From positions 1 through 64,000 of the forward strand of contig CDROCS010005437.1 of NCBI GenBank assembly GCA_977020255.1: a DNA stretch of 64,000 bases, given 5' to 3'. This document shows, piece by piece, positions 1 through 64,000 of this stretch. A model generated the notes under the pieces. The model ran no database searches. It saw only the letters and a list, made by a program, of their open reading frames with translations, and had not been told where the DNA came from. Position 1 is the first letter of the stretch. The number at the start of each line of letters is the position of its first letter. The position numbers and the translations under genes were made by a program. The stretch comes from Obrimoposthia wandeli. Its lineage: Eukaryota.

Positions 1-911
1 GAAACCAAAGTACAGTTATTAAGAGGACAAGTGAGGGGAACGATCCCTAGATCCCAAACATCATTTCCAATCCAAAATAATAATACCTGTTCCACCAGAA
101 ACAAAACACCCAAATCCACAAATTTTTTAGAAAATCGGACATAATACATGGAAACCGATCCAAAACCCATGGAAACGTCATTCGAACCTACAAACAACAA
201 AATGAAGTATGATTATCCAATCATCAGATAGCAGAGTAACAGCGGTCCAATGCTCTAATTAGGTCGCCGCAGTGTCAACAGCAGTGGTTCTAATGGTCGT
301 ATTGCGTGAAAGGCAGTCAAGTATACTTTAAGAATACGACGAAAATGCGAGAAAGGACTGCGATGCTGTGACACCACCATGGAGGAAGTGGAATTGCGAC
401 CCTTACCTCCGCCTCCCATCAAGATATGATAAGTCAGAGGAGGTTGTGAATAAATTGAATTATGTGAAATATGTAGAAATATCTAGAAGCGATTGTACAA
501 ATAGTAGAAATATATAAAACTCATGTAGAAATTAATCATCATCATGTATTTAGAATGTCCGAAGAATGCTAATATGTTTGGAAGATCTCACCAGACGAAA
601 GAACAAGACCAGGAAACCTACAATCATTTACACACGAGGAATGTTTATCAACATGGATCAAGAACAGTATGGACAGTTTGGACATCAACATACCCTTGTT
701 GCCCTGTATGCTGAAGACAATTCGCAAGATTCATCATGATAGAACCCAACCAAGAGGATGTATATGTACAGGTGGTATTCTGTTGGAAGAATTTCGGAGA
801 GTGTTGGTGTTATACTGTTTGTCAGAACATTAAAATCCGACCACTTTTGTGTAAACATCACACAACCACCAGTCTCAATCGAGCCCAAATTCAACATCCA
901 ACCCTCTCACA

Positions 912-1225
912 ATGTCTGGAGGAGATGTTCCATCTGCTACGAGCATCGTGGACTTCACAAGCCCAACAACTGCGACCACCTTCCACGTCGAATGCCTCGA
1001 GACGTGGATCCCCATCGCCAACAGCAACAATCCCTCGACTTCCCAACCTGCCCGATGTGCAGAGCGACCTTCTCATTTTACTACGTGTACAACCAGGACA
1101 ACCTCAAGCAGTGGTACCCATCGTACACTGCTGGAAACTATCTGCGATTGCTGGTGCTCGTTCTGCGTGGAGGAGCGAAGCACAGGCCAACCCAACTCCC
1201 AACAATCGAGGTAACTCTGACTTGA
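912..1225 (+). pseudogene. RING-H2 zinc-finger gene (E3-ligase-like), frameshifted
   Basis: Joining two frames gives CSICYEHRGLHKPNNCDH / FHVECLETWIPIANSNNPST / FPTCPMCRA (C-x2-C...C-x-H-x-F-H-x2-C-x3-W...C-P-x-C), followed by CDCWCSFC. Needs two compensating frameshifts. Confidence 0.7.
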
Positions 1226-1542
1226 ACGTGACATCATGAACTTCCCTGTGTATCGCATACACCGCGATAAATTAGCTTCTATAATTGCATCATAGTATAA
1301 TCTTGTGAACTGTAAATTGACCATTACCATTTTATGTATGATGTTAACTGAAATTGTAATTATTATCCTGAAATTCTAAAGACAATTTTTATGCTTAGTG
1401 TGAATGTGTAAGCATGCTAAAATCGGAACAAACTCCCAAATTGAGATTAAAAAACTAGGATTCGTTTTGAACTAAAATTTAACCTTGTAAATTAACGATG
1501 AAAACAGTGAACCCAAGTTGAAGGAATTATTTTCTTGTACAG

Positions 1543-2109
1543 ATGAAGTGTTCGATCTGCCTCGAGAAAATTTGGACGGCATCGGCATCCCCTGTCGGCT
1601 GCCGTCACAGGATTTTCTGAGTCGTGCCTCTATACTTGGGCCCGACTGGAAGCCAGAAGGACACGTCAATTGTCCGTTGTGCCGTGCTCCTTCGCAGGAC
1701 ACTGCAGTGTCGAGGAGCGCCACAAGAGCACCATTCGCTCACCAGCTGTATTGGTGGCGAGCACTGCCGATGTCCCAATTGTATCGCGCGCCGTCGCGAT
1801 GCAAAACTCGCCCTCGCGAATATCAGTCAACCGACCACCGCTCATGGCAGCGTGGCCGCCAAATATGGCTCGAGAATCGCGGGGTACACAGGCGATACAC
1901 GACCCTTTTCCACCCAAACCAACACCTACACCATGGATCAACAGATGGCCCGGTACTATACAATGGCGGCCCTACCATCGTATCAGACCTACCATGGAGC
2001 AGGTCTTGCTGTTCCTGAGGGACAGGAACGATTGACATATCCTGACAATCACGTTGACATATCCCTGACAATCACCTTTAATCCTTTTCTTTGTATATTT
2101 TTTGGTTAG
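1543..2109 (+). pseudogene. second RING-finger gene, paralog of 912-1225, frameshifted
   Basis: After acceptor-like tttcttgtacag: MKCSICLEKIWTASASPVGCRHR / FSESCLYTWARL / GHVNCPLCRA, then HCRCPNC in another frame. Confidence 0.65.
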
Positions 2110-2838
2110 TAATAGTAACAAATTGAGACTTGCTCCAAATTATACATTGTAGTTCCAAGCCAGGTTTGGAAAATTTTTTTTGGGCATGTTTGATGGGTTG
2201 AATGATTGATTTTGTAGGGATGGACCTAAAATCAAGTCAGAGCTTGTGAGTAAAATCGATACGTTCGGGGACGTAACTTTGGAACCCCGAGGTATGTTAG
2301 GTTTGGAGTAGAAATTAAAATAATTAGTCGATTTTATACTAAGAATAAAATCCTTGAAAGCAATGTTGAAAATTAAATTAAATATTAATTTTAGATTCAA
2401 AATTAAAAATTAGTGGAAGTTAGGATAAAAATTAGGAGGACCACGAAGGTCGTGTATAGTGTGGGATATATAAGGTTAGATTAATTAACCCAAAAGTGCA
2501 ACAAAACAAAAAAACAAAATAAAGGGAACAATTGCAACTGTCAGCGAAAAGAAAATCTAACGTCAATCAAAAGTGAAAGCACATTTTCGTGCAATTAATT
2601 TGGATAGATGGAGTATTTCAGCTGCCGCCAAAACCGGACTCACGCTTAGGAATTCAGACTAATTTAACAGCTGCCCAAGCCCAGTGCTGATTGACAGCAA
2701 AGAAGTCGACTATAAAGTCGCTGGATCACACAGACAAAAAGCAGAACAGGCACAGAAAATCACCTGAAGTCGACAGGCTTGGTAAGTGGAGATTGGTGAA
2801 TTCAGTCGACATAATCAATAATTTAGATTGCCCTTATT

Positions 2839-3028
2839 AATCAAATTAGAAAACTATTTATTCTCAGCATATTAAGTTGCATTCGAAGACGATAACAATT
2901 TCATCAAGTGGAAAGCTAATTTATTTCTCAACCTCATTAAAGTTTGCATTTCGAAGACGATAACAATTCTAATCAAATTAGAAGAAGCTATTTATTTCTC
3001 AGCATATTAAGTTGCATTCGAAGACGAT
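2839..3028. repeat. three imperfect ~65-bp tandem repeats
   Basis: Unit aatcaaattagaa..ctatttattctcagcatattaagttgcattcgaagacgataacaatt occurs three times with divergence. Confidence 0.8.
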
Positions 3029-3115
3029 CCCACAAGTTCCGTCAATTACTACATACGGATCCTACTGTACCGGAATTTCGAGCAACATATAGGGTGAGAA
3101 CACAGACTAAAACAT

Positions 3116-3584
3116 TCATTGCCCCTAGTTGGCAATTAGGATAAATTCATTGCCCTTGGTGGCAGTGGGATTGTTTTAACATACTTTAAAACATATTCAT
3201 TGTCCTAGTTGACAATTAAGTTTGTCTTATCTTTAACAAAATCATTGTCCTAGTTGACAATTAGGATTGTCCATCATATTCATTGTCCCCAGTTGACAAT
3301 TAGGAATTGTTCGAGTTTTGCCCATAAAGATTCATTGTCCTGGTTGACAATTCGGTTCCACATCATTGTCCCTAGTTGATAATTCGGAACAAATACTCAT
3401 TGTCCCACGTTGACAATTCGGAACAAACACTCATTGTCCCTAGTTGACAATTCAGACATGCATTGTCCCACGTTGACAATTCGGAACAAACACTCATTGT
3501 CCTAGTTGACAATTCAGACAAGTATTCATTGTCCATCGTTGACAATTAGGTTTTGATAAGAATCATTGTCCACAGTTGACAATT
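3116..3584. repeat. array of 13 palindromic 20-22-bp repeats with variable spacers
   Basis: Consensus TCATTGTCC(C)TAGTTGACAATT, in which ATTGTC and GACAAT are complementary. Spacers about 7-30 nt. Confidence 0.9.
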
Positions 3585-4299
3585 CATTGGTCGAATACAC
3601 AACAAATAGAATTGCCGAGTCAGAAACTTTATCTACACGTTCTAAGTTAAGTCAGAAGAAATTTAAGAAGGTTGCGTTATAGCCTTTGAGAGAAGAATAA
3701 CTCTAAATCTCGATTCACCCCGAACGTAAAATCGATGCGTGGTTCATCCCCACTTGTTGTGGAGACTTACAGGAGTCTTAGGAATTTTACCATACTTTTA
3801 GAAAATACGTACATAAACGTATTGTTGTGTTTAGTTTTCGTGAATTACCAATAAACAATTTCTACATTAGACAAGTTGTTTTGCACCCTTCAGATTAAGA
3901 GACATCAAATCAAATACCTTCAGATAGTTCAAGAGATAGGCAACCATAACACTAAGTAGGCCACGACCAACTTTAAGACCTGCTTCTATTCGAACTCACG
4001 TTGGGGCCCTCCGCATTTCAGAGGATCTGTACCAAGTTTCGTATAGAAACCCCAACAAACACATTATTAGTAAACAAGAAAAGCAGCATCATTCTTCACA
4101 TTAATACATTTTTTGTTTATTATGTTTTTCTCAACAAAAAAAATATTTATTTTAAAATACGTTATATTTTTAAGAGGGAATATAATCTAAACCTCTGTTT
4201 AGGGTGGGACGGTATAAAATAGTTTGGGGTCCACTGCTCTATATGGTTACAACCAAATATTATGTTAACAAATACTTTATCAACTTACATATAATTTTC

Positions 4300-5400
4300 T
4301 TAAGATTAGGTTTTCGGTAATTTTAAATAATTAATTGATTTTATATTAAAATAAAAATCCTTGAAAGCAAAGTTATATTTAAAATAAAATTCATATTAAA
4401 ATTAAATTGTTAAAATTAAGATGGGAATTAAATAATTAGTTACAGGTCATATGATGTGAGTATTTAAAGAGGTTTTAGAGCTTTACCAAAAGGCCCCAAG
4501 AAAGAAGTTAATTAGGAAGAAAAAGTCGATTAAGGAAGAATTAAGAAGGTAAAGTCTAATTTGAAAATATTCCTAACTTGTCCATTTAAGTCCATACCCG
4601 GAATCCACCGTGGCGAACGACGAGAAGGCAACAACCGAACAGAATACAGACGGGAAAAACGACAGCTCGAATCTAGCCAGCAGCGTAAGTGCACTTATTT
4701 TAAGTGCAAGTTGATTACTCTATTTTCAGGATCGACAACAGAGAATTACCTTAATTGGATTCTGAATTGATAAAAAAGAGAAGTAGAAAAAGTATTTAAG
4801 CCGGGAGCGCAATCCGAGAAACGAACGAACATGACACTCGTCGAGAAAATCCGAGCCAGAGAAAAATAGAATTGAATTGAAAAATATTATAAACGTAAAA
4901 CAATTCGGGAGTACAATCCAAGGACGAATTACAGGATAGATTAGTGGAAAAATTCAGAAGAATTATCGTTCGTGTTACAAGAAACTTAGCCGAGGGAAAA
5001 CTCGTAAATTGGAGGGACGTGATCATCAGGTCGACATCGAGATCTCGCAGAAATTTCCCAAGGTAAGATAGGAGTTGCTATTGAATCAATCCAGTTAAAA
5101 AACAGATCTCGCAGATCTTTCCGGTAGTCCTCAATTAAGCCCAGCATACGTGGATTGTTGGATACAAGTCTTGCTTCTATAGAACTCACGTTGGGGCCCT
5201 CCGTCTGAGGATCTATATTAGAAACAGTTTCATATAGAAACCCCAACAATTTTATCAACTACTCCCTTATTAACAAATTGATAATTTTATGGATAATCTA
5301 TAAAATCTCCTTTACTTAACAAATCATCAATATTATGGATACTTCAATACTTCTTTACTAAAACAAATATGAATTTTATGGACAATCTCCCCATTCTTAT
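4300..5400 (+). mobile_element. same repeat family (copy b), with a short leader intron
   Basis: Shared 16-mer at 4355; 45-nt GTAAGT...TTTCAG intron at 4685-4729 (related sequence at about 23046-23093); GAACTCACGTTGGGGCCCTCC at about 5184. Confidence 0.45.
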
Positions 5401-6751
5401 TAAATATTATGTAGTCCGTTTTGGTCATATTGTAATGTTTCCAATCCTGGTCCGTCTGATAACGTTGTAGCCTTTAGTCCTAACCCGGATAGTATTCCGC
5501 TTTTTGTCTTTCAATTCTTGTCCGTCTGATCACACAATTAAGACCACTATATTAAACGAGGGAATGACTTATTGTCTAGGTCCTTGTACACAGTCCTCTA
5601 CAGCTTCTAGCGATTGAATCAAGTCTATTTCTAAAGAAATCTGTCTCGAATTCTTAAATTATGTGCGGTAAATAATGCAAACTGGTCGCTTATATACCTG
5701 CGATACCGGCACTGGAATTGATAGCTGACTGCTAGGGACGACGGTCAGCGGATATGGTAGCACAGTTGTCACGCGCGATAGTTAGCGAATTTGGCGGCGC
5801 ACAGTAATCCGCGATGGTTAGTGGGTGTGTCGGCTGACCGCTGGAGGAAAGCCGGATGCTTAGGTGAATGTCTCGTCGTTTCACAGTCACAGTACTGCTG
5901 ACTATTTTCACCAACATTTTCACAGCTTCTTTTCTTTCTTTCACGTTTTTTAACACTTTTTCTTAACATATATACTCACTTCGTGATCTTTCAGGTCTTA
6001 ATTTATTTCGTTTGTTGAGTTGAAAAATATTTAAATTTATTTTATTATTTTATAACCTTCAAATTAGAATACTCATGTTATTTATTTAAATTTTAATTTT
6101 CTAATAAAACACAATTAGTATATAAAACATTAGTGAAACAGAAGAAAATTATTGAATTCCAATAAAATGGTTTGTTACTTTACTCTCCCGCCGTGTTTAA
6201 GTAACATTGACATTCTATAAAAAAGATTTTAAATGCTCACACTAATATTCAAAATTTTTACATGGTCAGTAAACACATTTTTATACACAAAACAACGATT
6301 TGACATGAATATGAACCGGCTTATATAGTTATAGCAATTATTACCAGGTACGATCTGTTACGAAAACATTAATAGATTTCATTTCTGCAAACGTGAGCCA
6401 TGTATATCTGCTCTCCGTTTATAAACATTCAAATAGTAGGTCATTTTACTGGGGTTTTCATATTAATAAAATTTATATATTCATCGGCATTTGATAATTT
6501 CTTCAGTATCTAACTCAGATATAGAGATTTTCCAAATTACATTCATAATTTCATTAAAAAACGATGAAAATATAAAATTGCCCTTTTTGACATATACTTT
6601 TGTCATAATCAGGATGTAAAACTATCCCTAAAATTTTTTTTTACTTTGTCATGTATTCAAAAGAATTTTGCGTAATAAAATTAAAATTGGTCAACTTTAT
6701 CTTTTGTTTAGTCTTTTATCTATTTAGAATGGAGGGTAAACTTTCCGAGTA

Positions 6752-8114
6752 CAGTCAAAACCGTTGATTCATATGAACACAGCTTATTATGAACATCGGA
6801 ACAAAGTTTACTGAAAAAAATAAGCATATCATGAAAATGTCCAATGAGAACATTGTTTATTTCTAACAATGAACAACAATTTATTAAAACTAAAATCATA
6901 TTCCGCTTGTTTTCAAGCGTTTTAATTTTTTAATTCAAAAATTTTCTACCATTATGAACACCCAAAAGAAAATTAAATACAGAAGTGACAATATTTATCT
7001 ATAGAAGTTAGACATAAGTTATTAAAATTATTTTATACTGATAATGGCTGTTCTCAACGTTTTCTTTCATCAAAATATAATCTGTCGTGGGGAGATTTCA
7101 TTTTGACTTGAGATTTTAATATTAAACAAAATATATATATATATATATGTAGAGGATTTGAAATTGATGCTGTATTGTATGAATGGTTTCAGATTCAGAG
7201 GACAGGAAATGTAAGTATCAGTGGCGATATATTACAACAGACGTTAAAAGTGGCAAAATGGCACCCAATGGACGGCTTAATTCATTCCTTTTGAGACATG
7301 ATATCAGACAAGAACATATACTATTTCTAAAGACAAGGCAAGCGATAAAATCTTTACATATTGAGTATATATACTTTCTGAAGTTAATTTGCTAGGGAGA
7401 AGTTAAACCCATTGCTGCGGTTTCCTATAAAATCTTTTGAAAAAATAAAAGTGAGATGTTTATTAGCATTGTAATTCAAAATCCTGGATGACATAACCAT
7501 TTTCTTGAGATTGATTAAACGATTTAAAGAAGAAAATGAGAACGTCAAAATTTGTCATTGTTAGACAACGAAGTTGTGCACCCAAATGATTTTGAAATTA
7601 GCAAAATACGTCATATCCTTTTCAACCTCTTGACCAAAGTATGATAAAGGCATTAAAAGATCGTTATAAGAAGTGCCGAGGGACGTTAATATTTTTTGAT
7701 TTAATTAATATTGCTACACGGAAGTATAATGCAGAAAATTATACGCATCAAGATAGCATGTGGATTTTGAGACGACACAATGTAAATTGAACGACTATGT
7801 CCAATTATTTTGCCGAATCTCTTAAAATCGCATAGATTGAAAATTAATGCATTAAATATGATCTTCCATGTTTGACGAAGAGAGCTTACATTTGATCTGG
7901 CAGAAAAAGCATACTCAGCAAGAAGATTCCGAAGCTTACCAATGCGTAAAAATCTTTAAAATTATTCTTCCACAGAACAAAAAAGAAATACGAAAAATTG
8001 ACGATATTCAGGAAGAAAATAAGACTTTATTATTTTTGATAGTTTAAATTATTAGTTAAAATGAGCCTAAGTACAAATTGGTACGGTGATGTTCAAATTG
8101 AAACGGCTTAACTG
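6752..8114 (+). mobile_element. pogo/Tigger-like DNA transposon remnant
   Basis: TA-CAGTCAAAACCGTT...ATGAACAC left end with a degenerate inverted match at about 8080-8114; DDE_1-like fragments LDNEVVHPND and PLDQSMIKALKDRYKK at about 7560-7670. Confidence 0.6.
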
Positions 8115-8299
8115 CATTTAATAAATTTGCTTCAGTGATTTATTTTTAGTGGTACACGCAGGGAGAGAGTAATTCTATGGGAAAAAAAGTAGCATGCATA
8201 ATCAAAAAGTGTAAATAAGTCATCAAAACTATATTGAAAAATAAATCAGGTTCCAAATCACAATGGAATTAAAAATGTATGGAAAATAGAAGGCAGAAT

Positions 8300-9200
8300 A
8301 AATGACAATTTCAACGTATTTTTCTTTAGAGAACAAGACAGAATCAAACATATGCTGCGGCACCACATTTGAGACAGGCCTCCAGCGCGAGAGAACAGCC
8401 GATCGCAGAATGTTCCACTCCAGGACGTTAAAACAAGAGGTTGATGTGGACGACAAATCAAAAATCGGTTAAGTCAAAATGAGCAGTCTGTGCCGAAAAC
8501 CAGAAAAAGTAAATTTAAACCAAAATACAAAAATGGGTCAGTCGATAATTTTTGAGCAACGCGATAAAATTTGTGTTTATAAAATTTGCAAAGCGGATCG
8601 AAAAAGAAGGTATTTACAAAAAACATTTAAATCCAAATCTAATTAAAATCCCTAATGTTTACAGAATTATTTATCTACACACGACATTTGATTTTTGCCA
8701 TCAAAGAGCTCAGAAATGTGATAAAATGAGCACATGAGACTATTTGCGAGCGCGATATTTTGCTATTGCACTTTTATCAAATTGGCCTGATCGAGCCGCG
8801 GGAAAATATTGCATTTGTATTCTATGGATTCCTCCTTCTGAAAGGAGCTCTTACAGTACAACTGAGGGGATATTTTTCTACAAACAGACAAGGCTAGTTG
8901 AGCCAAGTTCGGCATTAAACTTTGTTTTATAAAGCGTTTGGAAAAAATAACTTATTTGGACCAAGCATGGGATCTATTGCGACAACAAAACTTTTGTATA
9001 ACAAGGAAAATCATCAAAAATATTTGCAGCTATACTCTTTCACACAAGAGTAATTTAGAAATCCTGTTCTGATTCTCTTCATAATAAAATTGTACTAAAA
9101 GCTATATGGACGCTAAACTGATCAAAATGTCTGGAAAGTAGAAAATATAAGAATGTCAAATATTCAAGCAAAACGATCAAAAAACTTTAAAAAAGGGATT
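8300..9200 (+). mobile_element. possible piggyBac-like transposase remnant
   Basis: Short motif AKFGIKL at about 8903-8923 resembles the piggyBac KPAKYGIK motif; otherwise heavily decayed. Boundaries approximate. Confidence 0.3.
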
Positions 9201-9438
9201 TAAAAACTGTATAAACGAAGTATAGGGGAAAACGTCTAATAATGTTTCTGAAATTATTTTGGTCTATTAGACTTTATTTTAAAATTTCAATTTTGTTTTA
9301 AGGTAAAATGTTCTGCGATTAGTGGAGTTAATTTTTCAAATTATCGAAAATCATCTGAGTCAACCAATTAGAGGAGCGAGACTCCTAATTGGTAAGTTTT
9401 TCGGGAAGAAGCCACATTATTGGCTGAGTCGAAGTGAG

Positions 9439-9670
9439 CTAATGACGGCCGAACGTGCTCGTGCCGTGGTTGAACTCCGTGTCATCATTGAGCTCGTAGT
9501 CATGGGCGCCGGGAGAAGGCTCCAACTCGTTGATGTCGTAGACAGGAGTCAGGCTGGGCTTGCGACCGTTGTCAAGTTGGTCAACGATGTCGCCTGATAG
9601 GGGCTTGCGACCGTAGACAGAATCCAGCTCGAGTCTGTCCTTCCTTGGTCTAGCCTGGATCTCAGAATCT
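9439..9670 (-). CDS. host EGF/DSL-like membrane protein, terminal exon (cytoplasmic tail)
   Basis: Acceptor tgtgcag; GC3-rich frame DSEIQARPRKDRLELDSVYGRK...PVYDINEL...HDYEL...STFGRH*. Confidence 0.7.
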
Positions 9671-9706
9671 CTGCACAAATTGCGACAACACATTTAACCC
9701 TCTTAC

Positions 9707-9773
9707 GATCGAACTGCCATCATCAGAGTCGTTCGCTTCGCTGGGCTCTTCTTTCGTAAGCCAGTGTTGATCT
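9707..9773 (-). CDS. host gene small cytoplasmic exon
   Basis: Pyrimidine tract plus AG acceptor and GTAAG donor; frame INTGLRKKSPAKRTTLMMAVR splices in phase to the last exon across a 36-nt intron. Phase to the TM exon does not match, so an exon may be missing. Confidence 0.45.
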
Positions 9774-10842
9774 CTTCAGTAGCAGAGAAAAGCGATAATA
9801 TATAGTTTGCTTCTGTTTGTCTTTTTTGATTAAATTTTCTATAATTTCTCAAATAAAATCCGATGCACCAAAAAATAGATTAATATTAATTATACATAAA
9901 TGTCATGTTTAGTCAAAACTAATTTATATTCGGTAATAATATCAATACAATCAGACCATTATTTTAAAATTCTTTAGTTCTTAAAGGGGTGAATAATTAA
10001 TCAAGAGCAGCGATGTTTCATGATTGGCATATTCTATTCTGACGAAAGTGGTGGTGTTCTACATTTTGTGGAAATTGGAAAGCGAAAAGCTTCTGTCCAC
10101 AGAATATTACATCGAGAACGAATAGAGTGAAGTGCAGGAAGCGGAGGTTTTAACCGTAAAACTGATGATAAAAAGAAATCTCAAAATGCTATGAACTATA
10201 AAACTGGAATATCTCAAAGAAAACTGGCATCACATTTTTCGTCAAATTGCAAAGATTGAAATACAATATTTAACACGCAAGTATGTTCCACTGTGAAATA
10301 AGACCTCAACAAATTGAGCAGAACAAAATCGTATGGATCGTACTTCATTCTAAGGGGATCCTAAAACACCTAATTCTGTAAAGTATTATGAGAAAACGAA
10401 ATACGAAGAATGAGTAATGGTTTGGTGTTGATTAGAAAGAAAGAGGTTAGCAAGTTATCATAGTACTCTTAATAATATTCTATTACACATGTCGAGTCTA
10501 ATCACATCAAAAATTATTTTCTTAGAAATGCTCTTGATTGACTAACAAACAATGAAATTGAATTAATAAAAACGAGAGAATATGTCTAACGTGCCAATTT
10601 CGAGACTGAGAAAATCTATGTGAACATCTAAAACGATTAGTTTATGCCGATAACTGAAAGCCAAAAATAAGAAGCCGTTGATTAAACGAATTAGAGAAAA
10701 ATTTTAAACATAAAAAGTTGAAGAATACCAATTGATTATGAAAGGTATCAAAACCAAATCTGTAAATCATATATATTTTTATGGTGTATGTAATACAATT
10801 TTAAAATAATTTTGCTATTGTTCTCAAAAATGTAGTTCTTAG

Positions 10843-13800
10843 CATTCTCAGGGTTAACTCAACCATGCATCCATTCTCAGGGTTAACTCAACCATGCATC
10901 CATTCTCAGGGTTAACTCAACCATGCATCCATTCTCAGGGTTAACTCAACCATGCATCCATTCTCGGGGTAACTCAACCACACATCCATTCTCGGGGTAA
11001 CTCAACCATGCATCCATTCTCAGGGGTAACTCAACCACACATCCATTCTCGGGGTAACTCAACCATGCATCCATTCTCAGGGTAACTCAATCACGCATCC
11101 ATTCTCGGGGTAACTCAACCATGCATCCATTCTCAGGGTAACTCAACCACGCATCCATTCTCGGGGGTAACTCAACCACGGATCCATACTCAGGGTAACT
11201 CAACCACGCATCCATTCTCGGGGTAACTCAACCACGCATCCATTCTCAGGGTTAACTCAACCATGCATCCATTCTCAGGGTTAACTCAACCACGCATCCA
11301 TTCTCAGGGTTAACTCAACCACGCATCCATTCTCGGGGTAACTCAACCACGCATCCATTCTCAGGGTTAACTCAACCATGCATCCATTCTCAGGGTTAAC
11401 TCAACCATGCATCCATTCTCAGGGTTAACTCAACCATGCATCCATTCTCAGGGTTAACTCAACCACGCATCCATACTCAGGGTAACTCAACCACGGATCC
11501 ATTTTCGGGGGTAATTCAACCACACATCCATTCTCGGGGTAACTAAACCACACATCCATTCTCGGGGTAACTCAACCATGCATCCATTCTCAGAGTAACT
11601 CAATCACGCATCCATTCTCGGGGTAACCCAACCACGCATCCATTCTCGGGGTTAACTCAACCATGCATCCATTCTCAGGGTTAACTCAACCATGCATCCA
11701 TTCTCAGGGTTAACTCAACCATGCATCCATTCTCAGGGTTAACTCAACCATGCATCCATTCTCAGGGTTAACTCAACCACGCATCCATTCTCGGGGTAAC
11801 TCAACCACGCATCCATTCTCAGGGTTAACTCAACCACGCATCCATTCTCGGGGGTAATTCAACCACACATCCATTCTCGGGGTAACTCAACCATGCATCC
11901 ATTCTCAGGGGTAACTCAACCACACATCCATTCTCGGGGTAACTCAACCACACATCCATTCTCGGGGTAACTCAACCATGCATCCATTCTCAGGGTAACT
12001 CAATCACGCATCCATTCTCGGGGTAACTCAACCATGCATCCATTCTCAGGGTAACTCAACCACGCATCCATTCTCGGGGGTAACTCAACCACGGATCCAT
12101 TTTCGGGGGTAATTCAACCACACATCCATTCTCGGGGTAACTCAACCACGCATCCATACTCAGGGTAACTCAACCACGCATCCATTCTCAGGGTAACTCA
12201 ATCACGCATCCATTCTCAGGGTAACTCAATCACGCATCCATTCTCAGGGTAACTCAACCACGCATCCATTCTCGGGGTAACTCAACCACGCATCCATACT
12301 CAGGGTAACTCAACCATGCATCCATTCTCGGGGTAACTCAACCACGCATCCATTCTCAGGGTAACTCAACCACGCATCCATTCTCGGGGTAACCCAACCA
12401 CGCATCCATTCTCGGGGTAACCCAACCACGCATCCATTCTCGGGGGTAACTCAACCACGCATACATTCTCGGGGGTAACTCAACCACACATCCATTCTCG
12501 GGGTAACTCAACCACGCATCCATTCTCGGGGTAACTCAACCACGCATCCATTCTCGGGGGTAACTCAACCACGGATCCATACTCAGGGTAACTCAACCAC
12601 GCATCCATTCTCGGGGTAACTCAACCACGGATCCATTCTCGGGGTAACCCAACCACGCATCCATTCTCGGGCGTAACTCAACCACGCATCCATTCTCGGG
12701 CGTAACTCAACCACACATCCATTCTCGGGGTAACTCAACCACGCATCCATTCTCGGGGTAACTCAACCACGCATACATTCTCGGGGGTAACTCAACCACA
12801 CATCCATTCTCGGGGTAACTCAACCACGCATCCATTCTCGGGGTAACCCAACCACACATCCATTCTCGGGCGTAACTCAACCACGCATCCATTCTCGGGC
12901 GTAACTCAACCACACATCCATTCTCGGGGTAACTCAACCACGCATCCATTCTCGGGGTTAACTCAACCATGCATCCATTCTCAGGGTTAACTCAACCATG
13001 CATCCATTCTCAGGGTTAACTCAACCATGCATCCATTCTCAGGGTTAACTCAACCACGCATCCATTCTCAGGGTTAACTCAACCACGCATCCATTCTCGG
13101 GGTAACTCAACCACGCATCCATTCTCGGGGTAACTCAACCACGCATCCATTCTCGCAACTCAACCATGCATCCATTCTCAGGGGTAACTCAACCACACAT
13201 CCATTCTCGGGGTAACTCAACCACACATCCATTCTCGGGGTAACTCAACCATGCATCCATTCTCAGGGGTAACTCAACCACACATCCATTCTCGGGGTAA
13301 CTCAACCATGCATCCATTCTCAGGGTAACTCAATCACGCATCCATTCTCGGGGTAACTCAACCATGCATCCATTCTCAGGGTAACTCAACCACGCATCCA
13401 TTCTCGGGGGTAACTCAACCACGGATCCATTTTCGGGGGTAATTCAACCACACATCCATTCTCGGGGTAACTCAACCACGCATCCATTCTCAGGGTAACT
13501 CAACCACGCATCCATTCTCGGGGTAACTCAATCACGCATCCATTCTCAGGGTAACTCAACCATGCATCCATTCTCAGGGTAACTCAACCACGCATCCATT
13601 CTCGGGGTAACTCAACCACGCATCCATTCTCAGGGTAACTCAACCACGCATCCATTCTCGGGGTAACTCAACCACGCATCCATTCTCAGGGTAACTCAAC
13701 CACGCATCCATTCTCGGGGTAACCCAACCACGCATCCATTCTCGGGGTAACCCAACCACGCATCCATTCTCGGGGGTAACTCAACCACGCATCCATTCTC

Positions 13801-14207
13801 GGGGGTAACTCAACCACACATCCATTCTCGGGGTAACTCAACCACGCATCCATTCTCGGGCGTAACTCAACCACACATCCATTCTCGGGGTAACTCAACC
13901 ACGGATCCATTCTCGGGGTAACCCAACCACGCATCCATTCTCGGGCGTAACTCAACCACGCATCCATTCTCGGGCGTAACTCAACCACACATCCATTCTC
14001 GGGGTAACTCAACCACGCATCCATTCTCGGGGTAACTCAACCACGCATCCATTCTCGGGGTAACTCAACCACGCATCCATTCTCAGGGTAACTCAACCAC
14101 GCATCCATTCTCGGGCGTAACTCAACCACGCATCCATTCTCGGGGTAACTCAACCACGCATCCATTCTCGGGGTAACTCAACCACGCATCCATTCTCGGG
14201 GGTAACT
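10843..14207. repeat. 28/29-bp minisatellite, roughly 118 units, in host intron
   Basis: Units CCATTCTCGGGGTAACTCAACCACGCAT and CCATTCTCAGGGTTAACTCAACCATGCAT repeated head-to-tail over 3365 bp. Confidence 0.97.
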
Positions 14208-14337
14208 AAAGCGTCATCCTAATTGTTTACTATATTTTTATAATTAATAAATGGATTTCTAAACATCTGATTGTTCAATTTAGGTTTGACTGTACCTATG
14301 TAATAAAAGGGTTTATGGTACGATTTATGACACTCAC

Positions 14338-14495
14338 AGCAGAGAGTCGTCCAAATACGACTTTGGTCGCCACATCCCGCGCTTTTTGGAACAGCATCGG
14401 AGGTTTGTGACGAGGAGAACAATTACAAGGACTATAATTAACAGCGACTGGATTAGAACCAAAAAGAAGGTTCCATAGTCAGGCAACGGCCATTG
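14338..14495 (-). CDS. host gene transmembrane exon
   Basis: tttgtgcag acceptor and gtgagt donor; QWPLPDYGTFFLVLIQSLLIIVLVIVLLVTNLRCCSKKRGMW (hydrophobic helix plus basic stop-transfer); phase 0 matches the EGF exon. Confidence 0.8.
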
Positions 14496-14996
14496 CTGCA
14501 CAAAAATTAGTCATTGTAAAGTAGATTTAATGTGGGCAAAGACAATTTTACAAACAATATGGAGAATTTATTTTGTAAAGAGCCTATTTATATCTCAACC
14601 GGCTCCATTGGCCAGAACATGTGAATTTATTTGTTTCCAACCAAAGAGACATTTTATAAATAATATCATATGAATGCAATAGAATCTGGGTGATCAAAGC
14701 TATTCAGTGTTCTTTTGTACCCTTTGTAGGTATCAACTTTCTTGCAATTTCTCACACCATGTGTCAACGGATTACATAAACTTATAATTTATTTTAAATG
14801 TCCGATCTCCTGAACGTTTCGAAGCTCATGGTTTGGTTATTAAAATTGTCTATCAAAACCTTATCGTTAAAATACTCTGGCTCTTTAAATAATAATGCAT
14901 TTATGGATTAGCATAAGAACTTTATATTCTAACTTTACCTTTATAGAAGGCGATTATTTGAAGAGGTGTCGGGAATAATGTAGGTCAGACACTCAC

Positions 14997-15298
14997 CAGG
15001 GACTGCATGAAACCTGGCATGACGGTGGTCGTGGCAAGCGTGGTTGGTGCCACGGTGGTAGAGGTGCAGTCAGGTACACAGTTGAAGGAGCCGAGAGTGT
15101 TGATGCACACTGGCTGCACTACGTTCGGGCAAGCATTGCTCAGACACTCATCCACGTCCTGCTCACAGAGATCACCTTTGAACCCCTGGCGGCACTTGCA
15201 CGCGTACTTGCTCTTGCTGGTCGTGCTCGCATTGCACGTGCCACTGTTGGCACATTTGTTGCCCGCACACACGTCAATTGTCTTTTCGCACCGGTCTC
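14997..15298 (-). CDS. host gene exon with two EGF-like repeats and a Thr-rich stalk
   Basis: DVCAGNKCANSGTC...YACKCRQGFKGDLCEQDVDECLSNAC...CINTLGSFNC, then TSTTVAPTTLATTT; canonical splice sites. Confidence 0.9.
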
Positions 15299-15600
15299 CT
15301 GCAGCCAATTGGATCAATCAAAATTGACAATTACAGATTGGACCAATCAGAGTTTCTATATATTGTTGGCTTTTTTATTTGGTCTCTGGTTAGAATTTAG
15401 TATGTATCATGCTACAGCGACATTGAAAATCAATGCAGTAAATATTATACTGTCAAACTAGCTTTTTAAGGAGTTTATGATATTATATATAGTAAGATAT
15501 TGACTTCACAGACTGCATGAAACAGCTATACCCGATGTTAGTAAATGTACAATGGAATATCGTGTTTCGGCGCTGTTTGGGACTTGGAAGTGTTTAGAGG

Positions 15601-16200
15601 TTGAGTGCAATGAAAGTTAGGCTGTGTGGAAGATATAGGGATGAACCTCTTGATGCAAGATCTATTGAAATATGGATGGACAAGCTGTTTACGTCAGGGT
15701 CTATTCTTCATCCAAAGAGATCAGGTCATCGTAAGGAGTGTGGTCTATCCGACGTCGATCAAATGAAATTGAGATATCAGAATCCCCATTGTATGGGCTT
15801 TTGACACAGGTCTTAGGATGTTACCAATGAAACCCCTCGAAGGTTCAATATCTTTCGAATAAGGCCCTCCAGCTGAGGATTGAAGCGTGTCGCTCAGTTC
15901 TGTCTGAGTGTGACAGGTCAATTTTCATTGGCGAATGCGCAGTACAGAGCCATTCGAGTGTCAACGTGGACGAAGGGGAACCCTCTCTCGTGGGAACAAG
16001 TGGAGCAGCCTCCATTGACTGTTGTGGTATGGCGGCCATGTCCAGTGACCACCTCATCAGCCCATTCTTCCTGGATGGTTCAGACCGCCAGAAGATAATT
16101 CCAATGCTGCACGAGCAATTTATTCCGGCTCTACAAGCAAAAGTAAAAAGCACACGTGACCCTATGACATATTCCAAGATCGTTGGATGGGAAATTTGAT
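15601..16200 (+). mobile_element. Tc1/mariner-superfamily transposase remnant
   Basis: EPLDARSIEIWMDKLFTSGSILHPKRSG (HTH-like N-terminus) and LTVVVW / AAMSSDHLISPFFLDG...MLHEQFIPALQ across frameshifts. Confidence 0.7.
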
Positions 16201-16999
16201 TCAATCCCCTGCCATTTGAGGTATATTAAAACTAACGCAAAGTAATTGCCTCTCCGATGATTAATCATGAAAGGGAGGAGCGCCAACTATCGAAAGGGTT
16301 TGTGATTTGTCCAGTCGTACCCAATTAATCCGATCAGTCTATTTACTATTGAAGAAACATGTTTGATGGGAAAATCTGTTATAACAGTAATTCATTGACG
16401 GGTAATATAAAACAAGGAAAAAGCATGTTTCATCGTATGCATCTCAACCATATGGCCAAAGAATTATATTGTGAAAAAGTAGGATGTTAAGAAATAGGTT
16501 GAAAGGGTTTTTTAAATACAAAGAATTTAATATCAATTTAATCTCGGGTGTGTTTTTGTTGTAAAACAGTTGAAAAATAGAACAATTTCAACCGCAGCCT
16601 TCAGATGTTTTCTAAACAGATGTGTACATTTTGAACTTTATGTTTATATCTAATGGTGCTCCAACATGTAAGAAAGACGATTTGATCGTTTGTCTCAGGA
16701 TTTAGCACTGTACTGATTAAATACAATTCACATGTTTTTTTAAATTTTAAAGTTCAAAAACTAATGTTTTATTTTGAGTAAATGTAAACTGATTATGTGA
16801 ATATGGCTAACCTAGAGTTTAAAATACCGTCGAAAAAATTTACACCTTCATACGTTTTAAAATTTTGATATTAAATAATTAAAAAGTATTTCATATGATT
16901 AATTTTAAGGAAAAGTGGCGGCAATTCTGAATGAGTACCGATAGAATAATTTCAGTTGGTACATTTTCTATTGTTGCTTCTGTGGAGCCTTGTGCAGAC

Positions 17000-17900
17000 T
17001 CATTGGCCGGCTGAAGAACCTGTCGATATCACCAAAGCTGCAGTGGTCGTGCAGCTTCAGTATCCATTCTGGTTTATTGTAGCGAACTAATTGATTTTCG
17101 TTCACCAACCGACTGAATCAATTTGACAAACTGGCCTATACAACTGTATCAAAGTTCAGATAATGCCAGTAAAACATCGTGAAGTGTATCTAAAAATAGC
17201 GCAAAAACATCAACCGATTGATTGAAAAGTGTAAATAAATGAGATCCATTGATTAAGTAGTCGCATCATCTACAAATATTCTGTTTACCTTCACCATGGT
17301 GACCCAAAGGTGACCCTTCCTTCGACCTTTGAACACATATTCTTAAGAAATGCACATCGACTTTCGTAAGGATAGACGAACATTTGTGGGCGATGGGAGC
17401 ATGTGTGGACTTCCTAGGGGCTTTGCCTTAATATATATAGATGGTCATTAAGAAACTGGTCAGGAAATGTGAGCTCCCAAAGCATTGTAAGATATGCAAG
17501 TAAAAATTATTTCATATACAATAGTGTCATGACGAAAAAGGCTCCATTCGAATTTGACAATGGTTTTTTGTAGATCAACTTGAAATTAATAAACAACTCC
17601 CAAGAAGACAAAGTCGATCATACAGTATGCTATAATGTAAAATGAATAGTTAGCAATTAACCACACTTCTCACTTAGACGTCAAAATCCATTTGAAAGAA
17701 TGTTGTCAGTGACATCTGTCAACATGGGATCTTACGTAACTTTCATCGACCTTTCTGCCATTTGACAACGCAGGGAACATCGCCAGGAATGACATGGATT
17801 GCCAGTGTCGACTTGGAGATTTGCTTGCAATTTTAGGGACCCTAAACAATGTTTGATCACTAAACCGTCTTTGCCCATGGCCCTCATATTATTCGCAAAT
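17000..17900 (-). mobile_element. non-LTR retrotransposon reverse-transcriptase remnant
   Basis: Decayed motifs in expected order on the minus strand: VDLQK, EGSPLG, IFVDD. Boundaries approximate. Confidence 0.4.
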
Positions 17901-20900
17901 TGAGTTGTAATATTCAGCGAAAATAGCTCTTGAAGTGCACCGCACTGAATCTAGCCAACTACGGACCATAACTGACTTTTCTCGGGATTTTGAAAGCTTC
18001 GCTCATGAGCTCATTTATGACCGAATAGTTCATATTCGGTGAAATAGAATCGGTCAGAAAGTCGAAGAACTCTGTCAAGTATAATATTTACTTTTCCTAC
18101 ATATTTTATTTCCTTCACAAATTCATTGACAGCTCTCTAATCTATATGATTTAAAATTCTATTATTTCTCACCTATAGCACATGCAAACTTTCTCTAAAC
18201 TTCAGTCGTACCCCTGACCGTTTGAGCAGCGTAGTTGGCAATGAGCAAAATCTCTGATATTAGAGAACACGCGATGCAAACACGAATTAGCGCCAAAAGA
18301 TGTAAGCAAATTTTAAAATATTCAGAAAGTCTGGGATTTCCAGCGTCGATAGCTCCCCCTGTAAGTGTTCCACCATTGCTGAACTATCCTGAGGCTATTG
18401 CACTTTCTGCTCTAAGATCGTTCACCAGTCTAGCTTCTCAGTCCATTTTACTCAAGGTTTTATTGGCCAATTTTGGAGATCATCGCCTCATTTCAAAGCT
18501 CTCGTCGTTCTCTTTTCTACTTACTCTCCAGAAATCTGACAAAATATTGATATTTTCTTTCAAGTATTGAGTGGCATCTTTCTTTTAAAAAACCTTCATT
18601 GCCTTCCCGATAAAATAGAAGGTTCTTATGCTCATCCATAAACACTTATCATTAAAAGAGCCAGAGTATCTTAGCGATATGTTTTTGAGAAGTGCGACAA
18701 TCTAAAATCAGTTGTCGATTCGTGTGAGAAGGGCTTTGGCAAAGATGCTGGCCAAGGAGATTCTTGATGAAGGATAATTGAAAGAGTTGGACGCCTGAGG
18801 ACACCATCACGCGAATGAATTCGACAGGACACGCACAGCCAAGAATATTTAAATACGTTTTAGAAACATTGAACATGGGAAAAGGTTCGTTTTGTTTCTC
18901 TTTTTGAGACTCATACGACCTAACACTGCGGATTTGGAAAAATGCTATTTGGTAGCTCGGCAAAGAGCCCGTGGAAGTGGAAGTTTGGTTTGGCAAATTT
19001 GGCATTAAAGAGAAAGAAAGCAAAGCGTTTGTATTGTATTTAACGAAGAAAGTGTGCTACGTAGCTGCGTGCAAGACAGAAGAAGATAAATTGGGTGTGG
19101 CCAGATCGACATAACAATATCTGACCACATGAAAGCCGTCAAATCGTAGCTTGGGGTATTTGCAAATGTGCAGCTAAATTTGAAGATATATTTGAAGCAC
19201 TTTCTAAAATATATTATTCGCTATTAAAAGAATTGACGATTGAGCAACAAAACAGAACAGTCCATCATCAACTTTGCTGCAAAATGTTCGTCTGACATCT
19301 CGAATTGTCACTTGATGTCAATTGTCACTTTCAACTGAAACTCGGTATCATCACGAATATCACAAGACAATCGGACAACAATTTGTCAATTATGACGCAT
19401 GTGTAAGCTAAATCGAAATTGAAAAATACGCAGTCGACTAAAAGAACCAAACCAATCTCGATGGAATTTCCAAGAGAAAAGGAGCATGCATCCTCAGTAG
19501 AGAAACTGTCTATCATTTCAAAAGCTCTTATAGAACGGATATATGCTCTCCAGTCGTGTAATTGTGGAACAGTCAGTTAGTGAAAATCCTAAATTGATTA
19601 CGCTGTTCTAACATGTTATTTGTCAAGACGGTGAGGACGGTCGTCATTGTAAGGTTAAGAATGTCGACACAGGATGCGTTGGTGCCGCGGACAACGGCTA
19701 GACTAAGACTTGGTCGATGTAGGATGCTGCCAGACAAACGGTGATTCAGGCCGTCACCGATGACCACATCTGACACTGCGTCATCGACCCACAGCATGAC
19801 TGGGTCAACAAACACACACAGCTGTTGGAGTTTGGTCGCTAGCTTGGCAGTAAATCAACCGAACCGTCAGTAGAAGTCTTGGCATGTTGCAGAAATAGAC
19901 AGACACCAAAGTAAAATGCCCAAAAGCAAACAGAAAGGTCGGGGAGCGTGGTCCTCTTCTGTCAACCCAACAGTTTAGAAGGTTGTGCTTGAAATGTTGT
20001 CTCACAATATTGAAGAATTGGTAGATATTTTCTTTGTGACGCTTGCAATCAGGATTAGCATGCTAATTTCGCACCTGGTTATTTCTTTCTGCTTTCATCG
20101 TTGCAAAACTGACCACTCTGATGTGTATATCAGACACCAAACAGAAACGGACGTTCTATCCCGGGATTTCACAGATGCTGTGTGAGTTTTTCCTTGTATG
20201 TCTGATAAACTCACAGAACTCAGTCCGATGATCACGAGTGGAAATTGTTCTTCTTAAAATACTGCACTGTTGAATGAGTCGTTGGCTAATTTCGTTGTTC
20301 CCATCCTCAACGTGATAGACTAAACTGTTATTATTCATTCTCCATCAGAGTTGTTTAATGCCAGTTGTTTGTGCGAATGTAATTTCGGATGGTTTTTCCA
20401 TCAGCCTCTAAATATGCAAAACTTTCCGTACTATCTAAACCTCTACTTAATACGCAAGGTTCCTTGGAAACACAATCGGATGTAAGGAAATTGTATATTA
20501 GTAAGCTAAACAGGAAATTCTCTAATGCCAACTGTGTTGAGTATCTCGTTGTTTAATGCCAGTAAATTGAATTATAATGATCAGAAACTATGCAGTTAGT
20601 TATCATAATGTCGTCCCACATTCCCCTAATTTAGAGAAGAAAACCCCCAGACAAACACGAAGTTTGCGATTTTCACATAGTTGCTCGCGACTTGTACACA
20701 CATTCGCATGCGTTAACACTCGCAAATGAATAGGCACACATGAATTTGCTAACACACGGTGTTGAATTGACACAGCACACTTAACGATCGCGATATGAGA
20801 AATGCAAATTAAATCCCTTAATATTCGTGGTTTAAGTCGCTTGTGAAAAAAGATCATGGGAAAAAGAAGGACAATCGACTAAGCTACATGATCGATGAAA

Positions 20901-21442
20901 GTTGTTAAAGTGAGAGAATCCTAACAAAATCGAGAAAGACAAATCGTAATTATATTAGACAAAATGACCCAAAATTTATATTTCTTTGATATTAATCTTG
21001 TCTTAATCTGAAGATTTCCCTGTCCATATTTCCCCATGCTCAAGAGATGAATGGAGACAGAATCCCTGAGTTTAGTTCCCCAAATACTTTCATTCTACAT
21101 TTTATTAAGCTGAATGTAAATGACGGTAAAAGAATACTGGCAGCTCAGAGATGGAAGAGAGAAGTGCAATAACAATGAATAATTCAGAAGACGTATCGAG
21201 AAATCGGCACTAAGTTAATACTATGTTATGTTACAACCCAAATCAACACCATCTTTCCAAATAGCGAGGTTACATCATGAAATAGAACTGATGCCTTTGC
21301 GAATATCTGATTAGATAACTTCAAATAAGATTACAAAACCACAAGAAACGATTGAGGTCACAAATAGACAGATCAATTTGCGAATTTTTACTTAAAAGTA
21401 CAATTCCAGTATTCGATAAAAAAATAAAAATAAAAAACTCAC

Positions 21443-21626
21443 CTTCTAAACCTTCCGGACAACCTCCGTCAATTTCATTACATTTATTTCCTATAAAAGA
21501 CACCTCACACTTCCACTCAATCTTCACTAACACTTCAGAGATGTTCAACGTCTGCAACCTGTTATTTAACAATCCCGCTCCTTCGAAAGATGTCAAACTT
21601 CCATTCTCTTTGATTTGGAAGGAAAC
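21443..21626 (-). CDS. host gene exon, end of C2/MNNL-like region plus shortened DSL/EGF-like motif
   Basis: ttttcacag acceptor and gtgagt donor; ...KIEWKCEVSFIGNKCNEIDGGCPEGLEG joins in phase 1 to DRCEKTIDVC of the EGF exon. Confidence 0.8.
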
Positions 21627-22660
21627 CTGTGAAAATATAAATAAGCCATGACAACTCGTGCTAGTAATTTACCTGGGTAAAATCAGTCTTATTGATTTTA
21701 TTTTCAACAATTGGCTTCACAAGTAAAACTCTGAATTAATTATAAAGTCATTATTAATTTTAGAGAATACTACTTTGTAACCGTCACATTTTGAATACAA
21801 CTTGTGGAATTATTTGAATCTGAACAAAATGGAATATCCACTTTTAGCTTAGCAAACGATATTTTAGACATAATGAAAAAGGAATTGTCAAACTATAAAG
21901 AATAGTTTAATTTCATTTAATTAAAAATACCTTTCGAGCATTACTGTACGATAATAGAAAAATAAGTATAAACTGTTTCTGAAAAATCATATTTTAATGA
22001 TTGCTACAACAAAAATATTTGAGAATTCAAAACGGTCAAAATTAAATTATTTTAAATTATTTCTGAATTGAATTTTACTAAAATTATTTTAGTTGATGAT
22101 AAATTTAAACACACTGTTACTAAATATATTTTCCATACATTTAATTTGCAATATCATTTTAATTTTCATGACAAGAAATATTATTTTTGAGAAAAGTTAA
22201 TTTTATAAAAATGAAGAAAATGAAAAACTTAGAATTGTACAAATAATTTTGCACTATATTAGCCAATAATGTTGATCTGAAAAATTGTCAATATTTTATT
22301 TAAAGTTTAGGAAATTCAATACGTTCAAAAATTACAAAAATAAAGTCATCAACATTAGTGAGAGTTATAAAGACGCAAAAAATCAAATAAAAAAAAACTA
22401 GAATCATTTTGGTATTACTCTTTAGTTGATAAAGATATAATGGTAAAATTTTATAAATTAGTCAGAAAGTGACAGAAAGTAGATAGGATTGAGAAAAAGA
22501 ATATATAAAAAATTATTGTGTTAGTATTGTTCTTGTGACGCCAACAACCAAAATTTTACTTAGGTTACTAAGAGTAGTAGTTACTTGCTTACACCAATTG
22601 TTAAAAAAATAACCACATTGAATATAATTTGTGTGTACCACGTCATTGTAACGATAGTAG

Positions 22661-24145
22661 TGTTAGGATTAGAAAATTAATAAAATTCAGAAAATAATTA
22701 TTTATTAAATAGTGAAATAAATCCTTGAAAGCAAGGTTAAAAATAAAATCGAATATAAATTAAAATTAAATATAAGTTATCAAAAAATATTTAGGACCTT
22801 GAAAGGTCATGTTTGATGCAATATATGTATAAAAGTTAGGGCCCGGAAAATTAAAGGCCCCCAAAAAAGAATTTAGACAAAAATAATTAATATATGAAGA
22901 AAAGAAAGAGAGTGGGAAACAAGAAGAAAGAAAAGCACTCAGACAAGAAGTGCATTAGCGCCATTGACACCGCCTCAATTCAGCCACCTCAATCCTGTCC
23001 GTTGCAGCAAAGAGGCGAGCGGGAAGCAACCGTCAGAATTCCAGAGAAGTGATTGCATTTACTTTAAGTGCAAGTTTGATTACTATATTGCAGAATAATA
23101 AAAGTAGATTGGAACTCGGAGAAGCGCTAGTGATAAACAAAAAGTTGAATTTGCAGCACACTCACTCGTTCGGAGAAACAGGCAAGGTAACAGAATTTTT
23201 ATAGAAATATTACATTTTATTTGATTAATAAGAAACCAAATTGCCTATCAGAGACAGAAGAATCTATCGAAAAAAGAAGTCAATTGCCGATTTGAGACAA
23301 GACGCACAGGTCAAATTGACAAAGAGCTACAGCAGAAGGCCAGAGCTAAATTGAGTACCAGGACCACATCAGTTATTCCTGTAGCCGAGAACTCTGAAAA
23401 CGAGGACCACATCAATTGTTCCTGTGGACAAGAACATCATCTCTGCTAAGGAAACAAACAAGAAACAGACGCTCGGGACCATCCACTTGTCCCGGCGAAG
23501 AGAGAGATCGAACGAACGACCGCAGACGTACGGAACCCAACCGTGCCTGGAAAGAGCAAACTAAGCGAATCGCCGGACTACTCGTGTGATCTCGAAGAGA
23601 GGCTTCTCGAAAAGAGATCGCGGTAAGTCCAGAGTGTTGTTGGAGGTTCTTAAAATTGGTTTAATTCTGCTATAATTCCGATAAAGTTCTGAATCATTTT
23701 TGATATAAAATTTGTATAATTCTGCTATAATTCCGATAAAGTACTGAATCATTTTTGATATAAAAATTTGTATAATTCTGCTATAACTCAGATAAAGTAC
23801 TGAATCATTTTTGATATAAAAATTTGTATAATTCTGCTATAACTCAGATAAAGTTCTGAATCATTTTTGATATTAAAAATTGGTATAATTCTGCTCTAAT
23901 ACCGATATAGTTCTGGTATCAATTTTTTTTGGCAATTTTTATAACAAGAAATTTTAAGCTAAATTAAAAATAAACAAACTAAACTGCCCATATTTTTAGA
24001 GTAAATAACTCTACTAAAATTAACCAAATTACATCGCCCATATTTTTAGAGTGAAGACTCTGTTAAACTAAAACCAATAATTAAAATCGATACGTGAAAC
24101 TTGTGTAGAAACTTTGTGAAAAGTACTTAGGATTAGCTGTTGTCA
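22661..24145 (+). mobile_element. copy c of the 2295/4300 repeat family, inside or upstream of the host gene
   Basis: TGTTAGG start, shared 16-mer at 22719, TATA at about 22829, intron-like segments, ~53-bp tandem repeats at about 23665-23915. Right boundary uncertain. Confidence 0.45.
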
Positions 24146-25456
24146 TTTTTATAACGTATTTTTAGAACGTAACTAGTAGAGCCTTTGGCAAAATGGAAGT
24201 GTAAACATGTTTTTCTTTCTATACTTTTCTACTATAAACTAAATGTACGATGCGCACTTATATTTTACGGTACTGTCTTTTTAAATTAAAATAAGGATGT
24301 AGAAAATAAAATGTTGGGTAAAAACAAACACCATAAATGAATTTCCCGTGTCAAGTTGTGTATTACTGTAGATTTTCAGTAAAAAAGAATATTAATAAGT
24401 GCCTGGGTGAAGCATTTGGCGTGCATTATGCACTAAGTGCGAATTACACGCCTAACTTTTCATCCAAGCACTTATTAATATTATGTTAATCTGAAATTCT
24501 AGAGTAGTACACAACATGATACGGGGAATCCATTTCTGAAAACTGTTTTTACCACACTGATCATCTTCTTTGTTTTCTAGGGTTAGGTTGTGCCTTTTTG
24601 GGACAGACTGATAGGAAGATAACATAGGCAGAGAGATATGGAGAAGGGTAATATAGACGCTATCAACGAAAAATTTTCTATATTGCTGTTGTCTTGTAGC
24701 AATAATTAACTGTTCTATAACGGTGAGAGAGTACGTTAGGGAGATAGATATCAGGACAAGAAACACTGGGTTAGCGCAAGACTGCAGATTGAGATAGATA
24801 GAAGGACTTGAGAGAGAAAGAAAGAACATAAAAATACATTTATTGCATTGCTATTGTTATAATATTTGTCTCTGTTAAATACAATACGATACAATGATGA
24901 TAAATAATTTTAAAAACCACGATACCTAAATTAAAAGATGAAGTAAAACAATTAAATTAATTAAACCCAACTTATCTTTGTCAAATTGAGCGTTGATATT
25001 GACTATATTTTGTATACTCCTTAATCATAAAAAAAGATTGCGAGTTAGTAGGTGGATGTGTCCGGTCTAATCCACCCCCCTCCCCCTCCCCCCGGGGGGG
25101 CTACCACTGTCCTTTAAAACCGTGCATGTGTGTGGAGTGAAATTTCGTGTATTTGTGTGTGAAGTGAAATTTTCTACCCCCCACCAACACTCAAAAAAAC
25201 TAATTAACCCCATAAAACACCCTTTAAAATTGAAAATCTCATAGTGCTCCCTCAGAGTGAGGAAGTGCCTGAGAGGCCATCTAAAGGCCAACGCGTGCCC
25301 TTCAGGCCCGCGGTGGCCTGACGAGCAATACATATATACAGGATAAATTATTTGAATAACCCGCTCTCATTGAACGACAAAAGATGGTTAGTCTATTGTT
25401 TTTGTATATAAACCTCTTTTCATTATTTTTCATAAATCAAGAATCAATAATCAAGA

Positions 25457-27599
25457 ATGCCATTCTACAACAACGTCGATTTGGATCAAGAGACGGAGGT
25501 TCAACTGTATGAGGATCTCTCTCCAGTACAGCAGCGAATGCCACCACCGACGCAGTGCATTGACTTACTTAGTCAAGACTCGTCGGTGGTGAGCAAAGGA
25601 GAAGCAGCAGCAAGAGCAGAGCTGTTAAAAGAAGAAGCACCATTGGCCAGCTCAACTCCAAGAGAAGAACCAATGAACGTGAGAGGTGGGGTACAGAGAT
25701 CTCAATATATCGACCTGTCTAGTCAGGATTCGATTGAGAATTGGGAAGACTGTAATCCCCATCAGAACCCAGAAGCTACTCGTCCAGCAACTTCGGCAGT
25801 AGCTGCAAGGAGATCCAATATCTTCGACAATTTTGAGGCGGCAATCAAACGCCCCTGGAAATTGATCCCGTTGTCTCAGCAGGAGATAGTACTCGCACCA
25901 GACTCAGACGAGGAGCTGTTCACCGATAACGAACCGTCGGATGGGGAGAACGACTTGACTCCATCCAAGGACGAATGGATACAGCCAAGTATCGGAGCCT
26001 CAGGAGCCAACGATTCGATGGTGGCAGAATTGGACGAGAACGAGTGGCGCCTGTTCACCGACGATTGGGATGATCTCACTCCAACTCCGAAAGCGGATAA
26101 TACAGTACCTGAACCATTCAAAAGGCCGAAATCTCCGATATGTACTGTTAGGAGAATAAAGACAACGAATGAGGTTAGACTTCATTTATTTAAAATGTTT
26201 TTTGATTTCATTTTTAGAAACTTCAACTGGATTTGTCACCGTCACTGACCACGGCGGAGAGGCTGATTGAACCGCAGTACTTGCGAGTCAATGTAGCCAG
26301 GAAGATCCAAGGAGTGAGCAGCGATAACTACCCACTCTTGATAAAATTTAGGTAAAGTATTGTAAATTAGATAATAATTTTAATTATTCACATAGGAAGC
26401 CGAATTGGTGGAGGAAATTTGGGAGGAGGCAACTCTCAAACTACCCATGGATAGGAAGCAGGCGGTAGTGAGGAAACCGCGACGCCATCTGGTCAAAACC
26501 CATATAGTCCACAGGAAGAAGGCCAAGTTGGTAAAACAGCCTAACCTGCATGTCATTGAGGTAAATTATTTATATGTTTAAATTTTATTGATGTTTTTAG
26601 CTGCAGGAACCAATACAATTAACTGAGGAGACGTAAGGCAATATTTATCCGTTCCCGCAGAAACGAACGAAGCGGGCTGCTGTACAGAAGACGAGGCGCC
26701 TTAAAAAGGTGAAATCTTGTTTGCTCAAATCGACCGAGGTATCGATAGAGCGGCAGGAAAAACTTCCGTATCAGATTATTGAGGTAACTTTTTAGATATT
26801 TGATTATTTTTTAAATAAATAAATTTTATTAATGTTTTCTTTTGCAGGAACCCGACCGGATAATTGAGGAGACTTGGGGAGAAATTACTCCTTTCCCCAA
26901 AAAGGGACAAAGCGAGCAGAGGTGAAGAAGACGAAGCGCTCGAGAAAATGTTGCACCACAATTCGCCATTCTTCTGAGGTGGTGATTGGACAGCAAGAGA
27001 TTCTACCATCTCCAGTGGACGACGGGCCAATTCTATACGAGAGGATCCCAGTCTCGCCGATCGAGATTAGTCCGCCTCCCAGTCAATGACGCCTACAGGA
27101 GACAGTACGGGCTTCATTATATACTAGTCAAAATTTGGCTAGGGCTTGGGAGACTGCTTCTCCTCGTCTAACAACCAGCCAGAACCTGAAGAGGGCCGGG
27201 GATGAAGCTGGATTGGACGAATTCCTGTCGGAACTGGATACACCGGCAATGCTTCCAGATTCGCGAGGGCAATAGGATGCCGTCTCATGTCAGCTTCAGC
27301 GTGAGAAGGAGGAGAAACTGAAGAAAGCTCCGCGGAAGAGGAAGGCTACTACTTCTATGTCAGGGCCATCGACATCGGCTGCATCTCCTCCCAAAATGTT
27401 GCAGCAACTATTGCCAAAACCTCAGGGAACGGTAATTACTGCACAACAACCGGTGAAGCCGAAAAAGAAACTTGGCCGGCCAAAGAAGAAAGAGCCAGTA
27501 CCGCTTTCTCCAATTAAACGCAGTCGAAGGGATTTTGATGAGGATAATCCCAATGATGACTTTGTAAAGATTTTTAAAAATATAATTTATAAAAAATAA
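25457..27599 (+). pseudogene. five-exon Polinton gene: SIM-like motifs, acidic region, repeated basic exons, AT-hook-like motif
   Basis: Introns 26174-26217, 26352-26395, 26561-26606, 26784-26847; motifs CIDLLSQDS, YIDLSSQDS, EWRLFTDDWDDL, KKKLGRPKKK; stops and frameshifts in exons 2, 4 and 5. Confidence 0.75.
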
Positions 27600-27942
27600 T
27601 TTCATGTGTTTTTTTCTTCTTCTTAATATTTATTTAAAAAAACTTTAAAAATTTTAAATTTATTTTACAAATTTAGTAATATTAAAATACTATCTTTAAG
27701 TTTATTAAAATATCAATATGAAAAATATAGTTAACTTATTCGAATGTGATTGGATTAATACGGAATAATTCTACATTAAATTTTTTTTAGGTTTAATTAG
27801 AAATGCAATGATTAGTTATAGATTTATTAAACTTTCATTTGATAAATAAAAATATATCATATAATTGAATGTGATTGGATTAAAAATATCTTAAATTTAT
27901 ATATATATAGATTCAAATTTATTAACCTCTTCATAATTAAAA

Positions 27943-28410
27943 ATGGAATTTATTAAAATGAAAAGTCTCGTGACGAAGATTGAGGAAAACATCAGGAGAA
28001 ATGAGAAGAAAGGAGATTTAAGAAAGAGGGTCCTCAATCAGAATCTCTACGCTGCTGTCGCGACCGAGTGGAATCTTCGGGTGGAGATACAAGATAAGCG
28101 GCTAGCAGAACGAAAACGGATCGTAGAGTGGAACAAAAAGATCGAATTGGAAAAAAAAAACGGTCTGTTACGGGTAATGGGCAAAAAGGTGGCCCCACTA
28201 CTATCGAGACTGCCGAGGGGCCCAAAACTGTACACGGCGATGACGTAAGAGTACTGAAAAAGTAGGCGGACCTACCCAAAGTTCTAATGACGAAACCGAG
28301 ACCCCAAGCAGCTACTGTTACTGCTACCGAGGACCAGCAGCAACTATACAAAGATAGAGACCCGGACCTACGTAAAGTAGAAGAGGCCCCTATGGGGACT
28401 ATGAAAAATT
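27943..28410 (+). CDS. small basic coiled-coil Polinton protein, unknown function
   Basis: MKSLVTKIEENIRRNEKKGDLRKRVLNQNLYAAVATEW... is conserved in copy A2 (41976-42167, minus). C-terminus frameshifted. Confidence 0.5.
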
Positions 28411-28469
28411 GATTGCTTTCACATTAATAAATGTTTGATAATAATAATAAATAATAATAATAATAATAA

Positions 28470-30267
28470 CAAATATAATACTGATATCCCAGTTAATGTA
28501 ACAGATGAAGAAATTTTTAAAAATCCTTTTGTAGATGTAATTTATAGGAACAAAAATGAGGGGACTCAGGTCAACTTAATTTTGCTCAAACATAATAAAA
28601 AATTCCATTATGCTGCAATTCCCAGTTTAGATCGTCTTCTAAATTTAGATAATGGAGCCTTACCGGTTAGGATAAGGTGTAAGTGGTGTCATAGATGTTT
28701 GCATGGATTCCGATCCGAGCTCTCTTACAGCAAACATCTGACATTATATTCACTGAACCCTGATAACAATACGCTAAACAGCATGCCTAAGGATAAGGAT
28801 TAAGAATTCAGGGATTGGGCAAAATGCATACCCGTGGAATTCAGGGTGTATGCAGATTTTGAGTCAATTTTAGCATTGCACAACCAGTATGAGAGTATTC
28901 ACCTACCGGCTTCGGCAGGACTACTATTCTTATGCCCCAATATTACACAGTATCATAAATTTTCCGGTCCAAATTGAATTTTAGATTTTATGTTGAAATT
29001 AAAAGAATTAGGAACAACCATTGTCAAACCGTGGTATGATCTTAATGCTCATCAAGCAATGATCATGACAGGTATAGACTGGGTTAATTTTAATTCTTGT
29101 AGATTATGTTATTTGTGTGTAACAAAGTCTAAGTTAGTCAGAGATCACGATCATGTTACGGGGTGATACTTGGGAGCGGCGTGCAACCTTTGTAACCTTG
29201 GCCGTCGACTCCATAAAAAGCCACGCATTCCCATCGTGTTTCATAACCTCAAAGGATATGAATTGCATCATATACTTAAATATGCGTTGGGTACATTAAG
29301 CTCTTGGGAAATTTCATGTATACCTCAAACTTCAGAAAAATATTCATCTTTAACTGCATATACTGAATTCTGTAGTTTAAGATTCATAGATTCTCTACAG
29401 TTTTTGAGCAAGTCTTTAAAAAATTTAACGGCATCTTTAAATGCATGGCCAATCACACAGTCAGTGTTCCCAGATTCGGTTAAGGGGATTTTTTTGTATA
29501 AATTTGCGAAAACCTTTGCAGTTTTAGAAAATACAACTGAAATCCAACCCATAACTGAATTTGAGGGTGTAGGTCTTCAAGAATATAATGAGGCCCGTAC
29601 ATTTTGAGAGAATAATTGTCGAAATCTTCTAGAATATATGCTTTATTATATGAAGTTAGACATTTATCTTTTAGCTGATGTTTTGAGTCCTTTCGTGAAA
29701 TCTTTAGCAGAAGATGGGCTAGACCCCATGCATTTCTTTAGTTTACCTGGTCTTTCATGGGCAACAGCAATAAAAACTCTTAAAATTAATATTGAGTTAC
29801 TGCAAGATCCCGCGATGTATCAAATGTATGATTATGGTATACGCGGTGGAATGACTTTTGTCAACAAACATCATGTTGTCAAAAAAATCAATCCACGGAG
29901 ATTCTGTACATCGACATTAATAATTTGTATGGGTGGGGGCTTACTCAACCTCTACATCATGCCAACTTTAAGTGGGTTTATGATGAGGAAGAGTTGAATA
30001 AGTTTATGACAGATTTGGCTACTGTTGATACAGTTTCATCAGACGTCGGCTATTTGGTTGAGGTTGACTTAACAATCCCTTCCAATGTGCATGATAAATT
30101 AGAGGATCTTCCAGTAGCGCCTGTTCATCAATGCCCACCTAATTCAAAGGTTAAGAAATTATTGTTAACCCATGAAGACAAGTTGAATTGTGTTGTGCAT
30201 TGGCGGCTTCTTCAATTCTACTTAAAGTTGGGAGCGAAAGTTACTCGAATTCATCGTGCTATATCAA
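28470..30267 (+). pseudogene. polB: protein-primed DNA polymerase B (family A), truncated at both ends
   Basis: VYADFES (Exo I), VRDHDHVTG..LGAACNLCN (endonuclease VII-like), FHNLKGY (Exo II), FIDSLQFL, IRGGMTFV, motif A region; ends at a deletion junction with the penton ORF at about 30265. Confidence 0.9.
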
Positions 30268-30502
30268 ACCCGATCACAACTTCAATTGCATTTTCATTAT
30301 CAACTTCTTTTGTAAATGAAATATGTGAGTTTTTTCTGATTGTAATTGGAGAATAATAAAAAGGAAATTCTGTTAAAGCCGCTTCCCATTCTCCTTGGAG
30401 ATTTATAGGATTTTCCCAATCGATAATAAAGCTACTAGCGTCATTATCTGGTTGAATTTTCGGACATCCGTTACTAGGTAAAACCATATACATAGACTTC
30501 AT
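30265..30502 (-). pseudogene. minor capsid (penton) N-terminal fragment
   Basis: MYMVLPSNGCPKIQPDNDASSFIIDWENPINLQGEWEAALTE resembles the N-terminus of Polinton minor capsid proteins. Confidence 0.7.
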
Positions 30503-30507
30503 ATTAC

Positions 30508-31487
30508 ATTAGATGCTGATATCTAATTTATTTGATATTACTTTTAGTTCTTACTCGTAAAATTTACCGTGAATGATATTATTATCAGCATCTTTAATAG
30601 TATACATTATTGGATTACTCTTTTGATCAATTTTACTTATACAAAATATTTCATCGCTCCAAATCGGATCAATGTTTTTAATAAATGGAGTAGAGCTAAT
30701 TTTCGAAATTCGAACATATTCGTTTTTCTTATATTTAGCTTTTTTAATATTTTCTTTTTTATTCCTGTCCATCCAAATATCCATAGAGCTTTTATTAGTA
30801 ACATCAACAGGTCTCATTCCCTTGAGACCTCTATGTTCAGAGTGATTATATGCATGTATTATTTTAGGTAAAACTTGGATCCATTTTTTATTTCCTTCTT
30901 TTGTGAAATACCTTTTTTACTCGATCTCTTAAAGTACGATTAAATCTTTCTACTACTGCTGCTTTGTACATCGAAAACACTGAGTAGTGATTTATATTAT
31001 TTTGTTTAAATAATGATTGAACTTGATTATTATAAAATTCTTTTCCTAAATCAGTTTGCACATTTTGTGGAATGTCCTCTTTTAAAATTTCTTTAATGGC
31101 TTCAAGCATAGCTATTAAAGACTTTGCTTTAACTGGAATTGCACGAGCAAACCTGCTAAATACATCAATACATGTTAAAATATATCGATATCCCTTATTA
31201 AGAGAAGAATATGGGATCATCTCCATCAAATCCATTTGCCATAAATTATTAGGACCGCTGGTTTTGTAAGCTCTAGTTGGAAACCTTCTTCTCATCGGCT
31301 TGTTCAGACTGTAGGCTAACTGGTCGCTCAGCCATTTCTGCGTTTTCTTGTAATTTTGTTTTGTTCTTTTGGCTAATTTTGAAAGTCCTGTGTAGCCAAT
31401 TGGATCTTTTGGATTGAACCATATCTTCTTCATTACAACAATTTGAATAGAAAGAAAATTTAAGTTTAGGTAAAGAAGGGCTAGCAC
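30508..31487 (-). pseudogene. int: retroviral-type (RVE) integrase, frameshifted
   Basis: LWQMDL, YILTCIDVFSRFA, VQTDLGKEF, AAVVERFNRTL (D-D-E triad); C-terminal YVRISK...WSDEIF...GKFYE in the next frame. Confidence 0.92.
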
Positions 31488-31519
31488 CCATATCTTTAGC
31501 TGATTTTAGAAATAATTGT

Positions 31520-31891
31520 TTATGAACGTGTCGCAGCTATAATACTACTGATAATTGAAGCAACAACTGGAATAACAGCCCCTATGAAACCACCATTCTG
31601 TTTAAGAATAATATTTCGTTTCCTTTTTTTACTTTTTACATTAGCAATATCTAGAAGAGTTTTTCTATATTTCTTTAATATATTTTTCCGTTTTCCAACT
31701 TTTACTCGACCCAAAACTATATTATACAAAACATATAATAAATCATCTACAACAAAAGATCGAAATGCTTTAAGAATAATCATTCTCTTATGAAAAGAGA
31801 CTTTGACCAAAGCTTTAAAATATGGTATGCTTCTTTGTATTTTCTTCCTTTAAAAAAGGTTCAATTTGAATATTGTTTATATTCGAAGCCA
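31520..31891 (-). CDS. small basic virion-core-like protein ending in GG-F amphipathic peptide (adenovirus pX-like)
   Basis: K/R-rich body then KQNGGFIGAVIPVVASIISSIIAATRS; one frameshift near the 5' end. Confidence 0.6.
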
Positions 31892-32039
31892 TTTAAGTTT
31901 TCTTTTATTTCTAACTACAGATTTGATTAATTTATTCACTTCTTTTTTCTTAATGAATCCTTTTTTTTGATTTCTTAGATTTTACTTTACGTTTTTACTA
32001 TCAACTTCTTAAAGGGCATTGCAGATTTATTTTTTATAT

Positions 32040-32675
32040 TTATTCTCTATTTGTTTATAAACAGTTACTCCCTTAGAATTAAATATGTCTGTTAAAACAC
32101 GTAAATCATCTGGGCAAGCTTGTGTAAAGTTAATAAATATATACCCATGTGCATGTTTAGCAGCATCGTGGAATCAATCAACTAAAAAGTTCTTATTTAG
32201 GGGAAATGCCTGTCTGGTCACGAAATACAACAACTGTTTGATCTCTAGGATTTTTAAATAAAACTAAGTAATGTACATTAAGATTTCTTGTTCTATGGTG
32301 ACCTCCTTGGTGAAAAAGATTTTGAGTGATAAATATAACTGTTACTTCACGATGTCTTGCAATCTTTGTAAATAAATTATTAAAGTTCGATTCCTTGTTA
32401 GCTTTCTGATACAAATCATCAATTATTATTACATCTTCTTTTTTCAATCTTTCACACCAATTTGCATCAAATCCTTCAATAAATTGTATTACCTTCAACT
32501 TGCAAACTTCTGTTTTGGTTAACCCGCTTTCCCCTCCTCCACCATGATGCCAATACATATTTTTGAAACTAGATTTGAAAAGAGATTCATTTTGCAACAA
32601 TTTACAGACGAAATGTGTCTTTCCACTTCCACTAGGGCCAACTATTTGAAATACAGCATTATTATTTAGCTCCAT
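32040..32675 (-). pseudogene. A32/FtsK-like DNA packaging ATPase (family A)
   Basis: Walker A GPSGSGKT, Walker B VIIIDD, ARHREVTVIFITQNLF, YLVLFKNPRD; frameshift near the C-terminus. Confidence 0.92.
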
Positions 32676-32712
32676 TGCATATACTCTTTCATTTTTAATA
32701 TTGTTTATATTA

Positions 32713-33357
32713 TCATAGAAGTTTCCTTATTGAAATGTACAATGTTAGAGCTATTGTAGATGAAATACAAAAATTAATTAATGAATATTTGGCTATAATT
32801 TTATTTATTTGTGTACGATTTCTAAATTCTCGAATAACGTGTGATCTAACCAATATTTCAATGTTATCTCTTGTTATATCATTATTTTTTAATTCTGATA
32901 AAATTTCAACAATGTCTGGATAATCAAAATTTTTCAATCCCAATATCATAACTTTACCACTGGAAAATATATTTACACATAGCAGTTTAAACTTCAAATA
33001 ACTGAGAGCAGGAAACATTTCTGGTTAAAACATGCATTCTTCTTTCATTTTCTCTGCATTTTTAAAAAGATTTATCTGTTTCCCAAGATTAGCCGAAATC
33101 GTGATTGATTGTATTGCATTGATTCGAATTTCAAATAGTAAATTGAACCCAAGCATTGGTATTTTGCATCCCATAACACGACAATTTCCTAAAAGAATTC
33201 AATATGAAAATAAAATAAAAAACTAACCTGTAGGAAAAATAACAACTGTGAAATTGTCAAACTTTTTCACATATTGTCTCGGCTTCCATTCATTGAATGG
33301 TAAGTACGAAACATCATCTTCTATTCTACCTTTATAATTTATATTTACGAGTTTCAT
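32713..33357 (-). pseudogene. divergent TATA-binding-protein-like gene, two exons
   Basis: Exon 33357-33228, 39-nt GT-AG intron, exon 33188-32713 (606 nt). Both TBP repeats recognisable: LVNINYKG...TVVIFPTGNCRVMGCK and IQSITISANLGKQINL...F*PEMFPALSY...VNIFSSGKVMILGLK. Premature TAA at 33025-33027 where TBP has Glu. Confidence 0.8.
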
Positions 33358-33603
33358 TAGACTAAAATTGTATTCTGTAAATTCTTTATATATGTCTGAA
33401 CCTGCTTTTTTATTGCACGTTTCTTGTAATTATCTTGCAAACCTATTATAATTGAATGATATATTTCTTCCAATCAAATTTGATTTTAAATATGGATTTA
33501 GCCCAATCAAATTCAATGCTTTAGTTATATTAACCAATGAGATTCATGTCTTTGTTAGAAATTAGTATAAAAGAATGCGCCATTGGAGGAAAAATCACAG
33601 TAA

Positions 33604-34032
33604 ATGCATTCATATCAAAGACTATTATCAATGATGGACGATTGTCAACGGATATTAAGCGGTGACGAAGATTTAGAAATGTTTGAAGAATCGGAAAAGG
33701 ATATGTATGAAGAAGTGAAACAATATTTCAAATACAAAGTCAGATTCTTGAAGAAGGCTCAACTGATTGTTTTAGTAAATTCTGCGACTATTGAAAGAAG
33801 AAAGTTCAGCTATTATTTATCAAATATTCAAAAACCAGATTTTCAATATCTTAAACAGAAAGTTGAAAAGGCAGTTCCAAATTTTAATTTCAATAAGAAC
33901 GAATTTTATATCGGAGGACCCTTTGAGTGGGGCCAATATGTTGTTTTATGTTTAATAAATGGTTTGAAAATAATTTTGACTCGTATTTTGTTTTTCTCCT
34001 CTAAATTATATAGATCTATTTTTCTCTTATAA
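33604..34032 (+). CDS. hypothetical Polinton protein, weakly PB1-like
   Basis: 142-aa ORF divergent from the TBP-like gene; IERRKFSY...DFQYLKQKVEKAVPNF...EFYI recalls the basic PB1 fold by eye only. Confidence 0.35.
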   Translation: MHSYQRLLSMMDDCQRILSGDEDLEMFEESEKDMYEEVKQYFKYKVRFLKKAQLIVLVNSATIERRKFSYYLSNIQKPDFQYLKQKVEKAVPNFNFNKNEFYIGGPFEWGQYVVLCLINGLKIILTRILFFSSKLYRSIFLL

Positions 34033-35715
34033 ATCTGACCTAAATATTTAACAAAAAACATGTAGTAATTTATTAATCTTTCTTAAAATTAGTAGTAATA
34101 TATTATTTGAAATCTCGTCTGCGATAAGCAGCAGGGAGCAATATGGATTCCCGTGGTCTTCTCTAATCACTTTTGAGATTCGCGGTAAATTTCAAAGTAA
34201 ATTAAAAAATATGTGCCCCCCTCCTATTCGTTGCTTTAACATTTTTTTGTTAAAATTTCCCTACACACATACACGAAATTTCACTCCACACACATGCACG
34301 ATTTTAAAGGACAGTGGTAGCCCCCCGGGGGAGGGGGGTGGATTAGACTGGACACATCCACCTACTCGAGTTGTCATGGCTAGTTTTCTCAGACTAGTGT
34401 TGTAATATTTTGAGGAAAAATTAACCTTCAGATATTGAAACAAATTATGGTATGCCATTCAGTAAGTCCTATTCTGTTAGAAACTCACAAGTTAAGGCCA
34501 ATTCCTAAGTGACACCAACAATAATGAGCGCATCACTAAATGCATATGAATATATTGAACCAGGATAAGAACAAAATATTTGCTTTTAGACAGTGAAAAC
34601 TGACAAAATTCACAACTTTGTAGAATAACTAAAACTGACGAAATAGATTACAATTGCCCCATCAGAGGTTATAGAATATCCATTCAAGTTAAAATTTAAT
34701 ATTAGTATCTTCGATATCAATAACTTTAATATGCTATCATCTGGCAAGAAAAGATTTCATCAAAAGCAGAAATAAGAAATTTCAGGTAAAATATATATGT
34801 TTTTTACTAAAATAAGTTGCTATTTCTACATTTCATTTATTTTGTTTTATGTAGTAAACTGTTTCATTTACCGAAAAGCCACTATAATAAATTAAGAGTT
34901 CCAAAGAATTTATAAAAAACATCATACAATTAGCTTTCTCATACATTAATATTTCGTTACCACGATTCAACTCATTTCTAAAAACTTACAAAATTAAAAT
35001 ATATTTCAAATTTACTGATATTTTTATGTAAATTTACACAAATATTTATCTATTAATTTTATTCATTATTAAAGTGAACATGTGATTTTCAAATATTTTA
35101 TAAATGTCATTTTTACTTGCTTTAAACAACATATAGAGGGAAACTCAATAAGAACATTCTATCAATGACTTCTCCAAATTGACAATTTTTTTAATCTTCA
35201 GAAAGGCGATCCTTATAGCACTAAATTATGTTTTCTTCAGTGTTATTTCACTATTGATTTAGCTTTCGATTTGTGAATTCTCATTTGGACTGGGCTTAAA
35301 AATGGCCCGTCCCAAATCTTAAACTGAAGAGAAAATAATTAATATTAATAATAGAACCAAAGTATTAAAATCACAATCAATGTCAAAAATATTAAAATGG
35401 ATTTGTGGGCCTTGAGAAGCACAGCAATATAAATGAGAAGAGTAATTTAGTCAAAATTGATTGAAAGAGTACAATAAAAGTTTCCAATATTCTTGGAAGA
35501 AGCCAGTGGATAGAGCAAAAGCAGAAGAAGAAAATATAGGTAAGAAACTGAATTCTTATAGTTCAAAAATCATTTTGATCGCAAAGAACGAGAAGACACT
35601 GAAACTGTTTCGTTAAATTCAAGGAACAACATCAAGCAGGAAGGACCAAGTAACCGAATCGGTCGAGGCTTTCCAAGCAGCCGAAGTAAATCGCCGATAA
35701 CATATTAACTCTAGA

Positions 35716-38145
35716 CAAGGCTGGATTAATAGTCTCGTAGGCTCTCTAACCTTTTTAACTCGTCGACCCTTTATGACCTAATTATCTTATTATCGACCCA
35801 TTTAAGTTTAATGTAAAGATTAAATAATTTAATAATCAAAAAAAGTAACTGGTATGTCAATATTTATTTGTTACAATAAATCTCATTAATGAGATGGTTG
35901 TGGTTGATGAGCAGCGGCAAGACTATCAATATTAGGTTGAAAATTGGTAAGCTTAAGTCTTAAATCTCCACGGTTTTCCAGGTTCAATCTATTCCTCTGT
36001 TTTGTCAAAATGGCGTTAGCATGGCTAAAACCAGCTTCAACCATATACGACGTTGGGAATGCAAGTAAGAAAGGCTCAGCTGTAGCCCTGAGCTTGGGAT
36101 ACTTTGTAGCAATATTGATGTTTTTCCAATATTCACTTATGTTTCCTTTTTTAAATAAGACTTTAGCTTCGAGATCTACACTTTTCATAATCGTTTTCCT
36201 CACACAAATTTGCAAACAGTCGTGAATTGAGAGGAGAAGTTTTGATTTTATTAATTGATCTGATGCAGACTTTTAAAGCTTCATGTAGTTCTCCACTTAG
36301 TTTTTTAGCTACAAGATGTTGCCTGTGTAAGACACAGTGAACAGTGCGCACTGTAGGAACTTTCTCTTTGAGAAAGGCAGAAAATCCTCTATACCGGCCT
36401 ACCATAGCTGGTGCACCATTAGTAGCTACTGCACTAATATTTTCAAGAGTAATAAATAAGAAATATATTTAAAATATAAAATTTATTAGACCACCAGGGG
36501 TCGATATCGACCCCGTTGGGGACCCCTGCTCTAGACAATTGGAGAACTCATGTGTCTTAAAACCCGATATTATTATTGATTATATTTTAATCACTAAATA
36601 AATCTATAACAAATTAAAGAATAAATTATTGGATTGAAGGTTACTTTTGAAAATAAATGTATTTAACCATTTACTATTTGTAAACATTATATTCTAAAGG
36701 TTTCGTTTGAAATAATCAGCTCATAATGGCCGATGAATATAAAAGATAAATAAACTAGCTGAATGGGTACCATGTTCTGCTATCAATCTTAATTTAGTTG
36801 GAGTAGCTGCTGCAGAATGCTGTTCGGAGGCAGTTAATTCTTTTGGACTTTTACAATCGGTATATAACTTTTTCTTTACACCGCCACAAAGATGGTTAAA
36901 ATTAAAAGAAAGCATGAGAGATAAATCTTTAATTGTTCAAAGTTTATCACAGATGAGATGGTCAGCACGAAGTGATGCTGTAAAAGCATTTCATACGAAC
37001 TATTTTGAAATTCGCCAGACATTACTAGACATTGCTAACTGTGAGCATCAACCTCCAGCTGTTGCTCATTTGTCAAATTCGTTAGCTAAGAATTTTGATC
37101 ATCTTGAAACGATATTAACCCTCACTGTGCTATGTATTTAATACAGTACGTATTATCATCCTGCATTATCGGGTTTCCATGTCGCTCTAGGTTTTCATAT
37201 TGATTTTGTTTATAGACATTAAAATAACTTAGATAATACGTATGTCATCACCATGGAAATCGATGGGAAATCCCCTGTCTAAAAACGAGTTAACTCGGTT
37301 CCCGTCACTGTATGCGTATTTGTCGGGACCGAGTTATCTCGGTTCCCGCGTATTGAGTTGCATATGGAATGATTTGCTTGAAAATATTAACCTTGTAAAT
37401 AAATCGGTGCAACAGCTTGGTTTAGAAGTACGCACTATAATAAAATTATATGATGGTCTTATTTTCCATTTTATTGAAGTACGAAATAAATTTGGCGAGT
37501 TTGAAACCAAAGCAAAAGAACTGTCGTCATGGAACACAAAAATCCACGCAAAATACCCAGAAACATTTTTTTGAAGAAACTGAAATTTCCGAATAAATTC
37601 AAAGTGGAAATGAAAACACTTCGAGTTGCCTACACAACGTCTTCGATAGGATATGCCCAGTGATCATATGTCAATTAAAGCTCAATAGTTAGTAGCAGCT
37701 TACCCAACAGATTTTAAAGAGTTCTTTGTGAAAGAGCTCCATTTATTTTCAAAAATCTGTGACGTGAAAATGTTGGCTTCCGAAGTGATTACCAAACAAA
37801 TAAAAGAAAAATTAGTTACCAGATTCCCAAACGTTCACATCGCGTTGAGAATCTACTTGTCCGTAATTGGTTCAAATGAAGAAGCAGAATGATCATTCTC
37901 AAAACTTAAAATAATTAAGAACTATTTGCGTACGAGTATCGGACAAGGCAAATCATCATCACTGGCGCTACTTTCAATTGAAATAAATGTCTATTGAAAA
38001 TGTCTTTTGAAAATGTAATATTTGAATTTGCAAATAAAAATGTTAACAATAAAGGTTTATCATTATTTTTAAATTTCGTAGGCCCTTTAGTTTTCGTAAG
38101 CCCTAGGCAAAGTGCCTTCTTTGCCTTTAGGCTAATCCGGTATTG
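35716..38145 (+). mobile_element. hAT transposon (ZMYM1/Tip100-like), decayed
   Basis: 8-bp TSD ACTCTAGA at 35708-35715 and 38146-38153; imperfect TIRs CAAGGCTGGATTA / TAATCCGGTATTG; transposase fragments LNLVG, RWSARSDAVKA, SFSKLKIIKNYLRTS. Confidence 0.85.
35738..36528 (-). mobile_element. Buster/Charlie-type hAT, internally deleted, nested in the previous hAT
   Basis: End GTTGGGGACCCCTG followed by CTCTAGAC; ATNGAPAMVG, HCVLHRQHL, FPTSYMVEAGFS, DLRLKLTNFQPNI...QPSH. Other TIR is degraded. Confidence 0.8.
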
Positions 38146-38873
38146 ACTCTAGAGAAGAAATCCCTAAACATACCTATTTTAATTAGAGACGATTTTCAAG
38201 TTTCATTGTGATTGTATGACAACTCTCTGTTCCTAAAGTTAGTAAAGAAATCGAGCCATTTTAGTGTACACAGTTTCCTTTTAGTAACCTTTTGTCAAAT
38301 GGTAGTGTAATAAATATTATAAACAATAGTGACGAAGTGCGTTTCATCTCAGGAAAATTATTAAATCCATTTTGCGTGAGAGGTACCAAAATAAGAGTAA
38401 ACTGAATGATACGTAGGCAGAGACGCCAGCTACATCGATCATTTTGTGTGCTGTTATCAGAAAAATATATGGTGTGAACCAGAATGATATTCGTCCAATT
38501 TTTTGAACTAGTCATTGCCAGACTATTTATTAAATTGTACAAGTATTAGCCTAACTGACTAGAGATATATTCCAACAAAACACAACAACCGTTTTGGAGA
38601 TTTACAAAATGTATCTGCACAACCTACTACAACACATACTACTAAGCAATAAGCTAGATAAAACACTACCTTCAGACATGACAATAGGTGCTGTCGCTAC
38701 AGAACTCACGATTAGGGCCTCCCGTGGATGACTCTAGAGAACGATTTTATGAAACCGAAACGCCTATTTTCAACACAATACCGCTACAATGCTGATTGAT
38801 GAAAATCACAACGGTTGGTGATTGTTTCTAACACATTATTCCGCTACAAATAGGTCGGGTTCTCATTCGATTT

Positions 38874-41460
38874 AAATAGCCGACGTCTGATGAAACTGTA
38901 TCAACAGTAGCCAAATCTGTCATCAACTTATTCAACTCTTCCTCATCATAAACCCACTTAAAGTTGGCATGAGGTAGAGGTTGAGTAAGCGCCCACCCAT
39001 ACAAATTATTAATATCGATGTACAGAATCTCCGTGGATTAATTTTTGACAACATGATGTTTGTTGACAAAAGTCATTCCACCGCGTATACCATAATCATA
39101 CATTTGATACATCGCGGGATCTTGCAGTAACTCGATATGAATTTTAAGAGTGTTTATTGCTGTTGCCCATGAAAGACCAGATAACTAAAGAAATGCATGG
39201 GATCTAGCCCATCTTCTGCTAAAGATTTTACATGAAAGGACTCAAAAACATCAGCGAAAAGATAAATGTCTAACTTCATATAATAAAGCATATATTCTAA
39301 AGGATTTTGACAATTATTCTCTCAAAATGTACGGGCCTTACACCCTCAAATTCAGTAATGGGTGGGATTTCTGTAATATTTTGTAAATCAGCAAAGGTTT
39401 TCGCAAATTTATACGGAAAAATCCCCTAATAATTAACCAAAGTTAGGAACACTGACTGTGTAATTGGCCATGCATTTAAAGATGCCGTAACATTTTTAAA
39501 AGACCCGCTCAAAAACTGCAAAGAATTTATGAATCTTAAGCTGCAGAATTCAGTATATGCAGTTAAAGATAAATATTTCTCTGAAGTTTGAGGTATACAT
39601 GAAATTTCCTTTGAGATTATGAAACTCGATGAGAATGCGTGGTTTTTTAGGGAGATGACGGCCAAGATTACAAAGGTTGCACGCCACTCCCAAGTATCGC
39701 CCCGTAACATGATCGTGATCTCTGACTAACTTAGACTGGGTTCCACACAAATAACATAATCTACAAGAATTAAAATTAACCCAGTCTATGCCTGTCATGA
39801 TCATTGCTTGATGAGCATTGAGATCCTACCACGGTTTGACAATTGTTGTTCCTAATTCCTCTAATTTTAACATAAAATCTAAAATACAATTTGGACCGGA
39901 AAATTTATAATACTGGGTAATATTGGGGCCTAAGAATAGTAGTCCTGCCGAAGCCGGTAGGTGAATACTCTCATACTAGTCATGCAATGCTAAAATTGAC
40001 TCAAAATCTGCATACACCCTGAATTCCACGGGTATGCATTTTGCCCAATCCCTGAATTTTGAATCCTTATCCTTAGGCATGCTGTATAGCGTATTGTCAC
40101 CAGGATTCAGTGAAAATAATGTCAGATGTTTGCTGTAAGAGAGCTCGGATCGGAATCCATGCAAACATCTATGACACCACTTACACCTTATCCTAACCCG
40201 TAAGGCTCCATTATCTAAATTTAGAAGACGATCTAAACTGGGAATTGCAGCATAATGGAATTTTTTATTATGTTCGAGCAAAATTAAGTTGACCCGAGTC
40301 CCCTCATTTTTTTCTCCTATAAATTACATCTACAAAAGGATTTTAAAAATTTTCTTCATCTGTTACATTAACTGGGATATCAGTATTATATTTGAATACA
40401 TTAATACTCAAGTTATTAAGATGTTCAAATCTTGATATCGCAGTTAATTTAACAGGAAAATCTATTCCATGATACTGCAATTCATTTAAAAAAGGGGTAT
40501 ATTTACTGACACGATCTCTATGCTCAGTAATCCCTTTTGAGGATGGCCAACACGCTATACAGAAACCAAAGGTTATAACTGTTTAGTATGTTAACAATGG
40601 AACGTGAAAGTTGAAGACATCTAGGTGAAGGAATGTATGAACTCCCCAAAAGATATATCATGTCAGTGAACTTTGTTAGAACAACGATAACATTGTGAAT
40701 TCTAACTAGAGTCTATCCACTACTTAACTCGCTATAATAAGCAATTTTTTATCTATGTTTCTTCCAATTTCAGTTACAAAATTATCATAGAAAACAGTTG
40801 CTTTATGTGAAATTACCAAGTTTTAGTCTCCTCATTGACATTTTCAAACTGCTCTGTTGCGCAAAATTGAACCTTAGCATGTCCTAATTTAGTCACTTCT
40901 GATTTTAAAGACTTTCAATATTTGAATCTACACCTACGTTTAAAAATATTTCAATTCCTAATGGCACCTTAACTATAACGTATTTATTATTTAGGTGATA
41001 CTCTATAGTAGCACCGTTTTCCTACGTTTTTTGGGTGGGACCTTATTAAGAAATTGGCCTTGCCTCTTTCTTCCTACAGTCGCTGACAAACCTCCCCCTA
41101 ATTGAACGGGAAGACAACTATTTATATTAACAGTTGAGGCAATCGCAGCTGATGTGGAAGGTGCTGCTATTGGTGATGCTGCCGATGTTGAGGCAATTGC
41201 TGTTGATGTAGACGATGCTGCTGTAGTATATGCTACCGCAGATGATGAGACAGTAGATGCTGCATTTGAAGTAGCAGACATTGCCGACGAAGAAGCGGCT
41301 GTTGTAGAGGATGATGCTGCTGAAATAAATATATTTTAAAAATAAATATATATTTTTAAATTATTACCTCTAAGACGTGCAAACATCTATGTAGTCACTC
41401 ACGATGGGGGAGGCATAGCTATCGTAGCGGACGACGGCTGTATCACGGTATTTCCTGAAT
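38874..41460 (-). pseudogene. polB: pPolB of copy A2 with spliced Ala/Ser/Thr-rich N-terminal exons
   Basis: Intron-like GT-AG segments at about 41322-41370 and above 41458; A/S/T-rich exon leading to PPKKRR then ENGATIEY...KVQFCAT; same Exo and endonuclease VII-like motifs as A1; motif A (LYIDINNLYGWA); truncated at 38874. Confidence 0.85.
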
Positions 41461-42865
41461 AAAAAATTAAAAAATAAATATATATAATTACAATTTTAAA
41501 AAATAATCAGAAAAATAATAGTAATTTTTAATTTGCACTGTTGCGCAAAATTGAACCTTAGCCTGTCCTAATTTAGTCACTTCTGATTTTAAAAGACTTT
41601 CCATATTTGTATCTACACCTACGTTTAATAAAATTTGATTTCCTAATGGCACCTTAACTATAACATATTTATTATTTAAGTGATACTCTATAGTAGCACC
41701 GTTTTCTCTACGTTTGTAGAGGCTGCATTTGAGGTAGGAGCCACTCAATATCCAGTAGCTGATGGCCATCTTATAAAAAATATTATAAATAAAATTGTTT
41801 ATATTTAGTTTGGTTATGTAAAATATTTAAAATATAACACTATAAAAAATCCATAAAATCAAAAGAAAAAATTTTTTTTTCGAATTTTTAAGAAGAACCC
41901 TCTTTAGGTTTAATCGGGAGGATTTTCTTTCTTGCGGCTCAGCGATTTTCTTCCGTCTCCACACTTATTTTTTTCCTATTCAACCTTTCTATTCCAGTCC
42001 AGTATCCGACGTCGTTCTGCTAGCCGCCTGTCCTGAATCTCCACCCGACGATTCCACTCGGTCGCGACAGCAGCATATAAATTTAGATTGAGGACCCTCT
42101 TTCTTAAATCTCCTTTCTTCACATTTCTTTTTATATTGTATTCTATCTTCGTCACGAGACTTTGCATTTTAGAAAATTCTATTTTTGAACCTATTTATAT
42201 AAATCTGAAATATTTTTAATCCAATCACAGTCAATTAAATGATATTTTTTTATTTATCAAATTAGAGTTTATAATTTAATAAATCTATAACTAATCATTA
42301 CATTTATATATAAATAAACTTATATTTTTGAAATTAAAGAAGTTTAAAGAATTATATTATTCCTAATTAATCCAACCAACATTGAATAAGTTTTTTTTTT
42401 CAAATGAGACTATTTTTTAATAAACTTAAGATTGTATTTTAATATAACTAAATTTCGTAAATATATCTAAATTTTTAAGTTATTTTTAAAAGTTAAACTA
42501 AAAACATAACACGTAAAATTATTTTTTATAAATTATATTGTTACATAGCACGTAAAATTATTTTTTATAAATTATATTGTTTCTAAAACACTACACAAAG
42601 TCATCGTTGGGATCATCCTCATCGATATCCCTCCGACTGAGTGGTATAGGAGTAAGCGGCACTGGCTCCTTATACTTCTTTGGTCGCCCTGGCTTTTTTT
42701 TGGCTGAACCCGTTGCTGTGCAGCAATTGGCCTTCTCTGAGGTTTTGGCAGTTAGTTGCCGCAACTTTTTCGGAGGAGGTGCAGCCGATGTTGATGGCCC
42801 GGACGAAGAAGTTGTAGCCTTCCTCTTCCGCAGAGCTTTCTTCAATTTATCCTCCTTCTCACGCT

Positions 42866-43001
42866 ACACAATGAGTACTCAGTTCGTACTTCCATTTTTT
42901 CAAATCGGATTTTCCCGATGTCCCAGACACTCCCGTTGTCGCACCAGGCACAGGAAAATCCGATTTGAAAAAAGGAATTACGAACTGAGTACTCATTGTG
43001 T
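42866..43001. repeat. left terminal hairpin of family B
   Basis: Arms 42866-42915 and about 42953-43001 are reverse complements (about 50 bp, few mismatches) around a ~37-nt loop. Confidence 0.93.
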
Positions 43002-43138
43002 CGTAAAATTACAAAATTGCCAAATTACAAAATTTGGCAATTTTTCCATATTATTTAAATTTTGTAAAGTTTCCAAAATTTAAAAAATATATAAAAATTA
43101 TTTTTTTTACTAAAAAAGATAAATTAAATTTTTTAAAA

Positions 43139-45900
43139 ATGGCGAATCCCAATAATCTATTAGAAGAATGGAAAGCTATAATTAATGTATTACATTCTAC
43201 AGAATACATTTTTCCCAATAATTTATTTGAAGATACCTATAATCCTGTAACGCAAATTGATGATATAAACGAAATAAAATATTTAAATTCTCATTATTAT
43301 AAAAATCAAAAAGGAATTGTTTTTCAATATAAAATTAAACCATTTGATAACACAGAAGAAAATATTAGAACTTGTTTAAATTTTATACTAGAAGCAATAA
43401 CAAATCACGATGACAATTTTCGTGTTAAATTAACACCTATTCATTCAATAATTGAATTAAAATATGCCGTATTTCCTTTGACAACAAAAGAAAATGTTAC
43501 AGACCTGCTATATAGCATTTTAGAAAAAATATTACAGTCCGCTGAAGAATTAAGCATAGAAGAAATAGTCTTTGAATTTTTACTTATGCCCATTCCTCAT
43601 GGAAGTGGACGAAATTATAGTGGCACAACTTCTAAAGATATATTATTGCGTAATTTTTCAAAAAATTCAAAATAATGACACACTTTGCTTAGCTCGTGCA
43701 ATAGTAACAGCTTTAACCTATGATAACATTACTAATAAAAATTATCATAATTATTCCAGTAATGATAATAGAATAAGATATATTAGAAGAGGAGAATTTA
43801 TTCAACAAGAGTTAGCTATTAGAATCCACAATTTAGCTAAAGTAGAAATAAAACAAGAAGGTAATAATTTAGACGATTTAAAATTATTTGAAGATTTTTT
43901 AAAAGTAAGAATTGTTCAATATTCTCATAACAATAATAATTCAATAATATACAGAGGCAATGAAGAATATGAAAAACAAACTTTTATTTATTTAAATGAA
44001 GAAGATAAACATTATTCGGCTATAGCCAAAATAGCAGCATTTCTTCAATCAAGAAAATATTGCCATGATTGCTTAACAGGATTTCAAAATCAACATACAT
44101 GTAAAATAACAGAAACCACTCTTTTTAGGCACAAATCAACATGTGAAGAATGTGGCCAAGAATATTTTAGCAGCTATAAACAATAGTGTAATTTTAAAAC
44201 ATGTACCATATGCTATGAACTTTATGAACTCCTTTTAAGGATCACAATTGTTATATGAAAAATAATAATGGAGAATTTAAAATTAGTACAAAATATTTAT
44301 TTTATGATTTTGAATCAACACAAGAAAATGCAGGTTATCATGAAATGAATTATGCTGTAGCATACGACGCAGAAAGAAAAATATTTTATAAATTACAAAA
44401 TAATAAAATATTTAGCTTTAGAGTTCTTTATGAAAATATTGATAGTCACACAGAAAAGTTAGAAAATTACAAAGATAAAATAGAGTTAAAAAATAAATAT
44501 GAAAATCAAATAAAAGCTCTAAATGTCAAAATAAATACAGGTAATTATGATCATGAAGCACAAAAAAATGCTCTTGAAAGTGAAAGATTGAAAATACAAA
44601 CTCTAATAAATAATAATTACTTACTTTCAGAGGATGAAAATAAAGAATATCTAACATTATCAGATATAAATTATGCTCCTAATAAATGGAATTTAGAAGA
44701 AATTAATGTTGATAATATAGGTAACAAAGTTTCTATAGTAGACCACAACGTATATGATTATGACACTGATGAGGAAGAATGTAACAAAAACACACCATTA
44801 ATAGAAACTTTTTGTGAGTTTTTCATTACAAAAAAAATTTATTGCGCATAATTCTAGAGGATATGACAATCAGCCAATTTTGGGTTGGTTAGTTCAAAAT
44901 AAGATTCCTACAGAGAAAATAAACAATGGTAATAAAATTATGCACATGCATGTTAAACATTTTAATATTACTTTTATTGACTCTTTAAATTTTACAATCT
45001 GCCCTTTAAAAGCATTTCCAAAAACTTTTGGCTTTAAAGGTAACAAAGGAGAATTTCCGTATTATTTTAAGAAGTTTGTAGAAAAGGAAATAAAACAATG
45101 GACGTATTGTACAAAAGAACACAAGATAAAAAGAATAACATTATTAACTATTTTAAAGATAAAATGGAAAATGTTAATTATATTGAAATGTGGGAATGTG
45201 AATATGAAAAAAATATTTCAATAAATCCTGAGTTTAAAAATTTAAAAATTGATTGTTCTTTAGAAAAATTAAAACCAAAAGATTCTTTTTACGGTGGCAG
45301 AACAGAACCCATAATGTTATACTGGAATAAAGATAATACACATCTTCAAGAAGAACAAGAATTTACCAAAGGCAATAAAGTTAGATATGTTGATTTTGTT
45401 TCTTTATACCCAACAGAAAATAAATATGACAAATATCCTACAAAACATCATATTAAAATCTTTAATGCTTCTGTGGAATTTTAGGTGAATTAACAGAAGA
45501 AATATCAGATGAATACGGACCAGATTCTTACATTACAGAATTTGTTGCACCTGCTCCAAAAGATTATCATATAAAATTATGGAGCTCAAAAGACCAAAAA
45601 ATTATTTCAAAAGGCAAAACAAAAGGTTTTGTTATTAAAAATATTGAAACAGATAAAATTACAATGGACAAGAAAATAAAAATGATAAAGAATAATTCCA
45701 ACAATCCTTTTAATCAAAATACTCAGGAAAATTATGAAACTATTGAGTGTTGCAAATTTAAATTAACAGGAGATAGTTATAAAATTTTCAATAGAATTCA
45801 AACATTGAGCGAAATAAAGATGTATGGCTTTGATTTTAATAAGAGACGAATAGAATACTTAGAAAATGGAAATGTAATAACTTTTCCATTTGGATATTAA
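43139..45900 (+). pseudogene. polB: protein-primed DNA polymerase B (family B), fragmented
   Basis: LCLARAIV, FYDFEST (Exo I), AHNSRGYD (Exo II), FIDSLNF, EMWECEY, FYGGRTE, YVDFVSLYP (motif A), LGELTEE...ITEFVAPAPKDY; motifs B and C absent. Confidence 0.92.
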
Positions 45901-46005
45901 AAGTTTAGATTTTATAATTTTATAAAATTTGAACATATTAGGAAAATATTTTTTCCTATTTTAAAATTATAACAGTTTTTTATAAATATAAAAAAATTGT
46001 TTTAT

Positions 46006-46809
46006 TCATTCTTTTGCTTCTAATTCTTTTACTCTCTTCATTAAAAAATCTATATTCTTTTCGAGTTCTGAATTTTTCATATTCTTATTCTTATTCTTAT
46101 TCTTATTCTTAGTATTTATAACTGTACCTTTAACACTATTATTCTCATATTCGATCTTTTTTCTCTTATGTTCTTGAGACATTGTTTCTTTATTTCTTTC
46201 CTTAATTTCACATATTTTATTTTTTACTTCTCTAAGAATTTCCTTTGACATTTCCATTTCATCGTTACTTATTTCATTATCTTTCAAACAATTCTGATGA
46301 AATAGAAATAATTTATTTTTACCTTCTTCAAGTGCATGAATTAATTTTTGATACTTCATCTTATTTCTTTTAAACAAACTAAAATTCATAATCTGCTGCA
46401 TCAAAGTACTACCTATAGGTGTTAATGCTAAAGTTATAGCTGGAAGAGCTACAATAGAAATTCCAGCGGTTACTAATCCACTGATAATTATACCTCCTAT
46501 TCCACAAATAGCTGTAAAACTATAATTTGTATATTTCACTATAGCATCAGCTTTGCACCATTTCTTATGTATTTTTTTATAATGTGAAATTTTATCAGTT
46601 AGAAAAATAAGATCATTTTTAAAATTTTCAATTTTCAATTTATTTACAGCTTTTTTATATTCTAAAGTTTCAATATCTGACAATGGCTTTATAGAAAAAG
46701 TATCATAATTATCATAATTATTCATATAAGCAACAGAACCAGAATTTTCATTCAAATTAGGATAAATATTTTGAATATTTTGAATTTCTGAATTTTCCAA
46801 ATCTTCCAT
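46006..46809 (-). CDS. coiled-coil protein with hydrophobic hairpin (putative membrane-active protein)
   Basis: Intact 267-aa ORF; segment FTAICGIGGIIISGLVTAGISIVALPAITLAL flanked by basic coiled coils. Confidence 0.55.
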   Translation of the reverse strand: MEDLENSEIQNIQNIYPNLNENSGSVAYMNNYDNYDTFSIKPLSDIETLEYKKAVNKLKIENFKNDLIFLTDKISHYKKIHKKWCKADAIVKYTNYSFTAICGIGGIIISGLVTAGISIVALPAITLALTPIGSTLMQQIMNFSLFKRNKMKYQKLIHALEEGKNKLFLFHQNCLKDNEISNDEMEMSKEILREVKNKICEIKERNKETMSQEHKRKKIEYENNSVKGTVINTKNKNKNKNKNMKNSELEKNIDFLMKRVKELEAKE

Positions 46810-46812
46810 TTT

Positions 46813-48276
46813 TTAGTAATAAATTTTATTTTTTATAATTTTTTGAGATACTACCTTATCTAAATCTTCGTTTAATTCTTCATTTAATTCTTCATTTATT
46901 TTTTTATAACTCATTTCATCATCATCTTCATCTGCATCGCCTTCATCGCCCGACTTAATTTCTCTTTTTACCTTTAAAGCATTTCTAAATTTAATTTCGC
47001 TAGACCAAATTGTTTGTCTTACAAACATACTATTAAATTGAGGATTTAAAACTTCAAAACAAAGACAATCTAAAATATTTCCTGATGCAAATTTTCCACC
47101 TAAAACCAATTTTCCAAATTTAAAATTTTTATCAACTTTAAAGCTATGCCATTTAGATAACTCTGTCTTAAATGATATTACATCACCTTTTTTAAAAAAT
47201 TGTATAAAGTTTAAATATTTCTTAAAACGCCTTTCTTTAAATAATTCTTTATATAATTCTTTATATAAATATAAATATGAGTCACATTCCTTATGATATC
47301 CTATTATTTTTGTTTGCTGTATATTTTCAGTAATTCCTTCAATACCCGAAATAAATACTCCATCGACTTCACCTTCATCTCTTTCAAATTCATCTCTTTC
47401 ACATAATATATAAAAATGAAAATCTCCATTAAATTCATAATTTGAAACAAATCGCGAATCATAGTCTAAATAAAAACATTTATTATTTCTAGTATCTTTT
47501 TTTATAACTGGAGATCCTATAACTTGCATTCCTTTTCCACTCAATTCTTGAAAAAATGATTCTGAATTTGTACCTCCAAATGGAAGCCTAGAAGATATCC
47601 AAAATTTTAAACTAATCAATTTTTCATTTTCTGCCTTCTTGAAAGAATTATGATAACTTAAAGTAAGTTCACTTATAGAATTAAAATACTCATTTTGGAA
47701 TGATCTTACAATAGATAAATATACTTTTTTATTTCTATCATTTTCTCTTTCTAATTCTGAAATCTTTTTATTTAAAATGGTAATTTTATCCTTATCAAGT
47801 TTTTCAATTTCTGTAGTTATAAATTTTTTAATATCTAAAATTTGTTCATTTGTATATTTTTTTTGTTCTGATAAATCTTTATCTGTATTATTTTTAATAG
47901 CTACATTTTTATCAATTATAAAATTTTCTATATATTTTTTATTAGCTGAATGTTGATCCTCTATATTAGTTTTAATTTCATTAATGTGTTTAGTTGTATA
48001 ATTTTCCATGTAAATTTTATTAACAGCATCTTTATCATTTTTAGGATCTTGTTCAATTTCTAATTTTTCAATTTTATCACCACTTTCATTTACATATTTA
48101 TTATCTAAATTTTTAATTTCGTCATTAAATCTTTTAATCTCCTCATTAACATTATTCACTTGCCTCTCTAAATGTCTAACTAATTTAATTTCTGTTTGAT
48201 TTAAAATATCTTCTAAATCTACATTTCCAGAATCTAAAGTTCCTCCTGCAAAATTCATAGGATAATAAGAACTCAT
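46813..48276 (-). CDS. fiber/spike-like structural protein candidate
   Basis: Intact 487-aa ORF next to the penton gene; N-terminal coiled coil, YVNESGD...DPKNDKDAVNKIYMEN fiber-type repeat, globular C-terminus. Confidence 0.45.
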   Translation of the reverse strand: MSSYYPMNFAGGTLDSGNVDLEDILNQTEIKLVRHLERQVNNVNEEIKRFNDEIKNLDNKYVNESGDKIEKLEIEQDPKNDKDAVNKIYMENYTTKHINEIKTNIEDQHSANKKYIENFIIDKNVAIKNNTDKDLSEQKKYTNEQILDIKKFITTEIEKLDKDKITILNKKISELERENDRNKKVYLSIVRSFQNEYFNSISELTLSYHNSFKKAENEKLISLKFWISSRLPFGGTNSESFFQELSGKGMQVIGSPVIKKDTRNNKCFYLDYDSRFVSNYEFNGDFHFYILCERDEFERDEGEVDGVFISGIEGITENIQQTKIIGYHKECDSYLYLYKELYKELFKERRFKKYLNFIQFFKKGDVISFKTELSKWHSFKVDKNFKFGKLVLGGKFASGNILDCLCFEVLNPQFNSMFVRQTIWSSEIKFRNALKVKREIKSGDEGDADEDDDEMSYKKINEELNEELNEDLDKVVSQKIIKNKIYY

Positions 48277-48285
48277 ATATAATTC

Positions 48286-49137
48286 TCAAACTTGTTTCAA
48301 ATGCAAATAAATACTGATTTTTTCACCATTAAAATGAATTAAATTATCATTTTCATCAACGATTTTAATTCTAATTTTATCAATCATCTTTCTTGATACT
48401 GGTAAATATATTGGAGTAGGTTGTCTTTCAATTAATTTATATCCAAAAGGAACAGTGTTTGTTGGAAAAGAATATAAAATATTTGAAGACAAACCATTTT
48501 GATAACTTCCTTCAATAATGTCACAAATAATATTTATAGTAGAAATATTTGAAATTTGAATTATTTCTTGAGAGATATGAGTTCCTGTTTTGTACGAAAC
48601 TTTGTTGCTAAGACCTTCGGTCTGTCTTCCTGTACCATATTTAAATCCAAGAATTGTATGAAAAAAACATTCTTTTGTAAATATAATTTCACATTTGTTT
48701 AATGTTAAAATACATTTTGAATTTATTGTATTTGGCTTAATTTCTATTACAGGTAAAGTTTTTATAATTTTATTTACTGTAGAAGGCACAGAAGGCACAG
48801 AAGGTGAGGACTGAACACCACCCATTTTTTCTTGAAGTTTAGTATTCAATGTTTTAATTTCATATGAACCCGGCTCTATTTTAATTATTTCAGATTTGGT
48901 TTCTGTAGATCCTGGTAAATTTTTATTCATTATAAATGTATTATTTTTATCATTAATATTAAAAATTGTATTATAACATGAAAACCACAGCATACCAAGT
49001 TCATAATTTAAATCTGAATTTAAGACAATTGGATGAGGAAAATTAATACTAAATTCACTATCATTTGATTGAGCTGTAATAGTTGTAGATTGTTTATTCG
49101 AAAAAATATTTTCTAGTTTTCTTAAACTGTTTTCCAT
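48286..49137 (-). CDS. minor capsid protein (penton-like)
   Basis: Intact 283 aa; YELGMLWF, IEPGSYEI, TINIICDIIEGSY...ILYSF...FGYK...IYLPV...IRIKIVDEN. Confidence 0.85.
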   Translation of the reverse strand: MENSLRKLENIFSNKQSTTITAQSNDSEFSINFPHPIVLNSDLNYELGMLWFSCYNTIFNINDKNNTFIMNKNLPGSTETKSEIIKIEPGSYEIKTLNTKLQEKMGGVQSSPSVPSVPSTVNKIIKTLPVIEIKPNTINSKCILTLNKCEIIFTKECFFHTILGFKYGTGRQTEGLSNKVSYKTGTHISQEIIQISNISTINIICDIIEGSYQNGLSSNILYSFPTNTVPFGYKLIERQPTPIYLPVSRKMIDKIRIKIVDENDNLIHFNGEKISIYLHLKQV

Positions 49138-49191
49138 AACTTTCGTTTTTTAAAAAATCTTGGATTTTTAAAATTTTTAAATGTAAAATTT

Positions 49192-49668
49192 TCATAAAAG
49201 CAAAGGACTTAGGTCCTTATAAATTTCTTGAATTATATTTTCTATACTAGAATTTTCCACATTCGAGAGTCTATATATAACATACAAGCATAAAATGCCA
49301 CAAATTTTAGTTCCATTAGGTTGTACTTGTAAAGTATTAAAAACATAATCAGGTGATAAAAATGCTTCTACTTCTTTTGTGGGTCCAATTCCATAAGAAT
49401 CAAAATAAATATTTCTATCTATCATACATACCCAATGACTTCCTTTTTTATCTGAATTTTGAATATTTATAATGACATTGTGTTTTTTAGTATTTTGAAT
49501 CTTTTCAAGTTCATCATCCATCAGTATTTTAATATTTAAGCTCTTATAGCCAAGAAGCTTTGCTTCGTCAAGATAATTTGCATAATCTTTTAAATCAAAA
49601 TTTGTTTTAGTATTTATACCAAATGTTTTTAAAAAGTCAAGAACTGTGTATATCAAAATTGAACTCAT
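49192..49668 (-). CDS. adenain-like cysteine maturation protease
   Basis: GSHWV (His), YFDSYG (Asp), LQVQ (Gln), ICGILC (Cys) in correct order; intact ORF. Confidence 0.9.
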   Translation of the reverse strand: MSSILIYTVLDFLKTFGINTKTNFDLKDYANYLDEAKLLGYKSLNIKILMDDELEKIQNTKKHNVIINIQNSDKKGSHWVCMIDRNIYFDSYGIGPTKEVEAFLSPDYVFNTLQVQPNGTKICGILCLYVIYRLSNVENSSIENIIQEIYKDLSPLLL

Positions 49669-50470
49669 TTTTTAATATACTTTTTAAATTTTTCATTTGA
49701 AATTATTTTTCCGTTAAGCAATTTTAGAGAAAGATTTTTAATATCTTTATCAACATTATTATGTCCTGCTTTTTTAGCTGACAATAATTTTCTTAGTTCA
49801 ATGAAAGTATTTATTGGATTTGAAGATTTATGTATTAGAGCCTTTGGTTCTAAATAACCATCTCCCTCATCTCCTACTTCTTCAACTATAGCACCTTGTT
49901 GATTTTCATATGATCTGTTTAAAGTAGTCTGTAATTGTTTAGTATATTTTCCAACATGACTTTTTGATATTTCTAAAATTTTAAAATATTTATTAATTTC
50001 ATCTTTATTTGTAGAACCATGTCCTTTTAACAGATCATCCAAATCATTCGTATATTCATATTTATCAGTTGTATCTCTGGCTCCAATATAATTTTTATTA
50101 TCAACTGTAAAAAGTATGAAATGCTTTATAGTTCTTTAGTATAAAATTTTGGTACTGCTGAACTAGGCAGTGTTCTAGCTTTAATATCTGTATCTGTTAA
50201 TATGAAAGGTTCACTTTTTGAAGAATCAAAACCTTCTATTGCTGGTTGTTTTGGGCGTTTCACACCATCTTCTATTTCAAGTTGTTTCTTATTTTCAATA
50301 GCAATTTTAGAAGGTAATTGATCTACAGCTTTTACAACAGGAGATTGTAATTTTAAAATTTGTTCATTTACAATAATAGTTCCCATCTTTACCGCAATTT
50401 CATTCTCTTTATATTTATCTTCTAATTGAACTATTTTTTTCAATGCTGCTAATCGATCCTCAAAAACCAT
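49665..50470 (-). pseudogene. conserved-type Polinton protein split into two ORFs
   Basis: ORFs 50126-50470 and 49665-50042; C-terminal LRKLLSAKKAGHNN...KLLNGKII motif of a kind seen in Polinton core-region genes. Confidence 0.45.
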
Positions 50471-50485
50471 TTTTTAAGATAAAAA

Positions 50486-51312
50486 TTAATTATCTTTATA
50501 AGGCTTTAAATATATCCCCAATCCATGTTTACCTTCTTTTACTTTACATATACATCCTTTCTTTAAACTTTTACATGTTTGTTTCATTTGTGATTTTTTT
50601 TCAGTTGATAAATTTTCATCTTGATCTATAAGATTTTTCATAAAATCATTCACTCCTCTACCTTGATGGGGGTTAAGATATAGGCCCTTACCTACTGACT
50701 TTACTAATGGTACAGTTTTTACACCTTTTTCTTTTAACTGTCTCAACTCTTCAGTTAATATTTCAGCTTTTAATTTTTAATTTTTAATTACTTCATTATC
50801 TCGTCCAATAGCTCTAGCACCTTGAACAGCACTAAATATTCCTGTAGCTATTGGAGCCAAACTTCCTACTGCATTTCCAACTTCTCCAATTTTACTTAAG
50901 AAAGGTGATAATGAATCAAATGAAATAAATCCTCCATTTTTTGAAGCTTTTTCTTTCAACTGTCTGAATTCTTCTTGTAGCTTTTTAGTTTCAAGTGTAG
51001 TTTTGGCAGCTTCTAAATTTATCTTTTTTTCTCTGCATCATTTTTTGCACCTTCTTTTGCCTTTTGAACAGCTGTTGCAACTCCACCTGCTACACCACCT
51101 GCTGCTCCAAGTGCTGCAGCTATTACAAGCATTAAAGCTAAAAGAGGAAAAAATCTACCTTCTTTCGTTTCAAGTTGTTGAGCTTCATGTTCTTTTACAT
51201 GTTTCTTAATATTTTTTCCAATCCAATACTTTTTATCATTAATTGTAACAGATTTTGTTTTATTAGAGTCCACAAGATCTCTTAATTTTTCCTCAGTTAC
51301 ATTTGTGGCCAT
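50486..51312 (-). pseudogene. cluster of small basic core-like ORFs with GG-F/GxG motifs
   Basis: EGRFFPLLALMLVIAAALGAAGGVAGGVATAV; KNGGFISF; GKGLYLNP and GLGIYLKPY. Probably one or two genes broken by frameshifts. Confidence 0.55.
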
Positions 51313-51351
51313 TATATTTTTTATTATTTTTAAATTTTAAAAATATAAAAA

Positions 51352-52139
51352 ATGGCAGTTTTACCAATATGGAATCAGGACAAAAGTATTTTTAAAAATG
51401 AAATATTTCCATCGAATTTTAGACTTCTAATTATAGGATCTTCTGGTTGTGGTAAAAATGTATTGCTTTTAAAAATGTTACTTACACCAGATTTTATAGA
51501 TTATGATAATCTTATTTTCTATTCAACAACCTTAAATCAAAAAGAACTACAAATTGTAAAAGAAGGTTTTGAAAATGGTTTAACTAAAAAGGCCATACTT
51601 AATATATTTGAAAATCAAGATAAATTTCCAAGTGAGGTAACGGCAGCAAGTGATATTGTAGAATATTATAAGAAAAACATTATAAAATCTAAAATGGAAA
51701 ATAAAGATAAATGTGAATATGTGTCAGAAGATTCTAGAATCAATATGATATTTTCCAACAAACCCGAGGATATTTTACATTGTGATAAACTTCCTAAAAG
51801 TAAAAAAATCTTATTATTTTTGATGATGTTGTAAATCTTAAAAATCAAGAAATTCAAAAATCTTATTTTACACGAGGAAGACATAATAATTGTAATGTTA
51901 TTTATATTTCTCAAAATTATTATGGCTTAGATAAAAATTCTATAAGAAATAATTCTAACTGTTTTATATTTTTTAAGCTTAATAAGAGAGATAGGGACAT
52001 GGTTTACAATGATCTTTTTTCAAATGTTGAGCCGGATAAATTTATGTTTGATCAATTTTCTATAAATCATTGGAAAGATAAGTATACTTATATTTATTTA
52101 GATAGAGAAAAGGAAGAAATGATAGAAGAATTGTTTTAA
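51352..52139 (+). pseudogene. A32/FtsK-like packaging ATPase (family B), frameshifted at Walker B
   Basis: LLIIGSSGCGKN, then ILLF/FDDVV across a frameshift, TRGRHNNCNVIYISQNY, IRNNSN. Confidence 0.9.
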
Positions 52140-52292
52140 GTGTAAAATTAGCGCAAAGCACCCGATTATTTTTTTAATTGTTTAAAATAATCTATTTTTG
52201 GAGCTTTATAAATGATTACGTATTATTGGGATGGGCTGATCGTTTATTTCATATTTATAATTTTTTTATTTTTTTAAATTAAAAATTAAAAA

Positions 52293-52871
52293 ATGGGTGA
52301 TTTGAATTATTTTAAAGATTTAAAAGTTCTTGAGGATTTTGATGTTAGTCTAATACACAAGCATAGAAAACTAACATTGATGAAAGATTTCAATTTAGCT
52401 CTAATAGAAAATCCAAATTTAAGTAAAGCTCAAATAGCTAAGAAAATTGGTACCTCTAATAATATAATTGATAGAACTAGGCAAGATTTAAAAATTTAAA
52501 GTTTTTATGGTTATGATGTCTCTCTTAAAAAGTCGAAAAAAGTTCATAAAGTAGTCGATCAAATAACATGTGAATTTTGTAGTAAAATTTGTGTGAATGA
52601 TTTGGGCCATAAAACTCATTTAAGAAGTTGTAAAACATTTAAAAATAAAACTGCAAATGAAAAGCAACAATATATGAGTAAACAGGCCAATGTTGGAAAT
52701 GTGAAAAATGCAGTAAATACAATAAATAATTATAGAGGTGGGCAGAATAAAAGTTTAAGAAAATCTATGATTTTAAAAAATGTTGAGGATGCTGCTGATA
52801 GAATTGATAGTGATGATAGTGCTAATAGTGATGGTTCTAGCAATGAGACTATTAAAAATGCTTTTTCTTAA
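52293..52871 (+). pseudogene. HTH plus zinc-finger-like DNA-binding protein
   Basis: NPNLSKAQIAKKIGTSNNIIDR (HTH-like), in-frame stop, then CEFCSKICVNDLGHKTHLRSC. Confidence 0.55.
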
Positions 52872-52886
52872 ATTTAATTTTTAAAA

Positions 52887-53255
52887 ATGAATGAAATTAG
52901 TAAAGCGCCAGCTGAATATGATGCTTTAAGTACGGCGGAACAAGAAGAATGCGGGAAAAAAAATTTAATTCAAAATGAAATCTTATCTACAGCTGTTCTA
53001 AAGATGCGTGATGAGATTAGAAAATTAGATAAGGAATTAGAATTGAAAAATAATAGAATTAATGATCTGTTAGATGAATTGGCTAAGAGTAATGAGAGTA
53101 ATGAGAGTAATGAGAGTAATGAGAGTAATGAGAGTAATGAGAGTAATGAGAGTAATGAGAGTAATGAGAGTAATGAGAGTAATGAGAGTAATGAGAGTAA
53201 TGAGAGTAATGAGAGTAATGAGAGTAATGAGAGTAATGAGGTGTGGGTAATGTAA
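52887..53255 (+). CDS. coiled-coil protein with (NES)16 repeat
   Basis: 122-aa ORF; AATGAGAGT perfectly repeated at 53091-53240. Confidence 0.55.
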   Translation: MNEISKAPAEYDALSTAEQEECGKKNLIQNEILSTAVLKMRDEIRKLDKELELKNNRINDLLDELAKSNESNESNESNESNESNESNESNESNESNESNESNESNESNESNESNESNEVWVM

Positions 53256-53537
53256 TGAGGTAATGAGGTAATGAGGTAATGAGGTAATGAGGAGTAAAGG
53301 TGAGGGTAATGTAGTGGAGGTAATGAGGTAATGAGGGTAATGGAGTAGGGGAGTAATGGGAGTAATGGGAGTAATGAGAGTAATGAGAGTAATGAGAGTA
53401 ATGAGAGTAATGGGAGTAATGAGAGTAATGAGAGTAATGAGAGTAATGAGAGTGGTGGGGAGTAATGTAAGGGAGTAAATGAGGAGTGTAATGAGGTAAT
53501 GAGGTAATGTAATGAGAGTAATGAGAGTAATGAGAGT
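53091..53537. repeat. 9-bp AATGAGAGT microsatellite, perfect then degenerate
   Basis: About 16.7 perfect units followed by GTAATGAG/GGGAGTAAT variants. Confidence 0.95.
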
Positions 53538-53571
53538 TAATATTGTTTCTTCTTAAATTTAAATTTTAAAA

Positions 53572-53940
53572 ATGCCTGGAGATTTTATTGAATTGGTTAA
53601 AAAAGAAGTAAATGAATCATTGGTTGAATATGATGCTTCAAATCAAGCAACAAAAGGAGTGGTTGGTAGAAAGTTTTTAGTTCAAAATAAAGTTTTATCT
53701 AAAGCTATTCTAATTATGGGTGATACAATTGGAGAAATGGATGAGGAAATGGAATAGAAAGATAACAAAATTAGTTATTTGGAAAATGAAATTGGCGTAT
53801 CAGATGAGGAAGTTGTTAATAAAATGATGAAATTAAAGCGATACAATTTAAGTGATGTTAATAGAAATGAAAGAACTTTCAATCGACTTTGTAAAAATAT
53901 AATTAAACATGACCAAATTGAAAATTAAGAAATGAATGAT
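53572..53940 (+). pseudogene. tandem paralog of the 52887 ORF
   Basis: EYDAS...GRKFLVQNKVLSKAILIM vs EYDAL...GKKNLIQNEILSTAVLKM; same TTAAATTTAA(A/T)TTTTAAAAATG upstream context; premature stop. Confidence 0.6.
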
Positions 53941-55252
53941 TTATGAATATATTTTATAAGAATGCGTAAAATGATAATTAATAAAGTTTTTTTTTTGCAC
54001 AATTGAGTTCGCATTCTCTTGATTATTCTTTCATTTATTTCTCTAACTAAATTAGGATTTTCACTTGCTTCTTTTGGAGTAACTTTAATTGAACTATGTT
54101 TTGTATTATTGTAATCAGTAACAATTTTTTGCAATAAATCATTATTCCATTTTGAGTTTCCTACTGCAGTAAAATATTTCCACATTTTATCTTTTAAAGT
54201 TTTTATAAATCTTTCAGCAAAAATTGCTTTTCCTTCATTTTCTGTATGGTACAATTTTATATCATTTTCTTGTAAAAATTCATTGAAATATTTGGAACGA
54301 ATTCCAGACTCTTTATCAAACCAAATATAATTAGGAACTCGAGTAGATTCCTCAAATATATTTTCAAATGCTTCTCTTAAACTTTCTTGTTTTTTATCTG
54401 TCATGGGAATAGCCCAACCATATCTAGTGTATAAGTCTATAACGACTAAGATATATCGTTGTCCCTCAGCGGACTTATTAGGCTTATTGCAATGTCTGAA
54501 GACCATGTATGATCTTTGTCATAAACTTGAACTTTTAGATATTTTTTAGGTTTTTGATATTGATGATGTAATTCATTTGATAGTTGAATTTGTTCACTTG
54601 TTGGTTCTTTTATTTTTACAGTTTCAGAAATTTCTTTTGCTTCGGGATTTTCATATAAATTTTTAATTGCTTCAGTTTTAGCAGTTCTTGGAAGGCTACT
54701 GGCTCCAATCACACCTGCTCCTAAGGCTATCTTTCCTTTCATAATTAATTTTATTAATGCTCTTTCTACTTTTTCTCTAGTTGTTGGATTATTAATTTCA
54801 TTTAGGTCATGCATTAAATTTACATCTGCTACTTGTCTATCTCTTATATTTTCATTTCTATAAGCAATGTCATGTTTTAAAGCAGATGCATCAACTCTAT
54901 TTATGGGCTCTTCTCCTGGTTTAGGTTTGTCATTTTCATCAAGTCTAATATCAAGTCTTGTTCCTGGACCTGTATAACTATGACTTGGTAAATGTTTTTC
55001 ACCCTCATATTTTTCCCAGGGGAATTTAGGAAGAAATTTAGCAGTTAAATGTTGAAGATCGCCACCAGAAAATTCATGAGTAGTAGATTTTTTAAAATTC
55101 TTGGCTAGTAGATTTTTCTTAGTTTTTAAGTGATTAAAGTTAAATAAATGTTTTTTACTATTATTGTGCTCAGATCTATGATGTGCAACTGTGTCACAGT
55201 GACAAATGTCACATCGCCAATATCTACTGTTGTTTTTAAAAATATAGGACAT
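53925..55252 (-). pseudogene. int: zinc finger - parvovirus-type PLA2 - RVE integrase ORF (one frameshift)
   Basis: CDICH...H...H; YTGPGT...DASALKHDIAY (PLA2); open frame into LSNELH...WSSDI; frameshift at about 54490, then RYILVVIDLYTRYGWA, WFDKES, AERFIKTLK. Confidence 0.88.
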
Positions 55253-55309
55253 TGTAAATTTATAATTTTACTTGCTTTTTTATAAATAAAAATATTGATT
55301 TTATTTTTA

Positions 55310-56610
55310 TGCAGTATCTCCTCTAACGTTCTCAAGTAGACTAATTTTACCTCCATTCAATTTCATTTCAATTTTCTTTTCTTCTAGAACTAAACAATAT
55401 ACTTAGCTTAAAGCTTTTCCGAATCTTTTGTAACATGTAAAGTTACATCAACATTATTAATAGCCAAACGATCATCATTATCTGAGACATCTATGCAAAA
55501 TATTGAATACAAATTTCTAAAATCTATCAAACTTAGTTGTGGTTGAGTTTTAAAAGCCTTACAAGTATTTACATATTCTTGATAAGGAAATAGATTTTCA
55601 TTTTCTTTAATATTAAATTCCATTCTATTGATAGGATAGTAAACATTATTCAATTGAACTTGGATTGATTTAATACAGTTTGTTGTAACAGCGCCAGTAG
55701 TAGTAGTATTTGCAGTCGACTGTATAAAAAGTGAATTGTTTTTCACTTCAGAAATTTATGTGTCTTTAAATCCAACTAGAACAAATCTAGGCTTATAAGC
55801 CAAATTTGCTAGCTTTACTGAAAATGTTGAGCCTGTTCCCATGCTAAGCATTGTACAAATTCTATTTAAATAATCAACATGTATAGGTTTATTTGTGTTT
55901 AGTCTTTCAAGAAGTTTTATTTCAGCTCTAGGATTTAGAGTCCATTCAGGAATATGGAGTTCAATTGTAGAAAGTTTGAGTTTAGCATCGGTTGCGGCTG
56001 CTCCAAAATAAATTAGTTTATCGTCAACAGATCTATTACAAATAAATTCTATAAAAACATTATGAATTATTCTATTATAATTTTGAAGAAAACCAAAAAG
56101 ATGTTTAAGCTCAAAAACTCCCTCAAATTTATTTTTATTATAGAGATCTTTTCTAAGCGCATAACTTTTATTTGTGTTAGTTGTATCACCTTTCTTTGTA
56201 TCTGTCATTTCTCCATATTCATTTTTATAATCATTATCTGTAAGAATGAAGTTTAGCATGGAGGAATAAATTCCTGGATTGAGTACATTTTCTACTTCTG
56301 TTGATCCAATTTTAAGTCTCATATTTGAAAAAAGACTAGGAAAGAAATTATTTTCAAGAGTAATATTATCAGTATCTTCAATGCCCTCTAACTCAATTTT
56401 ATAATAAAGTTCAGCATTACAAATATCTAGAGGATTTGAAGTTTGAAGAGATTGAAATACAATATCGCCGGATTTATTAAGATTTGAAATTGATCCAGAT
56501 GTTGGACAAATTTTGAGAGTATCATTTTTCTTTATATCATGAGAAAAATGTTTATTGTGATAAAGATTTATCTTAGATTTATCTGTAATGTCTATATTCG
56601 CACTTTCCAT
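55310..56610 (-). pseudogene. double jelly-roll major capsid protein (hexon-like), frameshifted
   Basis: NLNKSGDIVF, LENNFFPSLFSNMRLKIGSTEVENVLNPG, GFLQNY; continues in 55408-55746 (YPINR...YSIFCIDVS). Confidence 0.88.
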
Positions 56611-57133
56611 TTTTAAAAAATAAAAATAAGAATTTTTAATATTTTCATTATATAAAATATCAGTTAATATTCTATTGCAACTTATAGTATTTTGTGTAGC
56701 TAAATAATTGGTATTGGCTTGTGGATCACCTAAAGAGGCAGATGTAATTGCTGTTTTTTTTAATATCTACATTTTTTTAAAAAGTGATTTTGTAAATGAA
56801 AAATTGTAAAATCTGCGGCAACTATAGCTTTACTTTTGTTACTAGTCTCTAGAATAGATTTTGTAAATGAAAAAATGGTAAAGCGCCGCTTTACTTTTGA
56901 TACTAAAAATTGACTAATTCAAAATATTAAGTCAAAATATATATTATTAAAAGTTTAATTCATTACAAGCTTCAGATATAAGTTTGAAGTTTCTTTGTAC
57001 AAAATGCAAAGATAAAGAAGTTGTTAAAAGGCGTGGATGATTAACACATAAATCATGCAATTTTATCAAAAGACCAATATATTGTTTTGTATAAATAAAA
57101 CCATTTGCCTTTAAAATTTTTATATAATTTTTT

Positions 57134-58007
57134 TTATCTAAATTTTTTATATTGAAAAAAATATTTCCTAATATAGAATAAAAATAAAGACTTTTTATTT
57201 AAAGTTTTAATTAATATATTTAATCTTTTAATTGAATATAAACATGATTTAATGTTATCACATTTAAAATTACCTGTATCGTCTTGAAAATGTTCTTCTA
57301 TTACAGAATTTTGAATAGTTGCAATCATATCTTTCACAGTTTTCTGCTGTTTCTGTATTCTTTCAACTGGCTCAATTGTAGTAATAAAAACGCCATCATC
57401 GTCATTGTTTGCGTTTATGCCTTCCATTTCTTGTGATAATCTGGTGCTTGGCGACTGCAAAAAATCCTCGGTTTTCTCGAGTAAACATTGGAACTCCGCA
57501 CGTTCTTTATCGCAGATGGTTTCTGAGAGAACAAGTATTTCTTTCATTTTTCTAATAAATTCCATTGTGAAAGATAATTAAGTGTGATCGATATTAAATA
57601 ATTCGTAGTTGATATGTGAGTGTCAATATATGCAAATGAACTGATGTTTTATTAACATTGAATATTGAATGTCAACTATTAAAAATAAACTATCATTAAA
57701 AAGCACATCAGTATATTATTGATTTTTTCATTTGTGCTGGCATGAGTAAATAATTCTAGTATAAAATTTAAACAAGTTCTAATATTTTCTTCTGTGTTAT
57801 CAAATGGTTTAATTTTATATTTAAAAACACTTCCTTTTTGATTTTTATAATAATGAGAATTTAAATATTTTATTTCGTTTATATCATCAATTTGCGTTAC
57901 AGGATTATAGGTATCTTCAAATAAATTATTGGGAAAATGTATTCTGTAGATGGCAATACATTAATTATAGCTTTCCATTCTTCTAATAGATTATTGGGAT
58001 TCGCCAT
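57134..58007 (-). pseudogene. right-end gene sharing its first ~85 codons with pPolB via the TIR
   Basis: ATG at 58007 gives MANPNNLLEEWKAIINV; 1-nt deletion; homology ends at 57754; the 143-aa ORF 57134-57565 lies downstream. Confidence 0.45.
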
Positions 58008-58203
58008 TTTTAAAAAATTAATTTATCTTTTTTAGTAAAAAAAATAATTTTTATATATTTTTTAAATTTTGGAAAATTTACAAAATTTAAAAAATATGGA
58101 AAAATTGCCAAATTTTAAAATCGCGACTGTGAGGGGAACAAAAATCAAAACAAAAATCGCAGATATATATTCTCTTCTCAACTTCCCAATATAGTCGTGT
58201 GCA

Positions 58204-58250
58204 AAAATTGGCCTACCTCAGGCGCTTCGCGCCTGAGATAGGCCAATTTT
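58204..58250. other. 22-bp-stem hairpin with GCGAAGC triloop on the minus strand
   Basis: AAAATTGGCCTA-C-CTCAGGCGC-TTC-GCGCCTGAG-A-TAGGCCAATTTT, one mismatch. Confidence 0.9.
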
Positions 58251-58352
58251 AGTGAAAATATATTTTTTCAGTCCGACGCGTTGTTCGTACCTCTGTATAT
58301 AATAGTGTTAAGTATCGCTACATAATAAATAAATCAATTTTTTAATTTTACG

Positions 58353-58511
58353 ACACAGTGAGTACTCAGTTCGTAATTCCTTTTTTCAAATCGGATTTTC
58401 CTGTTCCTGGTGCGACAACGGGAGTGCCGGGCACGACCAGTGGGAGCGTCTAGGAAATCGGGAAAATCCGATTTTGAAAAAATGGAAGTACGAACTGAGT
58501 ACTCATTGTGT
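58353..58511. repeat. right terminal hairpin of family B
   Basis: Arms 58353-58401 and about 58461-58511 are complementary; the loop carries about 22 nt more than the left end. Confidence 0.93.
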
Positions 58512-61500
58512 CACGCTGAAGCTGGCGTGAGACAGCATCTTGCTGCCCTCGCGAATCCAGTATCCGCCAGGAATTCGTCTAATCCAGCTTCATCCAAGGC
58601 CCTCTTCAAGTTCTGGCTGGTGTTTGGACGAGGATAAGCCAAATTTTGGCTGATGCTTAATGGAGCCAGTGCAGTTTCCTGCAGGCGTCGTTGACTGGGA
58701 GGCAGACTAATCTCGATCGGAGAGACTGGTATCCTCTCGTACAAAATTGGCCCGTTGTCCACTGGAGATTGGAGAATATCCTGCCGACCAATCACCGCCT
58801 CAGAAGAATTGAGCATTGTGGTGCGACATTTTCTCGAGCACTTTGTCTTCCGCACCTCTGCTTGCTTCGTCCGTCTCTGCAGGAAAGGAAAGATTTCTCT
58901 CCATGTCTCCTCCAATATCTGGACTGGTTCCTGTAAAAAACTTCAATAAAATTTAAACATATAAATTATTTACCTCAATGACCGGCAGGTTAGCCTGTTT
59001 TACCAACTTGGCCTTCTTCCTGTGGACCGTCTGGGTTTTGACCCGATGACGTCGCGGTTTCCTAACCGCCGTTTGCTTCCTATCCACCGGTTGAATAGGC
59101 GTCGCTTCTTCGAGAAAAATCTCCATCTATGTGAATTATTAAATTTAATATCTAATTTAAAATAATTTACCGTGATATTATCTGGATACGCTAGGTATCG
59201 GAACTCACTCCATGGCAGCTCCTGGCTGCATTGAGTTGCCAAGTATTGTGATTCTTTCAGCCTCTCGACCGTGGTCACTGACAGTGTTATATGCAGTTGA
59301 AGTTTCTGAAAATGAAATTAAAAAAACATTTGAAATAAATTAAGTCTAATCATTCGTTGTCTTTATTCTCCGAACTGCTCGCATCGAAGATTGCAGCCTT
59401 CTGAATGGTTCAGTCGCCGTATTGTCTGTTGTCGGAGTTAGAGGAAGCCTCGTTGTCGTTCAATTCTGTCACTATTGACTCGTTTGTGGCTGGGGCTCCG
59501 ATACTTGGCTGGATCCATTCGTCTCAAATGGAGTCAAATCCTCATCTTGATCCGACGGTACCCCATCACTGAATAGCTCCTCAACAGAGTCCGGTGCGAG
59601 GACTATCTCCGGCTGAGTCAGCGGGAACAATTTCTAGGGGCGTTTGGTTGCCGCCTTGAAATTGTCAAAAAGATTGGATCTCCTTGCTGCTACTGCCAAA
59701 GTTGCTGGACGAGCAGTTTCTGTATTCTACCGGGGAGTACAGTCTTCCCAATTCTCAATTGAATCCTGACTTGTCAGGTCGATATACTGGGATCTCTCAC
59801 CCATTGGTTCTTCTGTCAGAGTTGTGCTAGCCAATGATGCTTATTCTTCCAACAGCTCCGCTCTTGCTGCTGCTTCTTCGCTAAGTAAATCAATGTACTG
59901 CGACGGTGGTGATTTTCTCTGCTGTACTGGAGACAGATTCCCATACAGTTGAACTTCCATCTCTTCATCTAAGTCGACATTATTGTAGAAAGGCATTCTG
60001 TTGATTTTATATACACAAACATCAGACTAACCCTCCTTTATCATCCAATGAGAGCGTCTTATTTAAATAATTTATTTGAAAATCCATAAGCTTTTCTCAA
60101 GTTTTTACTACGTTTGAATGCGAGAATGTCATTGGATAAAAAATTATTAGAAAATTTTACTTCGAAAATTTTGTTGGCTGAGTTCAATGAGAGTGAATTA
60201 TTAAAATAATTTATAGTTTTTGTCTAAGTATGTCCCAATAATTTATTTAAAAGATGAGTTAAAAATAGACTATATGAATTCGTAATTTATAGTGATATGA
60301 CACCATATATACATGTGTAGTTGTAATAGGGAGAGGGGGTATGAGTAGATGAATAAAGTAAATGAAAAATACTGTAGCGCCCGGAGGGCTCGAATTGTGG
60401 TTGCCCCGAGGAGCATATTGTGGCAGAGGGAGAGGCCCCAAAGGGGGAGGGTGCGGCAGAGGCCGTTTGTTGCTTTTTTAAAAATTATTTTCAAAATTTC
60501 AATCCACACACATACACAAAATTTTACTCCTCACACATGCACGATTTTAAAGGACAGAAGTAGACCCCTCAAGGGGGAAGGGGATGGGGTGGATTAGACC
60601 AGACACATCCACCTACTTCAGGCCTATAGTTTAAACTACACAGACCATACAAAGGGCCGTACAAATAGATACAGACAACCTCAACAAACTTGAAAGTGAT
60701 CAATGAAGAAATCAGGAACAAATAACCAATGATTCTACTTGCGAACCAATGTAAACTGGTACCAAACATTGATAACGCATCACGATATGAACTGAGAACA
60801 CAGAAATTGAACCCAAATACTAATACAATTAAACTTACACGATTGGTAAGCGATAAAAATTACATAAATGTGAAGACCGACAGAAATAATTCGAAACCAA
60901 TGAGAATTGGTATACTCAGGATGAAGCACCAAGAAGAAAGAGAAGTCATCAGACACATTGCACAACAAAATATATTACAAGAAGACGAAGAGATCGTCGT
61001 CATGTTTGAAAGAACACAACCAACTGATGTGGCAAAATAAGTTATTTTGAAAGACGCATTAACAAAAGAATTCTTGTGTGAACTTAAAGTGTCATATTTT
61101 GATGGAAACACATTAGTAGCGGAACTTCATAAAAATTAAAATGTGTTTACGACTGAGAAAGTAATCGTAGAAATCTCATTAACACCAAACATAATTGTAT
61201 GGCAGAACTATGATAGTACTGAAGTAGGACTAGTCAGTCAGTAGGAGAAAGAACTGACTGGTGGTCATATACTTCATGGAACACCAAAAACTCAGACAAA
61301 AATATTATGATGTAATACTGGTATTGCATAACACAGGAAAAAAAAAAAGAAGTTTTGTACAATAAATTGACTTGTAAACATAATATATTTTTGCATATTT
61401 TCAGTTTAATATGTTGTAAGTTATTCGAACTTGTGTACTTGTACAAAATTTGTAAATATTTCAATAATTAAAAGCGATATAAATGTTAATCATCAAATAA

Positions 61501-61857
61501 TAAATAAATAAAAAGTAGATAAAATAATTAATTCCATATATAATCCCTTTAAATTTAAAAATCTCATAATGTTCCCAAAATTCTGATTAAGGTCCTGAGA
61601 GGCCGTCAAATTGGCCAAAGCGTGCCCTCCGGGCCCGCGGTGGATCAACGAGCAATACATACATACAGGCTCGCGAAAAAAAAATTCCTTATAAGAATTT
61701 ATATCCATACATATATACAAGGTCGTAAAAAAAAATTTCTTTATAAGAATTTATAAGAAAGATACATATATAGGGTTGCAAAAAATTTTAAATAATCAAC
61801 TACATAAATTCGAAATAATTTTCATTTTTATTTGGTGAGTCATCAAATTAGTCATCA

Positions 61858-62032
61858 TGACCTTAAATGATCTCGACCTCATGATGACCTAGACAACTTT
61901 GTACCCTTGACCTCATGATGACCTAGACAACTTTGTACCCTTGACCTCATGATGACCTTAAATGACCTTGACCTCATGATGACCTGTAATGACCTCATTA
62001 GGTCATGACCTTAACTTGACCTTAAATGACTT
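61858..62032. promoter_or_regulatory. array of TGACCT/AGGTCA nuclear-receptor-type half-sites
   Basis: 12 exact TGACCT, 1 AGGTCA and 3 one-mismatch copies in 175 bp. Function is inferred, not shown. Confidence 0.5.
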
Positions 62033-62412
62033 CATAATTTTTTTTATACCATCCAAACATGTACAGTCAAAAAAATATTACTAATTTAAATCCAAAGATA
62101 TACATGTATTCAAACATCAACAAAATTTAAGAAAATATCATAAATTCTTTGAATAATATGTTTTCATTGGAGGTTAAACTTAAGCAACAAAATCTTAAGA
62201 AAATAGTTATATTTTCGAATAAAATATGTTTTATCCAATGACATTCCAGCATTCAAACGTAGTTAAAAAATTTAGAAAGGCCTACTGATTTTCAAATAAA
62301 TTATTTGAATAACCCGCTCTCATTGGAGGACAAAAGAGGGCTAGTCTACTGTTTTTTGTATATAAGGAAACCTCTTTTCATTATTTTTCATAAATCAAAA
62401 TCAAAATCAAGA

Positions 62413-64000
62413 ATGCCATTCTACAACAACGTTGACCTAGACGAAGAGGCGGAGGTTCAGCTGTATGGGGATCTATCTCCAGTACAGCAGCGAACACCAC
62501 CTCCGGCGCAGTACATTGACTTACTTAGTCAAGACTCGTCGGTGGTGAGCGAAGGAGACGAAGGAGAAGCAGCAGCAAGAGCGGAGCTGTTACAAGAAGA
62601 AGCACCATTGGCCAGCTCAACTCCAAGAGAAGAACCAATGAGCGTGCGAGGTGGGGTACAGAGATCCCAATATATCGATCTGACTAGTCGGGATTCGATA
62701 GAGAATTGGGAAGACTGTACTCCTAGGTTGAACAAAGCCAATCATCCGGCAACTTCAGCAGTAGCAGCAAGGAGATCCAATCTCTTCGACAATTTTGAGG
62801 CGGCAATCAAATGCCCCTGGAAATTGATCCCGCTGTCTCAACCGGAGATAATACTGGCACCAGACTCAGACTCAGAGCTGTTTACTGATGACGTTCCGTC
62901 GGATGGGGAGGAGAAATGGATACAGCCAAGTATCAGGCCCTGAGCCAACGAGTCCATGGTTGCAGAATTGGATGAAGATGAGTGGGATCTGTTCATCGAC
63001 GAATGGGATGGTTTCACTCCCTCTACAACTCCGACTCCGATACCCGACAATGCAGTGCCTGATCCATTCAGAAGGCCACAATCTCCGATACGTCCTGTTA
63101 GGAGAATAAAGGCGACGAATGAGGTTAGAAATCATTTATTTAAAATGTTTTTTAATTTTATTTTCAGAAACTGCAACTGGATTTGGCACCGTCAGTGACC
63201 ACGATTGAGAGGCTAATTGAACCGCAATACTTAGCGAGTCAATGTAGCCAGGATGATCCCAGGAGTGAGCAGAGATACCAACCGACTCCGGATAAAATTG
63301 AGGTAATTATTATAAATTAGTAAATTTATTTAATTATTCACTTAGGAAGCCGAATTGGTGGAGGAAATTTTGGAGGAGGCAACTCGGAGACTACCCGTCA
63401 ATAGGAAGCAAGCGGCAGTTAAGAAACCTCGACGCCATCGGGTCAAAACCAATACGGTCCATCGGAAGAAGGCCAAGTTGGTGAAACAGGCTAAACTGCC
63501 CGTCATTGAGGTAAATTATTTATATGTTTAAATTTTATTAATGTTTTTTTGTTGCAGGAACCAATACAATTAACTGAGGAGACATGGGCCCAAATTTATC
63601 CTTTCCGCAGAAACGAACGAGGTGGGCTGCTGTACGGAAGACACGGCGTCTTAGAAAGGCGAAATCCTGTCTGCTCAAATCGAGCGAAGTAACGATTGAG
63701 CGGCAGGAAAAACTTCCGTATACGAGTATTGAGGTAAAACTTTAGATATTTAAATATTTTTTTATATGAATGTATTTTATTAAAAATTTTAATAATGTTT
63801 TTCTGCAGGAACCTGTCCGGATAATTGAGGAGGCTTGGGGAGAAATGACTCCCTTTCCCAAGAAACGGACAAAGAGGTGAAGAAGACGAGGCGCTCGAGA
63901 AAATGTAAAACCTCAATTGGCCATTATTCTGAGGCGGTGATTGGACGGCAGGATTTATACGAGAGGATCCCAGTCTCACCGATCGAGATAAGTCCGCCCT
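62413..64000 (+). pseudogene. A3 copy of the SIM/AT-hook spliced gene
   Basis: YIDLLSQDS, YIDLTSRDS, EWDLFIDEWDGF; introns 63124-63167, 63303-63345, 63511-63557, 63734-63808; frameshifts present. Confidence 0.8.

What the first reader, a model, noticed from the sequence alone, without database searches (positions are those of the whole stretch)
32713..33357. A Polinton carries its own intron-containing TBP-like gene
Seen: removing a 39-nt GT-AG intron (33189-33227) gives a ~200-codon minus-strand ORF inside the TIR/TSD-bounded element A1. It has both halves of the TBP saddle: TVVIFPTGNCRVMGCK aligns with TBP TALIFSSGKMVCTGAK, and F*PEMFPALSY...VNIFSSGKVMILGLK with YEPELFPGLIY...LLIFVSGKVVLTGAK. 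Three of the four DNA-intercalating Phe positions look retained (VIF, EMF, NIF). The single stop is a plausible GAA>TAA change. The ORF track misses this because of the intron and stop. Known: TBP homologues occur in some giant DNA viruses but are not in the standard Polinton gene set (pPolB, INT, ATPase, PRO, MCP, mCP). Inference: this lineage encodes an alternative or decoy TBP to redirect host Pol II initiation. I am not aware of a description of this, but could not check.
Basis: partly seen in the sequence, partly recalled or inferred. Interest (0 to 1): 0.92.

Follow-up and report, generated by a model that had tools for sequence, protein, structure and literature searches.

The report
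Polinton-encoded compact TBP homologue, dead copy
A decayed virus-like transposon (Polinton/Maverick) in this window carries a broken copy of a small TATA-binding-protein gene that is a regular, conserved gene of its Polinton lineage, whose other genes sit behind one uniform TATA-like promoter box.

Summary
On the minus strand at 33357-32713 there is a gene in three collinear pieces: a 39-nt GT-AG stretch and one in-frame stop interrupt it. The pieces match, in order and without gaps, a family of more than 225 metagenomic proteins of about 145-200 aa. All 30 members tested hit Pfam TBP. Their profile finds only TBPs in the PDB (best E 1.4e-24). An AlphaFold model (pLDDT 97) matches only TBP structures.

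In every related contig long enough to judge, from several samples, the gene lies among Polinton genes (pPolB, rve integrase, A32-type ATPase, adenain), in two fixed gene orders. One of these orders is the window's. The 39-nt stretch is a real intron: an otherwise intact relative (L033) has a 40-nt GT-AG stretch at the same codon and phase.

The window copy is dead, and so is its 9.3-kb element A1 (TIRs, 6-bp TSD, frameshifts, stops, capsid genes deleted).

New here: about half of the relatives' genes, but never the TBP-like gene, carry TATAAACA about 35 nt before the ATG. This suggests that the protein reads the element's own promoters. That function is inferred, not shown.

Prior mention found: one figure label (Starrett et al. 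2021).

The parts
32713..33357 (-). TBP-like gene, broken copy (one in-frame stop in the coding part; one intron). One part, first base to last, stop codon included.
32869..33357 (-). The part of the gene that aligns with the family profile (positions 3-157 of 176), i.e. the TBP-like domain. The ~50 codons 3' of it have no family counterpart.
   Evidence: (three collinear hits).
33189..33227 (-). 39-nt GT-AG intron, phase 1, inside a Gly codon. It contains two stops if read through.
   Evidence: profile position 48 on both sides; relative L033 has a 40-nt GT-AG stretch at the same codon and phase in an otherwise intact element.
33384..33392 (-). TATATAAAG box about 35 nt before the ATG of the TBP-like gene. 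It is an ordinary-looking TATA box, not the TATAAACA class.
32051..32675 (-). Packaging ATPase gene (Pox_A32 type), broken: 1 frameshift and 1 stop.
   Evidence: PF04665, E 7.9e-07. (71-78% identity to relatives)..
32702..32709 (-). TATAAACA box 34 nt before the ATPase ATG. This is the same position as in the relatives.
32052..32059 (-). TATAAACA box on the coding strand, at the 3' end of the ATPase gene.
31874..31881 (-). TATAAACA box on the coding strand, just upstream of the small conserved gene.
31562..31843 (-). Small conserved gene (about 98-104 aa in relatives), function unknown. No break seen.
30518..31433 (-). Integrase gene (rve core), broken: 1 frameshift and 1 stop.
   Evidence: PF00665, E 3.7e-13..
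30266..30526 (-). Remnant (first ~70-85 codons) of the ~370-440-aa gene that follows the integrase in relatives. The rest, and the capsid and protease genes that follow in relatives, are missing.
28612..30323 (+). 5' part of the protein-primed DNA polymerase B gene, broken (1 frameshift, 4 stops) and lacking its 3' part.
   Evidence: PF03175, E 1.7e-07. (E 3e-138 to L003)..
33604..34032 (+). 142-aa ORF, divergent from the TBP-like gene, between it and the right TIR. No family found.
25047..34366 (-). Element A1, a 9,320-bp internally deleted Polinton/Maverick. Strand given is that of the TBP-ATPase-integrase block.
25047..25173 (.). Left terminal inverted repeat of A1 (starts AGTAGG...).
   Evidence: I11, I16. 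(87% over 127 nt; first 40 nt 98%)..
34252..34366 (.). Right terminal inverted repeat of A1.
25041..25046 (.). Target-site duplication CGAGTT, left copy.
34367..34372 (.). Target-site duplication CGAGTT, right copy.

Best explanation
Identity.
The feature is a pseudogenised copy of a compact TBP paralogue (about 145-160 aa in intact relatives). This paralogue is a standing gene of one Polinton/Maverick lineage. The protein keeps the TBP saddle. Its second repeat is complete: both DNA-kinking Phe, and the acidic stirrup that TFIIB contacts in cellular TBP. Its first repeat is reduced to its beta-strands, with no long helices and only one of its two Phe.

Proposed mechanism (inferred).
1. In active relatives the gene is transcribed from an ordinary host-type TATA promoter.
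2. Its product then acts as the element's own promoter-recognition factor. It binds the TATAAACA box that lies about 35 nt before the ATG of roughly half of the element's genes. These always include the packaging ATPase and the ~410-aa presumed capsid gene.
3. It brings in the host RNA polymerase II machinery through the retained TFIIB-type surface.
This would give a two-tier (early, then late) programme.

What is shown: homology, fold, synteny, the shared intron, the motif with its position and strand bias, and the absence of the motif before the TBP-like gene.
What is inferred: that the protein binds this motif, and that it recruits Pol II.

In this window nothing works any more: the gene and its element are decayed.

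My confidence by step: identity as a lineage-specific Polinton TBP homologue about 0.95; real intron about 0.9; reader of the TATAAACA promoters about 0.5. The overall figure given (0.55) is for the whole statement including the mechanism.
For: Homology and fold:
- The largest piece finds 45 proteins at E<=1e-3 among 1.84e9.
- All 30 aligned relatives hit Pfam TBP, best E 1.2e-25.
- The family profile finds 35 PDB sequences, all TBP, best E 1.4e-24.
- AF2: pLDDT 97.4, pTM 0.86. Repeat 1 is strands only; repeat 2 is complete.
- Foldseek against the PDB: the 44 hits at E<=1e-3 are all TBP, TM 0.66-0.80.

Window copy:
- It is collinear with the family profile.
- It keeps 25 of the 30 covered highly conserved columns.

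Lineage gene:
- Polinton neighbours in contigs from ENA, Logan and JGI samples, in two fixed orders.
- The window has the TBP -> ATPase -> small gene -> integrase order.

Intron.

Promoter class:
- TATAAAC is in 43 of 102 upstream regions, against 3.3 expected.
- 26 of 52 sites lie 30-39 nt before the ATG.
- Of 37 TATAAA-NN boxes at -25 to -50, 31 read CA at NN.
- Independent set: 31 sites on the gene strand, 2 on the other, 5.3 expected.
- 0 of 9 TBP-like genes have it; most of them carry TATAAATA-type boxes instead.
- Window A1 keeps the box 34 nt before the ATPase ATG.
- The neighbouring Polinton B has neither the gene nor the motif.
- The distant TBP-bearing contig L040 shows CATAAACA/ATAAACA enrichment.

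Stirrup and Phe columns are invariant or nearly so. That this stirrup is the TFIIB contact is established knowledge of TBP-TFIIB-DNA structures.
Against: - There are no expression or binding data of any kind.
- The TATAAA core could be read by the host's own TBP, so an element-encoded TBP is not logically required.
- The host organisms are unknown, so TATAAACA could be a host-typical core promoter.
- The co-occurrence test has a single TBP-less control (element B).
- The first repeat lacks one Phe and both helices, so DNA bending and partner binding may differ from TBP.
- The capsid identity of the ~410-aa gene was not shown, so 'late genes' is a label by position.
- The window copy itself is non-functional.
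Confidence: 0.55

Rival explanations
1. Decoy or competitor. The compact TBP does not drive the element's promoters. Instead it competes with host TBP for TATA boxes or for TFIIB. Lacking the first-repeat helices, it would escape host TBP regulators. The effect would be to damp or re-route host transcription in favour of the element.
For: The TFIIB-type stirrup and three Phe are retained. The convex-side helices of repeat 1 are lost.
Against: It does not explain why the element's genes share one precise box at one precise distance while the TBP-like gene alone avoids it. There is no evidence on binding partners.
Confidence: 0.2
2. Non-transcriptional DNA binder. The TBP fold is used as an architectural protein for replication, integration or genome packaging, for example binding element ends. 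The TATAAACA boxes are then simply host-read TATA promoters.
For: TBP-like folds occur in proteins unrelated to transcription (established knowledge). The gene sits next to the packaging ATPase in one of the two gene orders.
Against: The family matches TBP proper by sequence profile (E 1e-24), not just by fold, including the stirrup motif. In the second gene order it is not next to the ATPase. No TATAAACA lies in the A1 TIRs.
Confidence: 0.1
3. The 39-nt stretch is a decay insertion that happens to begin GT and end AG. It is not an intron.
For: A1 is decayed. The other A1 genes show no introns. 24 of the 26 JGI relatives have the gene as one continuous segment.
Against: L033 has a 40-nt GT-AG stretch of different sequence at the same codon and phase. 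L033 is an element whose other six genes are full-length single alignments. Without splicing, its gene alone would be frameshifted. Removing the stretch restores exact collinearity in both copies. My rough estimate for GT and AG ends arising by chance is below 1% (inference from base composition).
Confidence: 0.08
4. One-off capture of the host's TBP gene, or a chance resemblance.
For: None found.
Against: More than 225 family members exist. Synteny is conserved in Polinton contexts from several samples. Identity to solved eukaryotic TBPs is only 19-26%. The compact architecture is shared by the whole family.
Confidence: 0.01

Closest known systems
Cellular and archaeal TATA-binding protein (Pfam PF00352)
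   Same: Sequence-profile homology (E to 1e-25). Two-repeat saddle fold. Complete second repeat with both Phe and the stirrup motif.
   Different: The protein is 145-160 aa instead of a ~180-aa core. The first repeat has no long helices and only one Phe. Identity is 19-26%. It is encoded by a mobile, virus-like element and is not a host gene.
TBP homologues of giant viruses (Nucleocytoviricota)
   Same: A virus-encoded TBP homologue. These are the best hits in the viral structure library, e.g. Heterosigma akashiwo virus 01 putative TBP at E 4e-08.
   Different: The giant-virus proteins are longer (186-500+ aa), belong to viruses with their own RNA polymerase, and are 8-22% identical. IMG/VR viral contigs hold no member of the compact family. 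The nearest viral contig examined (L012) is a giant-virus fragment with a canonical 188-aa TBP.
'TBP' gene labelled in maps of mid-size linear dsDNA (MELD) viruses with adintovirus-like PolB (Starrett et al. 2021, PMC8502044, Fig. 5 legend)
   Same: A TBP-like gene in Polinton-related elements. The same legends list TRAF-like genes, and relative L008 carries MATH/TRAF genes beside the TBP-like gene.
   Different: It is only a figure label. Architecture, distribution, intron and promoters are not discussed. I could not see the figure or fetch its sequences, so identity with this family is not verified.
TBP-like late-gene factor of beta- and gamma-herpesviruses (UL87/BcRF1/ORF24) with its variant late TATA box (from established knowledge)
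   Same: A functional analogy to the proposed mechanism: a virus-encoded TBP-fold protein reads a variant TATA box on a subset of viral genes and brings in host Pol II.
   Different: It is not a relative in any practical sense. Foldseek matches are marginal (E 0.01-0.02, TM 0.32-0.35). Those proteins are much larger, and their motif is different.
TBP-related factor TBPL1/TRF2 (from established knowledge)
   Same: A divergent TBP paralogue used for a subset of promoters.
   Different: TBPL1 is a host gene that has lost most of the kinking Phe and does not bind TATA boxes. This family keeps three Phe. No comparison was run here.

Membership tests
TBP family (Pfam PF00352) | Profile match above Pfam's gathering score (22.9 bits) | tested here: met
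   All 30 aligned relatives pass, best E 1.2e-25; P0004 scores 50 bits. The window's largest piece alone scores 17.8 bits, below the cut-off. The window copy is tied to the family by profile hits of E 1e-30 and 7e-21.
TBP family (Pfam PF00352) | Two tandem repeats forming one saddle | tested here: met
   AF2 model pLDDT 97.4. Foldseek aligns the whole model to TBP chains, TM 0.66-0.80, probability 1.0. Repeat 1 is reduced to strands without its long helices.
TATA-binding TBP proper | Two pairs of DNA-kinking Phe | tested here: inconclusive
   Three of the four columns are 90-100% Phe in the family and Phe in the window copy. The fourth (first stirrup of repeat 1) is not Phe. This rests on profile alignment only; no structural superposition at residue level was available.
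TATA-binding TBP proper | Binds a TATA box and recruits TFIIB and Pol II | not testable with these tools
   Only indirect evidence: conservation of the second stirrup motif and the TATAAACA box before element genes.
Polinton/Maverick | Protein-primed family B DNA polymerase | tested here: met
   PF03175 in A1 and in relatives. A1 holds the 5' part only, broken.
Polinton/Maverick | Retrovirus-like (rve) integrase | tested here: met
   PF00665, E 3.7e-13 in A1. Also in relatives, some with a chromodomain.
Polinton/Maverick | A32/FtsK-type packaging ATPase | tested here: met
   PF04665, E 7.9e-07 in A1. 71-78% identity to relatives.
Polinton/Maverick | Adenain-like cysteine protease | tested here: met
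   Met in relatives: PF00770 in L009, with homologues in L027, L028, L035 and L036. Absent from A1, which has lost that region.
Polinton/Maverick | Double and single jelly-roll capsid proteins | tested here: inconclusive
   Conserved ~370-440-aa and ~405-430-aa genes sit where capsid genes are expected. They gave no hit in the PDB sequences or PHROGs. No fold was predicted.
Polinton/Maverick | Terminal inverted repeats and a 6-bp target-site duplication | tested here: met
   TIRs at 25047-25173 and 34366-34252; TSD CGAGTT.
Herpesvirus TBP-like late factor (UL87 family) | Sequence or structural membership | tested here: not met
   Only marginal Foldseek matches (ranks 32, 34 and 37; E 0.011-0.018; TM 0.32-0.35). 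It is cited as a working analogy only.

The most novel reading that the evidence does not exclude
A whole clade of Polintons/Mavericks runs its own two-tier transcription programme. A compact, element-encoded TBP is itself expressed from a host-type TATA box. It then reads a dedicated C-variant box ((T/C)ATAAACA, about 35 nt before the ATG) on the element's packaging and presumed capsid genes. This would be the first basal transcription factor, with a matching promoter code, described for this class of virus-like transposons. It would argue that these elements behave as viruses with temporal gene control.
Probability: 0.45. Interest if true: 0.8.

Novelty: new variant of a known kind. Interest (0 to 1): 0.62.

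Why it matters
Polintons are usually thought to rely wholly on host transcription, and whether they live as viruses is still debated. A conserved TBP of their own, together with one uniform promoter box that the TBP gene itself lacks, would mean one clade carries a self-contained switch for its packaging and capsid genes. That switch can be tested directly with public transcript data and with structures.

The family is also a naturally minimised TBP, with one repeat stripped to its beta-sheet. That is of interest for how TBP binds DNA and its partners.

For annotation, these genes are currently auto-named as cellular TBP in metagenomes, which is misleading.

Tried and rejected
Dead ends:
- A second copy in the window: none, by tblastn or by profile.
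- Exact-protein look-ups of the window's ATPase ORF and of the last piece of the TBP-like gene: not on record, so no other copies from the host genome could be fetched.
- IMG/VR: no member of the compact family, only canonical TBPs of large viruses.
- Family members that begin at the Met just after the intron site looked like further intron cases. One of those checked (L100) is simply cut by the contig end. The other (L019) is continuous, with one in-frame stop.
- Capsid identity of the ~405-aa gene: no hit in the PDB sequences or PHROGs. I ran no further search on it.
- dN/dS: not attempted, because relatives are about 40-50% identical and synonymous sites would be saturated.
- Literature: six further term combinations gave nothing beyond Starrett et al..

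Rejected readings:
- Stop-codon reassignment as an explanation of the in-frame stop. Element B in the same window has long ORFs under the standard code.
- The large inverted repeat 27298-30055 / 38874-42865 as A1's TIRs. It is a second, inverted family-A copy.

2. One search tried whether GT-AG stretches could bridge the frame changes in the ATPase, integrase and pPolB genes. This comes close to picking stretches to bridge breaks. It found none, and it kept and printed no sequence.
3. Piece bounds that abut the stop appear in my tool references, in the output and in notebook entries 1 and 4. Entry 1 also holds two motif strings that read like family majority motifs. I have not repeated any of these here.

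Full report
THE GENE AS IT STANDS.
On the minus strand an ATG at 33357 opens a short ORF. It runs into a 39-nt stretch (33227-33189) that begins GT, ends AG and is T-rich at its 3' end. The frame then resumes, is broken by one in-frame stop, and ends at 32713. tblastn with the three pieces finds no second copy in the window.

IS IT TBP-LIKE?
- The largest piece alone gives only a sub-threshold Pfam TBP hit (E 0.003; 17.8 bits against a cut-off of 22.9).
- Searched against 1.84 billion representative proteins, the same piece finds 45 proteins at E<=1e-3 (best 1.1e-9). Most are 145-200 aa.
- Thirty of them align into a well-conserved family (alignment A1).
- All 30 pass Pfam TBP (best E 1.2e-25).
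- Their profile finds 35 distinct PDB sequences, all TATA-binding proteins. Best is M. jannaschii TBP at E 1.4e-24, and both TBP repeats are matched.
- An AlphaFold2 model of member P0004, built with this alignment, has pLDDT 97.4 and pTM 0.86.
- Foldseek against the PDB returns 44 hits at E<=1e-3, all TBP. TM is 0.66-0.80 over the whole model and identity is 19-26%.
- In the viral structure library the hits are the TBP homologues of giant viruses.

The model shows a compact variant. The second repeat is complete. The first repeat has its strands but not its long helices. In the profile alignment, three of the four Phe columns of TBP are 90-100% Phe in the family and Phe in the window copy. 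The fourth column is not Phe.

THE WINDOW COPY AGAINST THE FAMILY.
A profile built from A1 hits only three stop-to-stop segments among all six frames of the window. They are in order and cover profile positions 3-48, 48-103 and 105-157. The next best hit has E 0.3. The 39-nt stretch therefore neither removes nor adds a profile position, and the stop occupies exactly one. The copy keeps 25 of the 30 covered columns that are at least 80% conserved; the family median is 29 of 31. The last ~50 codons of the ORF have no family counterpart.

THE INTRON.
Most relatives have one continuous ORF: 24 of 26 JGI loci show a single segment, and so do the ENA and Logan loci. L033 is the exception. It is a 7.2-kb JGI contig with a 40-nt stretch at 376-415 that has different sequence, begins GT and ends AG. 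The stretch sits after the first base of the same Gly codon as in the window.

In L033 the ATPase, small gene, integrase and three further genes are each one full-length alignment to relatives. The element therefore looks intact, and its TBP-like gene would be frameshifted unless the stretch is spliced out. The spliced product is 148 aa and matches the profile end to end (176 bits).

Because a relative shares the intron, I joined the window's exon 1 to exon 2 as far as the stop. The result is 97 aa, 94 bits, profile positions 3-103. L033 ranks 11th of 165 in identity to the window copy (47.5%; the closest is 53.1%). It ties for the closest ATPase and integrase. I conclude that the intron is real and occurs in some members only.

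THE ELEMENT.
- Downstream on the same strand lie a Pox_A32-type ATPase and an rve integrase.
- pPolB fragments lie at 28.4-30.4 kb.
- A1 runs from 25047 to 34366. It has ~127-nt TIRs (87% identical; the first 40 nt are 98%) and a 6-bp duplication, CGAGTT.
- The larger inverted repeat (27298-30055 against 38874-42865) is not A1's TIR. It is a second, inverted family-A copy. That copy continues at 58512-60617 and is split by another Polinton, element B (42866-58511), which has its own TIRs and 6-bp duplication.

A1 is dead. Counts against relatives:
- TBP-like gene: 1 stop in the coding part.
- ATPase: 1 frameshift and 1 stop.
- Integrase: 1 frameshift and 1 stop.
- pPolB: 1 frameshift and 4 stops in the retained 5' part; the 3' part is missing.
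- The gene after the integrase is reduced to its first ~70-85 codons.
- The capsid-region and protease genes are absent.
The frame changes have no GT-AG solution.

A LINEAGE GENE.
A profile search of 5.8 billion proteins gives 225 family members at E<=1e-5. All 120 listed come from metagenomes. JGI names some of them 'TATA-box binding protein' automatically. Every contig long enough to judge shows Polinton genes beside the TBP-like gene. There are two fixed gene orders.
- Type I: TBP -> (small genes) -> ATPase -> small gene -> integrase -> ~370 aa -> ~105 aa -> ~405 aa, with pPolB on the other strand. Seen in L003, L004, L005, L008, L022, L023, L033, L039, L040 and the window.
- Type II: ATPase -> integrase -> ... 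-> ~415-430 aa -> adenain protease -> two small genes -> TBP. Seen in L009, L011, L027, L028 and L036.

A1's ATPase is 71-78% identical to type I relatives, its integrase 54-61%, its pPolB 45-50%, and its TBP-like gene 41-53%. This rules out a one-off host capture.

A UNIFORM PROMOTER BOX (NEW HERE).
- In six relatives' loci the 7-mer TATAAAC occurs in 43 of 102 upstream regions, against 3.3 expected.
- 52 genes have it within 120 nt upstream on the coding strand, and 26 of these at 30-39 nt before the ATG.
- Of 37 TATAAA-NN boxes at -25 to -50, 31 read CA at NN.
- An independent set of 26 JGI loci gives 31 sites on the gene strand, 2 on the other and 5.3 expected, with 14 of the 31 at 30-39 nt.
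- The ATPase gene has the box in all six loci of the first set, and so does the ~405-430-aa gene.
- The TBP-like gene never has it (0 of 9). Most of these genes carry TATAAATA-type boxes instead, some with CCAAT-like boxes further upstream. pPolB lacks the box too.
- In the window, A1 keeps TATAAACA 34 nt before the ATPase ATG, plus two more on the coding strand. Its TBP-like gene has TATATAAAG at about -35.
- Element B has neither the TBP-like gene nor the enrichment. The distant TBP-bearing contig L040 is enriched for CATAAACA/ATAAACA.

HOW IT MOST LIKELY WORKS.
The homology, fold, synteny, intron and motif statistics are shown. The following is inferred. The TBP-like gene is expressed from a host-type promoter. 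Its product binds the C-variant box and recruits host Pol II through the conserved second stirrup, which is the TFIIB contact in cellular TBP (established knowledge). The result would be an early/late programme. The nearest working analogy is the TBP-like late-gene factor of beta- and gamma-herpesviruses with its variant TATA box (knowledge). It is not a relative.

Rivals are a decoy role, a non-transcriptional DNA-binding role, and an insertion in place of an intron. They are weighed in their own sections.

KNOWN OR NEW?
[quoted passage not shown] 2021, PMC8502044, and its preprint). Other searches gave nothing relevant. TBP homologues of giant viruses are well known. I found no description of the compact architecture, the two conserved gene orders, the shared intron, or the promoter box. 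I therefore rate this a new variant of a known kind. The instance in this window is a relic.

LIMITS.
The host is unknown and no other copy from its genome could be fetched. There are no expression data. The capsid identity of neighbouring genes is unproven. The TBP-less control is a single element.

1. I recalled short yeast TBP motif strings from memory in private reasoning. They were used nowhere.
2. One search tested GT-AG bridges across frame changes. None were found, and nothing was kept or printed.
3. Piece bounds that abut the stop appear in tool references, in the output and in notebook entries 1 and 4. Entry 1 also holds two majority-like motif strings.

Noticed in passing
Relatives L003-L005, L008, L009, L011, L020-L045; window 32702-32709, 32052-32059, 31874-31881 (minus strand): An exact 8-mer, TATAAACA, lies about 35 nt before the ATG of roughly half the genes of TBP-bearing Polintons. 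It is strongly strand-biased (31 against 2 in the replication set) and is never found before the TBP-like gene.
   Followed up: yes
window 42866-58511: Element B is a 15.6-kb Polinton of another family. Its TIRs are 97.5% identical over 365 nt, and its 6-bp target duplication is CACGCT on the plus strand (42860-42865 and 58512-58517). It carries long ORFs: an adenain-like protease, an integrase, an ATPase and capsid-like genes. It has no TBP-like gene and no TATAAACA enrichment. It is inserted into a family-A copy.
   Followed up: partly
window 38828-42865 plus 58512-60617 (minus strand); 62140-63998 (plus strand): Two further partial family-A copies. Only the pPolB-side end is kept, so neither holds the TBP-like gene. 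The first, together with A1, forms the large inverted repeat that could be mistaken for giant TIRs.
   Followed up: partly
window 35886-37574: Fragments of a hAT-type transposase (weak Pfam hit to the hAT dimerisation domain, E 0.0012) lie between A1 and the inverted family-A copy.
   Followed up: no
window 10843-14219: A long, G+C-rich tandem array with strong negative GC skew. Self-matches are 90-93% identical at many offsets.
   Followed up: no
L008 854-1858 and 5476-6447; L003 6320-6742: Accessory genes sit beside the TBP-like gene in relatives: two MATH/TRAF-like genes in L008 and a RING-finger gene in L003 (also seen in L033). The Starrett et al. legends list TRAF-like genes in the same figures as 'TBP'.
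   Followed up: no
L040 (JGI Ga0209655_10000188) and L039: A distant branch of the family (36-37% identity; ATPase ~36% identical to A1) still has the type I gene order. In L040 there is enrichment of CATAAACA/ATAAACA instead of TATAAACA.
   Followed up: partly
L019 (source of P0001) and L045: Two relatives' genes are themselves broken: one in-frame stop in L019, and two pieces in different frames in L045. Decayed copies therefore also occur in the metagenomic material.
   Followed up: no
window 33604-34032 (plus strand): A 142-aa ORF with no family hit lies between the TBP-like gene and the right TIR, divergently oriented. Relatives also have a divergent ORF just upstream of their TBP-like gene. 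The two were not compared.
   Followed up: no

Follow-up and report, generated by a model that had tools for sequence, protein, structure and literature searches.

A Polinton nested within a Polinton of another family, with an exact empty site and palindromic ends

Whether one virus-like element seeks out another inside a host genome, or merely lands in it by chance, is the question raised by a stretch of 64,000 nucleotides (the window, by which the whole of the DNA analysed is meant) in which a Polinton of one family, B, interrupts a copy, A2, of a second family, A. The elements and the insertion site are as follows.

42866..58511, no strand: Polinton B, 15,646 bp, 26% GC, decayed, with terminal inverted repeats (TIRs), target-site duplication (TSD) and genes
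42860..42865, plus strand: left copy of the TSD, CACGCT, 6 bp
58512..58517, plus strand: right copy of the TSD, CACGCT
25047..34366, plus strand: A1, a family-A copy of 9.3 kb that has lost internal sequence and has both TIRs and the TSD CGAGTT
27293..27309, plus strand: uninterrupted (empty) site in A1, a 17-mer with the hexamer at 27298-27303
38874..42865, minus strand: A2 left of B, with the end of the 'regulator' gene, a small ORF and a broken pPolB
58512..60617, minus strand: A2 right of B, with 'regulator' exons and the AGTAG terminus
61521..64000, plus strand: A3, a third family-A fragment; the window stops short of the site

The arrangement is a clean nest of one Polinton inside another Polinton. 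As the original prediction held, CACGCT immediately flanks both inverted ends of B, which start ACACAATGAG and finish CTCATTGTGT; given that this hexamer is rare in the 64-kb window (four times on the plus strand, seven on the minus), its exact occurrence beside each end is not due to chance. The uninterrupted site claimed for A1 is present as well, its exact position being 27293-27309 rather than about 27291-27307. Exact identity to it extends over 16 bases in the left flank of B and over 13 in the right flank, the TSD being included in each, and when joined the flanks match it over 23 bases with no base gained or lost. A1 is a paralogous copy and not an allele of A2, and longer alignments of the two flanks to it show 221/262 and 177/206 aligned bases identical (84-86%). 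The site lies within the last exon, which in A1 starts at about 26850, of an intron-bearing family-A gene, and this position agrees with the claim that the insertion splits the last exon of the A2 'regulator' gene, a label carried over from the prediction for a product with no Pfam match and no Atlas match. A pattern scan places GT-AG introns at matching positions of this gene in A1 (three) and A3 (three), and gives one clean intron match and one mis-placed donor in A2; a fourth intron in A1, at about 26353-26396, was identified by eye.

Within B the following features were recognised.

42866..43393, plus strand: left TIR, which takes in the start of pPolB
57754..58511, minus strand: right TIR, differing from the left TIR at 13 of 518 aligned bases
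43139..45900, plus strand: pPolB remnant (PF03175, E 3e-10, above cut-off; Atlas 0.96)
46006..48285, minus strand: two open ORFs, 268 and 490 aa stop to stop
48286..49149, minus strand: putative gene for the minor capsid protein (penton), open; an ORF of metagenome locus L002 matches at 36%
49192..49671, minus strand: putative adenain-type protease gene, open, 45% to an L002 ORF
51019..51336, minus strand: pX-like core protein piece (PF05829, E 3e-4, below cut-off)
51349..52139, plus strand: packaging ATPase, one frameshift (PF04665, E 0.002, below cut-off)
53925..54518, minus strand: rve integrase, frameshifted near its start (PF00665, E 4e-9, above cut-off)
54446..55267, minus strand: parvovirus-type PLA2 domain protein, open (PF08398, E 9e-8, above cut-off)
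55316..56610, minus strand: double jelly-roll major capsid gene with a stop and a frameshift (PF21738, E 1e-16, above cut-off)

With a pPolB, an rve integrase, TIRs, a 6-bp TSD and a double jelly-roll capsid gene, B is a Polinton/Maverick. The (AG)3 or (AGT)2 end motif of vertebrate-type Mavericks is absent, B beginning ACACAATG; an ACACA-type end bars it from that vertebrate-type group, not from Polintons generally. The penton is presumptively named from gene position, and a Pfam search with that gene gave no match; the neighbouring gene, putatively an adenain-type protease from the order of its motifs, had no match in Pfam or PDB, and the two open ORFs yielded no Pfam family at cut-off. Likewise, the B polymerase is putatively of Beta type, a class name assigned from motifs. 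Gasdermin had no match in B in the Pfam search, and PLA2 is present. The major capsid has 28 relatives. Capsid relatives were encountered at nine metagenomic loci, none of which carries a B-like terminus or pPolB-side end, and among viral contigs there were neither confirmed relatives of the capsid nor matches to the terminal 23-mer of B.

As it stands, B is non-functional. Its pPolB, compared with relatives by tblastn, shows frameshifts, one stop and two big internal gaps, of some 200-260 and some 265-290 residues, and the last polymerase (catalytic) motif is missing; the integrase is without its C-terminal part, and the capsid gene has its stop and frameshift. The left TIR is without about 220 bp and 22 bp that the right TIR has. 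The pPolB remnant retains the tail of a domain, putatively VSR-like, the front part of which occurs in several relatives.

Family A is a different kind of Polinton. Its gene content comprises a pPolB with an endonuclease VII domain, an integrase, an ATPase and a TBP-like gene; the polymerase scores above cut-off for both PF03175 and PF02945 (HNH, endonuclease VII), relatives carry both, and a pfam03175 polymerase with an HNH domain fits the Alpha-PolB or pPolB2 type. Three named mollusc proteins among 56 distant relatives, together with the short spliceosomal introns, suggest that the host is probably an animal. A profile search of A1 gave no major capsid match. A2 lies on the minus strand with its sole terminus at 60617, and at its other side is cut off at 38874, where no terminus was found. 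Three A copies, together with hAT-like remnants, are found inside a stretch of 40 kb. The predicted differences between the families in termini, pPolB type and intron use are real: the ends are AGTAG in A and ACACA in B, introns occur in A, blastn of A against B gives no match, and similarity between their proteins is confined to short integrase and polymerase stretches at 31-44% identity. Relatives of the A-type and B-type polymerases can be aligned to one another only locally, at 22-37%.

The condition of A2 bears on what B encountered. In-frame stops number 7 in 664 aligned codons of A2 and 2 in 1,872 of B, the B count covering only genes for which a relative was available (p 0.002; with two doubtful A2 stops removed, 0.016); A1 has 4 in 627 (p 0.04 against B). 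The density of premature stops in the A2 polymerase is about ten times that in B, the A2 pPolB has six frame changes, and exon 1 of the A2 'regulator' gene has three stops and a frameshift that lie about 1 kb or more from B. Since A2 is more decayed than B, B probably hit a copy that was already dead, and it is most likely that the landing site was a relic. Dating by TIR divergence, as originally proposed, applies to B (13/518) and to A1 (2/98), for which the intervals overlap; the one-ended A2 has no such date. The activity of families A and B may thus have coincided in time.

Abundance was approached through assembled contigs from four runs, all of a single sample that is possibly the source of the window, placed on positions 54000-61000. 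The median summed contig depth over A exceeded that over B by factors of 52, 74, 144 and 118 in the four runs, and exceeded that over the conserved genes of B by 33-84 times. Such sums are not to be read as copy numbers, and the overlap of short contigs raises them more in the high-copy family A. Despite this caveat the direction, A above B, is clear. Even the shallowest A bin is 7-11 times as deep as the deepest B bin, the first bin within B reaches 0.7-4.5% of the value for an A bin adjoining the site, and in run X1 depth was about 50 for locus-unique contigs, about 313,000 for A and 560-9,400 for B. In run X3 at least 18 contigs depart from the reference at 58511 into A-like sequence and so read across an empty site, and among the loose contig ends listed for 54000-61000 no B end appears with a different flank. 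Within the window, A fills 17,898 of the 48,354 non-B bases (37%), a share biased by how the window was picked. On assumed inputs, the probability of at least one nest is 0.60 if B has 30 copies and A makes up 3% of the genome, 0.10 if B has 10 copies and A makes up 1%, and 0.10-0.96 across 10-30 B copies and A at 1-10%. In addition, a related virophage family with an rve integrase is described as having no sequence-specific integration (PMC8547959).

Of the two readings offered in the original prediction, chance in an insertion-tolerant region is supported, given that A is tens of times commoner, that many A copies have no insertion at the site and that A2 is the more decayed element; targeting is not supported, though a weak preference is possible. 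An ordinary nest, with B inside A by chance, is thus the probable account of what is one event. In such a nest B, as a Polinton/Maverick, would have integrated by means of its rve integrase through a staggered cut of 6 bp, a length evident from the TSD, into a copy of a very abundant family that had decayed beforehand. A being a large target, no A-specific targeting would be needed. Insertion into a dead relic would cost the host nothing and would hence have been retained, and B would then either have decayed in place or have arrived defective, moved by the enzymes of an intact relative, two histories that would be indistinguishable.

An indirect preference is possible, though unlikely. Here the B integrase would favour silenced, repeat-dense chromatin, or insertions would survive only there, so that B would end up in A at a rate above the genome average, A itself not being recognised. 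The repeat-dense surroundings, with the three A copies and the hAT-like remnants, fit such a preference, as does the report that viral elements of Halocafeteria seosinensis are often located in repeats (10.64898/2026.07.28.741278), but there is a single B insertion site, and with the C terminus of the B integrase absent there is no chromatin-reading domain to point to.

True targeting, in which B would seek family-A genomes through a tethering protein or through replication sites shared in co-infection, and would disable the 'regulator' gene as a parasite or competitor, is quite improbable. B does interrupt an A gene, the activity periods of the families may overlap, and a precedent exists in another element class, in that 91% of type 1 Ngaro retrotransposons are reported to reside in endogenous virophages (PMC8547959). 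Ngaro in EMALE virophages is like B in A in being a mobile element within a virus-like element, but Ngaro is a retrotransposon with a preference seen over many insertions, whereas B is one insertion (PMC8547959). Moreover, by far the largest part of the A sequence examined has no insertion at the site, many lesions of A2 are unconnected with B, the two families share no homology at the DNA level, and B has its own capsid, integrase and polymerase genes and no evident need of A. Targeting, if true, would amount to a virus-on-virus parasite inside a host genome; the evidence leans against it. An assembly artefact fusing two unrelated repeats is very unlikely: the locus is repeat-dense and no contig spanning the B junction is among those listed for the four runs on 54000-61000, but the exact 6-bp duplication and the 23-base paralogous empty site are not expected from a chimeric join, and it is on these, not on reads, that the assembly is accepted.

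The nest, read as a chance event, matters little alone, for it places one family before the other at a single locus. The ends of B matter more. Their ACACA termini had been correctly predicted; the fold-back palindromes present at both ends were missing from that account.

42866..43001, no strand: left terminal palindrome, 136 nt, stem of about 50 bp with two mismatched pairs; z -14.7
58353..58511, no strand: right terminal palindrome, 159 nt, the same two mismatched pairs, longer loop; z -12.3

The predicted fold of the B ends is about -52 to -56 kcal/mol, and shuffled sequences folded as well in 0 of 200 cases for the left end and 0 of 200 for the right; the family-A ends fold weakly, at -13 to -17 kcal/mol, the shuffle control having been run for the B ends only. 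A 17-base end motif of B occurs in four copies, two per end, against 0.11 expected. The window-wide hairpin scan, seeded with 12 exact bases, returned the left B hairpin alone and is not a count. Outer and inner arms differ by the identical two mismatched pairs at both ends, and because both ends share the palindrome together with these pairs, the palindromes existed in the mobile form of B. On a single-stranded B end the 3' terminal base pairs back and the genome onward is the template, a self-priming geometry; the palindromes may have been put to that use. The terminal hairpins of parvoviruses and poxviruses are palindromes with a few mismatched pairs in which the 3' end folds back as primer. 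The ends of B are like these in the terminal palindrome, the mismatched pairs and the 3' end that pairs back; unlike these viruses, B has a pPolB and an integrase, and no Rep-type nuclease was identified in it.

It is conceivable, if doubtful, that B belongs to a lineage of pPolB-encoding, capsid-bearing Polintons with fold-back hairpin ends, probably of an animal host, in which the displaced strand would act as primer for its own synthesis, as parvovirus ends do, so that protein priming would be replaced or supplemented, and in which the opened palindrome would offer the ACACA end to the integrase. For such a lineage speaks the same mismatched stem at both ends, which suggests a heritable structure and not an accident of this insertion. 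An equally simple alternative is a one-time snap-back accident that was copied to both ends and has been tolerated since. Models of Polinton replication assume protein priming because pPolB is present (10.64898/2026.07.28.741278), and a pPolB element with self-priming ends would therefore point to a possible second replication route. A test of that route from sequence alone is flip/flop among copies; only two B ends are available, and both are in the same state.

The nearest counterpart is in the genome of H. seosinensis, where nests of virus-like elements are described as frequent, viral elements being nested in viral elements (5 PLVs and 9 virophages), and where palindromes inside TIRs beside the TSD are discussed under a hairpin-priming model and an accidental-origin alternative (10.64898/2026.07.28.741278). 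Virus-like nests and palindromes adjoining the TSD are thus common to both systems; the H. seosinensis elements, however, are protist virophages and PLVs with 52-nt palindromes in one subtype and preferentially non-pPolB replicases (10.64898/2026.07.28.741278), whereas B encodes a pPolB and has palindromes of 136 and 159 nt. That preprint is the only match for nested viral elements or terminal palindromes in the open literature searched, in which no comparable report for an animal pPolB Polinton was found (subscription papers and Repbase lie outside it). Other sources, in their accessible parts, deal with retrotransposon cargo or hold nothing relevant (PMC11296320, 10.1101/2024.01.15.575659, PMC11131425, PMC12220804, 10.1101/2025.02.07.637071). 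The end structure of B is modestly unusual, and is the sole unusual part of the nest.

B is like the animal Polintons/Mavericks (adintoviruses), for which pPolB, rve integrase, TIRs, a 6-bp TSD, and capsid and packaging genes are described (PMC8502044, PMC8097293), the packaging gene of B being a candidate; as here, animal Polintons are mostly decayed copies with two polymerase classes, Alpha and Beta (PMC8502044). Vertebrate Mavericks have (AG)3/(AGT)2 ends and intronless genes (PMC8097293), whereas B starts ACACA and A has introns. Among Beta-PolB adintoviruses, PolB is reported to group with the Terrapene reference, and gasdermin and cupiennin occur as accessory genes (PMC8502044). PLA2 is given as typical of Alpha virion modules (PMC8502044), whereas B, its class being putative, combines PLA2 with the other polymerase type.

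Similarly, the nematode pPolB1 and pPolB2 Polintons present two very distant polymerase types per genome, as found here, one of the types having an HNH nuclease domain, which A also has (PF02945); their classes share TIRs and other genes, whereas A and B are unrelated at the DNA level, and the available portion of that report describes no nesting (10.1101/2023.08.22.554363). Nematode Polintons also swap polymerases between capsid modules (10.1101/2023.08.22.554363). At metagenome locus L002 a B-like capsid module is joined to an A-type polymerase (E 2e-83), a combination in line with the published module swapping among Polintons (PMC8502044, 10.1101/2023.08.22.554363).

The copy A1 (25047-34366) of the abundant, AGTAG-ended Polinton family A is a derivative by internal deletion. 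Its polymerase is cut at both ends, at about 28423-28470 and 30263, and no match to a major capsid protein lies within 25047-34366; both TIRs and the TSD are still present. The pPolB of A1 (28470-30055) and that of A2 (38874-40394), the copy interrupted by the second Polinton, B, carry a common premature stop at the same codon. Divergence between the two copies is 5.4% in pPolB versus 17% in the regulator genes, as the intron-bearing family-A genes were originally labelled. Taken together, the common stop and this unequal divergence suggest, from sequence comparison, a mosaic, non-autonomous lineage that would have been mobilised in trans.

Several further features lie in the window, inside and outside the Polintons:

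715-2109, 2297-5250 and 22692-23600: RING-like, Cys-rich ORF pieces (labelled by eye)
10843-14219: GC-rich satellite of 3.4 kb, unit about 28 bp
14962-15461, minus strand: Cys-rich EGF-like fragment (labelled by eye)
24317-24553: MITE-like self-inverted element of 237 bp, a short way to the left of A1
32716-33500, minus strand: TBP-like gene with one intron, adjoining the ATPase gene in A1 (PF00352, E 5e-10)
35886-38100: remnants of a hAT-like transposase between A1 and A2 (weak PF05699)
43029-43110 and 58200-58255: additional short palindromes in the TIR of B
53086-53560: tandem repeat in B, unit 9 bases

The top PDB matches of the TBP-like protein of A1 are archaeal TBPs, and a figure legend in PMC8502044 names TBP-like genes for related viruses. 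Within B, the second of the two palindromes is confined to the right TIR, and the tandem repeat extends into an ORF, where it yields a repeated tripeptide. A metagenome contig with relatives of B genes (L002:1-9190) combines a B-like capsid, putative penton and protease, yet encodes an A-type polymerase of 1,414 aa.

The EGF-like fragment is possibly a host exon or pseudogene. Short dispersed repeats are common to the window at 2.3, 4.3 and 22.7 kb, and these, with the RING-like pieces, may represent another mobile family.

Follow-up and report, generated by a model that had tools for sequence, protein, structure and literature searches.

The 64,000-nucleotide stretch of the Obrimoposthia wandeli genome analyzed here (contig CDROCS010005437.1, hereafter the window) contains a Polinton with a terminal-protein-like domain in its polymerase and a long self-complementary hairpin at each end, which raises the question of what fold-back ends do in an element predicted to prime its replication with a protein. 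A sequence-only reading of the window had suggested that these ends may support hairpin priming of the parvoviral kind or a hybrid mechanism, or may present four integrase sites instead of two. To our knowledge, neither the exit of a Polinton from a chromosome nor the onset of its protein-primed replication has ever been observed. The pairing, variation, orientation and insertion sites of the ends were analyzed in the window and across the host genome (1.35 Gb searched).

The element and its boundaries

The Polinton/Maverick spans 15.6 kb (42866-58511) and is bordered on both sides by the 6-bp target duplication CACGCT, which adjoins the outer tips of both terminal palindromes (Table 1). The public sequencing data consisted of the assembled contigs of four runs from one sample; in the contigs of one run, an uninterrupted host repeat departs from the window at position 42865 and continues like the right flank; thus, the element interrupts a common host repeat exactly there. 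Among the 15 joints listed of a total of 27, none was strand-changing, and three of the runs barely cover the hairpin, so that this absence carries no weight. The left and right terminal inverted repeats (TIRs) show 14 mismatches over 526 aligned bases. The right TIR alone contains some 210 additional nt (58122-58334), within which a short GC-rich palindrome lies near 58213-58250, and a strongly skewed 9-bp tandem repeat within the element (52970-53565) generates spurious repetitive frames.

Judged by its predicted genes, the element is a Polinton/Maverick with a PLA2X-type virion module, combining a PolB, an rve integrase, TIRs with a 6-bp duplication, a double-jelly-roll (DJR) capsid protein, an ATPase, and both a D1 and a viral OTU (vOTU) domain. 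The protein clusters nearest to its proteins are mostly from invertebrate animals. Known Polintons/Mavericks (adintoviruses), as described in the available portions of the reports on group I (PMC10328495) and on the PLA2X module (PMC8502044), share the TIRs and the 6-bp duplication, together with the genes for a terminal-protein, OTU and PolB polymerase, rve integrase, ATPase, DJR capsid, and PLA2-like and X proteins. Unlike in those elements, the tips here read ACACA rather than AGT, and each tip is an asymmetric palindrome of 130-180 nt.

Table 1. Features of the element in the window, with coordinates, strand and supporting details.
Feature	Position	Strand	Details
Target-site duplication, left copy	42860..42865	.	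CACGCT; empty site in contigs of related host repeats
Left terminal inverted repeat	42866..43393	+	Includes the 5' end of the polymerase gene
Left terminal palindrome	42866..43001	+	Outer arm 42866-42915, loop 42916-42952, inner arm 42953-43001
Polymerase N-terminal domain D1, terminal-protein-like	43139..43672	+	Ser at the column after helix 2
Viral OTU protease domain of the polymerase	43569..44186	+	Catalytic Cys and His present
Rest of the protein-primed PolB	44228..45900	+	Several frames, two large deletions; part of the VSR-like insert; PF03175 E 3e-10 and tblastn against a sister copy
Probable adenain-like protease	49192..49668	-	Suggested by position and by His/Cys motifs read from the sequence; no match in Pfam
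Protein X-like core protein	51019..51336	-	PF05829 E 3e-4, below cut-off
Packaging ATPase, two frames	51349..52139	+	PF04665 E 0.002; E 2e-8 in a sister copy
PLA2-like domain and rve integrase, two frames	53925..55267	-	PF00665 E 4e-9, PF08398 E 9e-8; one frame in a sister copy
Double-jelly-roll major capsid protein, interrupted	55408..56766	-	PF21738 E 1e-16
Right terminal inverted repeat	57754..58511	-	Extra stretch of about 210 nt (58122-58334)
Right terminal palindrome, 159 nt	58353..58511	-	Polarity as left: outer arm at the tip
Target-site duplication, right copy	58512..58517	.	Identical 6 bases to the left copy

Terminal hairpins of the window copy

The first 136 nt of the element had been read as folding back into a stem of about 50 bp around a loop of about 37 nt, and the last 159 nt as doing likewise; pairing and folding energies bore out both descriptions. 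In the left palindrome, positions 1-50 pair with positions 88-136 across a 37-nt loop, and the stem is built from a perfect 23-bp tip stem (42866-42888/42979-43001), a small bubble at positions 24-28 that is opened by a C·T mismatch (42889/42978), and a perfect 21-bp stem. The right palindrome is the left unit inverted, with a loop 22-23 nt longer and a single G·T pair close to the tip (ACACAGTGAG). Predicted DNA folding energies of the ends ranged from -48 to -56 kcal/mol, where shuffled sequences averaged -12 to -17 (z-scores -10.6 to -15.4), with 0 of 150 dinucleotide shuffles falling below -30. As had also been proposed, the 3' terminus pairs internally, giving each palindrome a base-paired 3' end. 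The palindrome TGAGTACTCA, which had been assigned to each arm, is indeed present once in each of the four hairpin arms and nowhere else in the window; as a feature of the family it did not hold, being present in 6 of 48 hairpins, although its central GTAC is found in 43 of 48 outer arms.

Survey of the family in the host genome

The exact two-arm pattern was found at 39 places in the genome and at none in a reversed control. A one-arm pattern gave 109 matches (100 of them listed) compared with 2 in the reversed control, and most of these were decayed or truncated hairpins, with a few unrelated sequences. Complete hairpins could be paired at 56 of the fetched loci; removal of 8 duplicated insertions left 48 non-redundant hairpins of 83-180 nt. 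Fold-back ends are thus a trait of the family in this genome and not a peculiarity of the window copy, as the sequence-only reading had asked to be checked. Because the search pattern presupposes the tip sequence, the survey covers ends that resemble it and misses more divergent ones. Loop length across copies steps by about 22 nt (hairpins of 136, 158-159 and 179-180 nt) through repeats of a loop motif.

Scanning viral contigs outside the source genome with the hairpin pattern gave no matches, nor did scans of viral contigs for related loci turn up a relative. Two metagenome matches to the pattern were attributed to chance, one lying in a simple repeat and the other in a bacterial-looking gene region. 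Several loci of unusual structure were recorded in the host genome. A 312-bp element (C1153:377538-377849) has 30-bp inverted repeats that begin like the family tip and host-like DNA on both sides, and a target duplication looked for in its flanks was not seen. A decayed hairpin at C1239:177480-177640 has neither the subterminal motif on either side nor a target duplication, and is possibly a truncated or solo end. In old copies at C397:269640-269909 and C1981:262890-263170, tandem second partial hairpins lie within the TIR.

Covariation between the hairpin arms

Stem positions 1-8, 11-13 and 20-23 are nearly invariant across the hairpins. Positions 9 and 14-19 vary freely, yet they are paired in 42-48 of the 48 hairpins, where 16-30 would be expected, and among the different variants at positions 14-19, eighteen pair perfectly. 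These changes were placed on a tree calculated from the polymerase DNA that adjoins the hairpin, which is present for 30 of the 48 ends and missing for the other 18. At positions 9 and 14-19, the 50 outer-arm and 52 inner-arm changes on this tree amount to 58 joint changes, of which 44 are coincident, in agreement with the compensatory stem changes for which the earlier reading had proposed to look. The coincident fraction was 0.91 for true partners and 0.35 (maximum 0.75) for non-partners. Positions 14-19 changed 6-9 times each, compared with a mean of 3.8 over 285 polymerase coding columns. Altogether, 79 cells were changed on both sides, a number reached in 0 of 500 shuffles, and one-sided G·T states were rare. 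The inner stem also covaries. Alignment A3 leaves out 20 of the 48 hairpins.

The combination of fast, two-sided change with few one-sided G·T states points to one-step copying from arm to arm in DNA, and not to slow compensation in RNA; a role for an RNA structure was set aside because the changes are two-sided and G·U states are few. Five ends, belonging to 4 insertions with different sequences at positions 14-19, have a mismatch at position 22 in common, which suggests that positions adjacent to the bubble escape correction. As read from these sequences, the covariation says that the arms probably pair with or template each other at some point of the life cycle. Homogenization of the arms through conversion between duplex repeats, in which no functional hairpin takes part, could also produce likeness of this kind.

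Asymmetry, orientation and insertion sites

At position 24, the outer-arm C stands opposite a T in 46 of 48 hairpins, and positions 24, 25 and 27 are mostly unpaired. The polarity of the loop was forward in 39 hairpins, reverse in none and undecided in 9. Had the ends replicated as in AAV, flip and flop orientations would be expected, as the sequence-only reading had predicted; instead, flipped ends numbered 0 among 47 host-flanked hairpins, all integrated copies, with sides assigned from the subterminal DNA. Two hairpins with an A at outer position 24 retain the outer-type context and a forward loop. An automatic host/interior score misclassified AT-rich flanks, and calls were checked against the subterminal motif. 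Candidates for flipped ends from a loose pattern were normal outer arms or unrelated; the one at C1016, for instance, is an outer arm that adjoins its target duplication. Targeted searches for an outer-type arm beside subterminal DNA returned only the hairpin on contig C430, the rest being normal outer arms or unrelated. These results rule out AAV-style flip/flop for integrated copies. They do not refute a hybrid form of hairpin replication, since parvovirus left ends also keep a bubble and a single orientation.

Target duplications were found at the outer tips of 6 elements on single contigs and of 1 pair across contigs, the latter of which could be due to chance. The idea that the inner ACACA/TGTGT copies act as second integrase sites, so that an element would present four integrase ends, finds support in the invariant tip sequence that the inner arm also retains. 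This invariance follows from copying between the arms, all 7 target-duplication pairs lie at outer arms, and among the 48 hairpins there was neither a copy ending or inserted at the inner site nor a solo hairpin with a target duplication. We consider four integrase ends very improbable, and for integrated copies the idea is already largely refuted.

The hairpin at C430:203027-203280 has element DNA on both sides and is the sole interior-hairpin-interior junction among the 48. Beyond its outer tip, 117 nt repeat the subterminal region of this hairpin in mirror orientation, differing from it by 2 substitutions and two gaps. Next come fragments of the capsid and protease of another Polinton family, the whole lying in a rearranged cluster of Polinton pieces. 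Run-on synthesis from a folded 3' end would leave such a pattern, as would recombination between arms, and the junction may also be a chromosomal repair event. At C2261:266159-266844, the left flank recurs in inverted form after a right end, and beyond it lies a second partial hairpin that bears the true target duplication.

Polymerase, terminal-protein-like domain and VSR-like insert

The N-terminal 320 residues of the polymerase were modeled from a sister copy with a 77-sequence alignment (pLDDT 79), whereas folding from the single sequence gave a pLDDT of 34. The best viral matches of the D1-OTU model were adintovirus and mavirus polymerases. The OTU domain matched OTU structures with Z up to 11.5 (rmsd 3.2, 138 aligned residues). 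Over residues 57-154, D1 resembles little-finger chains of Y-family polymerases with Z 5.4-6.0, and a match of about 6 falls within the range of common folds. Additionally, the order of strands and helices in the D1 model is that given for the terminal protein in the available text of PMC11161782, which places the linking residue at the column after helix 2. The residue at this column is Ser in the window copy, as it is in 57 of 77 aligned homologues and 26 of 32 genomic stretches, some of which overlap; the other 6 stretches, the folded copy included, differ there. The OTU Cys is present in all 77 homologue rows and the His in 62, and both are found in 21 of 21 genomic stretches. D1 is best described as a terminal-protein-like domain, its identity being weaker than that of the OTU domain. 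Retention of protein priming is predicted from the terminal-protein-like and OTU domains together.

An exhaustive protein search returned 206 relatives, and two word-index protein searches found nothing. The best PDB match of the polymerase profile was phi29 polymerase (E 8e-7). The VSR-like insert carries a DG..EFxGCxxHGC motif conserved in 17 of 17 aligned polymerases, and its profile matched chains of the Vsr mismatch endonuclease weakly (E 0.17-0.23); Vsr was not detected by Pfam, NCBIfam, PHROGs or a single-sequence PDB search. No HUH Rep/NS1 was found by Pfam among 24 ORFs, or by NCBIfam and PHROGs among the unassigned ORFs, several of which stayed without an assignment.

These observations bear on a hybrid rolling hairpin, in which the folded 3' end would prime synthesis, a head-to-head dimer would form, and a nuclease would nick only the arm marked by the mismatch, so that a single orientation would persist, as it does at the left end of minute virus of mice. 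The hairpin is flush with the 3' tip, and the single orientation, the position-24 mismatch and the C430 junction would all fit. With no HUH Rep detected, the nickase might, rather tentatively, be the VSR-like domain in the polymerase, for which the insert motif and the weak Vsr profile matches speak, or the integrase. Asymmetric resolution of parvovirus junctions (available text of PMC1185569) and the hairpin-priming model proposed for protist virophages (available text of 10.64898/2026.07.28.741278) lend the scheme further support. However, the VSR insert, located between exonuclease and palm, marks all group I Mavericks according to the portion of PMC10328495 available and is present in all 17 aligned polymerases, and is thus not tied to hairpins. 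The terminal-protein Ser and the OTU catalytic residues are kept, the junction is found in just 1 of 48 hairpins and lies within a rearranged nest of Polinton fragments, and a second family has a fold-back that cannot self-prime. We regard the hybrid, the strongest of the rival readings, as possible, if rather unlikely. Of the earlier suggestion of hairpin or hybrid priming, the single fold-back junction and the asymmetry like that of a parvovirus left end stood, and the lack of flip/flop, the failure to detect a HUH Rep and the retained terminal-protein and OTU residues spoke against it.

Other Polinton families in the genome

A second family, with AGTAG ends and an Endonuclease VII-type polymerase (PF02945 E 3e-6, a junction resolvase family), folds back over about 275 nt, beginning at nt 8-11. 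The last 7 nt were unpaired in 30 of the 30 best copies, which had 93-108 matched bases; these copies were chosen by similarity, and their orientation is therefore no fair test. Since this fold-back starts at nt 8, the 3' end cannot self-prime. Some two-sided changes were also seen in it. At C2184:37318-63277, a 26-kb Polinton of the second family lies inside the inner arm of a hairpin of the window family (family B) and has duplicated AGTACT.

Family A is more abundant than family B, and the long fold-back was absent from 14 of 14 of its ends (scores of 20-30 versus 81-129), which indicates that a fold-back is dispensable for Polintons generally. Remains of family A occupy 28470-40394 of the window, with the Endonuclease VII-type polymerase in an inverted duplicate, and are interrupted near 35886-37663 by an insertion that we take from its sequence motifs to be hAT-like. 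Within the same region, an AGTAG-type end lies at 34060-34362 on the minus strand, and the 14 related ends are those that lack a long fold-back. Fold-backs are thus lineage-specific, and at least one kind cannot self-prime.

Comparison of the families bears on two further explanations. The palindrome could be an excision signal that extrudes as a cruciform, the junction at the host-element border being cut and the freed ends filled by the polymerase. The palindrome starts at the first base of the element, and the second hairpin-ended family has an Endonuclease VII-type domain, as does family A, which carries that domain with no long fold-back. Long loops (about 35-80 nt) and bubbles, as found here, disfavor cruciform extrusion from duplex DNA, and solo hairpin footprints with a target duplication numbered 0 of 48. 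An excision signal would fill a gap, as the route by which integrated Polintons regain free ends lacks explanation and the removal of the terminal protein before integration is called unclear (available text of PMC11161782), but we hold it quite unlikely.

Alternatively, the hairpin could be a functionless by-product, left by a past template switch that copied the tip inward in mirror image, with the arms since kept alike by quasi-palindrome correction. Fast change in both arms requires merely a copying mechanism, family A thrives with no fold-back, and accidental annealing is given as an alternative in the available text of 10.64898/2026.07.28.741278. Neutral correction, however, should erase the bubble or allow the inner arm to decay, and subfamilies with polymerase N-termini down to about 55% identical to that of the window still share the geometry, bubble, loop motifs and polarity. 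A by-product therefore seems to us distinctly improbable.

Comparison with known systems

The statements in this section refer to the portions of the cited sources that were available, except for 10.1101/2023.08.22.554363. Palindromes lie in the TIRs beside the target duplication in Halocafeteria seosinensis virophages and in PLV subtype 4 (10.64898/2026.07.28.741278), which share with family B this position and the rve integrase, and hairpin priming was proposed there. Those palindromes are about 52 nt long and occur preferentially with non-pPolB replicases, in contrast to the terminal-protein-bearing pPolB element described here, and the section of that report on termini holds no analysis of covariation, bubble or orientation. 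Parvovirus termini (the left end of MVM/LuIII and the AAV ITR) share an imperfect terminal palindrome with a paired 3' end. The left end of MVM has an asymmetric bubble, one orientation and asymmetric resolution (PMC1185569), the first two of which are also seen in family B ends. Unlike parvoviruses, family B has no detected HUH Rep/NS1 and no AAV flip/flop, and is an integrating dsDNA element with a terminal-protein polymerase.

In the archetypal telomeres of Streptomyces (Tap/Tpg), fold-back palindromes serve as template and truncated tips are repaired (PMC5449611). These telomeres likewise involve terminal-protein priming on a folded 3' end, and differ in being bacterial and in having an internal origin with end patching, several short palindromes and a separate primase. 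Bidnaviruses share with family B a Polinton-type pPolB and GT/AC dinucleotide repeats at the tips, the latter also noted for a wasp Polinton (PMC4061559); unlike family B ends, the bidnavirus repeats do not, according to the same paper, fold into hairpins of the parvoviral kind.

The word 'hairpin' is absent from PMC8502044 and from 10.1101/2023.08.22.554363, and PMC11296320, PMC12747079 and 10.1101/2022.07.28.501842 held nothing on terminal hairpins of Polintons. A literature search for such hairpins in animal pPolB Polintons, in which most subscription papers and Repbase entries were not searchable, found no report. For terminal palindromes and a hairpin-priming model, the earlier report concerns protist virophages and a single PLV subtype, most of them with no pPolB. 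The evolutionary evidence on fold-back ends in a terminal-protein-bearing Polinton is new here.

A proposed role for the fold-back ends

The reading that we favor, and to which we give about an even chance, is that replication, predicted to be protein-primed, starts at a fold-back origin in which each arm serves as template for the other. Following strand-displacement synthesis, the 3' end would pair with the inner arm rather than await a 15-kb panhandle, and the folded displaced strand would supply a duplex origin close at hand as well as a reserve template. A racket model was reportedly put forward by Kapitonov and Jurka in 2006. The fusion of terminal protein and polymerase would prime at the 3'-TGTGT tip, and an ACACA repeat suits sliding-back initiation. 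Copying or mismatch repair within the fold-back would keep the arms alike and could restore tips lost at excision, with positions in or beside the bubble escaping this arm-to-arm correction. The bubble and loop would mark the outer arm as sole origin and integrase end, and run-on extension from the folded 3' end would be an occasional side path, as perhaps at C430. A precedent is provided by the Streptomyces telomeres, where terminal-protein priming and fold-back repair coexist in the available account (PMC5449611).

Against protein priming on a fold-back origin stands the fact that a paired 3' end beside a single-stranded template is a ready primer, and nothing was found that stops run-on. 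Additionally, all of the evidence comes from dead integrated copies, from which flipped or closed ends might have been screened out by the integrase.

A fuller hybrid cycle, which we likewise think rather unlikely, would combine hairpin-primed copying with resolution of one arm by the mismatch-endonuclease-like domain of the polymerase, guided by the C·T/G·A mismatch, and with terminal-protein priming that resets the ends. If true, it would assign a role to the VSR and HNH inserts found in Polinton polymerases and account for the way in which free ends are recovered from an integrated copy; it would also be the strategy of a parvovirus left end achieved with no HUH Rep. The three families in one genome, with a flush hairpin, a recessed hairpin and none, are built-in controls. 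The ends of family B hold a natural record in their free stem positions that change in both arms, their fixed mismatch and their fixed direction, and they define a small DNA substrate with which protein priming, self-priming and mismatch-directed nicking could be distinguished in vitro.
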